Of a stretch of 64,000 nt of DNA, positions 1 to 64,000 are shown piece after piece (position 1 is the first letter of the stretch; every line of letters begins with the position of its first letter). Both the position numbers and the translations under genes were made by a program. The stretch comes from Haliotis cracherodii (lineage: Eukaryota): contig NW_027266308.1 of the NCBI RefSeq assembly GCF_022045235.1, forward strand, positions 22,506,001 to 22,570,000, in the 5' to 3' direction. The notes below the pieces were generated by a model that saw nothing but the letters and a program-made list of their open reading frames with translations, was not told the DNA's origin and did not search any database.

Positions 1-1620
1 CTGAATAATGTGGAACATAAACTTGGACAATATGCTGATGATACAGAAATATTTCTAGATGGGACTGGTGAAAGTTTAAGTACAGCGAATGAAGGCCTAA
101 ATGATTTTTATAAAATGTCAGCATTAAAAATTAATATTGATATAACAAAAGCAATATGGATAGGCTCAATGACAGGCTGTGACATCAAATTATGTCAGGA
201 TCTTAAACTAGACTGGCACAGTGGGGACTTTGAAATATTGGGAATAAAGCTTAATTCGAACTTAAATAATCGTGGGTAATCAATACAAAGAGGAGAATTG
301 AAATCATTAATCAAATTTCAGGGAATTGAAGGAAAAGAAATTTAACATTGATAGGTAAATTTATTGTTGTCAAATTCTTGGCCCTGTCAACATTAGTGCA
401 TATATTTTCCTCTCTTCCAAACCCTCCAAGTGAATGTATTGATGAACTAAACAAAATATTGTACAGATTCATCTGGAATGATAAAAGGGACAAAATAAAA
501 CGAACAACTTTAATTAGAAAATATGACGAAGGCGGACTGAGAATGATAGAGGTAAGGTCTTTTATAATTTCTCTAAAAGTATCAGTTCTCAGAAAACATC
601 TCCAAAACAAAAACTATAATAACTCTGGCATCTTTCCACCCAAAAACATATTCCTACTTGGGGCCAATATTGAAAACTGTATACACTTAGCTAACCCTTA
701 CTGGAGTGATGTTTTGGCTGCTTGGGGAACACTGTATAGAAGACACAAAACTAACTCCACAAACATTGAAGAAGTGCTGCCAGAACCTCTTTGGTGTAAC
801 CATCAGTTTAAAAAAAACAATTTCATTATAAGAAATTGGTTTTTAAAGGGAATTTACACTATTCAAGATCTCTGTAATGAAGATGATATAATGCCCTTTA
901 ATGAATTTAAAAGAAAATACCAAAATAAAGGCACCAATATTGACTATTACCAAGTTCTATGAAGCATACCAAAATTCTGGAAAGATACTATTAGAAATAA
1001 TCACATTATCTTAAATAATCAACTTTGATGGACTTACTTGTATCGCCTCAAGGCTCCAGATATTTTTATAAGACTATAACTGGAGCAAATCTCCCAACAG
1101 TCTGTGAAGAATTCTCGACTTAGATATATCATGGAAGGGTGTTTTTATCAGATACAGAAAATGTACAAAAGATGTAAAATTACTTGATTTTCAATATGAA
1201 TTTATTTCTTGCATCATCTATACAAAGAAAAAAATGTTTAAAATGAAATTCTCGATCTGTGCTCATTTTGTGAAACTGATACTGAATCCTTACTTCATGT
1301 ATATTGGGATTGTAAGCATGTTAAAGAGTTTGGGGCTATAGTTGAATGTTTTCTGAATGCAAAATGTTCAAAACAATTTACATTTACAAAATGCTATGTT
1401 TTACTTGGGTACAACTCAAGTAACACATGACATTCTGTTAAATCACATCATACTGGCATGCAAAAAATATATACATGTACATGTATCAAGTATTAAAAAA
1501 AACAAATTGTCACTTGAAAAGTTTCTCAAGACTTTAATTGATATATTTCGGATAGAGAAATCAATTGCACACAAAAACAATACATTAAGACTGAATTCTG
1601 GTCAAACATATACTGCTTGC
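1..1620 (+). mobile_element. Degraded non-LTR retrotransposon (L1/Tx1 clade), ORF2 reverse transcriptase C-terminal part
   Basis: Frameshifted ORF pieces: QYADDTEIFL (RT YADD motif), TKAIWIG, FIWNDKRDKIKRTTLI..YDEGGLRM, and a CCHC-type zinc finger (CSFCETDTESLLHVYWDC, about 1258-1312). Several stops and frameshifts. Confidence 0.85.
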
Positions 1621-1636
1621 CCTTGATAATTACCCA

Positions 1637-1907
1637 ACCCGTGAAGATTCCGTGGTAGAATAGGTCTTCAGCAACCCATGCTTGCCGTAAAAGGTGACTA
1701 TCCTTGTCGTAAAAGGCGACCAACGGGACCGGGTGGTCAGGCTCGGTGACTTGGTTGATGCATGTCATCGATCCCAATTGCGTGGATCGATGCTCATGAT
1801 GTCAATCACTGGATTGTCTAGTCCAGACTCGATTATTTACAGACCGCCGTCATATAGCTGGAATATTGCTGAGTGCGGCGTTAACCAAACCAAACAACCA
1901 ACCAAAC
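1637..1907 (+). mobile_element. SINE-like family A (non-tRNA head), full-length copy
   Basis: Starts ACCCGTGAAGAT, ends GCTGGAATATTGCTGAGTGCGGCGTTAA plus an A/C-rich microsatellite tail. At least 10 related copies in the window. Confidence 0.9.
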
Positions 1908-1982
1908 ATATTAATATCAACACTGACGCTCAGTGAAAGTGACCGGCAAACTGCATTCTAAACCCCGCCACTTCTGAAAAAT

Positions 1983-4057
1983 ACGATTACCTTGATTCGT
2001 GGATATAAGGAAAGCTCACCCAAATTCGTGGTTTAAATGTCCGATTTTGTTTTGTATACTCACTGATCATTTAATTCATCTATTAAACTCTAAGAAAATG
2101 ACGGAGATTCCACTCGTGACTGAAAAGTTTGTTTACCGAAGCCATTTGAATTCATCAGCCATTCATGTGCACACAAAATGTAACGTCACCTTGATTCGTG
2201 GATTACGTAGTGGATTAGTGTATCGCTATGTACGAAAGCCCAGTACCGTTACTGTGTAATATTTGTTTATGAATTCGAATCTATACCTACAAGCATTTCT
2301 GTGTCGGCTGATAACAGTTGAAAAGCATAGTTATTCAACACTCAACTCCAAAACGAATCTTGTTAATAAAGTTATGAACACTAATTACAGGTAAGTTTGT
2401 GTCCTCTTTCAGTCCTACTCTTCCGATGGTTTGCATGGCAGACCATGGCAAGGGCAACAAAATGTGTCATGAGTCCGAAGCACGCGCACATGACAACAAT
2501 ACTGTAAGTGCACACAGTGGTTACAGTCATGATACATGCACTGCCCCCACTGTACGAAAAACAGTAAATGTGCATTGGGCCAGTTCAGCAGGCTGAAAGT
2601 GATGACACACGCAACATGTTTCATCATCGGATATTGGCGAATCCTCAGTCACTGCTGTATAATCTATTAATCGCACCGGATGGTCCCGCTGCTGGCTCGG
2701 TGGTACGTTTAGGTTTCTTCTGAGATGGTTTAGCTGATGTATGTGATTTTGCTGGTCATTTCTTGGTTGGTACAGGCTATTTAGAAGTTGAACTTTTTAA
2801 CATAGTTTTTAACTTGAATTTCGATCTCTGCATATTTCAGTAATGGCTTTGCCGCTAACGGTCCTGTGGATAGATCTGCGTGTTTGTTTTTGTTTCTTCT
2901 GAATGATGGGAAGCTGGTCAACAAAGAATTGGGTTTGGTCAAAGTTAGTGACGAGATTCACCTTCTCAACGTTAGGGTTGGAACGTGGGCTGTGTACATC
3001 GTCAATAGCTGGTACTTGCTGCGACTTGTCTTCATCGTGTGCTGCGTGGATAAAAGCAGCTGGTTGGAATGCAGATTTATCAGTCATATCTGGCGAAAAG
3101 GGATAGATTCCTCATTTTCTGAATGCCGACTGCAGGTGACCAGGCGTTAAATCAGCAGAATATGCCCTGCAGGCTACGGTGGCGGCAAGTTCATCAAAAT
3201 ACTTGTTGATGCATTCCTCTGAAATAGCTCTTGGACGATGTTCCGCGAGAGACTTGGCACTTCTAACTTTCAACTCCGGCCATCGCTCCAACAGACCATG
3301 CAACCACTTGACAGATAATGGATGGGCCAGGTCACGCTTTCCTAACTGACAAGCAAAGTTATACCCTAAGTGGATAACCTCTTCCCTGGTATATCCGTAT
3401 CCGATGGATGTCATGTATGTTACATGGTCAACAAGTCTAATTTCTTGCTCCGCATCAAAAATTGGAGTCGCACCTGACTTGACTGTGTCAACATCGATCT
3501 TGCCTTGCCTCTCAGTGTTTGCTCGGGTACAGAGAAGTTTAATGCCGCTTTATGAACTGCAACTTTATTGTTTTTTACTTCTAAGTAAGCATTAGTCAAA
3601 GCTGTAGGCGAATAACTTTAGTATCCCTATCGTGAAGGCGTCGGTGTACCCTATGAAAATGAACAAAAATACGAGATGACCCGAAAATGTTTCCATATAT
3701 TTTTAATTTTAACAGACGGCAGCACCTCAAGTAACGTGACTTATGGTTATTGACATCTAGACAAGCAGACGACGAGAGGTGTGAAGGGTGGTGCTTACGG
3801 TATATTTTTTATTTGATGTTTTGAAAATATGAAAATTGGTATTAGTGATCTAGGGCTATTTATCTCAGTGTTGGACATTTGGTTTTTCTGTACTTACGTG
3901 TAATGCAGCGATTCGGAACATCTTTGTCAGCAAGGCGTGGTAGTGTGTGTACATCAAAAGTACCGCTGTGTGCCGTTATACGAGACTTAATTTACAAGAT
4001 ATCACAATAATTACCGCGATCCACGAATCAAGGTTATCCACGAATTTAGGTAACGGT
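1983..4057 (-). mobile_element. pogo/Tigger-like DNA transposon relic with internal deletion of the DDE domain
   Basis: Imperfect terminal inverted repeats built from TTACC..ATTCGTGGATA motifs (about 1983-2030 and 4011-4057). Minus-strand HTH/CENP-B-type segment (YMTSIGYGYTREEV...WLHGLLERWPELKVR) and C-terminal PHD-like Cys/His finger (WGQC..C.H.VHLQYC...FCCPCH, ORF 2415-2627). Confidence 0.75.
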
Positions 4058-4339
4058 TCTGTAAATCATTTGACTATCTGCATGTACGGAAACATACCAA
4101 TAGCGGAGACTGCTTTTGAAAAAAGAACTTACCTCATCCGAATTCACAGATCAACTATCCAGTTCCAGTTGCTGCACAATCACTTGGTTGTAATATGTCC
4201 AGGGTAAACTTGATAGCTTGACTAAGATGGCTGGTGACATCAAATCTTCCGAGATAATGTGACGTCATTCTGACGTCACTTCACGAGGCAACAAGGCTTT
4301 ACTTTTCAGCAGTCGCTCTCACGCCGCAAAAAATGCGCG

Positions 4340-4967
4340 CCAATTGTTTTAAACTGTAATATTGGTTGTGACAACATTTAGAATACAGATTACTTCGTGA
4401 ATAGATATAGATCTGTATGTTTCAAAAAAATAAAACTAGGAGATGGTAGATCTACAAGTGGTTTCTCAAACATCATTTACAAAAACGTGTTGTAATGTCC
4501 AAATCACAAGGTTATCACAAAGTTAATTTGTTACGTTGTGGAATAACGTTACAATGTAACGTAATACTAACGTTGGCATAGAGAGACGCAATTACGTTCT
4601 GAAAATTTTAGTATTAATAATGAATATAAGAGATGGAAATTCAAATGCCGAACATATAGAAAGATAATGCATTACTGCCTTGGTATTCTGACAAATTCAG
4701 GTTGATTTTGATAATGCAGTTCTATTCCTTTATGACTATCAAGAAGCAAACAATAACGTTTCACCGACGTTTCAGAAACGTAGTTACAAAACGTCATGTG
4801 ATGTCCGATGCACAACGTTTTTACAGGGTAAATGTGCAACGTTGTTATAACGTTGTGAAATAACGTTGCACGTTGACGTTAAAATAACGTTGTGACAACG
4901 TTATATCACGACGTTACCAATCCACAACCTTACCACAACGTTGTGACAACGTCGTGTGTTAGCTGGG
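4340..4967. mobile_element. Non-autonomous DNA transposon end rich in ACAACGTT subterminal repeats
   Basis: Many ACAACGTT/AACGTTGT palindromic motifs, ending in GTCGTGTGTTAGCTGGG. The other terminus was not found; boundaries approximate. Confidence 0.45.
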
Positions 4968-5242
4968 GTTATACTCCAGAGGATCCAGAAGATCAACAAG
5001 ATTGGTCCTTGAGACACCTCCTTCTGGGACTGCGCTCTTGGCAAGTATCATAAACTTGATGAACAGAAGACTATTTGAAAATTAAGTGAATTGCGCCAAA
5101 CAAAATATCAAAAACTTCATACACAGGGCTTGACATGACCAGCCGATTGATAGAACCAGGCCCATTCTACCACCCGTCCAGGTGAAGTCAGGGACAAAGT
5201 GGTATGTTGGTCAAAAGGAACACTGTTCCTGGCTCCAGTGCC

Positions 5243-5375
5243 CTCGTCACGCCGAAGACCCGGGTTCGATTCCCGACATGGGTACAATGTGTGAAGCCCA
5301 TTTCTGGTGTCCCCCGCCATGATATTGCTGGAACATTGCTAAAAGCGGCGTAAAACCGTACTCACTCACTCACTC
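5243..5375 (+). mobile_element. tRNA-derived SINE family B, 5'-truncated
   Basis: B box GGTTCGATTCC, shared 3' tail GATATTGCTGGAACATTGCTAAAAGCGGCGTAAAA, (CTCA)n end. Confidence 0.85.
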
Positions 5376-5439
5376 CTCGCGCAAACCCCCCTAAAACAAA
5401 AAAAAGGAAGATGAGTGTATAGATATACAAGAAATGTAC

Positions 5440-6300
5440 AAAAGAGAGACTAGTATATTAACATTAAAATTAAATTACCCAAATCTCTTTGTATGACATA
5501 AAAACATTTACACTGCCTTAAAGATATGTTGATTTTCAATAATGGACAAACATCCTTTTCCGTTTGACATCAAACGTAAATCTTATTTAACATTGTTGTT
5601 CACGGCGTTCTGTAAAATGTCCCGAATTATTATTAACATAGATTTTCTTTGGTGGACATACCATGGACACTCTAAAAAATAATTAAATGCGTTTTCACAT
5701 GGATTACCACTTTTAATATTGGATTACATTTTATCTCTATTTTGTATAAATCATAATTTAATCGAGTATGATAAATATTCAACTTTCTAACACCATAGGA
5801 AAAATATACATTTCTCTTTTGGTATGTATAACTTGAATTTGGATATAGATGTACAATTTCTACCTGCTGCAGGAATAGTGTTCCATAACCTTACAGTTGA
5901 TGGAATAAAAGAACATGTTGAGTGTTTTCATCAAGTATATGGAATCACAATATAGTCTGAATTTCTTAAATCATATGATAAATTTTAACCTACAGTGGTT
6001 GGTACAATGTCTTCAAGATACGTTTGGACAATATTACTTTGTATTTTGTAGAACAAACATAGCTTACGTTTCCTCGTTCGTTCTATTAACGTTTCCCATC
6101 CTGTTGCATAATACAGATGTTTGTGCCCAGTAACTATTCTGGCAGCTTCTAGTTGGAGATTTTCTAACTAAGTTGATAATTCCACATTATACCCATCCCA
6201 CGCTTCACAAGCATATTCGAAATGGGGTCTTATGAAAATTGTATATACTTTATTTCATTATTTCTGTTCAATATGAACTTTGAACATTCTTAACTTTACA
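5440..6300 (-). mobile_element. Degraded CR1-group LINE 3' fragment
   Basis: Minus-strand translation gives YTIFIRPHFEYACEAWDG (about 6195-6248) and SFIPSTVRLWN (about 5880-5912), typical of the CR1/L2 ORF2 C-terminus. Confidence 0.75.
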
Positions 6301-6964
6301 TTCATGAAAGTACATGGTAATAAGGTTTGATTCATCTTTTAATAAAAATTTAACCGCATCAGTTTTATCTTTGTCAGCAAATTTAGTGACATATTTTCTA
6401 TTAGATTTTTCTTTTTAAATAAATGTAAAAAATTGCAGTCAATTGATGTTTTTTCTGCCATGTTCACAGGTACTCTGAAGATACCCCTCTATCTGAAGTA
6501 CCAGTCTTGGAAACTTGGATGTCTGGGATGAAATTGAACGAAGTTTGCGACGTCTCTCAAATAATCCAACAAGGGTGCAGGAACTCTGTCTTATCGTTCC
6601 ACAAATATGGAACCTTTCAATTTACAAGATTGGTTCATTATAGTAACCGAAACAAGTTACCCTCACATGTTTTAGCACAAATATATTTCGCTGAAGATCA
6701 CAAGAGGTAGTTTGAGTATCCATAATCTGTGCCATTTAACATATCCACACAGCGACAGTGTTCACAACTAGATCCTGGATCACACTGTCACAATGCAACT
6801 GATTATCTCAACATTGTCACATGTCCACGTGTAACACATACCAAGTTAATCAGCGTCACTATATGCACTACGCATTTATCGCGGCGTTAGGCTACACACC
6901 ATCTGCTTAGAACACATGAACCAAGATTCGTCCCAATCTCCTGGTTGCATGATACTGGACGAAC

Positions 6965-9900
6965 ATGGAATCTGCACCGCTACTTGAAGGCAGGGATATA
7001 GACAAGTCTAAAGTGGGAAATCTACTCAAGGCTAACGTTGCGTTTCTTGTTTTCCAAGTGGCTGTCAATATCCGCAATCCACTGGTAACACAATATCTAT
7101 ACAAGAGGTACTCTGACGAGGAGTTCAATAACAGCACAGGGCATGTCAACTCTCCTAACCAAACATCCCAGTGTTACGTCAATGAATCGGATCCAGGATA
7201 TATGCTACAGGAAAAGGTTCAAGAAAATACTTCGAACTGTCAAACGATACTGACGGTTATCGGAAGCTCCGGAGCAGTAATCAGCTGCATGTTCCTCGGG
7301 GCATATTCTGATTTTCTTGGTCGACGGGTCCTTTTCATAGTACCTTTAGCTGGAGTGGTTGTGAAGTTTTGGTTGACGACAGTTGTTATTTACTGGAATC
7401 TAGATGTGAGATACCTGTACATTGGTGAGGCACTTCAAGGTATTTCAGGGGGATACAATGGTGTGATTCTAGCTAGTTATGCCTACACAGCTGACAACAC
7501 ACCACCTAAGAACTCACGGACAGTATGGATCGCTGTGATAGATTTCACCACCTACCTGGCTGCCGCAGCTTCTCAGGTCATTACTGGATACTTCATCAAA
7601 AACCTAGGCTATCTCTACCCCTCTGTGACTACTGCCTTACTCATGCTTCTGTCTCTCGTCCTTGTCGTTGTTCTTCTCCCAGAAACTATCAACTCAGATA
7701 GAAGATCCCAATACCCAACTCCAGTGAAGGCGGTGAAAAATGTCTTTGGATTCTACTTTTCAAAAGATTTTGGACCAAAGAGAAGCCTTTTCTTGCTCTC
7801 ACTTGCATCATATTTTATATTATATTTCAGTCAGAGTGGTGTGTATTTTGTAGAATATCTTTTCCAACTAAACCTGCCTTTCTGTTGGGGCCCAGAGCTC
7901 ATCGGCTTTTTCAATATGGCATTGTCACTTACAAGACAATTTCTAGGGATTCCAGTCATCAAACTTCTCCATCTGTGCACCTCCGATCCAGGAATATGTA
8001 TCATAACATCTGTCATACAGGCGGGAGCCTATGTCCTACATGGCCTGGCCAACACTGACGTCATGCTCTTCTCTTGTAAGTCATCATCGCAGTAAATAAC
8101 ATAAGTTAATGGTAATACTTCTGACAAATGTGTGAGTTGATAAAAGGATATCTTGTCAATGATATAGCATTCAATATATTTTCAGAACAAAAGGTATATA
8201 TTGACATTAATTATACTTTGCTTTTGTTTAAAGAGTATTGTTTGTTGCAGTTGTTTTGCCCAATGCTATTGCAGGCCCGTTGTTTCCGGCACTGCGGGCT
8301 ATCATGTCGAGAATGGCCCCTGCTGAAATGCAGGGTGAGTATGCAGATAGTTGTAGATGGCCAAGCTCCACATCAAAAGATATCCATCTTCTGGCATTCA
8401 TTTGTGTTCTTTAAAAAGTGTGGTTATCAACGTTATAATATAACTGGTATAAACATAGCAAGAGAGGATCCCATGCTACCAACATTCAAATCATATGACA
8501 TAACAAAGACAGAGAGTGGGACGGCTTTAATGTTTTGAATGGCCTATTGTGATAATAAAGTGGGCAGTGCAATCACATTTTTCAAAATAACAACGAAGCC
8601 CTTTCCATGATCATTAGCGTTCATTTTATGATTATGTCTATATCATAAATCACCACTTAACTCAAATGATGTAAATACTAGTCAGTAGCTATCTTTATCA
8701 AACACATTTTCTACAACATTTCTAAGAGTTGTTAATTTAACAAATGTCCTGTTTGTCACGCATTTAAATATACTCAACAACAAAAGTTTCTGTGACACCA
8801 ATATTTTAGTGTATTTTTCAAACAAGTAAAGTTTAGTTGTCAATATTTTAGTACATGTATGGAATCAAGTCACAAAAACGCAACTGCTACAGAAAAGCTT
8901 GCATTCCATGCAAAAGCTGACTTTTATGCAAGCCCCATTCATTTCACTACCTAAGAATGGGTATGAAAACATGTGCGTTAACGGGATTCCATATGCATTG
9001 TTAAGCACCGTGCTGACAACAACCACTCAGAATAACAAAACAAATACGCAATTATTCAATTATAAATATTATTCAATGTCACAGGAACTTTTGTTGTTCA
9101 GTATAAAGCAACAAAGCCCTCTCCATAATCATTAGGGTCCATTGTACGAGTCCAAGTATATCATACACGTGTGTTTATCAATCAGTATTAAATAATGATG
9201 ATAACCTAGGGAGCACAGAACGGCGAGCGAATCCCTCGTAATACGCCACAAACACATTCCATTATTTGGGTCACTTATATGTTGGATACCTTTTTGAAAC
9301 CTGTTTTTTATTCCTTGTATACAAACCATGCATGTCCAGCAGTGTAATTTATTCGCATGGAAAGGAAGACATAAGATTTAACAATTAAGCTGATGAAACA
9401 CAAGGTATTTATTAAGGCGCAACTATGGTGGCCATATTGATCGTGATTCATAATGCAGCTTTGAATATCTATAACAGTAACCCTGCAATCTCAAACTGAA
9501 ACTGTACAATATATACAAGGGGATAACAATAATAATATACAAGATGCTGCAACTCTTTGTATAAAATTCGAGTAATCAAAATGCTTTCTATATTCATTTG
9601 TTTAATAATGTTCACCGATTATTTATAAAAAAAGAGACTGTAACAGCAACAACATTGAGGTGAAACATTTCGAAACGCTGATCTTATATTTGTTCCTTTA
9701 TTCTGCCTGCGATTGCCTTCAGGTACATGCAGTACATTGTTGACCATTGTTTTCAGGATCACTGTTTGCAGGTATTGTTCTGGTGAACATCATTTCAGAA
9801 GGTATAGGGATACCAGCTTTCAACGAGATGTATAATGCCACTGTGAGGATACTCCGTGGCTTCGCCTTTTTCGCCTGTGCGGGATGCCAAATGTTGTCTG

Positions 9901-10299
9901 CAGTTATCATAGTGTGAGTGCAAGTCTAGTTGTGGGTATGGAACTTTCTGTAGTCATCCCAAACATCTGATGGTCTCTATGTCTATTTTCAATATTTTCG
10001 TATATTTTCAGTTAAAAAGTGGGTGGTACCTATGTTGTATTGACGTTTTTAGTGGAAGTATATTTGGTACCAACAGTAGACAGAAGGGTATGGTTTTCAT
10101 CTCGCATACTGTATCAATCCATGTATCCATTGAGATTCATGCGAAAGGTTAGCGATCATATTTGCCTCATCGTGTAAAGGAAACAGCTATGATATTTAAC
10201 AACAAAATATTCATGTGTTACAGGGTGTTCCTGTGTACATCCCGCCGCGTCGTTGACACTGATACCTCCACTGGTGTTGGCATCAACGACAACGACTGA
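6965..10299 (+). CDS. SLC46-family (PCFT/SLC46A3-like) MFS transporter, paralogue 1; 4 coding exons, 475 aa to the first TGA
   Basis: Exons 6965-8075, 8251-8334, 9757-9913, 10224-10299; GT-AG introns, phases 1/1/2. MFS motif GAYSDFLGRR, RAIMSRMAPAEMQGSLFA, many hydrophobic helices, N-glycosylation-site-rich first loop. The frame stays open to a TAG at 10351-10353, the stop used by paralogue 2. Confidence 0.9.
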
Positions 10300-11979
10300 A
10301 AGCCAGGCTCCATCATCCCCCAGGACAAGCCCATCACCGAAACGATGATGTAGTGTCCTTGGAATGATGATGATACTGAGGCATTGCTATTCAAAAGACG
10401 CTGCATGTACTGCATAGGCCCCGTTAGTTCGGGAACCCCGCCTTTCGGGTCATAACTGTCGTTAACGTTGGGGTAAAGGGAATGTGTGGTGGTGGAGTGA
10501 GGTTCGTGATGTTGCAACCATAACTTCAAGTGTGCACACGCCGTGTGAAACTTGAAAAAGACAAAAATGACATGATCAATATTGACACAGGTAACTTACA
10601 GGTGGGATTTGTCTGAACTGCCGGGCAATCTGGTGTTCATGCGTTTGCACTAGATAAGATAAGAGGTATCTTATCTTTAACAGGAAGTACATAGTGTGAC
10701 ACCCAACATACAGTTATCTCAACTATACAGTAAACCAGTGATAGTATCACAAGTAGCGAGAACATCGCACCGCTTATCAGTCGCCACACAGCTGTGAAGT
10801 TACGCTATTCTTGGATGTGTTTCCATTTACTAAGAAATATCATTTTATAATCATTTCAGGTCTTATTCAGATGAAGGTTGGAATACAAAATTGAATAGGG
10901 AATAAATTGTTTTGAAGAAAAGTGAACGATGCTGATGACGGTCATATCCAAATATATTTTTAAAAGGAACCAGTTGAGAAATTTTTATGGAATTATTCCA
11001 TTGAAAATAACATTAGGTGCATGGAAATTAACAACACTAAAAGCACATTAAGATATTTTGCAAATTGGTAAGTAACAAGTATAAGAAACATGAGACGAAA
11101 AACGACACAATTTCTATTTCCTCGAGGCGCCATGACAGATAGTCTTGTGACGTCATCTACACAACGATCGAAACTTCAAACATCAACGTCCCGTGTTAGG
11201 AGCTCGAGTGAGTGAGTTGCCTCCCCTTCGCTTGAAACTTGTCTCCCTTGATTAGTATACCTTCAACCTCCTCACAGCTGTAGCTCGTTTGCTGCCAACT
11301 GTGACAGCTCCCTGCTGTGCTGGACTCCACATCATGGAGATAAACTCGCAGCCTGACCGTTTTGTTTACAAACAAGTTGTGACCTTCGTGACGCTTAATA
11401 ATTTTCCTTGCTAAATTGCTAAATTAGTTTGTCAATTTCATTTCAACTATCATATAATGGGTAAAGAAGAGTTGTAAGGGGGAAGTTGCAGTGCTTTTCC
11501 GTTTGTCTACAATCTCAAATCTGATCACAAAAACAACGTAAATTCATCTTGAAATAGTAACTCAGTAGTTGATGCACCCGATTATTCCATCTATTAGTAT
11601 GTTAAGGATGATTTCTTTGTGTTACTATACATGGACTTGACTCATGTTACATCAAGGTCAGCGTAGTTTTAATAATGCAAGTGGCATGAAAAATAAATAT
11701 ATACCTTGGAGATAAATATGATAACGTCTTTCATAGTGAAAACATTTTGTTGATTGTTCTATGGCCATTTCAGTCTTGTGGCTTCAAATTTCATCAGGAA
11801 CACTCATCTATCAAAGCATTATTACTACAGGCATGATAGGCATATCTTCAGAATTAGATCTTCAGCAAGAAGTTAAAAATACTTTACGGAAGCAAAAACA
11901 CCCATGAATCTTTAAGTGCCCAGTTAACATTTTGTCTATCATTTTCTGTAACTAATTCCACAATGCATTACATATGATA

Positions 11980-13302
11980 TTATAAACTAGTGACAATTGT
12001 CTACTACAAAAGCAAATTAATCAGCTGGAATGTTATTGCAAAGAATGAAATTTATCTGTCAACGAGAACAAGACACAAGTTATTGTTTTTATAAATTGAG
12101 GTACACTAGCTTAAAAGGGGAATGGTTTTATCAAGTACATTCATTATATGTTGTCTCGTTCTATAAGTATGTTTTCCAAACAGATTGCCATGGAAGAAGA
12201 TCCTAATTGGAATACTTCAACATATGAAAGTTCTTGGAAATATATCCTATAATAAATTCTTTAAGTTTTTAGATACAAAAATAAGCGCAATTTAAGTATA
12301 TGGGGTTTGGGGATTAGAATAATTGATGTTATAGAAAAAGTACCTTTATATGCATGCAAAAGATTCCTTGGTGTGAAACCTGGTACGTCTATTCTAAAGG
12401 TCTATGGAGAATGTGGATACCCATTAACTATGTTTGCAAAGTTAAAGACGATAAAATACTGGATTAAATTAGTTTAAATTCCTGTAACAAGAAATCCAAG
12501 GAAATGTTATAACATGTTATTACTCTATGATCAACAAGGACACACTAACTGGGCATCTTCTGTTAAGCGTCAACTTTATTCGTGTAGTTATGGTAATATA
12601 TGGACAGAACAGGATACGTTTATACCAGGACATTTCATAGATGCTTTCACTCAGACCCTGAAAGATATGTACATTCAAAATTGGCATTTTTCCTTATCAT
12701 TTATCCAAGAAACTATCAAGCTAATCCCTCTTTAAAAACAGTTTCTGTGGAGAGCATTACTTATTAGATGTGACACTAAAAACATTTCGAATTGCACTTG
12801 AAACTCTTTATCGTGAGAGAACACAGAATTTGTCAGTTTTGTGATTTAAACACTGTAGAAAGTGAATACCATTTCTTACTATTTTGGGGGCGGTCGGGTA
12901 GCCTAGAGGTTAAATCGTTCGCTTCGTCACGCCGAAGACCCGGGTTCGAATCCCGACATGGGTACAATGTGTGAAGCCCATTTCTGGTGTCCCCCGCCCT
13001 GTTATTGCTTGAATATTACTAAAAGCGGCGTAAAACCAAACTCACTCACTCACTCTTACTATTTTGTCCGTTGTATGCTGAACTCAGAGGACAGTTCATT
13101 GATAAATATTATATCCGTTACCCAAGTTTACAGAAATGTGTTATATTAATGTCAAATAGGAATGTAGTAATGACAAAAAAACTGTCAATGTACATATTGC
13201 ATGCTATGAAGCTCCAAATGTGTTGCCTTATAAATGTATATACATCCATTACTATATAACATGTACTATAGGCCTAAGGCCTCCCAGTATTATGAATAAA
13301 CA
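11980..13302 (+). mobile_element. Degraded CR1/L2-group LINE 3' portion, interrupted by a SINE
   Basis: Translated remnants LLQKQINQLECYCKE*NLSVNENKTQVIVF and ICQFCDLNTVESEYHFLLFCPLYAELR; ends GGCCTAAGGCC...GAATAAAC. Confidence 0.7.
12887..13053 (+). mobile_element. tRNA-derived SINE family B, full length
   Basis: A box (TAGCCTAGAGG), B box (GGTTCGAATCC), (CTCA)n tail; 13-bp target-site duplication TCTTACTATTTTG at 12874-12886 and 13054-13066. Confidence 0.92.
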
Positions 13303-13382
13303 CACATATGTATGACAAGGGTTTGATGTGGGAATAATGACCGAAGCAATTTTTAAATTGTGGGGTTTTTTTTTGTTTAACA

Positions 13383-13383
<1 letters not shown>

Positions 13384-13428
<45 letters not shown>
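13384..13428. repeat. (CA)n microsatellite inside a reverse-oriented family A SINE tail; duplicated at 16480-16524
   Basis: CA dinucleotide run flanked by TTTGTTTAACACC and CTATTCCAGCTATATGA. Confidence 0.9.
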
Positions 13429-13429
<1 letters not shown>

Positions 13430-14454
13430 ACTATTCCAGCTATATGATATCAGCCTGTAAATAACTGATTCTGAACTGGGCTGGGTTTTAACTGCTTTGA
13501 CATTATTATACATGCCAAATGTATCTTCATTTCTTCAACAAATGTCTTCCGTCTTGAGGTCAGCTGGGTTGAAAACATTTCAACAACAACAACATAAATT
13601 TGTTTTGCAGTCATAACGGTTGTAACTGGTATGAATAAATAATTTATAGTCCATAACTTTATTTGCAAACAAAATAACTAACCACTGTAACAATGACTTT
13701 GCTAGGGACACATTTGATCAGGATATTTTGAAGATTTCAGCAAATATGTTTAGGACATATTGGGTGACAAAAGGTTAATGTCCTAGAAACCATGATGTCA
13801 ACAAGACACCACCAGCAATTTGCAATTTGCGTTGACAATACTTACATCACACAACAGCAATAGATTAGTGTCGTGGCATTTACATATATCAACAACCATG
13901 CAGGGTGATTCGTATTGAATTTGATTAACATGGTTATGTCGAACCATTAACATGATAAAGATATTACAAATATTTTACATTAGATTTTACATATGTTAAT
14001 ATTTATGTCATTTCAGTTACCAGCAAAATTTACAAGAAAAGTAGTAGAAATGTACTTATGTTACCTTTCCCTAAAATAATTACCAGTTTCACAGTTTTAA
14101 AAACCTAGTCAGCACAAGTATTTTTCAAATACCTTTTGAAGCGTCCCTTTTCTCACATAGCCCTCTCTCATCCCGTCTGTTAGCTTCTCTTTTACCCCCT
14201 AACAATCGGTTTCTTAAGTCTTGGTCTTGGCATACAACCTGAAATTAAGTGACTACATGTAATTATTTACAAAACAATTAATTAACAAGTCATTTCGAAA
14301 TTGCTAATGCAATAAATGCAGGTATATATAAGTATTTCCTTAGTAACAGTAAGTTAGGGTTTTTTTTAGTTTCGTAAACTTTCGTAACTGATGTAAAATT
14401 ATTCAGCCTTACGGTGTAAATACTTGCTGACAAACAAATTGGCACTTTACTGTG

Positions 14455-14807
14455 AGACCGCCTCCGTGGTCTAATGGTAGAGAGTCCGCCCGGAGAGCGG
14501 AAGGTCCGGGGTTCGATCCCCGGCCACGTCCTACTTAAAGACGTTAAAAGATGGTACTTGTTGTTACCCTGTCTGGCGCTCGGCATGAAGGGGCTAAAAC
14601 AAGGACTGGTCGGCTCGGAGTCAGTATACTGTGTCTGGGTGGGTTATTCATGTTAAACTGCGGCATGGTATCTTAGTCGGCTAGCACTATAAATCGGCAT
14701 CAGTCCGGACTAGTACAAGCAGCCACACACACACGTGCATGCACGTCGCTATATAAGTGCAATAATCTTGGACGCGCCATTAAACCCAATTTCACCTCAC
14801 CTCACCT
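14455..14807 (+). mobile_element. tRNA-headed SINE family C with Meta/MESC-like central domain
   Basis: A box (GTGGTCTAATGG), B box (GGTTCGATCCC), central AAAGACGTTAAAAGATGGTACTTGTTGTTACCCTGTCTGGCGCTCGGCAT, (CACCT)n tail. The Meta/MESC assignment is from memory of the consensus. Confidence 0.85.
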
Positions 14808-16478
14808 AATCAGCACAAAGGTAGAAAACATAATTCTAGTATATCATATTGTATAAATATTTGGTTATCTGCATTCAAGAATTATTTTATATCTTATACA
14901 ACAAATAAGAAAAGAAAAGGTCATAATTGGTGTCCTTGACGCACCACATAAAACCTGTGACTGTCATACGTCTAAAGATAAACAGGATTTAAAATCACTG
15001 TGCATGTTTTTGAGTATGGGAAAAATATTACCTTTAACATTGCCAAACATAACAAAATGTTCTTGTTTTCGTCCATAAAATCAGCATAAAATCGCAGCGA
15101 ATATTTTGCCCCATATTTCTAACAATAGTATTTGTCTAAAATTACATGGTTCATCTCGACTGCTCTTTTCTGAATATGAACAATTACAGATAAAGGCCTT
15201 CCTATAGAATGAATACCTGTAGATAAAATAATGTTAAATAAAAATGTAAGCATTTCAAGACAATGTAAGGTGCATGCTTAAGGAATTTTATTGGTGAGTC
15301 CTAGACATAGAACAGAATTCGTGTTCTTTTTCACACTGAAAATCATTTTGAAAAACAGTTTTAAAATACTCTATACAAACTGGAATATAACATTTACCAG
15401 GTTGTGGATTTGGTTTACATTTGAAATATTTCGAAGAAAATTTAGTGGTTGTGGTTGTAATTGCCATATTGATACCACCGTATAAGTTTTCAACATTGAC
15501 CTGTTTTTTAGCACATAAGAAATTGTACATTGGAATATACTTAGTAGGCGTCTAGCCATAGATTCGCACAAGTTGCATTTAAAAAATAAGTATTAACAAC
15601 CTGATCCCGCACAGCAGCACTCCAGTCATTTGACAGCGGCCTGTAAACAAACCAAACAATCAAATGATATGGAATGCCACGCACCGGGCCTTTCTCGAAA
15701 GTTCAGTGGCCCCCAATATCAGCCCATCCGTGCACAGCGTGGACACGGTCACAACTGACAGTGTGAACCTCTTTGTGTAACATGGTTTATTTCTACTTGG
15801 AATGAGGGACTGTTGCGCGTCACTTTACCCTCAGACAGTGTTCCATCCACGGCGGTAAAAGGTGTTTTGGTCAATTGTCTTTGTTATTATTTTGTTACAA
15901 CAACTTTTGCTTTGAGTATATGGAATACATTAAAGTATGCATCATATCACATATGGTGTTACAACACTCTTTCCACTTTCATTAAAGATAAAAGACACAA
16001 ATGTCATATTATACGCATGACAATCCCATTTGTTTCACTCATTTCGTCTGCAATTGAATATGTTCTTAATTGAACATCAAAACAAAATATAAAGTATTTT
16101 AGCTTAACACCTGACCAACATGCAGCAAGTGTACTCATGTTTTTCAATATATATTCAGGACACATTCCAATACAACAATGCATATCACCAAGTGTAGACC
16201 ATTCATGCTTCGGTTTAGTTCATCATAAATGCCAGCAACACGTTACCCACACATGTTAATCAGGAATATATTTATCGGAAGGTCACAAGAGGTAGTTCGA
16301 GTATCCATAATCAGTGTCATATCACACATCCACACAACTAGATTGTCCACAATGTAACTGAAAAATTTAATTAAATTACCTTTCCATCCAAAATTATCCA
16401 TCCCAGTATGACAAGGGTTTGATGTGGGAATAATGACCGAAGCAATTTTTAAATTGTGGGGTTTTTTTTTGTTTAACA

Positions 16479-16525
<47 letters not shown>

Positions 16526-17550
16526 ACTATTCCAGCTATATGATATCAGCCTGTAAATAACTGATTCTGAACTGGGCTGGGTTTTAACTGCTTTGACATT
16601 ATTATACATGCCAAATGTATCTTCATTTCTTCAACAAATGTCTTCCGTCTTGAGGTCAGCTGGGTTGAAAACATTTCAACAACAACAACATAAATTTGTT
16701 TTGCAGTCATAACGGTTGTAACTGGTATGAATAAATAATTTATAGTCCATAACTTTATTTGCAAACAAAATAACTAACCACTGTAACAATGACTTTGCTA
16801 GGGACACATTTGATCAGGATATTTTGAAGATTTCAGCAAATATGTTTAGGACATATTGGGTGACAAAAGGTTAATGTCCTAGAAACCATGATGTCAACAA
16901 GACACCACCAGCAATTTGCAATTTGCGTTGACAATACTTACATCACACAACAGCAATAGATTAGTGTCGTGGCATTTACATATATCAACAACCATGCAGG
17001 GTGATTCGTATTGAATTTGATTAACATGGTTATGTCGAACCATTAACATGATAAAGATATTACAAATATTTTACATTAGATTTTACATATGTTAATATTT
17101 ATGTCATTTCAGTTACCAGCAAAATTTACAAGAAAAGTAGTAGAAATGTACTTATGTTACCTTTCCCTAAAATAATTACCAGTTTCACAGTTTTAAAAAC
17201 CTAGTCAGCACAAGTATTTTTCAAATACCTTTTGAAGCGTCCCTTTTCTCACATAGCCCTCTCTCATCCCGTCTGTTAGCTTCTCTTTTACCCCCTAACA
17301 ATCGGTTTCTTAAGTCTTGGTCTTGGCATACAACCTGAAATTAAGTGACTACATGTAATTATTTACAAAACAATTAATTAACAAGTCATTTCGAAATTGC
17401 TAATGCAATAAATGCAGGTATATATAAGTATTTCCTTAGTAACAGTAAGTTAGGGTTTTTTTTAGTTTCGTAAACTTTCGTAACTGATGTAAAATTATTC
17501 AGCCTTACGGTGTAAATACTTGCTGACAAACAAATTGGCACTTTACTGTG

Positions 17551-17903
17551 AGACCGCCTCCGTGGTCTAATGGTAGAGAGTCCGCCCGGAGAGCGGAAGG
17601 TCCGGGGTTCGATCCCCGGCCACGTCCTACTTAAAGACGTTAAAAGATGGTACTTGTTGTTACCCTGTCTGGCGCTCGGCATGAAGGGGCTAAAACAAGG
17701 ACTGGTCGGCTCGGAGTCAGTATACTGTGTCTGGGTGGGTTATTCATGTTAAACTGCGGCATGGTATCTTAGTCGGCTAGCACTATAAATCGGCATCAGT
17801 CCGGACTAGTACAAGCAGCCACACACACACGTGCATGCACGTCGCTATATAAGTGCAATAATCTTGGACGCGCCATTAAACCCAATTTCACCTCACCTCA
17901 CCT
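17551..17903 (+). mobile_element. SINE family C, second copy within the 3.1-kb duplication
   Basis: Matches 14455-14807 at offset 3096. Confidence 0.85.
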
Positions 17904-19783
17904 AATCAGCACAAAGGTAGAAAACATAATTCTAGTATATAATATTGTATAAATATTTGGTTATCTGCATTCAAGAATTATTTTATATCTTATACAACAA
18001 ATAAGAAAAGAAAAGGTCATAATTGGTGTCCTTGACGCACCACATAAAACCTGTGACTGTCATACGTCTAAAGATAAACAGGATTTAAAATCACTGTGCA
18101 TGTTTTTGAGTATGGGAAAAATATTACCTTTAACATTGCCAAACATAACAAAATGTTCTTGTTTTCGTCCATAAAATCAGCATAAAATCGCAGCGAATAT
18201 TTTGCCCCATATTTCTAACAATAGTATTTGTCTAAAATTACATGGTTCATCTCGACTGCTCTTTTCTGAATATGAACAATTACAGATAAAGGCCTTCCTA
18301 TAGAATGAATACCTGTAGATAAAATAATGTTAAATAAAAATGTAAGCATTTCAAGACAATGTAAGGTGCATGCTTAAGGAATTTTATTGGTGAGTCCTAG
18401 ACATAGAACAGAATTCGTGTTCTTTTTCACACTGAAAATCATTTTGAAAAACAGTTTTAAAATACTCTATACAAACTGGAATATAACATTTACCAGGTTG
18501 TGGATTTGGTTTACATTTGAAATATTTCGAAGAAAATTTAGTGGTTGTGGTTGTAATTGCCATATTGATACCACCGTATAAGTTTTCAACATTGACCTGT
18601 TTTTTAGCACATAAGAAATTGTACATTGGAATATACTTAGTAGGCGTCTAGCCATAGATTCGCACAAGTTGCATTTAAAAAATAAGTATTAACAACCTGA
18701 TCCCGCACAGCAGCACTCCAGTCATTTGACAGCGGCCTGTAAACAAACCAAACAATCAAATGATATGGAATGCCACGCACCGGGCCTTTCTCGAAAGTTC
18801 AGTGGCCCCCAATATCAGCCCATCCGTGCACAGCGTGGACACGGTCACAACTGACAGTGTGAACCTCTTTGTGTAACATGGTTTATTTCTACTTGGAATG
18901 AGGGACTGTTGCGCGTCACTTTACCCTCAGACAGTGTTCCATCCACGGCGGTAAAAGGTGTTTTGGTCAATTGTCTTTGTTATTATTTTGTTACAACAAC
19001 TTTTGCTTTGAGTATATGGAATACATTAAAGTATGCATCATATCACATATGGTGTTACAACACTCTTTCCACTTTCATTAAAGATAAAAGACACAAATGT
19101 CATATTATACGCATGACAATCCCATTTGTTTCACTCATTTCGTCTGCAATTGAATATGTTCTTAATTGAACATCAAAACAAAATATAAAGTATTTTAGCT
19201 TAACACCTGACCAACATGCAGCAAGTGTACTCATGTTTTTCAATATATATTCAGGACACATTCCAATACAACAATGCATATCACCAAGTGTAGACCATTC
19301 ATGCTTCGGTTTAGTTCATCATAAATGCCAGCAACACGTTACCCACACATGTTAATCAGGAATATATTTATCGGAAGGTCACAAGAGGTAGTTCGAGTAT
19401 CCATAATCAGTGTCATATCACACATCCACACAACTAGATTGTCCACAATGTAACTGAAAAATTTAATTAAATTACCTTTCCATCCAAAATTATTAGTAAT
19501 ACTGTTTCAATAATATTAAAAGAAAAACAATTAATAATACCACAATAAACCTCCGTTTTGTTTACACTGCCATATCCCGAAAGATGTTGGATCACGCAGT
19601 CATCAACCAACTGATTATCTCCGTAAACTGTGCTATTGTGTGTCACATGATACCACATACTACGTTAATCAGGGTAACCATGTACACTGGACACGAAACA
19701 CGGCAATAGCCTACAAATCATTTGCTCTGAACATGTGATCGAAGGTTGGTCACAATCAACTTGTTGCATGATACTGGACGAAC

Positions 19784-22700
19784 ATGGAGTCTACACCGCT
19801 ACTTGAAAACAAGGGAAAAGAAGACAAGTCAAAACTGGGAAATCTACTCAAGGCTAACGTTGTGTTTCTTGTTTTCCATTTGGCAATCAATATCCGCAAT
19901 CCACTGATAACACAATATCTTTACAAGAGGTACTCCGATGAAGAGTTCAATAACAGCACAGGATCTGCCAACTATCCTAACCAAAAATCCAAGTGTTACC
20001 TCAATGTGTCGGATCCAAGTTATATGTTACAGGAAAAGGTTCAAGAAAATACTTCGAACTGTCAAACAATACTGACAGCTATTGGAAGCTCCGGAGCAGT
20101 AATCAGCTGTATGTTCCTAGGAGCATATTCTGATTTTCTTGGTCGACGTTTTCTCTTTATAGTACCTTTAGTTGGAGAGGTTCTGAAGTTTTGGTTGTTG
20201 ACAGTTGTTATTTACTGGAATCTTGATCTGAGATACCTTTACATTGGCGAGGTGTTTGAGGGCATTTCAGGGGGATACAATGGTGTGATTCTAGCTAGTT
20301 ATGTATACACGGCTGACAACACACCACCTAAGAACTCACGGACAGTAGGGATCGCTGTGATAGACTTCACCACCTACCTAGCTTCTGCAGCTTCTCAGGT
20401 CATAACTGGATACTTCATCAAAGACCTAGGTTATCTCTACCCCTCTGTAACTACTGCCTCGCTAATGCTTCTCTCTCTAGTCCTTGTCGTTGTTCTTCTC
20501 CCTGAAACAATCAAAACAGATAGAAAATCTCAATACCCAACTCCAGTGAAAGCAGTGAAAAATGTCTTTGGATTCTACTTTTCAAAAGATTTTGGACCAA
20601 AGAGAAGCCTTTTCTGGCTCTCACTAGCATCATATTTTATATTATATTTCAGTCAGGGTGGTTTGTATGTTGTAGAATATCTTTTCCAACTAAACCTGCC
20701 TTTCTGTTGGGGCCCAGAGCTCATCGGCTATTTCAATATGGCATTGTCCCTTACAAAACAATTTCTAGGGATTCCAGTCATCAAACTCCTCCATCTGTGC
20801 ACCTCCGATCCAGGAATATGTATCATTACATCTATCATACAGGCAGGAGCCTATGTCCTACACGGCCTGGCCAACACAGACGTCTTGCTTTTCTCGTGTA
20901 AGTCATCATCGCAGAAGATAACCATAACCTAACGCAAACATTGTCATTGATATACCGTTCTACATATTCAGAACGAAAAGTACATGTGGACATTAATTAA
21001 TCTTTGCTTATGTTTTAAGACTATTGTTTGTTGTAGTTGTTCTGCCCAATGGTCTTGCAGCCCCTTTGTTGCCAGCACTGAGGGCTATCATGTCGCGGAT
21101 GGCTCCTGCTGAAATGCAGGGTGAGGATAAAGATAGATTTATCATGTCTTTGAATGGCATTTAGTTCAGTTGCCAACTCCTTCATTCTGAGGAACGCAAA
21201 GATTCAGAGTATATACTTACCCCTTCATCGGGTGAATGAATGCCAGGATGCAGAGAGTGTACATAAGTAATAAGGTAACAAAGGTGGGAACTTAACAATG
21301 GAAGCCAACAGTTGATTAGCGCTGATTGGTGATTTTCAATGGACAAATGGAATCATAGAGATAAATTAGAACTAATTTGTAATAAGCGCTGTCCATCCAT
21401 AATGTGATGTTTTGAATGGCCTACGGTGATAATAAAGTTGACAATCACATTTGTTGTGGCAATCACATTTCAAAGAAACAGCGAAGCCCTTTCGATAGTT
21501 ATTAGAGTCCATTTTACGATTCCGACTCTGTCATAATTATAAATAAAAGCGACAAAATCGTTTCCATATTCATAAGAAATCTCTGCCAAACAAAAGTCGA
21601 TTGTACGATTCCGACTATTACCACTTCCCTGAGATGATGTAAATACTATTAAGTCAAAGCATGTTCTAAGAGTTGTTAGTTTAGCATCTGTCCTGTCAGT
21701 CATGTGACTGCTACTATATTCTGTTCATACAATCGTAATCTGGACCACAGGCCGAAATATACTGATAATAAACACGTGTGTTTATCAATCAGTATCAAAT
21801 AGTGATGATACCAGGTGTTCACGAAATTGCCAGCAGTGTAACTTATTCAAATAGAAAGAAAACCTTTTTCCTATTCTAGATCATTACAATTTCAGATACA
21901 GGTAATTTGGGATTTAACATTATTATCCAAATATGGTGATGACGGCATGAAACAAAACTATACGTTTCACAACTACCCTGATCTTATAGCCAACCTGTGT
22001 AGGCCCTATTCATCGTGCTTACTTCCACAATGCAGCTTTGAATGTCTGTAACAGTAACCCAGCAAACGGAAACAGAAAATGGTTACTATATACAAGGAGA
22101 ATTAGAAGCAAGTGTACAGTTTCACAATGTGCACCGATTAGTGGAAGGGAAAGAAACTGTAAACGAATCGACATTCAGGTAAAGCATTTCAAAACATTTA
22201 TCCTAAATTAGTTCCTTTGTTCAGCAGTTGATTGCCTTTCCCAAATGCACGTACATGCAGAACAATGTTGAACGTTATTTGCCAGGGTCCCTGTTTGCCG
22301 GCATCGGACTTGTGAACATCATCTCATCAACTATAGGCATAACAGCTTTCAACGAGATGTATGATGCCACTGTGAAGATACTGCGTGGCTTCGCCTTTTT
22401 CGTCTGTGCGGGATTCCAACTGTTGTCTGCAGTTATCATAGTGTGAGTGCATGTTTTGTTGTTAAACGCCGCACTTGTTATTGACATCATGAGCATCGAT
22501 CTACGTAATTGGGAAACGATGACATGCATCAACCAAGTCAGCAAGCCTGACCATCCGAAACCGTTAGTCGCCTCTTACGACAAGCATAGTCGCCTTTTAC
22601 GGCAAGCATGGATCTTCACGGGTAGTGTGTGCATGCGTGGGTATTGAAAATTCAGGACGTCCATATGATGATCTCCCTATTTGTTTACTGTATTTCGTAT

Positions 22701-23265
22701 GTTTATACTTCACTAATGGGTTGTACTCATGTTGTATTGACGTGTACAATTTAAGTACATTTGGTATCAAAAGTAGATGGAAGAATGGTTAGTATGACTG
22801 GTCATTTCGCTTACAGAAGCTTTGTTTGTTTGTTTGTTTGTTCTTTAACGCCACATCCAGCAATAATCCATCTATATGATGTTTGTATGTAAATAATCAA
22901 GTCTGGACCAGACAATCCAATGATCCCGTTCGTCGCCTCTTACGACAAGTGTAGTCGCCTTTTACGGCATGTATGGGTTGCTGAAGACCTATTCTGACCC
23001 GGATCTTCACGGGTGGCTTACACAGGCAGTGCATTTAGCCATTGAGATACATGCAAAAGGTTAGCGATCACATTTGCTTCTTCGTTTACAGGAAACAGCT
23101 GTGATATTAAACAACTGCATATTCATGCATTACAGAGTGTTCCTGGTTACATCCCGCAGCGTCGTTGACACTGATACCTCCACTGTTGTTGTCATCAACG
23201 ATAACGACTGGAAGCCAGGCCCCATCATCCCCCAGGACAAGCCTATCACCGACACGACGATGTAG
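19784..23265 (+). CDS. SLC46-family (PCFT/SLC46A3-like) MFS transporter, paralogue 2; 4 coding exons, 494 aa
   Basis: Exons 19784-20897, 21037-21120, 22286-22442, 23136-23265 (1485 nt). Same intron positions and phases as paralogue 1; GAYSDFLGRR motif. Confidence 0.92.
22453..22623 (-). mobile_element. SINE-like family A, internally deleted copy
   Basis: Reverse complement of the family A consensus, ending at ...GATCTTCACGGGT. Confidence 0.85.
22821..23014 (-). mobile_element. SINE-like family A, internally deleted copy
   Basis: (TTTG)n tail; intact head ...GGGTTGCTGAAGACCTATTCTGACCCGGATCTTCACGGGT. Confidence 0.85.
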
Positions 23266-24418
23266 TGTCCTTGGTTGATGTGTTCGACTGTGGAATGAGG
23301 ATGATGCTGAGGCATTGCTCTTCCAATGAACCTGCGCGCCCAATACATGGACCCATTCATTTTGAAAACCCTTCTTCGGCGCCATAAATGCCGGGAACGT
23401 TTCATATATTCATAATTTATAGATATGTTTCGATTATCTAGACATTTCTTAATCAGGATGCGTATCAATGCGTATCGGTGCTGTCTGGAGTATTTGTTTA
23501 ACTATAGTTGTGGTAAGGGAGAGGTGATGTTGCAATCAGTAATTTATGTGTGCACGCATCGTGTGAAACATGAAACAGACAAAACTGACATGATCAATTT
23601 TGAAACAGGCAACTTAGAGGTCGGGTTTATCGAAAGTGCCGGGCAAAAGAAAATATACCGTTGTAAATAGGACTTGATAACAAAGGATTACAAACGTTTT
23701 CAAATCTTTACTCGGCTCAAAATAGTCGCATAAACTCTGCATTCGTAAGGTCCAAAACACAACTTTGATATCTGTATCAAATACATCATGAATAACTATT
23801 TCTCGTTTGTTTCATTTTGAGCCCCCATCAGACATGAGTCGGTATTTTCCCTTCCCCGGCAGTTTACATCCTTGCAATATCGGCCTTAATATTCAGAAGA
23901 TGACAATCAGAGGAGTCCCAACTTTTAGGTTCAGTAAAGAAAGATACTTAACATGACTCTTTATGTTATCGTCAGGTAAGAAAGCCTAATGTTATCCCTT
24001 TGGTTGCATTATCTATTTTTTCTACTATTTTTCTGGTCATTCTTATTATTAAATTGTTTTCTAACAAATATCAAACAGAATTTCAACATCTTTTCCTTTC
24101 TTGTGGATTTTCGGAACAAGTGCTAGTGCTTTATCAAAACAAGAGTTATTGAAATGTTACTAAATAACAAGTTTCAATTTTGTAAAAGTACAAAAACGAA
24201 ATCATTTGCTTATTAATGTATTAAAGTTTTAATGTCTATACACAATGTGTATTAACTTGTTTAGAGTGCACAGCGGAACTCTTTCTGCACCATTGAAAAT
24301 AAAGCATGTTCGGTCCAATAAAGTAAAACTGTTGAAGAAGTTACATGATTTCTACAAATAACGAATATTCCATGCTAGGATTGATTTAGTATAGTCTGTT
24401 TTTGGACATAACTTTGGT

Positions 24419-24662
24419 TTTGGTTTTGGTTTTGGTTTTACGCCGCACTCAGCAATATTACAGCTATATGACGGTGGTCTGTATATAATCGAGTCTGATT
24501 TATATCATGGGCATCGATCCACGCAATTGGGATCGATGACCTGCATCAGCCAAGTAAGCGAGCCTGACCACCCAATCCCTTTAGTCGCCGCTTACGCCAA
24601 GCATAGTCGCCTTCTCCGGCCAGCATGGGTTGCTGAAGACCTATTCTACCCCGGATCTTCAC
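24419..24662 (-). mobile_element. SINE-like family A copy
   Basis: (TTTTGG)n tail, consensus body, target-site duplication ACTTTGGT (24411-24418, 24661-24668). Confidence 0.88.
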
Positions 24663-24972
24663 TTTGGTGATGAAATTGGATAAAGAAAAACATCTGAAGG
24701 CTGTTTACATTGATGGTGCGCATTGTATTTCCAAATTGTAAGTATGCAAAAAAATAAATACTGAAAAATAGTTCAAATTACGAAAATATAATCGAAGTTA
24801 TGAGAGAAAAATGGACATATCGAGTAAGTAGCTTTTGCTTTGCTTTGCTTTGCATATAGGTGCCCAGGACATAATGACTGAAGGACAATGATGATATGAG
24901 AACACAATAGCACAAGGACGTAATGGCACCCGGACATGTTGACACAAGAACACAATGGCACGAGGATGTGAT

Positions 24973-25186
24973 GCATTCTTGCATGTCTGTCAGCCCGGGA
25001 CATTGGAGCTCCATGTGTATGTCAAGGCTGGAGTAAAACCAGCATTCTTGCATGTCTGTCAGCCCTGGACATTAGAGCTCCATGTGTATGTCAAGGCTGG
25101 AGTAAAACCAGCATTCGTGCATGTCTGTCAGCCCGGGACATTGGAGCTCCATGTGTATGTCAGGGCTGGAGTAAAACCAGCATTCT
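24973..25186. repeat. 69-bp minisatellite (3+ units) running into an assembly gap
   Basis: Units start at 24973, 25042, 25111 and 25180. Confidence 0.95.
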
Positions 25187-25352
25187 NNNNNNNNNNNNNN
25201 NNNNNNNNNNNNNNNNNNNNNNNNNNNNNNNNNNNNNNNNNNNNNNNNNNNNNNNNNNNNNNNNNNNNNNNNNNNNNNNNNNNNNNNNNNNNNNNNNNNN
25301 NNNNNNNNNNNNNNNNNNNNNNNNNNNNNNNNNNNNNNNNNNNNNNNNNNNN
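25187..25352. other. Assembly gap (166 N)
   Basis: Run of n characters. Confidence 1.
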
Positions 25353-26938
25353 ATAAATGCACACTTCTGTATGAAATATCACTGTCTTGTGAAGAAGAAA
25401 TACCATTGTCTTGTGAAGAAAACACAACCGGTATCTGAGGAATCCTTTATTTGATAGACTTGGTAATATTGATATTTGGCGAACAGTTCCTGGGACAAGA
25501 ACATCAATTCAAGGAAATATATTGATTGTTTAAATGTTTATAACAATATATACATTTTGTTACAAAATGCTAAACAATTGTACTGTTATTATGGTTGTGT
25601 TTCAGCAGAAAGAGTACATTGATATGCACATGATACATTAAGGTACACCTGTAACTAACACACACATGACCAACTGATCAGGAAGTCACTTCCTTTATAA
25701 AATACAGTGTATTATCACAAAAACTTTGATGCTGTTGATTAGCTAAAATATTACAAATTGACAGATATATTTATCTAGTTTTACAGTAACTAAAGACACT
25801 TTTCAATGATTGTTTACATATTACACATCTTCGTGATTTATTGATTGGTAATTGTTTAATTATTAATAAATGATATTAATTTGACAGTCATATGCCAGGA
25901 TAGGTGACTGAAAAAGGGAGAATTTAACCATGCGAATATCATACGACATCCTGACAATGACATGTAATCAATCGCTTCTTCCTGTTTTTAGATTATTTAT
26001 TTTCTAGGTTCTTGGTATCTAAGTTCTGGGCATCTTTTACTGGGGGTTTGTTAACCTTCAGTGTTCACGTGGTGCGTATTACAATTCTATATTACTTTTG
26101 TGCACATCCAATAGTTAAGAACCAGATAGTATGCCAAATATCGACGAATCTGTCAAGACTCTACCATGGCTCTTAGTTTCACATTTAATACACATAATAC
26201 CATATTTTCTTGTGTATATTGCACACATGATAGTGTAACACCAGAAATACCATGTCAATAACAGCATAACAGGAAATAAAAATGAAATTGTAAATCATCA
26301 CGTCAAGTGGTGTTTTATTGCAAATGTCACATGTTCATTGACAAAAATTGTTATCTCCTGTTTGTTTATCTGAAGCGTAATTATGTAGTTTTCAACTTCA
26401 TAGAAGCGACGATATCGTAATTTTCCCTAAATTTAACCAAGAATGAGTGATGCATTTTACTCAAGTGCGCATGATACACAAGTAAATACAGTAGGTATAC
26501 ATATCTTAACAATAATGTATAAACAATCAGGTCAACAGTCAACAAACAACACTGGCGCTGTTCCTCAGGGCCACAGAAGTGACAGGTACAGACTTCATTT
26601 GGGTCGAGACATTGTAAAACATTCAGACATGACAACTTCTTTGAGGCATTTAGACCTTAGAGTCGAAGTAAGGAAAAGATATATGAATGAACAACTTCTT
26701 TATTACAATTTGGAGTGACATTTCGGTGTAAGATCTAACAAAAGGATTATGACTGATTTGGGATATGATAAGTTGATTGTATGCAGGGGGTATGTAACAG
26801 CAGGGCTTTGCAAGGCTATTACATACCCTCTACATACCAACAAAGACCCTATTCAGTCATAATCCTTATATTTATACTACTGCCTTCACCTGTTAGGATG
26901 TTTACTTATATCACCCTTCTCTGTGTACATAACAGGCG

Positions 26939-27210
26939 ACCCGTGAAGATCCGGGGTAGAATAGATCTTCAGCAACCCATGCTTGCCGTAAAAGGCGACT
27001 ATGCTTGTCGTAAAAGGCGACTAATGGGATCGGGTGGTCAGGCTCGCTGACTTGGTTGATGCATGTCATCGTATCCCAACTGCGTGGATCGATGCTCATG
27101 ATGTCAATCACTGGATTGTCTGTTCCAGACTCGATTATTTACAGACCGCCGTAATATAGCTGGAATGTTGCTGAGTGCGGCGTTAAACAATAAACAAACC
27201 AACCAACCAA
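26939..27210 (+). mobile_element. SINE-like family A, full-length copy
   Basis: Complete consensus; target-site duplication ACA(T/C)AACAGGC on both sides. Confidence 0.92.
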
Positions 27211-27244
27211 CACAACAGGCTCCTCCACTCCAGTGTACCTACAT

Positions 27245-27897
27245 CCCCATCTACACACTGCTCATACCTGTATATATGCTTGTGAACCATGCTCTGAACA
27301 TCACTTGCTTGATATCAGTAAATCTACCCCATCTACACACTGCTCATACCTGTATAATGCTTGTCAACCATGCTCTGAACATCACTTGCTTGATATCAGT
27401 GAATCTACCCCATCTACACACTGCTCATACCTGTATAATGCTTGTCAACCATGCTGTGAACATCACTTGCTTGATATCAGTGAATCTACCCCATCTACAC
27501 ACTGCTCATACCTGTATATATGCTTGTCAACCATGCTCTGAACATCACTTGCTTGATATCAGTGAATCTACCCCATCTACACACTGCTCATACCTGTATA
27601 ATGCTTGTCAACCATGCTCGGAACATCACTTGCTTGATATCAGTGAATCTACCCCATCTACACACTGCTCATACCTGTATAATGCTTGTCAACCATGCTG
27701 TGAACATCACTTGCTTGATATCAGTGAATCTACCCCATCTACACAGCTCATACCTGTATAATGCTTGTCAACCATGCTGTGAACATCACTTGCTTGATAT
27801 CAGTGAATCTACCCCATCTACACACTGCTCATACCTGTATATATGCTTGTCAACCATGCTCTGAACATCACTTGCTTGATATCAGTGAATCTACCCC
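27245..27897. repeat. About 81-bp minisatellite, 8 units
   Basis: Units start at 27245, 27327, 27408, 27489, 27571, 27652, 27733 and 27812. Confidence 0.97.
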
Positions 27898-28332
27898 GAA
27901 ACATTGCTCCAAATTGTAATAAAGAAGTTGTTCATCCATATACGTCACCCTTACAAATTCAGACATGATGTACGATCAGTACATACAGAGAGGACTTCAC
28001 ACACCTGGTCCTTGTATGAAAACGTGGCTCAAATCAGACTTTATTTCAAAGATCAAGACACAACCAAATCAACACATTTTTTGTAAAACCATTAACAGTG
28101 AAGTAATTATTATATGGTCAGTACAATATGAAGAATTGTTCTGTTTGTGTGTGGTAAATATGTTTTAATAAAAATATCTATATAATGTAAATATATTACA
28201 AACAGACATGAATCCCGTCTGACAGAAATTATGAATATAACTTTGATTTATTAAATCTTTACAGAAGCATCTTCCTGAGACAGATGTCTATGTATAATGA
28301 ACTAGTAATCTGTGATGTAAATATACTATAAT

Positions 28333-28363
<31 letters not shown>

Positions 28364-28539
28364 AAACTGATGAACTCAATTAATTAGAGAACCATCACAT
28401 GATGCCATTTAAATGATAAGGCCACACATTTTATATTTTTTGTTTCACGGGCCCCATCACCCCTACTGAAAAGCAGCCCGTCTGAGGAAAAAATTAAACA
28501 TTATTATGTCTCCTGCTAGTAATTTAGACCCGCTTATAC

Positions 28540-29110
28540 ACTTTAGTAAAATTGAAATATTTTTTACATTTGTATACTTATCCTGCATTACTCTTTAATT
28601 TACTGCTTACCTTACAACAATAATGGACAGCGCTTAGCTATGGTCTTAGGTGAAAAAAAAAAAGTTGTTTCACTCTCAGATCCCTCTTTGGAGAGCTCAA
28701 TTGGTGGAATAGTGAAGGAACGATCGGGTTGGCCTGGACATTGAGATTTCGCTATAAAATGCCAGCACAACACAAGATGTAGCACACCCTATGTACCAAG
28801 CTCAAACCGGAGACTGGTGATGTCAAGTGCGTGTAAAAGCTAAAGCCAATAGAAATTTATATTTTCTTGGTGAGGTCATGACATTAGGATGTGTTTAGGG
28901 GTTGAAGTGGGGGGGGGGCTCATAAACCCTGAAGTACCACATTCAAATCCCAAGCAGGGGGGCGGAATTTGGCCTTCTTGTCCTCAAGCCTAAAAGAGCC
29001 AAGTAGTTCCTGGACCTTGGTCATCTTACGATTTCTCCAGAAAGGCCAACACTGAATTGAATCAAGGTCACATGACAGTGGCGATGGTCCATATAAAAGT
29101 GGGATCTGAG
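28540..29110 (-). mobile_element. DIRS-like (tyrosine recombinase) retrotransposon fragment
   Basis: Minus-strand RLEDKKAKFRPPAWDLNVVLQGL resembles the PxWDLxxVL motif of DIRS1-type elements. The 28541-28593 motif recurs inverted at 49793-49845. Confidence 0.55.
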
Positions 29111-30485
29111 AGCGAAACAACTTTTCTCTTCACCCAAAACATCACAAGGCGCTGTCCTTAGGTAAGCAGTAAATGCATAAGGAGTTATTGCAGGATGAGT
29201 AAAAAATATAAAATGTTATATCTTTACCGAATTCCATGTCTACTATCAGTGATTGAAGAGGCCACCTGCAGTTTAAATCTTCAGCAGAATCACTTTCATA
29301 TGAATAAATAAACAAATAATTGACATTTATTTTAATTATTTTATTCCGACCGACTTTGAAACATAAAATTAAAAAAGTGTGGCCTAAAATACTCCCAGAG
29401 TAAAGCACACATTAAAAATAGCAGTTGGATAATGTTACTCGAACTTGATCTAACATGTACCAATCAGTAAATCTTACATTTTATAACTCAAGATATTGCC
29501 ACATATTGCAGTCGTTTATACATCACTTTATTATACATACTTTTCATATCTTGAAAGGGATACTGACATTTCTCTAAGACACATGAAACTGATTACTTCT
29601 TAATTGGATCTTATTTTGCCAAGGCATACGTTTCAGTATCCCTATCAAAAGTTGAGTACCATATTTAGTGGTAACAACTATAAAAGTTTATTTGACCTGT
29701 CAGGTTAGGACAGCGACCATTAATAACATAACATTTCAGTATTTGGTAATTCAGAGGTAATTCATCCATCCTTACTTGTTGAATAAACTTCATCTGCTTG
29801 AGCCATTGTTCTTTTATTCCTTGGATCACGGATCCGCTGACCCTTTTTTCTTCAAAATTGGAAAATATTTATAATCCAAATTTACACTTATTTTTTGCCT
29901 GCTGACACATCATACATGCACACTTATTTTGAGATTACTCAGTGTGTAAAAAAAATCATCTATAAAACTTATCATGCTCAATTTGACATTATTGTTTTCT
30001 CAAAATCGTTCAGTGCCAGACTTAATCAACATGGCATGATGTCAGCTTTTTTCAAATCTTTTTATTCCCTCCTCCGACTTTGACCAAAAAAATCTGTGAT
30101 CCAACAAATACAAAAATGGCCATAGATATGTGAAAAGTGACCCTAAAAAAATATATCTTTTTTTCTTGAGCATATTGAGCAAAATGTACATTGTTTGATA
30201 TGAGAAGGATAATACTACTGACACTTTGTGGAAGGAATCATTCTAATATCACAATAACAACGATAATACATTAACAGTAGCATTTCATTCAGTGAAAACA
30301 AAAAACTTTGGCTTTCTAAGGTCCACTTCTGTGAATACTGGTAAAATACTGAAGGATAAAATGACATCGTAATGCTGTAAAGGATGTAACTGCAGAGAAG
30401 TGCACGTTGTTACATTTAATGTGTAGATGTAACAGATGCAGCACAGCACAGACCGTAAAGAAAACGGATATTTTCGGACAGAATA

Positions 30486-33400
30486 CTACAGAACTCCATC
30501 ATGTGCTGTGGAGGTACCAACATCCTGCACAAAGTACTCCTCCTGTTCCAGATCAGCATGTCCACCCCCCCTAGCAGGTACCTGGTTCTGGGGGGATATC
30601 TGTGGTGGAGGAAATGAACTTTGACCTACAGGAAGTGGCCAGTGAGGAGGTGATATTGGGTTTGCAGGGGGTTGTGGGATGCTTGTGGGCATTTCAAGAT
30701 TGGCTGGTGCTGGCTGGACTTCAGGGGGAAACATCGCTGTTGGGGGGTACCTTTCTACAGGGGGTGACATCGCTGCAGGGGGAGACATCACGTCTGGTTG
30801 GGGCTGTGGCAGGCATGAATCTGGGGGTAATGACACAGCTGCAGCAACACCTGGTGATACAGGAGTGAAGGCTTGCTGTGCTTCTGCTGCATGCTTTGCT
30901 TCAACACTCTTGTGGTAGTCTAGCAACAGCTGAGCTTTGTCAGGACGCATTTGATCCCATACAAATGCACCATGGCGCTAAAACAATATTTGGAACACAT
31001 CAAAGTGGTTCTATTGACTTTATTAATAAATACTGTAAACTACGGTTATAACGAAGTCAAAGGGACCACTAATCTTAGTTCCTAATAACCTTAGTTTGTT
31101 GTAAGCATATATACAGCATATATACAACAATTGTCCGGGACTAAAAAATAAGTTTGTTATATCAGTAAGTTCGTTATAAGCGTTGTCGTAATAAACATAG
31201 TTTACTGTAATGTGATAATCGTAATATCAAATATTGATAGTGATCATAATCATACTTAAGTTAACACAGTATTCTATGGTCTAAGGTCCTCTTGCATCAA
31301 GAAATCCATCCCTGCATGAATGCATTTTATTATGCTTATTTCTGCTTTTTGACAAAATGAAAATCCAAATGCGATATTAGCACAGTTTGTACCATAAAAA
31401 ATGAAAAGAAAAAAGGTTACCCAGCACCAAATGCATATTTCAAGATTAAAATCTATCCTTAAATAATGATGGTTCAATGTCAATAGTCCGAGGATAAACA
31501 GGTATTGAGGTATAAACTGTTTGCTGAGAACACCTCTGTTCAAACAAATGAAGACTGTTACTATGTAAACTTGGAAGAATGAATTATCAATGAAGGATGA
31601 CATAATATACCATACCTTGGACCTGATTGGGTAGTTTGGATCTCCCCGACTGTCATACTGATGCTCAAATGAAATACCTTCCTTGTACAGTTTCTTGTCA
31701 CCAGATCGAGAGCGAAGGAAGTTCACTGGAACTAATTGTTGGAAAGAGCATGATAAAAGTTGAATAACAGCATTTGAGTTGTAAATGAACAATCAACACA
31801 CAATTAATCAGTAATATTAGCCATTGTTATGCACTCAGTGAATTAATCCTGAGGGGTGTGAGTTGTGCAAAACTTTGTGTTTGAATCCACTAACTTGTCC
31901 CTTATCATTAACTTGGCATTACCAGCTTACAAGCATATTTGTTTTACTGAGCTCCTGCTACAAGCTGAAGATTATGGCTGGGATGAGTCCAAATTTACTA
32001 CCCGGGTACCCACCCCATTATTACCCCACCCTACCACTGGTACCAGCTGCAGGTCTCAAGAAATAGGTACAAAATGTCCAATTGTGAATAGTTTGCGTGT
32101 AGACCTGGACAAAATGTATTTAGATACACATATAAAATGATCTGGTCATGCATACACTGAAGTTGACTGAAGTTTTATCTTTATTCAAACATATAAAAGT
32201 CAGAACGAATGGGTGCATAGTCAGAAAGAAATGCAAACATTAGTGACTTCTAGTGTATAGTTCTGGATGAATTGTGTCATTAAACAATATTTCACATGAC
32301 TAACCAAGGCTAGGTAGTCATGTGGGTACCCAGGTCCTTCTCAGTACCCACCCTACCCAAGTACCCGAGTTACCCATCCCAGCCCTACTAAAGATGCTCA
32401 CTGGTGATGATGTCACATGGATATAGCTTTTTTTTACTAAACTTAGTATTTAACATAACTAAAATATAAATAACTTGCTGTCTTTTTACATGTTTGTCTC
32501 TTAACAGGTACCTCAAAAGGGAAATATCAACGCTGGCAAAAGGAAATTCATGTTTCATCAGTAAAAAACTCTGAGGAGCAAGTTGTCACCGATCTCAATC
32601 TTGGTAAACTAACCTGTTCCTAAAGCAGGCTCCTTATTTGGATTAGCCAGGTGACGGGTGGAGCCCAGTGGAACAGCTTCCTTTGCAAACTGAAAATCTG
32701 TTCTTTGTGTTGTGTCTCGTGTGTATTCAGGTTGGTTGAGAGGGTCAGAGCTTGTCCGAGATGGCCACCAGTTGTGTTGGTCTGGGTAGGTACTCCTCGT
32801 AAACACTGTGCATACAGGTTCATTCAGCAATCTGGCGTCATGTCGCAAAAAGCCACAGCTAACAGGTTGGGGATTATGAGCCCGGAAATCTGGAGTTGTG
32901 TGGGGTAGAGCTCTCGTCTCTCTGATTGATATATCTGGCAATAACTTCCTGGCTGGCCTTGGATCAGAGGCATACACAGGTTTAATGACTGCATCTTGAA
33001 ACTTTGGATGGAAATCCTCGGCATCAAGGCTCACAACCCTGAAGGTGTCAGGACTGGAATAGAAACATAACAGGGATGTGTGTCAGGCGGAAAATATGTC
33101 GGATCTGAAAAGAACAATTGTTTTGTTCCTGTTACTTGATGGAAAAACACAGGACGGGGCAAGATATTTGCGTAAATATTAATTTACTGTTCTCTCCAAA
33201 CAAGGCAGGCTGCCATATGCTTATACATAATGATGCACCATAATACACAATACAAAATGCAATTTTGTTACTTGTTTTATATATTTGCTGAAAATAAATT
33301 GGACAGGGGCCAAGACATTTGTGTAAAACTAATTAAAAGTTATAATTATATTGATATGTACATAAAATAAAATACTTTATGAAGGAAAGATGAACACTTC

Positions 33401-33809
33401 TGATGAAAACACTTCAGTAACTACACATATCTTTATTTTAGGCCTTAGCACCCCCAACGCACCTACCTATCCTCTACTAGCTAGGGCTATAGCCTTGGCC
33501 AACACTTGATCAACTGTTGATCAGATTGTTCTACGGGTACAATTCACACTTTAACCTATTTCTTTTGATACCTGTTCCTACGTTGTACCACTGGCAATGT
33601 GCATGTATTGATTGATACCTGTTACTATTCATTAATGATTGATTGGTGGACGACAAAGGCATGTATGAGTGAACATATGATTATGATCATAAACGCCGCT
33701 TTTGCCTTGGCATACTGATGTAACACCCGTAAAATAATCTTTACTACACCTACTTGTACTTTTCTGGAACCCTCTTCTTTCGCGCTATTGGCGGCATATA
33801 CGTTGCCAT
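30486..33809 (-). CDS. C2orf73: C2orf73/CIMIP6-like ciliary microtubule inner protein; 4 coding exons, 367 aa, Pro-rich C-terminus
   Basis: Exons 33809-33754, 33053-32614, 31731-31616, 30977-30486 (1104 nt; phases 2/1/0). Motifs ARLLNEP..WW..Y..TTQRTDFQ and ISFEHQYDSR..PNYPIRSKRHGAFV match my recollection of human C2orf73. Confidence 0.8.
31032..31208. mobile_element. Short Tc1/pogo-type MITE
   Basis: Imperfect terminal inverted repeats TACTGTAAACTACGGTTATAACGA / TCGTAATAAACATAGTTTACTGTA with internal GTTATAA repeats. Confidence 0.55.
31973..32387. mobile_element. hAT-type MITE
   Basis: TIR TA(T/G)GGCTGGGATG; 8-bp TSD CT(G/A)AAGAT; GGGTACCC subterminal motifs. A related short copy lies at about 61301-61395. 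Confidence 0.7.
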
Positions 33810-33957
33810 CGTGCTATATTTGTTTTGATGGCGTTATCATTAATAAAATGGTGTCATAAACTTTTTTCACTTGGCGGAAGCCGCCATATTGTTGTCATGT
33901 CGTCGCCCCTAGAAACGGAAGCGGAAGTGACAGCCATACTTGACAACAATAAACAAA
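33810..33957. promoter_or_regulatory. Compact bidirectional promoter (C2orf73-like / SPATA17)
   Basis: Only 148 bp between divergent ATGs. YY1-like GCCGCCATATT (33880-33890), X-box-like GTCGCCCCTAGAAAC (33902-33916), tandem ETS CGGAAGCGGAAGTG (33916-33929). Confidence 0.75.
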
Positions 33958-36900
33958 ATGGCGGCGATGGTGAGGTTGATGCGACAAATTGATGGTGTTA
34001 TAGAAGAATGCTATAACCGAAAAAAGTAAGTTTAATGTCAATTGTGTACGTGAAAATTTTATATTGTGGCAATGGGTTACTATGACCTGTCGGAATTTCA
34101 TTATTCATCGGTTTTTCTTATAAGGGCAAAAGGAAACATGGTTGTGATTGTTGTTGACTGTCTGAGTCTCTGAAGGGCCCTGAAAATGTGATATGAGAAC
34201 ACCTGCTACCAAATAAATACTAGCAACATAAGGAAAGGCTATAAAACTGCTATAGTGACTCAAAACATGCTTGCCTATACTATGCTTATCTAGTACAGTA
34301 GTTAAACAAACCCATGGACAACAACTTTCGACAATTTCTTTTCATTTGATTTTAATGTCGAGGTTTGTTGCACTTGCAGGATACCATCTTCCCGAGGCAA
34401 AGAGCATCCACTAGCCTTTTATCAAAGTATTGAACCTAGGCTATGATACAGGCTATTGGCCACGCTTGCCTCGGGAAGATGGCAGGATACATGTCAGACT
34501 ATATCCTGTTTAGTTAATTGTGTGAGTCCCTCAGACACGTTTTACAATTTATTTGATGTCAATGTTCATAATTATATAAATACGACATCGAAAACGTTTT
34601 TCCTGCTGTTAAAATATTCATCTAGTGAGTAGATACTTTGTCAATGGATTGTCCTTGCCAGACATAATAATGAAAATGGGATGTCACATGAATACAAAAC
34701 CCTGAGACCTCCTTCACAATATCACTGTATAATAATAATTTGAATAATTAATCAGTTGGAAAAGAATATAATGGGGGACTGTTAGAGTGCTTTTATACCC
34801 AACCATGGCTAAGAGTTAAAAAAAACCCATTCTGACAGCTTTCACAAACTCTCATGCTAGGGCAATGGTATCTGACCAATGTTAACTTTCTGAAATGATC
34901 CTGAGGTGGAAAAGGGAAAAATATATAAAACAATGATGGATGCTGAATATTTAATAAAATTGTACAGCTCTGGTAATTTTGAACATATACCAAACCTGTA
35001 TTCAAATGAACGAAACCTGTACCCCTGAAGATCCCGGTTAGAATTGATCTTCAGCAACCCGTGCTAGAGGCAAGGGCGGTCGAGAAGCCTTTTGATTAAA
35101 GCTTACGCCCGTCACGCTGAAGACCCAAGTTCGATTCCCAACAGAGGTACAATGTGTGAAGCCCATTTGTGGTGTCCCCCACCGTGATATTGCTGGAATA
35201 TTGCTAAAAGCGGCATAAAACCATACTCACTCATTAGAGGCAGCTAACAGGATCAGGTGGTCAGGCTCAGTGAATCAGTTGATGCATGTCTGGAATATTG
35301 TTGAGTGTCACGTTAAACAACAAACAAACAGAACATGTGAGTGTCCCTACTTGTCTATTATACTTTATAGGTGAGCATCCCTCTTCTTTATTCACATTCC
35401 CTACAAATTACGGGCATGTGTTGTATTATGTACATGTTGCATATTCATTGACTTTACTGACAATAAATCTATACTGTGAATGTTCATGAATTTGATTACA
35501 TGCTTTTTTTAATAGTGAGGCTGAAGAGCAGAGAGAGGCTGAATATGTTGCAGCTGTTAAGGTTCAAGCCTGGTTTAGAGGAACACGATCTCGGAGCTAT
35601 CTGGGGTAATTTGTGGAGGCCATATGACATAAACATTTACTTTACAACCATTTGGGTAAACCATGGTGAAATGGGCAGATATTTTATTTTGTGACACCAT
35701 TATTTTGATCATACTGCCTTTTACTACAAACTGTTATATTTTTTCATGGTATGTGGTAGAAAAGTTTCTAAATTAGCATACTAAAGTATCTAGAAGTTTG
35801 ACAGTACATTTATCATGTTTATGGGTTAGGGTCAAGAAACAAAAACTTATTTCAGATTCTATTTTGGAATGATTTTTGTTCAAAGTTTATTCAAATTAGT
35901 TTAGGGGGCACAGGTGGAACAGTCGAATCCCCGGTTTGCCCTGATTATGTTTCTAGGTTTGTCAGCACCATACCTGTGCTGGTGGGTTTCGCCAAAGTGG
36001 TAAACATCTGAGACCTGCATCACTTCAGGATTTCTTCCCACATTAAGCTGACACGCCATGATATAACTGGAAAAAAGTTAAAAGTGGCGTTAAACTCAAC
36101 TCTGTCACTCACTCAAATTAGTTTAAATGAAATTCACTGCAATTACAAAACAATCTTATCTATTCTGATTAGGATGCAATCAGAAGAGAGATTTCTCTAT
36201 TCAACAATCTATTGGAACAATATTTCGATTAAATATGGATGCTAATTGATATGATAGATGTAATATCAGACATATTATGAATTATGCAATCTGTTCCCTG
36301 ACTTAACAATTGTAGGTTCCTGAACAAATGTGCAACATCTGTTCAAAAAACATGGAGGGGCTACCTTGGACGTCAGTACTACCGGCAGCTTGTCAAGGTG
36401 ATTATGTGTGTTGATCGTCTTAAGGTCTTATAAAGTTGACCACAATACTCAATTACGTCTTTTTGAAGAACTTTATACTTTACAGGGTTGTTTTTTTCCC
36501 AAGATAACATTTTGAAGAGTTTTAACATGCTATGAATATAAAAGTTTCTACTGTAAATGTATTTTGTGTTCTCAGAACAGTGTATTCATCATGAAGCTGA
36601 ATCACTACAACGCAATGGCCACCAAGGTGATTACTCTATACATTGGTTTCTTATCAAGATACTTCTTTGAATTGTTAAAAAAAACATCATCACAACTATG
36701 TCTTTTACTAAAAAAGTCAGTTTTACCTTACCTGATGCAACACCTATAGCACTGTGTAGCGTCAGGTCCGTATAAAAACATTGCATTTAATCAGAAACGT
36801 TCATTTTTCTATCTAAAAAGGTAGTATGTTATCAATAATAATAATTTTCCATGAGTATTCTAAACCTGTATAGATTGCCCGCAACTTTGGCCACAAGTCA

Positions 36901-39900
36901 GAAGCCAGAGTCTAGTAAAATGATGTTCGGTCAAATAGGCTCAGATACCAATAGTCCATATACAGTAACTGAATTAAAATCTGCTGATGAAGATGCTAAG
37001 AGCCAATTTCGGGCTAGTGGATTCCAAAGTTTTTAACACAGACTGGATAATTATCATACTCATAGTATGACTGTGTAGTGTTGTATTTGTGTTGTTACCA
37101 TGGTTACAGATCCAAAAGGTGTGGCGAGGTTACTATGTCAGGAAATACATCTTTAACTACTACAGCCGTAAACGTTACCTTGAGGCATTGCAAGTGAAGA
37201 ATGAGATTTTCAGGTATGTCTCATCTGTGAGCTTGTAACATTGTATTAAACATGCAAGTGATGTTGGGACCATGTTTGTGATAATACATATATACGATGC
37301 AAGTAAGCTACACAAAGTGTATATTTACACAGAATAAAAACATACTTATAAACAACAGGACAAAGTCACTTTTTACCTACAGAATGATTGGTCTTGATTT
37401 TTTCACTATTAAATTAATATGTCACTAATGATGGATGACACACTGATCAGAAGCTGATATCCAGACATGTGACTATGGCTCAGTACAAAAAAAAGTTCCT
37501 ATCATATAATATATATGCTATTGACGTCCTAATCTTTTCTCAAAATAGAACTGAGCTGGCCGATTTCACCGAGCGACAGGCTCAGATCAGACGAAAAATG
37601 GAAGAACATGAAGAACACAGGAGACAAGCTCGGGCTGCCAGGAAGAATCACTACCTGCTGAGTACCGAGGTGATTCCTGGCATCTACAACTCCCCCTTCC
37701 AGCCGTGAGTTATCTCCGTTATTACTTACTGTCCAGCCGTGTGTTATCTCCTCTATTACTTACTGTCCAGCCATGAGTTATCTCCTCTATTATTTACTGC
37801 CTAGCCATGAGTTATCTCCTCTATTACTAACTGTCCAGCAATGAGTTATCTCCTTTATTACTTACTGTCCAGTCGTGTGTTATCTCCTCTATTACTTACT
37901 GTCCAGCCATGAGTTATCTCCTCTATTACTTACTGTCCAGCCGTGAGTTATCTCCTTTATTACTTACTGTCCAGCCGTGAGATATCTCCTTTATTACTTA
38001 CTGTCCAGTCTAGGTTATCTCCTCTATTATTTACTGCCTAGCCGTGAGTTATCTCCTTTATTACTTACTGTCCAGCCATGAGTTATCTCCTTTATTATTT
38101 ACTGTCCAGCCATGAGGTATCTCCTTTATTACTTACTGTCCAGTCGTGTGTTATCTCCTTTATTACTTACTGTCCAACCTAGGTTATCTCCTTTATAACT
38201 TACTGTCCAGTCATGTGTTATTTCCTTTATTACTTACTGTCCAGCCTAGGTTATCTCCTTTATTACTTACTGTCCAGTCTTGTGTTATCTCCTTTATAAC
38301 TTACTGTCCAGACGTGAGTTGTCTCCTTTATTACTAAATGTCCACCCATGAGTTATCTCCTTTATTATTTACTGTCCAGCCATGAGTTATCTCCTTTATT
38401 ACTTACTGTCCAGCCATGAGTTGTCTCCTTTATTACCTACTGTCCAGTCGTGTGTTATCTCCGTTATTACTTACTGTCCAACCTAGGTTATCTCCTTTAT
38501 AACTTACTGTCCAGTCATGTGTTATTTCCTTTATTACTTACTGTCCAACCTAGGTTATCTCCTTTATTACTTACTGTCCAGACGTGAGTTATCTCCTTTA
38601 TTACTTACTGTCCAGCCATGAGCTATCTCCTTTATAAGTTACTGTCCAGCCATGAGTTGTCTCCTTTATAACTTAATGTCCAGCGATGTGTTATCTCCTT
38701 TACTACTTACTGTCCAGCCGTGAGATGTCACCTTTTTCACTTACTGTCCAGCCATTTCCTTTATAACATAATGTAGGAATTAGGTCTCACTTGTATATAT
38801 ATTGTATGTTGTCTCATGAAATGTTGGCTTCTTTTGAACATCAGTCAATGCCATGATTCAGGTATCCATCTGAGCAGGAGCTCATACTACGCAGTATCAA
38901 ACCTCTTGTCCACAAGAAGAGGAAACAAAAGGCACACCTGTTTGATCCAGCATGGGCCAGTTACAACCTGCCATATATATTGTATGATGTCTCATGAAAT
39001 GTTGGCTTCTTTTGAACATCAGTCAATGCCATGATTCAGGTATCCATCTGAGCAGGAGCTCATACTACGCAGTATCAAACCTCTTGTCCACAAGAAGAGG
39101 AAACAAAAGGCACACCTGTTTGATCCAGCATGGGCCAGTTACAACCTACCACGTCCAGAGGCCCTTCCTCCAATATCCCAAAAACCTCAAGTACGTTGCT
39201 GTGTATCAGAATCGTTTTTACAAGGGATTTATGGCAAATTGTTTCATAAAAGGTTTTTATTCTCACTGATTGTGATGGGGAAAATATGATCTGAAATAAG
39301 CCATCATATTTTTGTGTAACTGTCAATTTCTAAATGAGTGATTTCTTTGGTGGTTATTGATGTTTAACTCCTGGCCTGTCATGCTGGTATTCAGACACTA
39401 GGAATTGATTTCATGTGCAGCCCTGTTCTGTGTTTCAGGGCCCATTCCGTGATCCTGAGGAAGTACAGAATCAGCGGTACAAGCCATTCCAACCCTCACT
39501 GCGAGTAGCCACGTCCTTCTACTCCCTGGAGGATGCTCGCAAAGAGATGAAGGCCGAGGAGTGGGCCACCCGCATCAATGATGATGTGTAAGTGGACTCT
39601 TCTCGGTGATTGATATTCAGACTTAGCCCAGCTGGTCTTGAGGGGCGGTGGGGTAGCCTAGTGGTTAAAGCGTTAGCTTGTCACACCATAGACCCGGGTT
39701 CAATTCCCCACATGGGTTCAATGTGTGAAGCCCATTTTCCTGGGCCCCCCACCGTGGTATTGCTGGAATATTGCTAAAAGCGGCATAAAACCATACTCAC
39801 TCACTCAGCTGGTCTTGATATGATCCTGCCCTTTCACCTTACTATAAAAATGTTGATGCCACACTTTTTACATGAATTCTTTGGTTAAAATGTTCTTCAC

Positions 39901-41819
39901 ATGTGCAATTGTAATTATACTTTGTATATAATTTAATTAGTATGTCAGTTAATCTTGGTATAGAATGTTGGTCTTTTTATTGTGTGTGTCTGTTTGATCT
40001 TTTATTTAAAGCCTCATGTTTGTTTTTTGGTAGTAAAGATGATAGAAACTGAAAGTCAGCCATTGACATTTCGTAACTAAACTTATTTCTGCTATATTTT
40101 CTGGATTAGGTTTGTGCCATTTTCAAGAAGACACATGTCTTATGATCCACTGCTGCACACCACCTCCAAGTTCGGCCACCTGCCGTATGGAACCAAGTAC
40201 TTCAGGGAGGAGTTCATGGACAAACATGTCTCCCATCAGGTATGGATCACGATCTGTTCACTGTGGGGCATCCTCTATATCTCCGGGGATTCCATATCGG
40301 TAAACCTACACTAACTCCTGGATCCATTCCAATGGCTGTGACCTCAATTACCCGCGCTTGAATTCCATAGGCAATTTCAATTGCTACGCTACTCAGTTTA
40401 ACTGACCAATCAGAATACGAGTTACAAACCAGCCTCAATTTTAGGTTGGCGATATGAACAACATTACGTCCAGACCCATTGATTACAATAGAGTTTGTTA
40501 GAGATTCAACTTGAAAAACCGACACTCGCAAAGGAAAGTCCTCAGAAACCTTTTTGGTGGAAAGGATGTCTTCACTGGTAGTGGCAAGTCCTCCATATTC
40601 ATTTCCTTTTTCCTTATCTCGACAAAATGTTGATTAAATTCAAGGGTGATTCTACCATGACATTAATGAATGCTTGGTTCTGATTGATTAAAAAGAGGTT
40701 TCCTTTTTGCTACGGAAACCCCTTTCAAATATATTAAGCCTTTTCACAAAAAATGTGCGCATGAATACATAGAAAGCATACATATCGATTCATGAAAAAT
40801 GGCTGACAATCGATCACCCCCATTTAAACTGTAAAATGAATCTTTATTTCCTCTAATACACACTGGGTCTCTAATACCAGCCAGGTCTATAAAACACGCC
40901 AAGTCAAGGGCTCTCGCGAAATTAATAGATGGTGTAGCATCAAATAGAGGAAATACAGTAGTTTGATATCAGATGTTTGGGGGCGTTCTAGGCCACAAAC
41001 CTGACTGCTTCGATGATGACAAGATTAAACAAAGGCATATCTTTTGCATACAAATGAAATGTTTATGAAACTGTTAGAGAAATGTTCTATGGTGAACAGA
41101 ATCAGAACGATTTAAGCTATTTCCTCATTGAAATAACCGACAATGAAAGTAAAATATAACATTATAAAAATTGTTTGAAAAAACTTTATTCATGACAACA
41201 TGTTGTTTACAAACCTTTTTCTGATCGATATTTGTTGCCAACCACCACCGTTAGAATTTGGCAGGAGGGGATTTCAAAGTCCATCAGAAAACACTCCCCT
41301 TTGAAAGTCCACAAAAACAATGTCCCAACTGAAGCGACAGCTTATCAAACTCGATGAAATTCATTTCAGAACACGCACAAAAAGTGCTCGGTTCAAAATT
41401 AAAATAAAGAGGTATCTACTCTACAGTGGGACTACATCAAATTTCAAAACACAGTAGGTTTATGTCCTAATTAATTTTAGATCATGAGAACCACAGGGCT
41501 GGATCCAGGGTTAGTGTAGGGTTACTGAAATAAAAGCCTTGGAGATACAGAGGATGACTTTGGGTGGGAAACTAAAGCAAATAAATCCTCAGCAAGTCTA
41601 GGAGTTTTAAGGCTTTGTGGACCCATGGTGTTATATTTCATATCCAATGACACTTGTGTGAGATTCTAAATATGCTTCCAATGTTTTTCTGTAGATACTG
41701 TACAGCTTTGTTTTACTAACACGGCCATTTATCATTTCTTTCAGAATTTCAAGACTCTTGTACAACCGGTTCCAATCTTTGACAAGCTCAATGACACATA
41801 TTCACAAGGCCAGGTCTAG
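33958..41819 (+). CDS. SPATA17: Spermatogenesis-associated protein 17 (IQ-motif protein); 10 exons, 351 aa
   Basis: Exons 33958-34025, 35516-35605, 36316-36397, 36576-36626, 37110-37213, 37549-37704, 39040-39190, 39439-39587, 40110-40239, 41745-41819 (1056 nt). Three IQ motifs (VQAWFRG, VQKTWRG, IQKVWRG), HYLLSTEVIPGIYNSPF, QGPFRDPEEVQNQRYKP. Confidence 0.93.
34381..34484. mobile_element. Palindromic MITE (about 100 bp)
   Basis: CCATCTTCCCGAGGCAA ... TTGCCTCGGGAAGATGG inverted ends; a similar end occurs at about 63859-63878. Confidence 0.6.
35021..35330 (+). mobile_element. Family A SINE carrying a nested family B SINE (35073-35234)
   Basis: Family A head and tail are separated by a family B copy bounded by TSD TAGAGGCA (35065-35072, 35235-35242). 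Confidence 0.85.
35904..36112 (+). mobile_element. SINE family D (degenerate tRNA head, possibly V-domain type)
   Basis: 13-bp TSD TCAAATTAGTTTA (35891-35903, 36113-36125); shared tail CGCCATGATATAACTGGAAA..AAAAGTGGCGTTAAAC. Confidence 0.75.
37698..38765. repeat. 34-bp minisatellite (about 31 units) starting at the SPATA17 exon 6 donor
   Basis: Unit TCCAGCC(G/A)TGAGTTATCTCCTTTATTACTTACTG; the first unit overlaps the exon end. Confidence 0.97.
38795..39150 (+). repeat. 178-bp tandem duplication of the SPATA17 intron 6 acceptor and 5' part of exon 7
   Basis: 38795-38972 versus 38973-39150; two mismatches seen. Confidence 0.95.
39642..39805 (+). mobile_element. tRNA-derived SINE family B
   Basis: A and B boxes, (CTCA)n tail, 13-bp TSD CAGCTGGTCTTGA (39629-39641, 39806-39818). 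Confidence 0.92.
40649..41462. mobile_element. Non-autonomous DNA element, same family as 45310-45599; contains a short nested MITE near 40830-40960
   Basis: Ends ATTCTACCATGACATT...CTGATTG and ...CAAAACACAGTAGGTTTA recur in inverted orientation at 45310-45599. Confidence 0.65.
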
Positions 41820-42734
41820 CATGAACATTTATATATTGATAAACAAACCAAATGTGATATTTACAATTATTGAAGTCATATGTAGGATTTAGAAACAAAT
41901 CAGCTTAAGACCACAGAATCAGCCTAATGGCGTTACAAAACAATAACACATTAATGTTGACAAATGTTTAAGGCTGTTGCAGTATGATGCAGTTGGTATG
42001 ATAAAATCTTTGAATGTTATCCATTTTATGTAATTGTATAAAGTATGTAAATACCCTTGTATGTAAGTAGAAGTGTTTATCTGTAGTGAAAATACAATTG
42101 TGAGACTGATCATAGCTTCCCATGATGGTCTTGTTACCAGGTTTTGTATAAAGCCAGTATAAACTGTGATATGATTGGCATGTAAACATTGTTAACAGTC
42201 ACAATTATTAGGTCTATGATGTTGCAAGTCATACTTTTGTTTGGTTACATTTATTCCTTTTGTTTTGCATGAAAGCATAAATAACAGAGCTAATGAGGCA
42301 ATGGTGATTTAAACAAATATATTTTTTATTATGCCACCTGATTGCCGATCAAAATAGGTGTTGGTGTTTGTTGGTTGATGTTCAAGTTAGAAGATAGAAC
42401 TTCATCTGACTGTTTGCATCAAGACAGTTGTCATCATTTCATAGCTGTATTTTGTTGTTTTGAACAATAGCTATATAGTCACACACATGCTTGTGGATTT
42501 GGATATTTATTATGAAAAACCATGTTTGAATTGCATTTTAATGTTCATGAATCCGTCCATAGACAATAAATGAAATGTACTGGAGAATAAAACTTGTGTT
42601 GTGTGGTTGATGCTTATTCATGATCACGACCATCATCTTTGGTGCAACCCCTACATCATCTTGTTCAGCATCAGGGAGCTGTACTAAAACCAGTTTGGAA
42701 CAAGAGCTTGTATGACAAAACCTCATCTTGTGAC

Positions 42735-43300
42735 CAACATATGACACTGCCACAAAACATTTACAGATTAACAGTCATGTGACCATCAGAAGAGTGAGTT
42801 AAATATAACGTCGCATTGGCACTATTTCAGCCACATAGGGAACCATCAGAAGAGACAACCAGAACAATTACAGTCATGTGACCATCAGAAGAGACAACCA
42901 GAATGATTAGTCATGTGTCCATCATATGACACTACCAGAATAACATTTACAGTCATGTGACCATCTTATGACACGACTAGAATAAAATTTACAGATTTAG
43001 TCATGTGACCATCATATGACACTTCCGGAATAATATTTACAGATTTACAGTCATGTGACCAGCAGAAGCGACAAACAATAATTAGTCATGTGACCATCAT
43101 ATGACACTACCAGAATAACATTTACAGTCATGTGACCATCATATGACACTACCAGAATAACATTTACAGTCAGGTGACCATCATATGACACTACCAGAAT
43201 AACATTTATAGTCATGTGACCATCAGAAGCGACAAACAGAATAATTACAGTCTTATGACCATCATGTGACACTTTATGTGACCAACATGACACAATCAGA
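42735..43300. repeat. About 42-bp degenerate minisatellite
   Basis: Unit CAGTCATGTGACCATCATATGACACTACCAGAATAACATTTA (for example 43125, 43167). Confidence 0.9.
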
Positions 43301-44919
43301 ACAATTTGTTATGTGACAATCGTAATGATACAACAAGAACAAATAGCCTTCACACAACACAACCAGAACATCATTTAGTAATGTGACCTTAATATAACAC
43401 AACCAGATGAATTACAGTTTAAAAGACCCAACCAGTACCATATTAATGGTTTTCAATATTGCTGTCATGACAGCCATATTGAAAATCTGATTAGAACCTC
43501 TTGGACAAGTTCAGGCCATTACTTGGTGTAACAAGTTTGCCATACTGCTACCTTATTGGTCCAGTTAGTGGGTTCATAGTCGATAATTATTGACAGCAAC
43601 TAATAACATTATTGGATTATTGGGGGTCAAAAACCTGACGGGCTGAAGGTCCCTTGTGCTGTCCTTGATGGCTGACAATGTTTTGGGCTTGGTCCGCCAA
43701 AGGTAACTGACAAGCTCATCAAATTGGTCCAATGGTGGTCTGTTGTCAGTCCCGTTTTGACCTGCTTGAACTTATTTAGGTGTTTCCTCCTAAACAACAC
43801 AATGCACAATGGTGAAACTTTACTTGGAACATCCAGTTGATGATGGCCTCTAACAGTTGGTTTCATGGCAAATATATGTCAAAACATACTTTTCATTATG
43901 CATCACCATATGTACAGACAATACAATGAAATGTGGTTATATGGGTTTAAGATATGTTTTTCCAGTGTTTGCACATACTTTTATTAGTGACAACAGTTTT
44001 GCTTTAGCGAATTATACCATTTGGCCATGATATTTGACCTTCTAATGACAAATGACATGAAACAGTATACATGTGGTCCTGACAGGTTCCAGTCTCTTGA
44101 GTATAACAGATATGCTTTCTGAAAAGTAGTTGGCTGTGATGCAATAGATTCTGAGATAAAAAGTGAAAAATAATTATGCAATATTGTCCACAGCACTGAA
44201 GTTGTCTGATCATTATGATGCCTTCAATAAATTTAAATCTACCAATATCCATACACCATTTTAAGTAAAAGTCCAACATTTTAAACAAACTATGATGCAA
44301 TCATTAGAAGAAACATGCCAAACATCAGTTTCATCTGTAAACCAGTTTCAGAGAAGGTGCTCACAGGGCAGAGAAAGCATTTGTAAAGAAATTCATGGCT
44401 TGGTAAAAGTGTGTAGGTCAGATCAAAAACAAATTACATAATATCACTAAAAGCAGAATATATATATATACATTAAACCCTTTACAAGACATATACCAAA
44501 TTCCCTTAAATTGTTTTAAAAAAGATGGCCATTTTATATATTTTTTAAATGTGGCTACAATTAGAGTCATTTGAAATTTGGGTTTTAACTTAAAGAACAA
44601 ATTCAGATGTCCTTATCAGTGAGAACAAGTATGCCAAGTAGGTTTCTAGGGAGATATTTACAGATGCTGTCCCCGACCAACAAGGCCATGATTTTCCGTC
44701 AGGTGAGCTACAATTGGCTTTCACTGTGAAAACATTGGTTATTTTAATGCAACCCACGAACACACATACAGTGCTGGTCATGCTGGCAATATATACAATG
44801 TGGAATTCAACCCCACTAGTAGCAGATCCTGCTAGCGAAAAGATGTAACACATCATTTCCAAGACCTTCGATTAATCTGAAAGATCAATGAATGTCAACA
44901 CTGAACATCCATGTTCATT

Positions 44920-45086
44920 AGTGAGTGAGTGAGTATGGTTTTACGCCGCTTTTGGCAATATTCCAGCAATATCACCGCGGGGGACACCAGAAATGGGCTT
45001 CACACATTGTACCCATGTCGGGAATTGAACCCGGGTCTTCTGCGTGACGAGCAAACGTTTTAACCACTAGGCTACCCGACCGCCCG
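44920..45086 (-). mobile_element. tRNA-derived SINE family B
   Basis: (TGAG)n tail, reverse-complement A and B boxes, TSD CATGTTC. Confidence 0.9.
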
Positions 45087-45219
45087 TCATGTTCTGTAGA
45101 ATGATCTAATCATCAGAATTACAAGCAATGTAATCCATGCCAATCAAAGAATCACATCATTGTACTCATGGTTGTTCTTTAGTGACATGAACACACACAT
45201 CTCACACTGTGTTTAAAAT

Positions 45220-45832
45220 CCTCCGTGGTCTAGTAGTAGAGTGTCTGCCCCGAGAGCGGAAGGTTCAGGGTTTGATCCCCAGCCATGTCATACCAAAGAC
45301 ATTTAGGAGGTAAACCTACTGTGTTTTGAAATTTGATGTAACCCCACTGTAGAGTAGATACCTCTTATTTTAATTTTGAACCGAGTGCTTTAGCGCAAGG
45401 TTTCAAATGTATAAATAAGAGGTATCTACATTACAATGGGACTACATCAAATTTGAAACACAGTAGATTTACTCCATTCTACCATGACGGCAACATTTTT
45501 GGGGCAAAAAGGCTTAATATATTTGAAAGGGTATCCGTAGCAAAAAGGAAACCTTTTTAACCAATCAGAATCAAGCATTCCTCAATGTCATGGTAGAATA
45601 AAAGATGGTGCTGGGCATTAAGGGGCTAAAACAAGAACTGTTTGGCTTGGAGTCAGTATACCGTGTCAGAGTGAGGTATTCATGTTAAACTGCAGGATGG
45701 TATCTCAGTGGGATAGCACTATATGATAACATCACTCCAGACTAGTACCAGCAGCCACAGACACACATGCATGCTATATGAGTCCAATAATTTTGGACGC
45801 AATGTTAAACCCTACTTCACCTCACCTCATCT
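45220..45832 (+). mobile_element. SINE family C interrupted by a DNA element (about 45310-45599)
   Basis: Head up to GTCATACCAAAGACATTTA, then resumes AAAGATGGTG... and ends in the (CACCT)n tail. Confidence 0.8.
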
Positions 45833-46835
45833 CACACTTGAACATATTCTTGTGCTAAGGTATGGGTATCATTGTTTTACAGTGTGTTACAGCAGGTCAC
45901 TTATGTACCTGCAATAGCTTTCTTGAATAAAACTTTCTGCCTGTTTATATGCCAAGGATTTATCTAGACATGATCCGAGGATAATATTCAGCCCCAAAAT
46001 GTTCAAGATTGGAACAATGATTTTCCCAGTTGTAAGTGATGTTATGGCTTTGTCAGAGACAACCTGTATTACACAGATAGGACCAATACAGAGGAAGTGA
46101 CATTGATAATTAGTTTTACATTGAGTGTATGATAAATACTTCGAGATCAAAGAAATTAATAAAAATAAAATGTATAAATATATCCAAATTATGAAGAAAA
46201 TAACATTTAAATAACTTAGTTTAAATTTGTGACAACTCCCTGTATGCACCCCACTTTATCTTTTAAACATATATGTCAAATAGTTCCATACCCAGAAATA
46301 ATGTATAGAACTGGTACTTTAAAAAATATATTCTTCTTTCATTACAGGGTGGAAACATTGTTTTGATCATTTTAATATCAGTTCATATTGAAATGAAACC
46401 AAAAAACACAAAGAAAATATGATATGAAATTTATTTCAAAACCCATAATGCACCATGACACAATATTGGACGGAATGCATGTGACAACAGAATAATGTGT
46501 GTTCTATCTGTCTATACAATGTACTATGCTGTGTATCAGAACCAGATCTGATAACAACCAAACTTAACATCACAGCATCATCCTGATAACAGTTCAGTTT
46601 GTTATGGCACCGTCATTTATAGCAATTCGGCTAGAATATTGACATGACAGACATGGAGAAACTGTAAAAGAAGTCAAACAATATGAGAGAGGGTCATGAA
46701 AATTGGCCATGCATTTGAAAAAGAAATGATGAACATTTGGGGAAGGTAATCTTTACTGGCAGCTTCACTCCAGCCCAATCCTGAACAAAGGAACTTGATG
46801 CAATGTCAGCAATATTACAGCAGTCTGTGTTTGCG

Positions 46836-47029
46836 TGTTTGTTTGTTGTTTAACGCCGCACTCAGCAATATTCCAGCTATATGACGGCAGTCTGTAAATA
46901 CTCGAGTCTGGACCAGACAATCCAGTAATTGACGTCATGAGCATCGATCCTCGCAATTTGGATACAATGACATGCATCAACCAAGTCAGCGAGCCTGACC
47001 ACCCGATCCCGTTAGTCGCCTCTTACGAC
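46836..47029 (-). mobile_element. SINE-like family A, 5'-truncated
   Basis: Consensus body up to GTCGCCTCTTACGAC. Confidence 0.88.
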
Positions 47030-47410
47030 TGCCAGTATAAACCACTGCAGGATCTTCATTCACATCACACTTTACTGGCGAGGTAATGTCTAGCTTAATT
47101 AATTTTTACTAAAGGTTTTGTAGTACATTCATCCTGTCCTAAGGAAGACCCACATATCAACCCAACATGGCCAACAATGTAGGTCTATAGTTTAAACGTT
47201 TTGAAATGTAGGTCTTCAATAATCTTGCAGAAACGTTTGGAAAAGAGGCATGTTAAGCATGGTCTAAAACTCAAAGTCATCAGTGGTCAATGCAAGTCCA
47301 AATCGTGACAATCCATTCTCACTCCCCTGGTTCATGGTTCAGTGTGGCTTTGTTTAATGTAATAAAGTAGTGAGTCAATTATCCGGCCAGTGTTGTAGAC
47401 ACTTTAATAA

Positions 47411-50400
47411 TCAGACAACTTCATTAATAGATTCGTGTTCCTTGAATTCCTCTTTCTCCACGTCGGAGATCATCTCTGACGTCACCTCAGTGAACAGTCG
47501 ATCCCAGTCCCATGGGCGGTCCTCCTACAAACATTATTTACAGATCGCCGTCATATAGGGGAAAATTGCTAATGACACAAACAAACATAATAATAGGACA
47601 ATAATAGTCCAGTTATATGGCACTTTTCCCTGATGGATATCACATGCTCAAAGCGCACAGAGAACTACTACCTCGGTCAATTGATCAGCGTGCAGTCCAT
47701 TCTCTACTCCTTGGGGAGTATATAATCCATGCTGCCTGTTTGGCGCTAGAAGGTTAAACTACCATCAGATCTCAGTGCTCACTACAGCTACACAAAGATC
47801 TGAGGACATCTAATTACAGGTCACGTCAGAACGCCCTTTGGTGAGCTTTACTAGTTTAAGCTGTAAAGTTCTTGATTCAAAAGAAAATTCTGTAATGTCT
47901 TATAGATGGCTGAGCTATGGACAGTCTCTTCTGCTTCAAATGATTGTCCAATTGAAGCGATAAATTGATCATAATGTCATACATCCCGAAACTGTCATTC
48001 TTTGCCTCACGTTAACATTTTCGATGTTGCATGATTTGAAAACATATTCAGACTTTCAAGTTTGCGAACTCAGTAAGCAAAGCTCTGATTGGTCGGACGA
48101 AAGTTTGATCTGATGTGACCTGTGAGCACTAAGATCTGATTTTAATGAGATTGACATTCAATGGAATTGTTAACAATATTCACACAAACAAGTAGGTTGG
48201 TTTTGATGCCTAACATGTTCTATTGGAGACTCACCTCTATTAAGTCTTGTTCTGGTGAAATAGCCTTTGTTAATAATTTGAGATCTATCTCATTATCCTG
48301 AAACACAAACCATAAACAAGGATAGATAACAACATACAAATACCACCATGTACTTCCTTCCCCAAAACATACTTCAAGACCTTGACCTTAATAAAGACCT
48401 CAATCAACAACAATTACCAAAATTTATGATTGTAGAACTACAATACATTTGTAAAAGTATTACTTGTCCCCAACTTGATTCAAATAAAGCTGTTTTCTAT
48501 ACAAAAAATCCATAATCCCCCATTTATATATTAATGGGCGGTTCACTGAACCATTGTATTCTTGGGCAGTTTTTATAGCTACTTACCTGAGTAAAATTAT
48601 GACACAATTAATAAATAGAAATAACTGTCAGTTATAACAGTCCATAGGATATTAGTGTGTTGTCAGTATTTAGCAGAAACTATTTATATATCACTCCTGA
48701 CTGCAAATTTTGGTACATGGCTTTCTTTGTTGACAATTTAAACCGATAACTATGTATCCAGGTGAGCTACAGTGCTGCAGCACAATTTGTATTTCTAATA
48801 TATGATTTTAACAAGACAGAAACATACTCAGCTAATCACTTCTATTTAGCAATTGAATGCCTGGGAATGTTAACAGCTGAAACCTCCAGCCAAAGGCACT
48901 GTTTCCAAAGAGATTCCTAAACACAATACCGGTACATTCTGAAAACAAATCTATAAACATCCTAGATAATGATGTTAGCTCAAAAACAAAAGTCCATACC
49001 AGTGTGAGGAATGCTGCTTGTCGCAGGAGATCATTGTCCAGCTCTCTGTATGTGGCCACTCGGTTGACCGAGACACTGTGGGAGTCAGTAACAATCAGTG
49101 GTCAGATGGTGTGGTCAAACAAGCAAACAATTCATATCAAATCCGTACAAAACATGAAATAGTTTTTAACTTGGTCTTCAAATAAATATAGATCAGTTAA
49201 CATTTCTTTATTGTTCCTTCTCAAAAGAAACTACTTGTAAGTAAATCATAGTTTTAAAATATATTGTTACCATTCACCAAACATATCAGTTAAACATTAA
49301 AGACTAGTATTTGTCTTGACAAGAATTTCAACAATTTTTTGGCCATCACCAAACGCTGATGTTTGTTTATAATAAGAAACAAGTTGTATGTGCATGCAAG
49401 GTCCAGTTCCACACAGTGATCTTAGATATACCGAATGTCGTAAGTCTTCGTTAGAGTATGGGAGTTACAGTCATCCTAGACAGGGGTGTTCAATCAGTAT
49501 GTCTGACTTGCCCGACCCATGAGATAAAGTGCCGGGCAAGTGGGAAAATATAATTTAGTGCCCCTGGGCAAGTATGAAAATTGGAAATATTAACCTTGTA
49601 ACTAGAAGATACATCATGTTTTTGTCTACTGCAGATGAAGTACCTGACTAGTCATTTTTCTATTCTCTTTAAAATGTGACCTTGAAGGAATATCACCTAT
49701 CACATTACTGCTTGTCGCCCAAGCTTGAAAAGAATTAGGTTTCTGAAGCCAAAGTGGGGAGGCAAGTCTGCGACGGGTAGGTCCTTAGATGTAGTAATAC
49801 AGGATAAGCATACAAATGTATAAATATTTAGATTTTACTAAATGTTTTACTTATCCTGCAGTACTCCTTAATGCATCTGCATCAGACGGTATGGACAAGG
49901 GTATACCTTCAGATGTCCAAGAAACAGCCTCAATAACTCACACCCAAAAGGAGGCACATGTTTGTCAATTAACCGTAAGGTGGAAAGAGCATTAAAACAC
50001 CATTACTGTGCACCCCTTTGACTCCTTGATCATTCTCGACTTGCAGGATCCATACCTGCATATACCTATCCATAATGCAGGATAAGTAAAATAATTAATA
50101 TTTTCTTCTTTTCTCTGATTTAGCAGGGCATGCTGAGAATCAGACAGGACAGTATAAGTTTGAAATTTACTTGCCCTTGGGCAAGTTTCAAATTGTGGTA
50201 TTTTAACACCCCTGTCTTAGCGCTGAGATCGTTTTAGTTTGTTTCTTTGCTGAAACACATTGCTCAGCAATATTCCAGCTATATGACGGCGATAACAAAC
50301 CGAGACAATCCAGTGATTGATATCATGAGCATCTATCCATGCAATTGGGGTACGATGACATGAATCAACCAAGTCAGTGAGCCTGACCACCTGATCAAGT

Positions 50401-53400
50401 TAGTCGCCTCTTACGACAAGTGTGGGTTGCTGAAGACCTATTCTACCACGGATCTTCACGGGTAGCACAAACATCGCTGTATGGAACAGGACTCTGGTGT
50501 GTAGATAACTGACTTGGGGGCTACAGCCACTTTAGTGCTCATGTCCTCTTCTTGCTGGTCCTCTAGCTCCGGGATCACAGGGATGTCTGCAGCGAGACCA
50601 CACTCATAATACAGCAATATCACATTCAACACTTCTCTCCACTAGTAGCCAGCTACAGGTCACTAGTCATGGGCCAGGAAGATTTGTCTTAAGGCTGTAT
50701 CATATTTTGCTGCTTCCCTCCCCTCATCCCCCTCAATACACATAAATACATGGACATTTGTTCATGGCCCCCACAAATACATGTAAGGCTAAGTAAAATA
50801 AAGAATTGGTTCGGGCGGGTGTTTTTTAAGGGTTGGGGGTTGTTCAAACTAGTATGTAACCAAATAAACAGTTGTGTTCAATCAACTTGGAAAAGGGCCT
50901 CCCTACATAAACATATTCCTTGATGAGTAAAATACTGGAATACGGTCTTTGACTACCGTTATACTTAGAGTATGTAAGGATTTCGTTGTTGTTTTTAAAT
51001 GGAAATACAAACGAAACGTGCAGCACACTTTATGAAGATGCGGACAGTGCCTGAGAACCAAGACTGGTTTTTTTAGCCTTACATATAGTTAATGTTCATT
51101 AAGACGTTCCTTATGTGTAAGAAATTAACCACAAAAACCAAAGGATCCTTGAAATAACCCTTATGTTACAAACCTTAGGTTTAGGGGGTCCCTAGATTCA
51201 GTTACTATGGCAGCAAAACTCAAGGACCCAGGACCCCCTTTAAATTCTAAAAATGCATTAGTATTGACACATTCAATTACATAGTATTCCCAGCATACCT
51301 TGATCTGAATCAGATTCTTGATCTGGGCTCCTTGGTCGAAGTCTCTCACTGTAACACAGCAAACACACACTGACAACATGGACCACTAGGAACACTACCT
51401 GACTCTTGTGGCTCCTATTGGTATCATGGCTGCAGTTATCGCGTACTGATAGAGTTGAAGGATTTGTTACATTGTGAGACATACTTGAAAATAGTCACAA
51501 TAATCAATATATAAATAATTAGCATGTTCAGACACACCATAACACAGAGCTATAGATAAGCTTTTGGATTTTGGGTATTTTACCCGGGGGTTTGATATTG
51601 ATTGCGTATCCACAAGTTTCAGAAGGAATTCAATTATTTTTTTTCCACCTGTTTCTTGACATTTGGGTATTTAACTTAAAACCTGTTTCGTAACAATCAC
51701 TGTAAATCCTTTAAGACTACATGAATAGTAGTATACCTGTCTGCATCTGCTTGCGGCAACCTCTCTGGGAAGCCATTTTGTGTTCACAAAACCTAGCATT
51801 GTAAGAGGTGAGGTGAAATTGGGTTTAACATCGTGTCCAAGATTATTGCACTTATATAGCGACGTGCATGCACATGTTTGCGTGTGGTTGCTTGTACTAG
51901 TCCGGACTGATGCCAATTTCATAGTGCTAGCTCACTGAGATACCATAATGCAGTTTAACATGAATACCCCACTCAGACACGGTATACTGAACCTGAGCCG
52001 ACCAGTCCTTGTTTTAGCCCCTTAATGCCAAGCACAAAACAGGGTAACAACAAGTACCATCTTTTAACATCTTTTGGTATCTTTTAGGTCGAGCCCCAGA
52101 CCTTCCGCTCTCTGGGCGGACGCTCTACTACTAAACCACGGAGGGGGTCTAGCATTGTAAGAAAGGTGCTATTGTTTTAATTACCAATCAGCGACTGATA
52201 AAGATACAACATGTACACTGACTAGGCACGATGTGCTTTTCAATTGGCATCCATCAGTATGTTTGTAGTAGAAGCTTTGCCAAATTTAACTTCGGAAAGT
52301 GAATATGGCAACCGGATGATACAGAATCATTTTGATACGCTAAGATTTTACTTGTCTGCATAGTTCAGATTATTTAATGCGTATGTCACGCAAATATACA
52401 GCTTATCTCAAGCTCTGATAACATATTTTCAACAGTATTGTCGTCTATAATTTTTCTAACCTGTCAGATGCTACATGAGCCACCTGTGGTTATAGCTATA
52501 GTGTTTGTTAGTCAACTGGAACAACGGGTTAAATACATTCGTGGCATTGAAATGTAAAACAAAACAAACCTCGTGGCAAAGGGTGAGTTTTGAATGATAA
52601 CAAAGAGACAACAATAGAAAGACTGAAAGCATGACCACATCACATGATCGTCTTGAATCAATAAAAAAAAATATGAAAACAATTGATATCATCCATGATA
52701 TCACTACTAGAACACTTCTAGGCAGAATAAGTTCTTTCAGAGACCAAAAGACACGAAATGCAAAAAATGTTGCTCAGAGTAAATGAATATTAAAAATGGA
52801 GTATGGTACGACTGGTATGATATTCAGTACCTGATCGTTGTTGGTTTGTTGTTTAACGTCACATTCAGACAGCAGTCTGTAAATAATCGAATCTGGACCA
52901 GACAATCCAGTGATTGATATCATGAGCATCGATCCACACAATTGAGATACGACAACATGCATCAACCAAGTCAGTGAGCCAGACCACCCGATCCTGTTTG
53001 TCACCTCTTAAGACAAGCACAGTCACCTTTTATGGCAAGCATGGGTTGCTGAAGACCTATTCAGTATTCTACCCTGGATCTTCATGGGGTTCAGTACCTG
53101 AAGCTATTTAGAAGATAACCAACGAGCTACAAGGAATTACAGATTATTTGCCCCCGAGGGAATAAATGGTGGATGTCCTCATCCTTTGTTGAGTGATTTA
53201 CAGCATTCATTCACGAGGGACAGATAATCCGTAATTCTAAGTAGGTTATTCTAAATAATACTCATTGACAATTAAAGAGAAAATGAAGAAAAAATGTACC
53301 TAACAACCCTAACAGAGAAACTACACTGCAGGCAGCATATTGTCCTGAAGACGTAATTAATTTGTGACATCATGAGCAATGGAGGACATCATATCATATT

Positions 53401-56400
53401 TTCATCAACTATAAAGCACTGTGAGACATTACGGCTTCAATTTACCAATCGGCATCGAGAATCGTTAAAATGCACTTGAGCAAATATTGAAAGGTGATTA
53501 CACACAATCACTCTACCTTTATGGGCAATATGATAAGTGTAGATGTTCATTCGATCATTCAGGGGTATGTGTGATGGTGTATGTATATGTGTGGGTGTGG
53601 TCATGCAAACAAAAGTCAAACCAGTGCAAATGTTGGAGCGTGAACATGGGGGGGTCAGTCACACTGGGTCAAACATTACAATTACCCAAAGAGACCACTC
53701 TGGTCTACATGGTCAAACAGATCGCTGAATGTAAAAATGGTGTATCATTAGTGCTATACAATGTAAGGATTCCATGCATTAATGTGGCAGCATTCAACCA
53801 CATTCTGGGCTGAAAGTTAAGTGTGATTCTGACAAACTAACCACCATCACAGAAACTATCCAAGGGTCTGTTCCACAAAGCGATCTTAGCGCTATGATTG
53901 TTGTAAGTCAGTGTTAAAGTTTGGGAGTTACGATCATCTTAGCGCTAAAATCGCTTTGTGGAACGGGGCCCAGGTTCTCTTCCTTCAAATTTCTGCCTAA
54001 AACATACATTCCCATATATTTTCTTGCTTTTCAGGACACAGGCTATAACTGTTATTTTTTTCAAAAGCAAATACAAAAATAAAATAGAAAAGATAAGTTT
54101 TATTTTAAACAAAGAAAATTTAATTTCTCAGTTCTTTTTTAAGAGGTTGGCTTCAAATCAACTTGGGTGACTATTGGAGCTATTTTCACAGATGTGACAG
54201 TATTGCCTTAGTTATCAACTATTGCAATAGTATCCAGATAGTTTTAAACCAACTTTAAGGCTTGATAATTTTACCAATCAATGTAATAGAAATGAATAAA
54301 GTATTTCTGACAATGTCAATGTCGGCCATTTTCGTCCCTGTCACAACTCAAACCAAAGGGAAGTAACTCCAATCTGTAGTTGTCACAATTCTTGCTAATA
54401 AATACATGACAGATTTGAAATCAGACTGTAAAAACTGAGTTTTCCCGAGAGATGATTTATGTTTTATTTAGAATTAACTGCAACTATTGAAATTATCCAT
54501 TGTTAGGCATACTATTGACAACAACAATGGCGTTTTAAAATTTCTATCAATATAGTACAATTATAAGACAAACAATTGCAAAACATCAATAGTGTGATAT
54601 ATTGTTACACTCCTAGAATCAACACTAATAACATTATTCATTTTTTCATATTGTATGTTAGTATAGATCTACTGACAAGACAATATCAATAACAACTAAA
54701 ATAATATGACCGAACCCATTTCCCATAATGCTCTAAATGTAAAAATCATCCATTATCTGTTACTTTCTGTGTTGATGGAACCACAAAAAACACATATCTC
54801 AGTCCTATTTCTCAACATACCTGGAAAAAACAAAGTAAACATGAACATGATGAACTGATAAAAGAAACATAAAATACCTTTCCAAACAATGTACCATTAG
54901 AATACCATGCACAGCATGCAACAGCACTAGCACTGGGTGAAACGTGTGAAGCATTGTGACATGGTCATATGAATACAGCCCGTTCTCTGATTCATACACC
55001 ATCCTTTGTACAATCTCAAGATTGTGCTGTGTACGTCAGAAAAAGCATTGCATCTTAATGGCAAAACCAGAATTGTCCCACTTTTCACTAGCTGCCAAAA
55101 AGGTTTTAAACCTAAAAAGGAAATCTGCTTGAAAGGTTTAAGCTTAAAACCAGAAATCTGCTTATCCTAACAAGACGCAGGATTGGGGTGTCATCGAAAA
55201 ATTTAGATATCGATAGATTCAATACAATCTTAATGTCAACACGGTATCGATACAAATAAATAATTCACTCTCACAGAAACACTTACATTTATTAAGATTA
55301 CCATGGTAAAGATGGCACAAAACAGTTCAGTTTTAAACATTTAATAGATCAGTGGTAGAAACGAACATTTTTAGTCCACTTGTCCTTATAATTATAATGA
55401 TAACATATACCAAAATCCTTAAAAATGGCAAATTTCTACTGGTCCTTATGATACCTTATCTATTGGGCAGTTTGGCAAGGACGACAGGACTAGTGCCAAT
55501 TTCTAAGGCTGTAGATGAACCTTATTCATATACTACTAAAAAGAAGTTAAGAACCACTCGATTCTTTCATGACAGAGTAACTATAGTAATACAAAATAAT
55601 CTGGTGGTCCTTAACTTTTTATTTGTAGTATATATTTAGCATTTTGTTGATAAATTGCAGGGATAGATAGGAATTTTGTTTTATCTAAACACATACAGAA
55701 TAACTACTTTTGTTATTAATCAATATGTAATTTTCAATTCACAATGAAAAACTTTGCAATCAAATGACATCCCTAGTTTTGTAGTTTTGGTTACATTGTA
55801 CACGGATAGAATATATGCAGACAGTCTATTCAAATAGTAACGTGTAAATCAGACAAGCAGATTATATATCAACAAATGGTATTATTTCTGATTTTTCTGT
55901 GCAACTTTATCATATTGCACACAGTGGAACATTCTGAAGCATATTATGTGCATATACTCACTCTTCAAATGGCTCAAATCCCTCTCCCAACTGCCGCGAG
56001 CTGATTGGTCACCATCACAACATTTACAGCAAGGGAAAGGTCCATTTTGGGAACGGGGAGGAAGAAATAACATAACAACAAGCAGTCAGCATGGTCAGTA
56101 GCTATCCTCTACACTCCTGAGGTACACCACAGTCAAATGAACCATGTTTTAATCAGATACATAACACAATCAGTCAACAGCCATTTTTGAAACTATTTAA
56201 AAATCATTGCACTTATACTGCAATGTTTCTGATGATTTGTTTCCGCTGATGAAAGGTTTTTTTCACATTTTTTAATATTTCTCAATAACCAAGGGTTAAC
56301 ATGCCAAAAAATCAGTGAATTTTGTATTCAATCACACAGATGATTATCTTTAGAGGATATGATACATAAATGAAATACGATAAGCTGTTCGTGGATCATG

Positions 56401-59317
56401 TGACTGTCGTGAGGTTTGTACCACCTGGAGCATGCTCCACCATTACCACATACAATGCATTTAGTTCCCCTTCACAGACAATAGGATTCATCACTGTTAT
56501 TTCTTCACTTATTAAACAGAAGTTTATACACACACAGTGTGTACAAATAAATAGCTTCAAACAACATCTGTAAAGTAATATTCAAGAATACTTTTGTGAG
56601 TGAGCATGCACAATTGCGTATTTTGTTCATGTCAACAGCTTCCGTAAATATGTAAACTCTCCTTGCCCTCCTGCTGTACTCAAGACTGTACTTAGACTAT
56701 GAGTCATTGACTATGACTTTATAATATGTTATATATAGATTCGATATACCGGTATTGGTAGCTCAGTTATGTGAACTGATTCTTTCCAATTCACAATCTC
56801 ATTAAAATCAGATCTAAGTTCTCGCTGCCGCTTAACAAAGATCGGAGGACATCCCATTACGGGTCACGTCAGAACGACCATTCGCGAACTTTGCCCGACC
56901 ACTGAAATGACTAACAAGAAGTCAACATCAGCCAGTGAGAAAGCAGCTTTCTCGAACTTTACAGCACTCGTTTCAACCTGGCGACTTCCATTTCAGACTA
57001 CGCTTGAAAGATATGTTGAAACAGTTCTTGATTAAAATTTTGAAAACTGAACAAACGAACATTCTGGAACGTCTAATATATGGTTGAGATTGTATGGCAG
57101 TGCTTCCCACGTACTGTCCAACGTCTCCTCTGTTCTGTTCAAATGTTTATACCACGGAAGCGAGAGATACACGATAATTTTGACGGAATCAGTCATACAG
57201 GCCGTAACTGTCGTTCGGAATACCCCGTGTTAACATTTTCGAGGTTGCATGATTAGAAAACACATTCTGACTGTCACTTCCATGATCTGGTACGCGACGC
57301 TTTGATTGGACAGATGAAGGGTATTCTAAGGTGACCCGTAATGGGATGTCCTCAGATCTTTGTTTAGCGATAGCGAGAACTAAGAGCTTATTTTAATGAG
57401 ATTGTCCAATTCAGAAGGTAAACATTCAAACATAATTTCAAAATTGAGAGGCAAGATGTTACTTAAACTCTGAAGTGGATTATTATCTGATATTTGTGAA
57501 TCATGCAGGCAGTGAGGATACAGGAAATGGAATGTTCAAAAGTGACACAAAATATAGTGACCAACTTCTGAATAGTGAGGAGAGATTTAACATCTGACCA
57601 ATCAATACCAGTGATGAAGCATTATGTTGTGAAAAATGGCATTACAATTATAAAACATGCAAACATACGCTTCAGCTAGCAATGCTACAATATTCTAAAT
57701 TATATGTCCAATGATAAACACGACAGCTTTATGAGATGTGAGAACTGGTTACAGAAGTATGACCAAACAGATTCATTATTAGAAATGAACACGACAAAAC
57801 TTGTCTGTAACATGTCTACCCGATTGTTTTTGGATTAATCTACTGAAGAAGAATACTCTTTTTGAAAAAATAGATATTTGAATCTGGTTAGTACAAAAGA
57901 CAAATGACATAAACTAAATATATATGAAAAATGATAATTTATTTCATTTACGTGAAAACAATTTTCCAGATTGCTGACATGATCAACATTAGACATTATA
58001 CAGGTCATAAGCAATGTAAGTGTGCATGATATTGTTCACTGTATCAGTGGTATGTTTCAGCTATTGCACATGCAGTCATGATAAATAAGATACCGATATA
58101 CAAATGTGAATTGTCTATGCATCACTCAGTCAAGCGTGGTATCCATCATGGTAATCCAAAGGTCAAACACCTTCATTTCATAGCAGTCATAATTTATTAT
58201 TACCGAAATTGTACATGTGACAATAAAGATATTGGTAAAAGTGCAATATGATCAAAATCCTTTAATATACTGATCAAGTTGATCATGTATTAAAAGCAAG
58301 AAAGTTATCCTCCAAAATATATTGCTAAACATGCACTACATTCAGACATTCAAAATGTTCAAAGATTTCTATTTCTCACTACCATTTACTATGAAATTTA
58401 GATTAGAAAATCAGTGTGCAGGCTTTACAACATTAAAAGCCAGTTACAGCTATAGGTATGTTGTCGTGGAGGCAATTAGTACCTTACCGGCTTTTTCTAG
58501 GTGCTTCTTCTCCCCAGCCAGAAACAGCCTTTGATGGACGCCCTGGGGGACCATCCTGTCAGACACAAAAAAGATAAATCTGAAACTTTCTTATACTATT
58601 TCAACTGGTATGATTGACTCGGCAAACTTATCAAACTGCAAAAAATAATTGAATCTCAATTAGACAAACTGGTGATAAATATTGTGAGCAATAATCCATG
58701 CAATCAGAGCACATTGACAGGCATCAACCACATCACTAGTCAGACCACCCATTCCACAAAGGTGTCTCATACGACAAGCAGGTTGGGGGGTACAAATTCT
58801 AACCTGATATACCAAATCAGGATAAAGCGATAGTATATGGATTACCTTGTTTGATGGAGGTTGTGATGCAGGGGCATCTTCTTCCGGTCCATCATCGTCG
58901 ACAGCAGGAGCACTACGCTGTGTTCGACGGCCTTGCTTCGCACTCTGAAACAATTTAACTTGATTGACAGCCGACAACCTTTCACATGAGCATTTCCAAA
59001 TTAGCCAGCAACGTTGCTATGGCAACTTTAGAAACTACCCGATTTATCAAATATTGATGAGTTTCCATCTCAATCCAAGGAATATGTAATACAATCTGAC
59101 TGATCATTTAAACAAATAGAATTCTGCCCGTATCCCAACACATTTGATAGATCTTAGTTGGAAGAAATACGCTAACTGTGAATATATATATTACATATAA
59201 CTTTTGGAGGGGGATACGGGCGGAAGTATTTCCAACATAATAATCTGGCTATGATAATCAAAATGCATTTACCCTTGACTTCGCAGTCGGTTGGAAATCT
59301 AGATCTTCGTCGTCCAT
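47411..59317 (-). CDS. IFT43: Intraflagellar transport protein 43 (IFT-A subunit); 9 exons, 208 aa
   Basis: Exons 59317-59273, 58944-58846, 58555-58488, 56000-55962, 51348-51299, 50586-50514, 49075-49000, 48297-48235, 47524-47411 (627 nt). Signature DIPVIPELEDQQEED..VAVAP..RVATYRELDNDL..TLDNEIDLKLLTK..WDWDRLFTEV. Confidence 0.93.
47764..48153. mobile_element. MITE, same family as 56794-57404, left end eroded
   Basis: Shares ATCAGATCT..CAAAGATC.GAGGACATC and AGATCTGATTTTAATGAGATTG ends. Confidence 0.7.
49481..50214. mobile_element. hAT-type MITE containing a DIRS-like fragment, itself inside a palindromic MITE
   Basis: TIR CAGGGGTGTT / AACACCCCTG; CTTGCCC/GGGCAAG subterminal motifs; flanks match the 53864-53970 element. 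Confidence 0.6.
50233..50463 (-). mobile_element. SINE-like family A, variant with a single hairpin in the head
   Basis: Ends ...GATCTTCACGGGT; lacks the 22-nt internal duplication. Confidence 0.85.
51807..52148 (-). mobile_element. SINE family C
   Basis: 14-bp TSD CTAGCATTGTAAGA (51793-51806, 52149-52162). Confidence 0.9.
52835..53090 (-). mobile_element. SINE-like family A
   Basis: 12-bp TSD TTCAGTACCTGA (52823-52834, 53090-53101). Confidence 0.9.
53864..53970. mobile_element. Palindromic MITE (about 105 bp)
   Basis: GTTCCACAAAGCGATCTTAGCGCTA ... TAGCGCTAAAATCGCTTTGTGGAAC. Confidence 0.75.
56794..57404. mobile_element. MITE with about 75-bp TIRs and a 9-bp TSD (Mutator-like)
   Basis: TIR CAATCTCATTAAAAT...GGACATCCCATTACGGGTCAC; TSD TCCAATTCA (56785-56793, 57405-57413). 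Confidence 0.85.
59013..59026. promoter_or_regulatory. RFX X-box in IFT43 intron 1
   Basis: GTTGCTATGGCAAC, a near-palindromic consensus X-box. Confidence 0.7.
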
Positions 59318-59654
59318 CTCGTTCGTAAACAAACAATACTCTGCTGTTTCCCTGGAATGCGGGAGCGTCGAGATAAACGGTTTTTATTATCTGTTACAAA
59401 GCAACTTCGCTAAAAGGTAACAGAAAACAAATTCCGCTTAAAACATTGTTTCTTCCTTTAGATATTATAATATATAATAATATGATAATCCAAAACTAAT
59501 GGATATCCGAAATTGAAAATAACTAAAATATAACAAAACTATACAACGATGTATCCCTATGAAGAACTCTTTTGATAGGAAGTCACGATACAAGTTAGAC
59601 TGGTTCCACTGACGGTTCGCGCGGCGAACTTATAGACTGGTTCACGCTCATTCC

Positions 59655-59815
59655 CAAGCTCCTCACAGCGATATTCCGTTCGCGGAGAGAGTAAAGAAGG
59701 TATCACGCGCTGGGAAGGAGCTTGGTTTATTCCCAAGCCCCAGGCTCCTCACCGCGATAGTCCGTTCGCGGAGCTCTCTATGTTACGAAGGTGTCACGCG
59801 CTAGGATGGAGCTTG
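59655..59815. repeat. Two tandem about 70-75-bp self-complementary units in the IFT43/TMEM223 intergenic region
   Basis: 59655-59724 and 59741-59815, each CA(A/G)GCTCC...TCCGTTCGCGGA...GGAGCTTG. Confidence 0.85.
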
Positions 59816-60066
59816 CCCAAGACCCACAACGATATGACCCAAATAGGAATGTAAAAATGAACAAAGATGTTAACATTAAATGTTAACCAACTTGTAATAT
59901 TACTAATTCGTTTCCGATTGTTACAAGCTCCATCTCAGCGCGGCACATGGAGTATTGTTGTGCGGAGTTAGTTGTGCTGGTACCCGATATCCATTGCGCA
60001 ATTGATTCTGCGCTCGCGTGTTTAAGCAAGAGACAAGACACTAGTTTGACCAGCTGAAGACTAACG

Positions 60067-62573
60067 ATGTTGATGTCGAGAATTGTTAAAAACCAAAGTT
60101 TGGCCAACCGATTACGAACTTCTGTGTTGGTTTGCAGACCAGAGATTAAACGTGAATTTTTCTCGATGTCATGTTTAGGAAACCAGACCCAAAGATGCCA
60201 CGCGCGTTTGCTGTTCAACAGTTTACAACGGTTGGGTGCAAAATGTGACTTTCTTCCCAAGACCTCGCCAAGGACGATCATATCGAGACATAAGTCTTAT
60301 AAAACCAAACCAAAGACCACGTTACCCTTCGAAGTCGATGCCAATGTGTCGAAAGATGTGTTGGTGTATTCATTCAGTGGGAGTCGCTTCTACAAGTTGA
60401 TCACATTGTTTGGGGCTTCCCAGTTCATATTTTGGATGTATTTGTCAATATTTTCATTCAGCAGTTTGAAAGACATTTCACAAGAGGACGAGGACAAACA
60501 GTTAGGCATTAAAAGAGATGATAGTCTGGTTTTTAAGGTACTGATGCCGGTGAAAGGCTATTACAAAACAGGACTTGGCTTTCTCTTCCTGAGCGTAGGT
60601 GTGTATTCAGATGGTACAGCGTTAGCATGAACACGTGTTTGATTATCTGCTGCCAGTGGGTTCGAATCCAAGAGTTGTCCCATTTATGATCCTTACTTTG
60701 TCAGCACCAGACCAGGGGTTGTGTGTTTCAGTTAAGTTGTAAATGTAACATGGTTTATCTGTTAACTGACATTCAGTGAACTTGATTGTAGAATTTAGTC
60801 CCAAATCAGTTGTAAATACTTTATGATAGTGGCTTCATGTATGTGTGTGGAACATGTTGAATATTTGGCATGAAGCCGAGATGAGTCGACCATAATTATC
60901 ACCTGGCAAATAGATGATTTACCCATCTGTGTCAACATGGTCAACAAAATGTCTAATTATCAATGAAAAAATATTTTTTTATGACTGAAGGGGGAAAAGA
61001 TTGTTGTTGTTACTTTTTTTTACATTTTTTGACATCTCCCCTGAAACCACAAGGTGTATGAAGTTTAAACTTTGGGTATGTGGCACCAGTTATGTGGTCT
61101 CTTAAAAGTGCACACAGAATTCACATCTGATTTTAAACATGGCCACTGTGACAGCCATTTTGGAAATGCAACTTTTGGCTTTTACTCTGTTACTTCTGTG
61201 CATGTGTCATAAAATGTCATATTCAGCAGGTTTGTGCTATGCCAAACAAATTTCATATCTTGCTGTGTATTGTGATATTTGACACACCTTGAGGAACTAT
61301 TATGGCTGCCAATAGCATGGGTACCCAGGTAGGGCCGGGTAATAGGGTGTTGGGGACCCAGATAGTAAATATGAACTTAAATTATCCCAGCCGTAGACGT
61401 TTCTAGCTCTATTGTCTAATAATCTGGGTCACAGAATTAGTTACATTGAACTGTAACTGGAGGGTAAAAATGAAAAAAAGACAAAAGCAAGAAATATTGC
61501 AGATGTACAGTGTTCCCTGAAATACAGATTTAACCAGCATAGCTTAGATCATGTAGATTCCTATAAGTATGAATGGTATCTGGTATCAGCTTGTTTATGG
61601 CAGGTTAATGCTGCGTTAATGTTAAATGTCAGGTAAATCCCTGTATATTCCTGTTGAAGAACCAGAAATACTCAAGTATTCATATTTTATAAGGGTGTTA
61701 ATGATTGGAAAGTATATGTCAACTCAAAAGTATCAAGATAAATATAGATTAATAAAAAAATTATTTATTCTGTATCTGTATAGATTCAAATTTCCCGTTT
61801 AGACCTGCAATTATATAATGCTAAATATGAATTATGACTGGTGAATTAGGGGTGCATTATTTTCAGCTTTTAAGAGTTCCTTTCTTCACCGTGTATATCT
61901 TTAAGTGGAAAGCTGCAGAATCAAGGAAGTACTTGCTTGATAAAGGTACCTAGTTCTAGCAGATTTGCCTCCCATAAAGATCTGGGAAGAATAGGTCTTC
62001 AGCAACCCTTGCTTGCCGTAAAAGGCAACTCTGCTTGTCGTAAGAGGCAACTAACGGGATCAGGTGGTCAGACTCGATGACTCGGTTAATGCATGTCATC
62101 ATATCCCAATTGCGTGGATCGATGTTCATGAAGGCAATCACTGGATTGTCTGGTCCAGATTCAATTATTTACAGACCGCCATCATATAGCATTGAAAAAG
62201 TAAAGTTAAAATGGATAAGTCAACTTGGTCTTCCTGATCCCTGTCTGTTGATAAGTTGTGATCATTGGTTTCAGGTTCAATGGTGCTGTTCATCTGTTGG
62301 ATCTACCCACAGCGTGCTGTGAACCAACTCTGGCTGTTGAAGGGAGGCAAGGGAGTACAGATATCCACCTACACTTGGTTTGGAAACACACGCTCCTTCT
62401 CATCGCCAATCAACAATCTCTCCTGCCTGCAGTCACGCACAAGCTCTTCATCACAGATTTCAATGAAAGTCAAACACCATTGGTTCCATTTTCTCTTGGA
62501 CAAAAAAGGAATCTTTCACAACACAGAGCTTTTTGATCATGCTGTTGGACTTCAGAGGAATCTAAAGAAATAA
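60067..62573 (+). CDS. TMEM223: Transmembrane protein 223 (mitochondrial inner membrane); 2 exons, 276 aa
   Basis: Exons 60067-60598 and 62275-62573 (831 nt, phase 1). Basic N-terminal presequence-like region, V.KDVLVY...RFYKL..LFGASQFIFW, LWLLKGG..V.ISTY, FLLDKKGIF.NTELFD. The start could be 60067 or 60073. Confidence 0.88.
61969..62190 (+). mobile_element. SINE-like family A, 3' end missing
   Basis: Diverged consensus from the head to CCGCCATCATATAGC. Confidence 0.85.
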
Positions 62574-62772
62574 TGCATGAACTGTTCGTTGGTTTCTTTT
62601 TAATAGTGTACAGAGTACATGTGTAATAAATATATCGTGTGTGCAGTGTGTTCATCAGTTATGATGCTGTGTAATCATTGTTATCAAGGAGCAGGTTTAG
62701 ATACATTAAGGTACTGAGTATGCCCGAACATACTGTGTGATCGTAGCATCACCAGTGGTTATTATGTGTAAT

Positions 62773-63113
62773 GGATCGCCTCCGTGGTAGAGCGTCTGCC
62801 CGGAGAGTGGAAGGTCTGGGGTTCCATCCCTGGCCTCGTCATACCAAAAGACATTAAAAGATGATACTTGTTGTTACCCTGTCTGGCGCTCGGGATTAAG
62901 GGGCTAAAACAAGGACTGGTCGGCTCGGAGTCAGTATACTGTGTCTGAGTGGGGTATTCATGTTAAACTACAGCCTGGTATCTCTGAGCTAGCACTATAA
63001 ATCGGCATCAGTCCGAACTAGTACAAGCAGCCACACAAACACACACATACATGCACATCGCAATATAAGTGCAATAATCTTGGATGCGACGTTAAACCCC
63101 GTTTTACCCACCT
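62773..63113 (+). mobile_element. SINE family C
   Basis: GTCATACCAAAGACATTAAAAGATG central domain and shared tail. Confidence 0.88.
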
Positions 63114-63201
63114 ATTATGAGTTACGTCCCTTCTATGCCTCCACTACTGACCAATCAGATTCCAACTCTCATATCACTTTCATTTGCTGCAAACAAAATG
63201 A

Positions 63202-63523
63202 GACTGTCTGGGTGGTCTAGTGGTAGCGTAAGCCCATAGAGTGAAAGGTTCAATCCCTGGTGGCATCATACCAAAAGGCGTTAATAGATGGTACTTGTTG
63301 TTACCCTGTCTGGCACTCGGCATTAAGGGGCTAAAACAACAGTGTGTCTAAGTGGGGTATTCATGTTAAACTGCGACATGGTATATCAGTGACCTAGCAC
63401 TATAAATTGACATCAGTTCCGACTAGTACAAGCAGCCATACACATACACACATGCATGCACATCGCTATATGAGTGTAATTATCTTGGATGTGACGTTAA
63501 CGCAATTTCACCTCACTTCATTT
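63202..63523 (+). mobile_element. SINE family C
   Basis: 12-bp TSD CAAACAAAATGA (63190-63201, 63524-63535). Confidence 0.88.
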
Positions 63524-64000
63524 CAAACAAAATGACGGCACTCAAGACGATCTCATTGATAATAAAGATTTTTATTGTGATAAAACAGGTATTAACTCGT
63601 GAAGTGCATCACATCACTTGAGCACCTTGATTAAAAACAATGTCTGTCAACGCCAATTTGACAGTCCACATTTTCTGCATATCCTGCAAGTGAACAAATT
63701 TGGCACGGCAGTTGCAATGTTTAATTAACAGATGTCGATTTCGCTACGGGTTTTTATTGGACTATGCATAGACTCGTTAGTCCAGGCAAAATATAACTCC
63801 AAATATCCAGCTTAGTCGTCAAGGATGATAACTGGACTTATAACGACAGTCAACTCCCTTGCCTCGGGAATATGGTATTATTTATGATGTTAATAGACTG
63901 TATGTTAACTCATTAACTGGCTTGTAGCCATTACTTGTAAGAACATTTTTAAGAAATCTTGCATTGGTCCTCATGCACTTATATTTATTTTGAAATATTT

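Follow-up and report, generated by a model that had tools for sequence, protein, structure and literature searches.

The head of an abundant SINE of Haliotis cracherodii is predicted, because of covariation and partner-swap outcomes, to fold within its first ~90 nt into a 5′ H-type pseudoknot (S1 of 4–6 bp, a one-base L1, S2 of 7 bp and an A-rich L3) and, downstream of it, a stem that contains an inner loop and has a small hairpin as its cap. The same motif lies in the 5′ UTR of Nimb/I-type LINEs and downstream of the last ORF of small viruses. As the best explanation of the sharp 5′ end of the SINE we propose that the pseudoknot and stem-loop may act as a cap substitute, which would halt 5′-to-3′ exonucleases and thereby set this end; we give this reading slightly less than an even chance. 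The broader view is possible but leans towards the improbable: the head would represent a class of exoribonuclease-blocking RNA not described so far, exchanged between RNA viruses and the retrotransposons of invertebrates. Host nucleases would carve the 5′ end of a SINE of very high copy number, which would then need neither promoter nor ribozyme, out of read-through transcripts.

The window, that is the whole 64,000-nt stretch of DNA analysed, was said in the first-pass annotation to contain at least ten copies of the repeat. All of these belong to one family, as indicated by blastn and by the covariance model R1, which recovered 10/10 at E ≤ 3e-5, two of the ten having been in its training set. 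The repeat unit is ~250 nt followed by an (AAC/AACC)n tail. The named copy (1636..1907, forward strand) is a full-length LP-type SINE of ~250 nt with an (AACC)n-type tail, and its first base is A, most copies having G. The best-preserved copy (26938..27209, forward) begins with G and is flanked by target-site duplications (TSDs) at 26927–26937 and 27210–27220 (11 nt, one mismatch). On the reverse strand, the copy at 52830..53091 has a TSD of 12 nt without mismatch and a short duplicated stretch in its loop, that at 22824..23015 has a body deletion and a TSD, that at 22450..22624 has internal deletions that removed the loop and the second half of S2, that at 24413..24662 lacks the first bases, that at 46829..47029 is 5′-truncated and starts at the small hairpin P4, and that at 50263..50464 has a single hairpin module. 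The forward copy at 61968..62190 is diverged and tail-less, and that at 35020..35330 is interrupted at ~35067–35236, within the hairpin module, by a tRNA-type SINE that has a B box and whose tail is similar. TSDs and microsatellite tails had both been attributed to the copies in general: TSDs are clear at 26939, 53090, 23014 and 22623 and weak or absent in the other six, including 1637, and tails are found in 8/10, the one at 50463 being degenerate and the copy at 61969 having none. A 22-nt module, described earlier as duplicated in most copies, is indeed double in 7/10 and single at 50463; the other two copies are the truncated one (47029) and the one split by the nested SINE (35021).

Genome-wide, a 35-base stretch of the head has 6,126 exact matches (1.18 Gb), against 0 for the reversed control, and ten heads in 64 kb suggest that far more diverged copies exist. 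TSDs were found in 55/104 tail-bearing genome copies examined. The common ACCC start noted earlier is seen in six window copies, but the first base of the family lies one position before it; this base is G in 97/128 genome copies, tandem-internal copies removed, and loose ends of contigs pile up at 26938 in 4/4 sequencing runs. The reported lack of Pol III A and B boxes in the head is borne out, since, by the box consensus used, the best 5′ A-box has three mismatches and the best B-like match (two mismatches) lies at +149. ARAGORN run on the window placed 0 tRNA genes on SINE copies, and Rfam gave no match on any window copy at E ≤ 5; a tRNA-, 5S- or snRNA-type head with 5′ Pol III boxes was thus found by none of Rfam, ARAGORN and the box scan. 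Further tail-like matches in the window lie at 5314, 12994, 13422–13477, 16518–16573, 39749 and 44940–44980. Identical Rfam and blast matches 3,096 bases apart (~13350–14520 and ~16450–17620) point to a local duplication of ~3.1 kb. Positions 4775–4956 hold a palindromic repeat with many ACAACGTT units and weak microRNA-like Rfam matches, and 25187–25352 are 166 N.

The repeat is likely an LP-SINE, and hence known in kind. LP-SINEs have been described from Haliotis (255 bp), oysters, Littorina and scallops (Matetovici et al. 2016, PMC4758252); according to that paper Nimb-17_LMi, I-3_DR and RTE-9_CPB have 5′ ends that match the first ~70 bases of these SINEs, the head was put forward as a promoter, to be tested, and the partner LINE was called unidentified. 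Like Hdi_LP and Hmi_LP of that account, the SINE studied here is ~255 bp long, has TSDs and a microsatellite (tandem-repeat) tail, and carries a ~70-nt head that is not derived from tRNA and is shared with LINEs. This head can be aligned with a motif in the 5′ UTR of APE-RT-RNase H LINEs, both those of this genome and the one in locus L450. The assignment is based on length, architecture and the head shared with LINEs, the published Haliotis consensus (Fig. 3A) being compared by description only; the Chlamys (scallop) head (Suppl. Fig. S2, PMC4758252) has by eye the same layout and small-hairpin letters. Structure, viral copies and ribozyme do not figure in the available text of that account and come from the present analysis. 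In the available text of a 2024 survey of bivalve SINEs (PMC11481361) the words 'ribozyme' and 'pseudoknot' have 0 occurrences. The letters of the motif are absent from the main texts searched, and our search, which left aside subscription journals, Repbase, Dfam, figures and bioRxiv supplements, found no paper tying the LP head to structure, viruses or exonuclease-resistant RNAs (xrRNAs). The viral copies, the LINE 5′ UTR copies behind an HDV-like ribozyme and the fixed 6-nt start described below were not found in the literature searched.

In the 1636 copy all parts of the head lie on the forward strand. The 5′ strand of pseudoknot stem S1, CCCG (1638..1641), has its predicted partner on the 5′ side of the large loop, the 3′ strand of S1 (1651–1655) lying inside S2 with one substitution in this copy. 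A conserved UG (1642..1643), 6 nt downstream of the beginning of the element, would form the one-base loop L1 and the first pair of S2 (1643..1669, pairing 1643–1649 with 1663–1669), which also encloses a conserved AGAAUA loop (1657–1662). Stem P3 begins with ACCCAU (1674..1679; predicted partner 1724–1728). It is followed by a first, imperfect 22-nt hairpin module (1680..1701), a family-specific duplication, and by a second one (1702..1728) that comprises hairpin P4 (1706–1720), a CUAA-type linker, which reads CCAA in this copy, and the 3′ strand of P3. Downstream lie a body (1729..1847) without tRNA or Rfam match and without a clear match to LINE UTRs, and a tail (1848..1886) that resembles the 3′ end of ribozyme-headed Nimb/I-type LINEs of the same genome.

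The fold was examined in an alignment of 24 rows, made of two window copies and 22 loci picked from 38 clusters; old degenerate copies from the same genome, four further clusters and clusters without a recognisable 5′ half were left out. In these rows, which were hand-picked and whose covariation statistics ignore kinship, 88.7% of the cells of S1, S2 and P4 are paired, against 74.2% after shuffling (0/500 shuffles as good) and 35–54% in slid controls. Two-sided changes occur at 10/16 pairs overall, at 2/4 in S1 and at 7/7 in S2. The long hairpin drawn by eye in the first-pass annotation stands, and the small hairpin P4 is upheld as well. Partner-swap analysis supports pairing of the 5′ CCCG with a CGGG of the loop (only 7/2000 swaps as good) and of the downstream CCC with the GGG after CUAA (4/2000). 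The two other pairings drawn earlier fared worse: the closing helix CCCGU/ACGGG was equalled by 748/2000 swaps across families, although it is the minimum-energy fold of the single sequence, and the proposed pseudoknot between loop GGGU and downstream ACCC by 457/2000. Single-sequence folding is unremarkable, with z from −0.5 (1636) to −1.9 and −1.8 for the 26938 copy. From animals to viruses the loop letters of the alignment are highly conserved, in part because the search patterns themselves imposed AGAAT and the small hairpin; L390 varies there. Families that share a start differ by more than 10 nt in how far AGAAT lies from it.

The motif was present in the 5′ UTR of 19/20 intact Nimb/I-type LINEs, ~400–550 nt before ORF1; these 20 were fetched from 113 matches to the L397 endonuclease. 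We infer the Nimb/I-type label from domain order and from PMC4758252. The source of this query, L397/L450, comes from a prokaryote assembly and is an entire LINE, comprising ORF1 and an APE-RT-RNase H ORF2 of 1,238 aa; in L450 neither a ribozyme-like match upstream of the motif nor a TSD was found. In the LINEs the TSDs stop 62 nt upstream of the conserved G-UG. There stands the first G of an HDV-like sequence of 56 nt, in which, by eye, a 7-bp P1 with an opening G.U, a 3-bp P3, a 7-nt loop, GG, a tiny P4, CUAA and P2 can be traced. Three HDV-type Rfam models match this unit at L433:2446-2502, the best with E 0.0014 and 29 bits, below the gathering score of 44 bits, and we regard it as a putative HDV-like ribozyme. 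Among 48 distinct LINE heads, 47 begin at the HDV-like unit, one is fused to another copy and 0 begin at the motif, which sits 56 nt inside the LINE RNA, behind this separate unit. The earlier proposal that the head is a LINE-derived RNA setting the 5′ end therefore survives in part: the head is LINE-related, conserved, structured, outside Rfam and marks a 5′ end, but the retention of the upstream HDV-like part in the LINEs speaks against self-cleavage by the head itself. The LINE head has 537 exact matches genome-wide. Loci L430–L449 and L451–L480 are young, diverse Nimb/I-type LINEs (intact ORF2 of 1,227–1,257 aa) with a near-identical 5′ HDV-like ribozyme of minimal P4 despite diverged ORFs, and ribozyme-headed LINEs cluster and nest in one another (C2 ~21 Mb, C6 ~4.4 Mb).

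The 3′ end of these LINEs aligns with the SINE tail (26938 copy) with a local score of 46 (0/500 shuffles as good, best shuffle 45.5), the other Nimb family reaching 19.5. Because of this alignment the ribozyme-headed Nimb/I-type group, which has ORF1, an ORF2 with APE endonuclease, RT and RNase H, a microsatellite tail and the tail shared with the SINE, is the likely partner of the SINE on sequence grounds; since its microsatellite, (CTCA)n, is unlike that of the SINE, the exact partner may be a sister family. The other Nimb-type family, which emerged from an RNase H profile search and has a (GTAA)n tail and a different head, was dropped as a partner and used as a control. It begins with CAGTT, which we take to be initiator-like, and has the motif in 0/30 heads. 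Its copies (L061–L073, L481–L510) have tandem 5′ monomers and the (GTAA)n tail, and several hold an antisense fragment of the SINE tail within the 5′ UTR. A search of the same genome for the head pattern with a different continuation returned only SINE variants.

In IMG/VR the motif occurs in six distinct small-virus sequences: L113/L145 (RdRP_3 and nodavirus-type capsid), L115 (RdRP_3), L390 (RdRP_1), L518 (RdRP_4), L112/L114 (Peptidase A21 capsid, tetravirus-type) and L111 (no Pfam match, two tandem motif copies). RdRp matches are thus present in 4/6 and a tetravirus-type capsid in one, and the motif-bearing virus records include tombus/noda-like and toti-like ones. In 6/6 sequences AGAATA lies 25–119 nt past the last stop codon, with at most 177 nt left to the end of the record. 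Its position after the last ORF of RNA viruses indicates that the motif acts there as RNA. L517 and L518, both outside the R1 training set, scored 64 and 72 bits, the other 84/86 loci reaching at most 18 bits. Matches from a loose gapped viral scan were rejected as mostly chance (45/50 and 14/16), R1 scores being low, and protein-based searches for related viruses returned only these records again. A complete motif also separates two ORFs in a DNA virus record of 212 kb (L517:1970-2061), with a gene for an NAD-dependent DNA ligase nearby.

A small-hairpin pattern placed the motif in at least 119 metagenome stretches, at the head of many different short elements; ~27 of the 119 matches listed keep the 3′ half without a recognisable 5′ half of the pseudoknot. 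L171, L187, L228, L264, L276 and their kin are of this kind, with AGAAT, P3 and P4 kept, and in L171-type elements the central pair of P3 is swapped, a compensatory change. The motif was also found in seven stretches of prokaryote assemblies (L392–L398) that resemble animal DNA; these are animal-type retroelements headed by the motif, including one whole LINE inside a bivalve-symbiont scaffold, and are likely host contamination. Tandem heads were seen in one element (L183) and one virus (L111). Tandem arrays of pieces of the SINE head occur in L288–L292, L297–L298, L303–L311, L316 and L080:8538-9119, with ~43- or 50-nt units that correspond to the pseudoknot half only and 22-nt units that correspond to the hairpin module.

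What has to be explained is a start of unusual regularity. Conservation begins exactly 6 nt before the UG in three unrelated short-element families, with TSDs abutting; in a fourth, a metagenome family of 10 copies, the start lies ~5 nt before it. The first base is mostly G in the SINE described here, A in 21/28 copies of one metagenome family and G in 24/27 of another. In every family with a defined start the terminal motif opens with a purine, and the corresponding base of internal motifs is mostly a pyrimidine, a difference that fits a transcription start. The absence of LINE heads beginning at the motif argues against either cutting or transcription start at its edge. One G separates the TSD from ACCCG in 25/55 TSD-bearing SINE copies. 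That this G was copied from a cap is unlikely, as there is no G excess at −7 in the metagenome families (6/28, 2/27) and the CAGTT family has G at −1 in just 2/30; the SINE family taken alone would still allow a cap-derived G. An apparent excess of T just before ACCCG proved an artefact of tandem arrays.

An exonuclease roadblock would be expected to place the start at a constant distance from a fold, as is seen here in elements that have no promoter boxes and no ribozyme. The SINE, a non-autonomous retroelement likely copied by Nimb/I-type LINEs and presumably devoid of a promoter or ribozyme of its own, would be transcribed within host read-through RNA. Xrn1 or Xrn2 would trim this RNA until the fold stops the enzyme, and reverse transcription of the protected SINE RNA would begin at its LINE-like tail. 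In viruses such a halt would yield a 3′ non-coding RNA, and in LINEs the fold would be a second safeguard for the uncapped end that the HDV-like ribozyme leaves. Consistent with an exonuclease block are the covarying stems, the ruler-like 6-nt start and a link to uncapped RNA, the motif standing behind an HDV-like unit in the LINEs and missing from the initiator-like CAGTT family. The motif also lies near the start of viral 3′ UTRs, where known xrRNAs sit; these depend on pseudoknots (PMC12397905), and coremin xrRNA has been modelled as a small H-type pseudoknot with a second hairpin (PMC10321173). Ordinary frameshift pseudoknots of the H type, however, fail to stall Xrn1, also when a hairpin is added to them (PMC10321173). 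Further points against an exonuclease block are the purine pattern at terminal motifs, the LINE copies, none of which begins at the motif, the metagenome family with 5 nt, the metagenome matches without the 5′ half of the pseudoknot and the intergenic copy in a large DNA virus (L517). Moreover, the SINE starts just 1–2 nt from S1, and an overhang of 1–2 nt is short for an exonuclease halt. The 5′-OH end left by ribozyme cutting should already resist Xrn1, so that the motif in LINEs would serve something else or be a mere back-up, which favours a role in translation.

Such a role, in which the motif would serve uncapped LINE and viral RNAs as a cap-independent enhancer by binding either the ribosome or an initiation factor, is in our estimate rather unlikely. 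It would bring SINE RNA to ribosomes that make LINE ORF2 protein, the 5′ end resulting from a bound protein or a separate start signal. It would account for the viral 3′ UTR position, for the location in LINEs directly behind the ribozyme and upstream of ORF1, and for loop letters conserved from animals to viruses, as expected of a site for a host factor, although this conservation is partly imposed by the search patterns. Ribozyme-cut retroelement RNAs are, moreover, described as requiring cap-free translation (PMC6765202, PMC13725137). Enhancement of translation alone, however, leaves the exact 6-nt start in three SINE families unexplained, and SINEs are not translated. An exonuclease block and a translation enhancer can coexist as a cap substitute.

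We consider it rather improbable that the head is an internal promoter, perhaps with an additional RNA role, from which transcription begins at the first purine. This proposal was based on the position of the head and on analogy with the 77-mer of L1Tc, and named LINEs are reported to begin with the motif (PMC4758252); the purine of terminal, but mostly not of internal, copies agrees with it. It is difficult to reconcile with the presence of the motif in RNA viruses, which have no DNA stage, with covarying stems and with a start-to-AGAAT spacing that varies among same-start families. The 0/48 LINE heads that begin at the motif also count against it, though a C-rich context could shift the start upstream.

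That the LINE reverse transcriptase binds to the head when the 5′ end is handled at integration, and that viruses later took over this site for replication or stability, seems to us very doubtful. The R2 protein binds a 5′ pseudoknot of R2 RNA (PMC6765202) and the motif recurs on many short elements, but it is reported on both Nimb and RTE elements (PMC4758252), is missing from another Nimb family and is carried by viruses that have no LINE ORF2 protein. Least probable of all is a new self-cleaving ribozyme cutting right before the first base of the head: a purine first base flush with S1, as in HDV-like ribozymes, and CUAA after a small hairpin, as in HDV J4/2, are outweighed by the 56 nt, including a ribozyme of their own, that nearly all LINE heads retain upstream, by the tandem heads in L183 and L111, by C-C-A-A in place of C-U-A-A in most LINEs, by the separation of viral genomes from their 3′ ends that cutting would entail, and by a helix order unlike HDV with no Rfam ribozyme match on SINE copies.

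Transcription of LP-SINEs and their sharp 5′ end have been a question since 2016, which is now turned into simple assays: the occurrence in viruses shows that the head functions at the RNA level, in LINEs it is seen apart from the ribozyme presumed to do the cutting, and the fold derived from covariation is amenable to a one-day assay. If the block to Xrn1 is true, it would be a third way to define the 5′ end of a retroelement, beside promoters and ribozymes, and a cellular xrRNA; if recruitment of translation is true, LINEs and viruses would have a new cap-independent enhancer in common. Either way, a mobile RNA module absent from Rfam 15 is found on SINE 5′ ends, in ribozyme-headed LINEs and in viral 3′ UTRs. 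Smaller gains are the HDV-like start of Nimb-type LINEs and the likely partner LINE group.

Among known systems, HDV-like ribozymes stand at the 5′ ends of R2, RTE and L1Tc LINEs (PMC6765202), and the LINEs of this genome likewise begin exactly at G1; Nimb is not among the six ribozyme-bearing clades in PMC5786205. In the LINEs described here this ribozyme forms a 56-nt unit of its own ahead of the motif. The SINE lacks it, and the SINE head, as had been noted before, does not fit HDV: its covarying helices are ordered differently, it has no P3/L3 loop and it finds no Rfam match. Like viral xrRNAs of classes 1–3 and coremin (PMC12397905, PMC10321173), the motif is a compact, in our case predicted, pseudoknot near the start of a viral 3′ UTR, sometimes in tandem. 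It differs from known xrRNAs in sequence and helix order, has no three-way junction, and the first strand of its pseudoknot is the 5′ end. Rfam gave no match to xrRNA class 1, 2, 3 or coremin in the window and 8 viral and LINE loci, a result that presumes that Rfam covers these classes, and no xrRNA on a retroelement is reported in the literature searched. The 3′ cap-independent translation enhancers of Tombusviridae (BTE, PTE) lie in the 3′ UTR of uncapped viruses and have conserved loop letters; the motif shares this position and the conservation of loop letters, and is set apart from BTE and PTE by Rfam only, which returned no match. Pr77 of L1Tc/ingi resembles the motif as a short 5′ module common to otherwise unrelated LINEs and their short derivatives, but Pr77 itself is both a promoter and an HDV-like ribozyme, whereas the motif does not fit the HDV fold.
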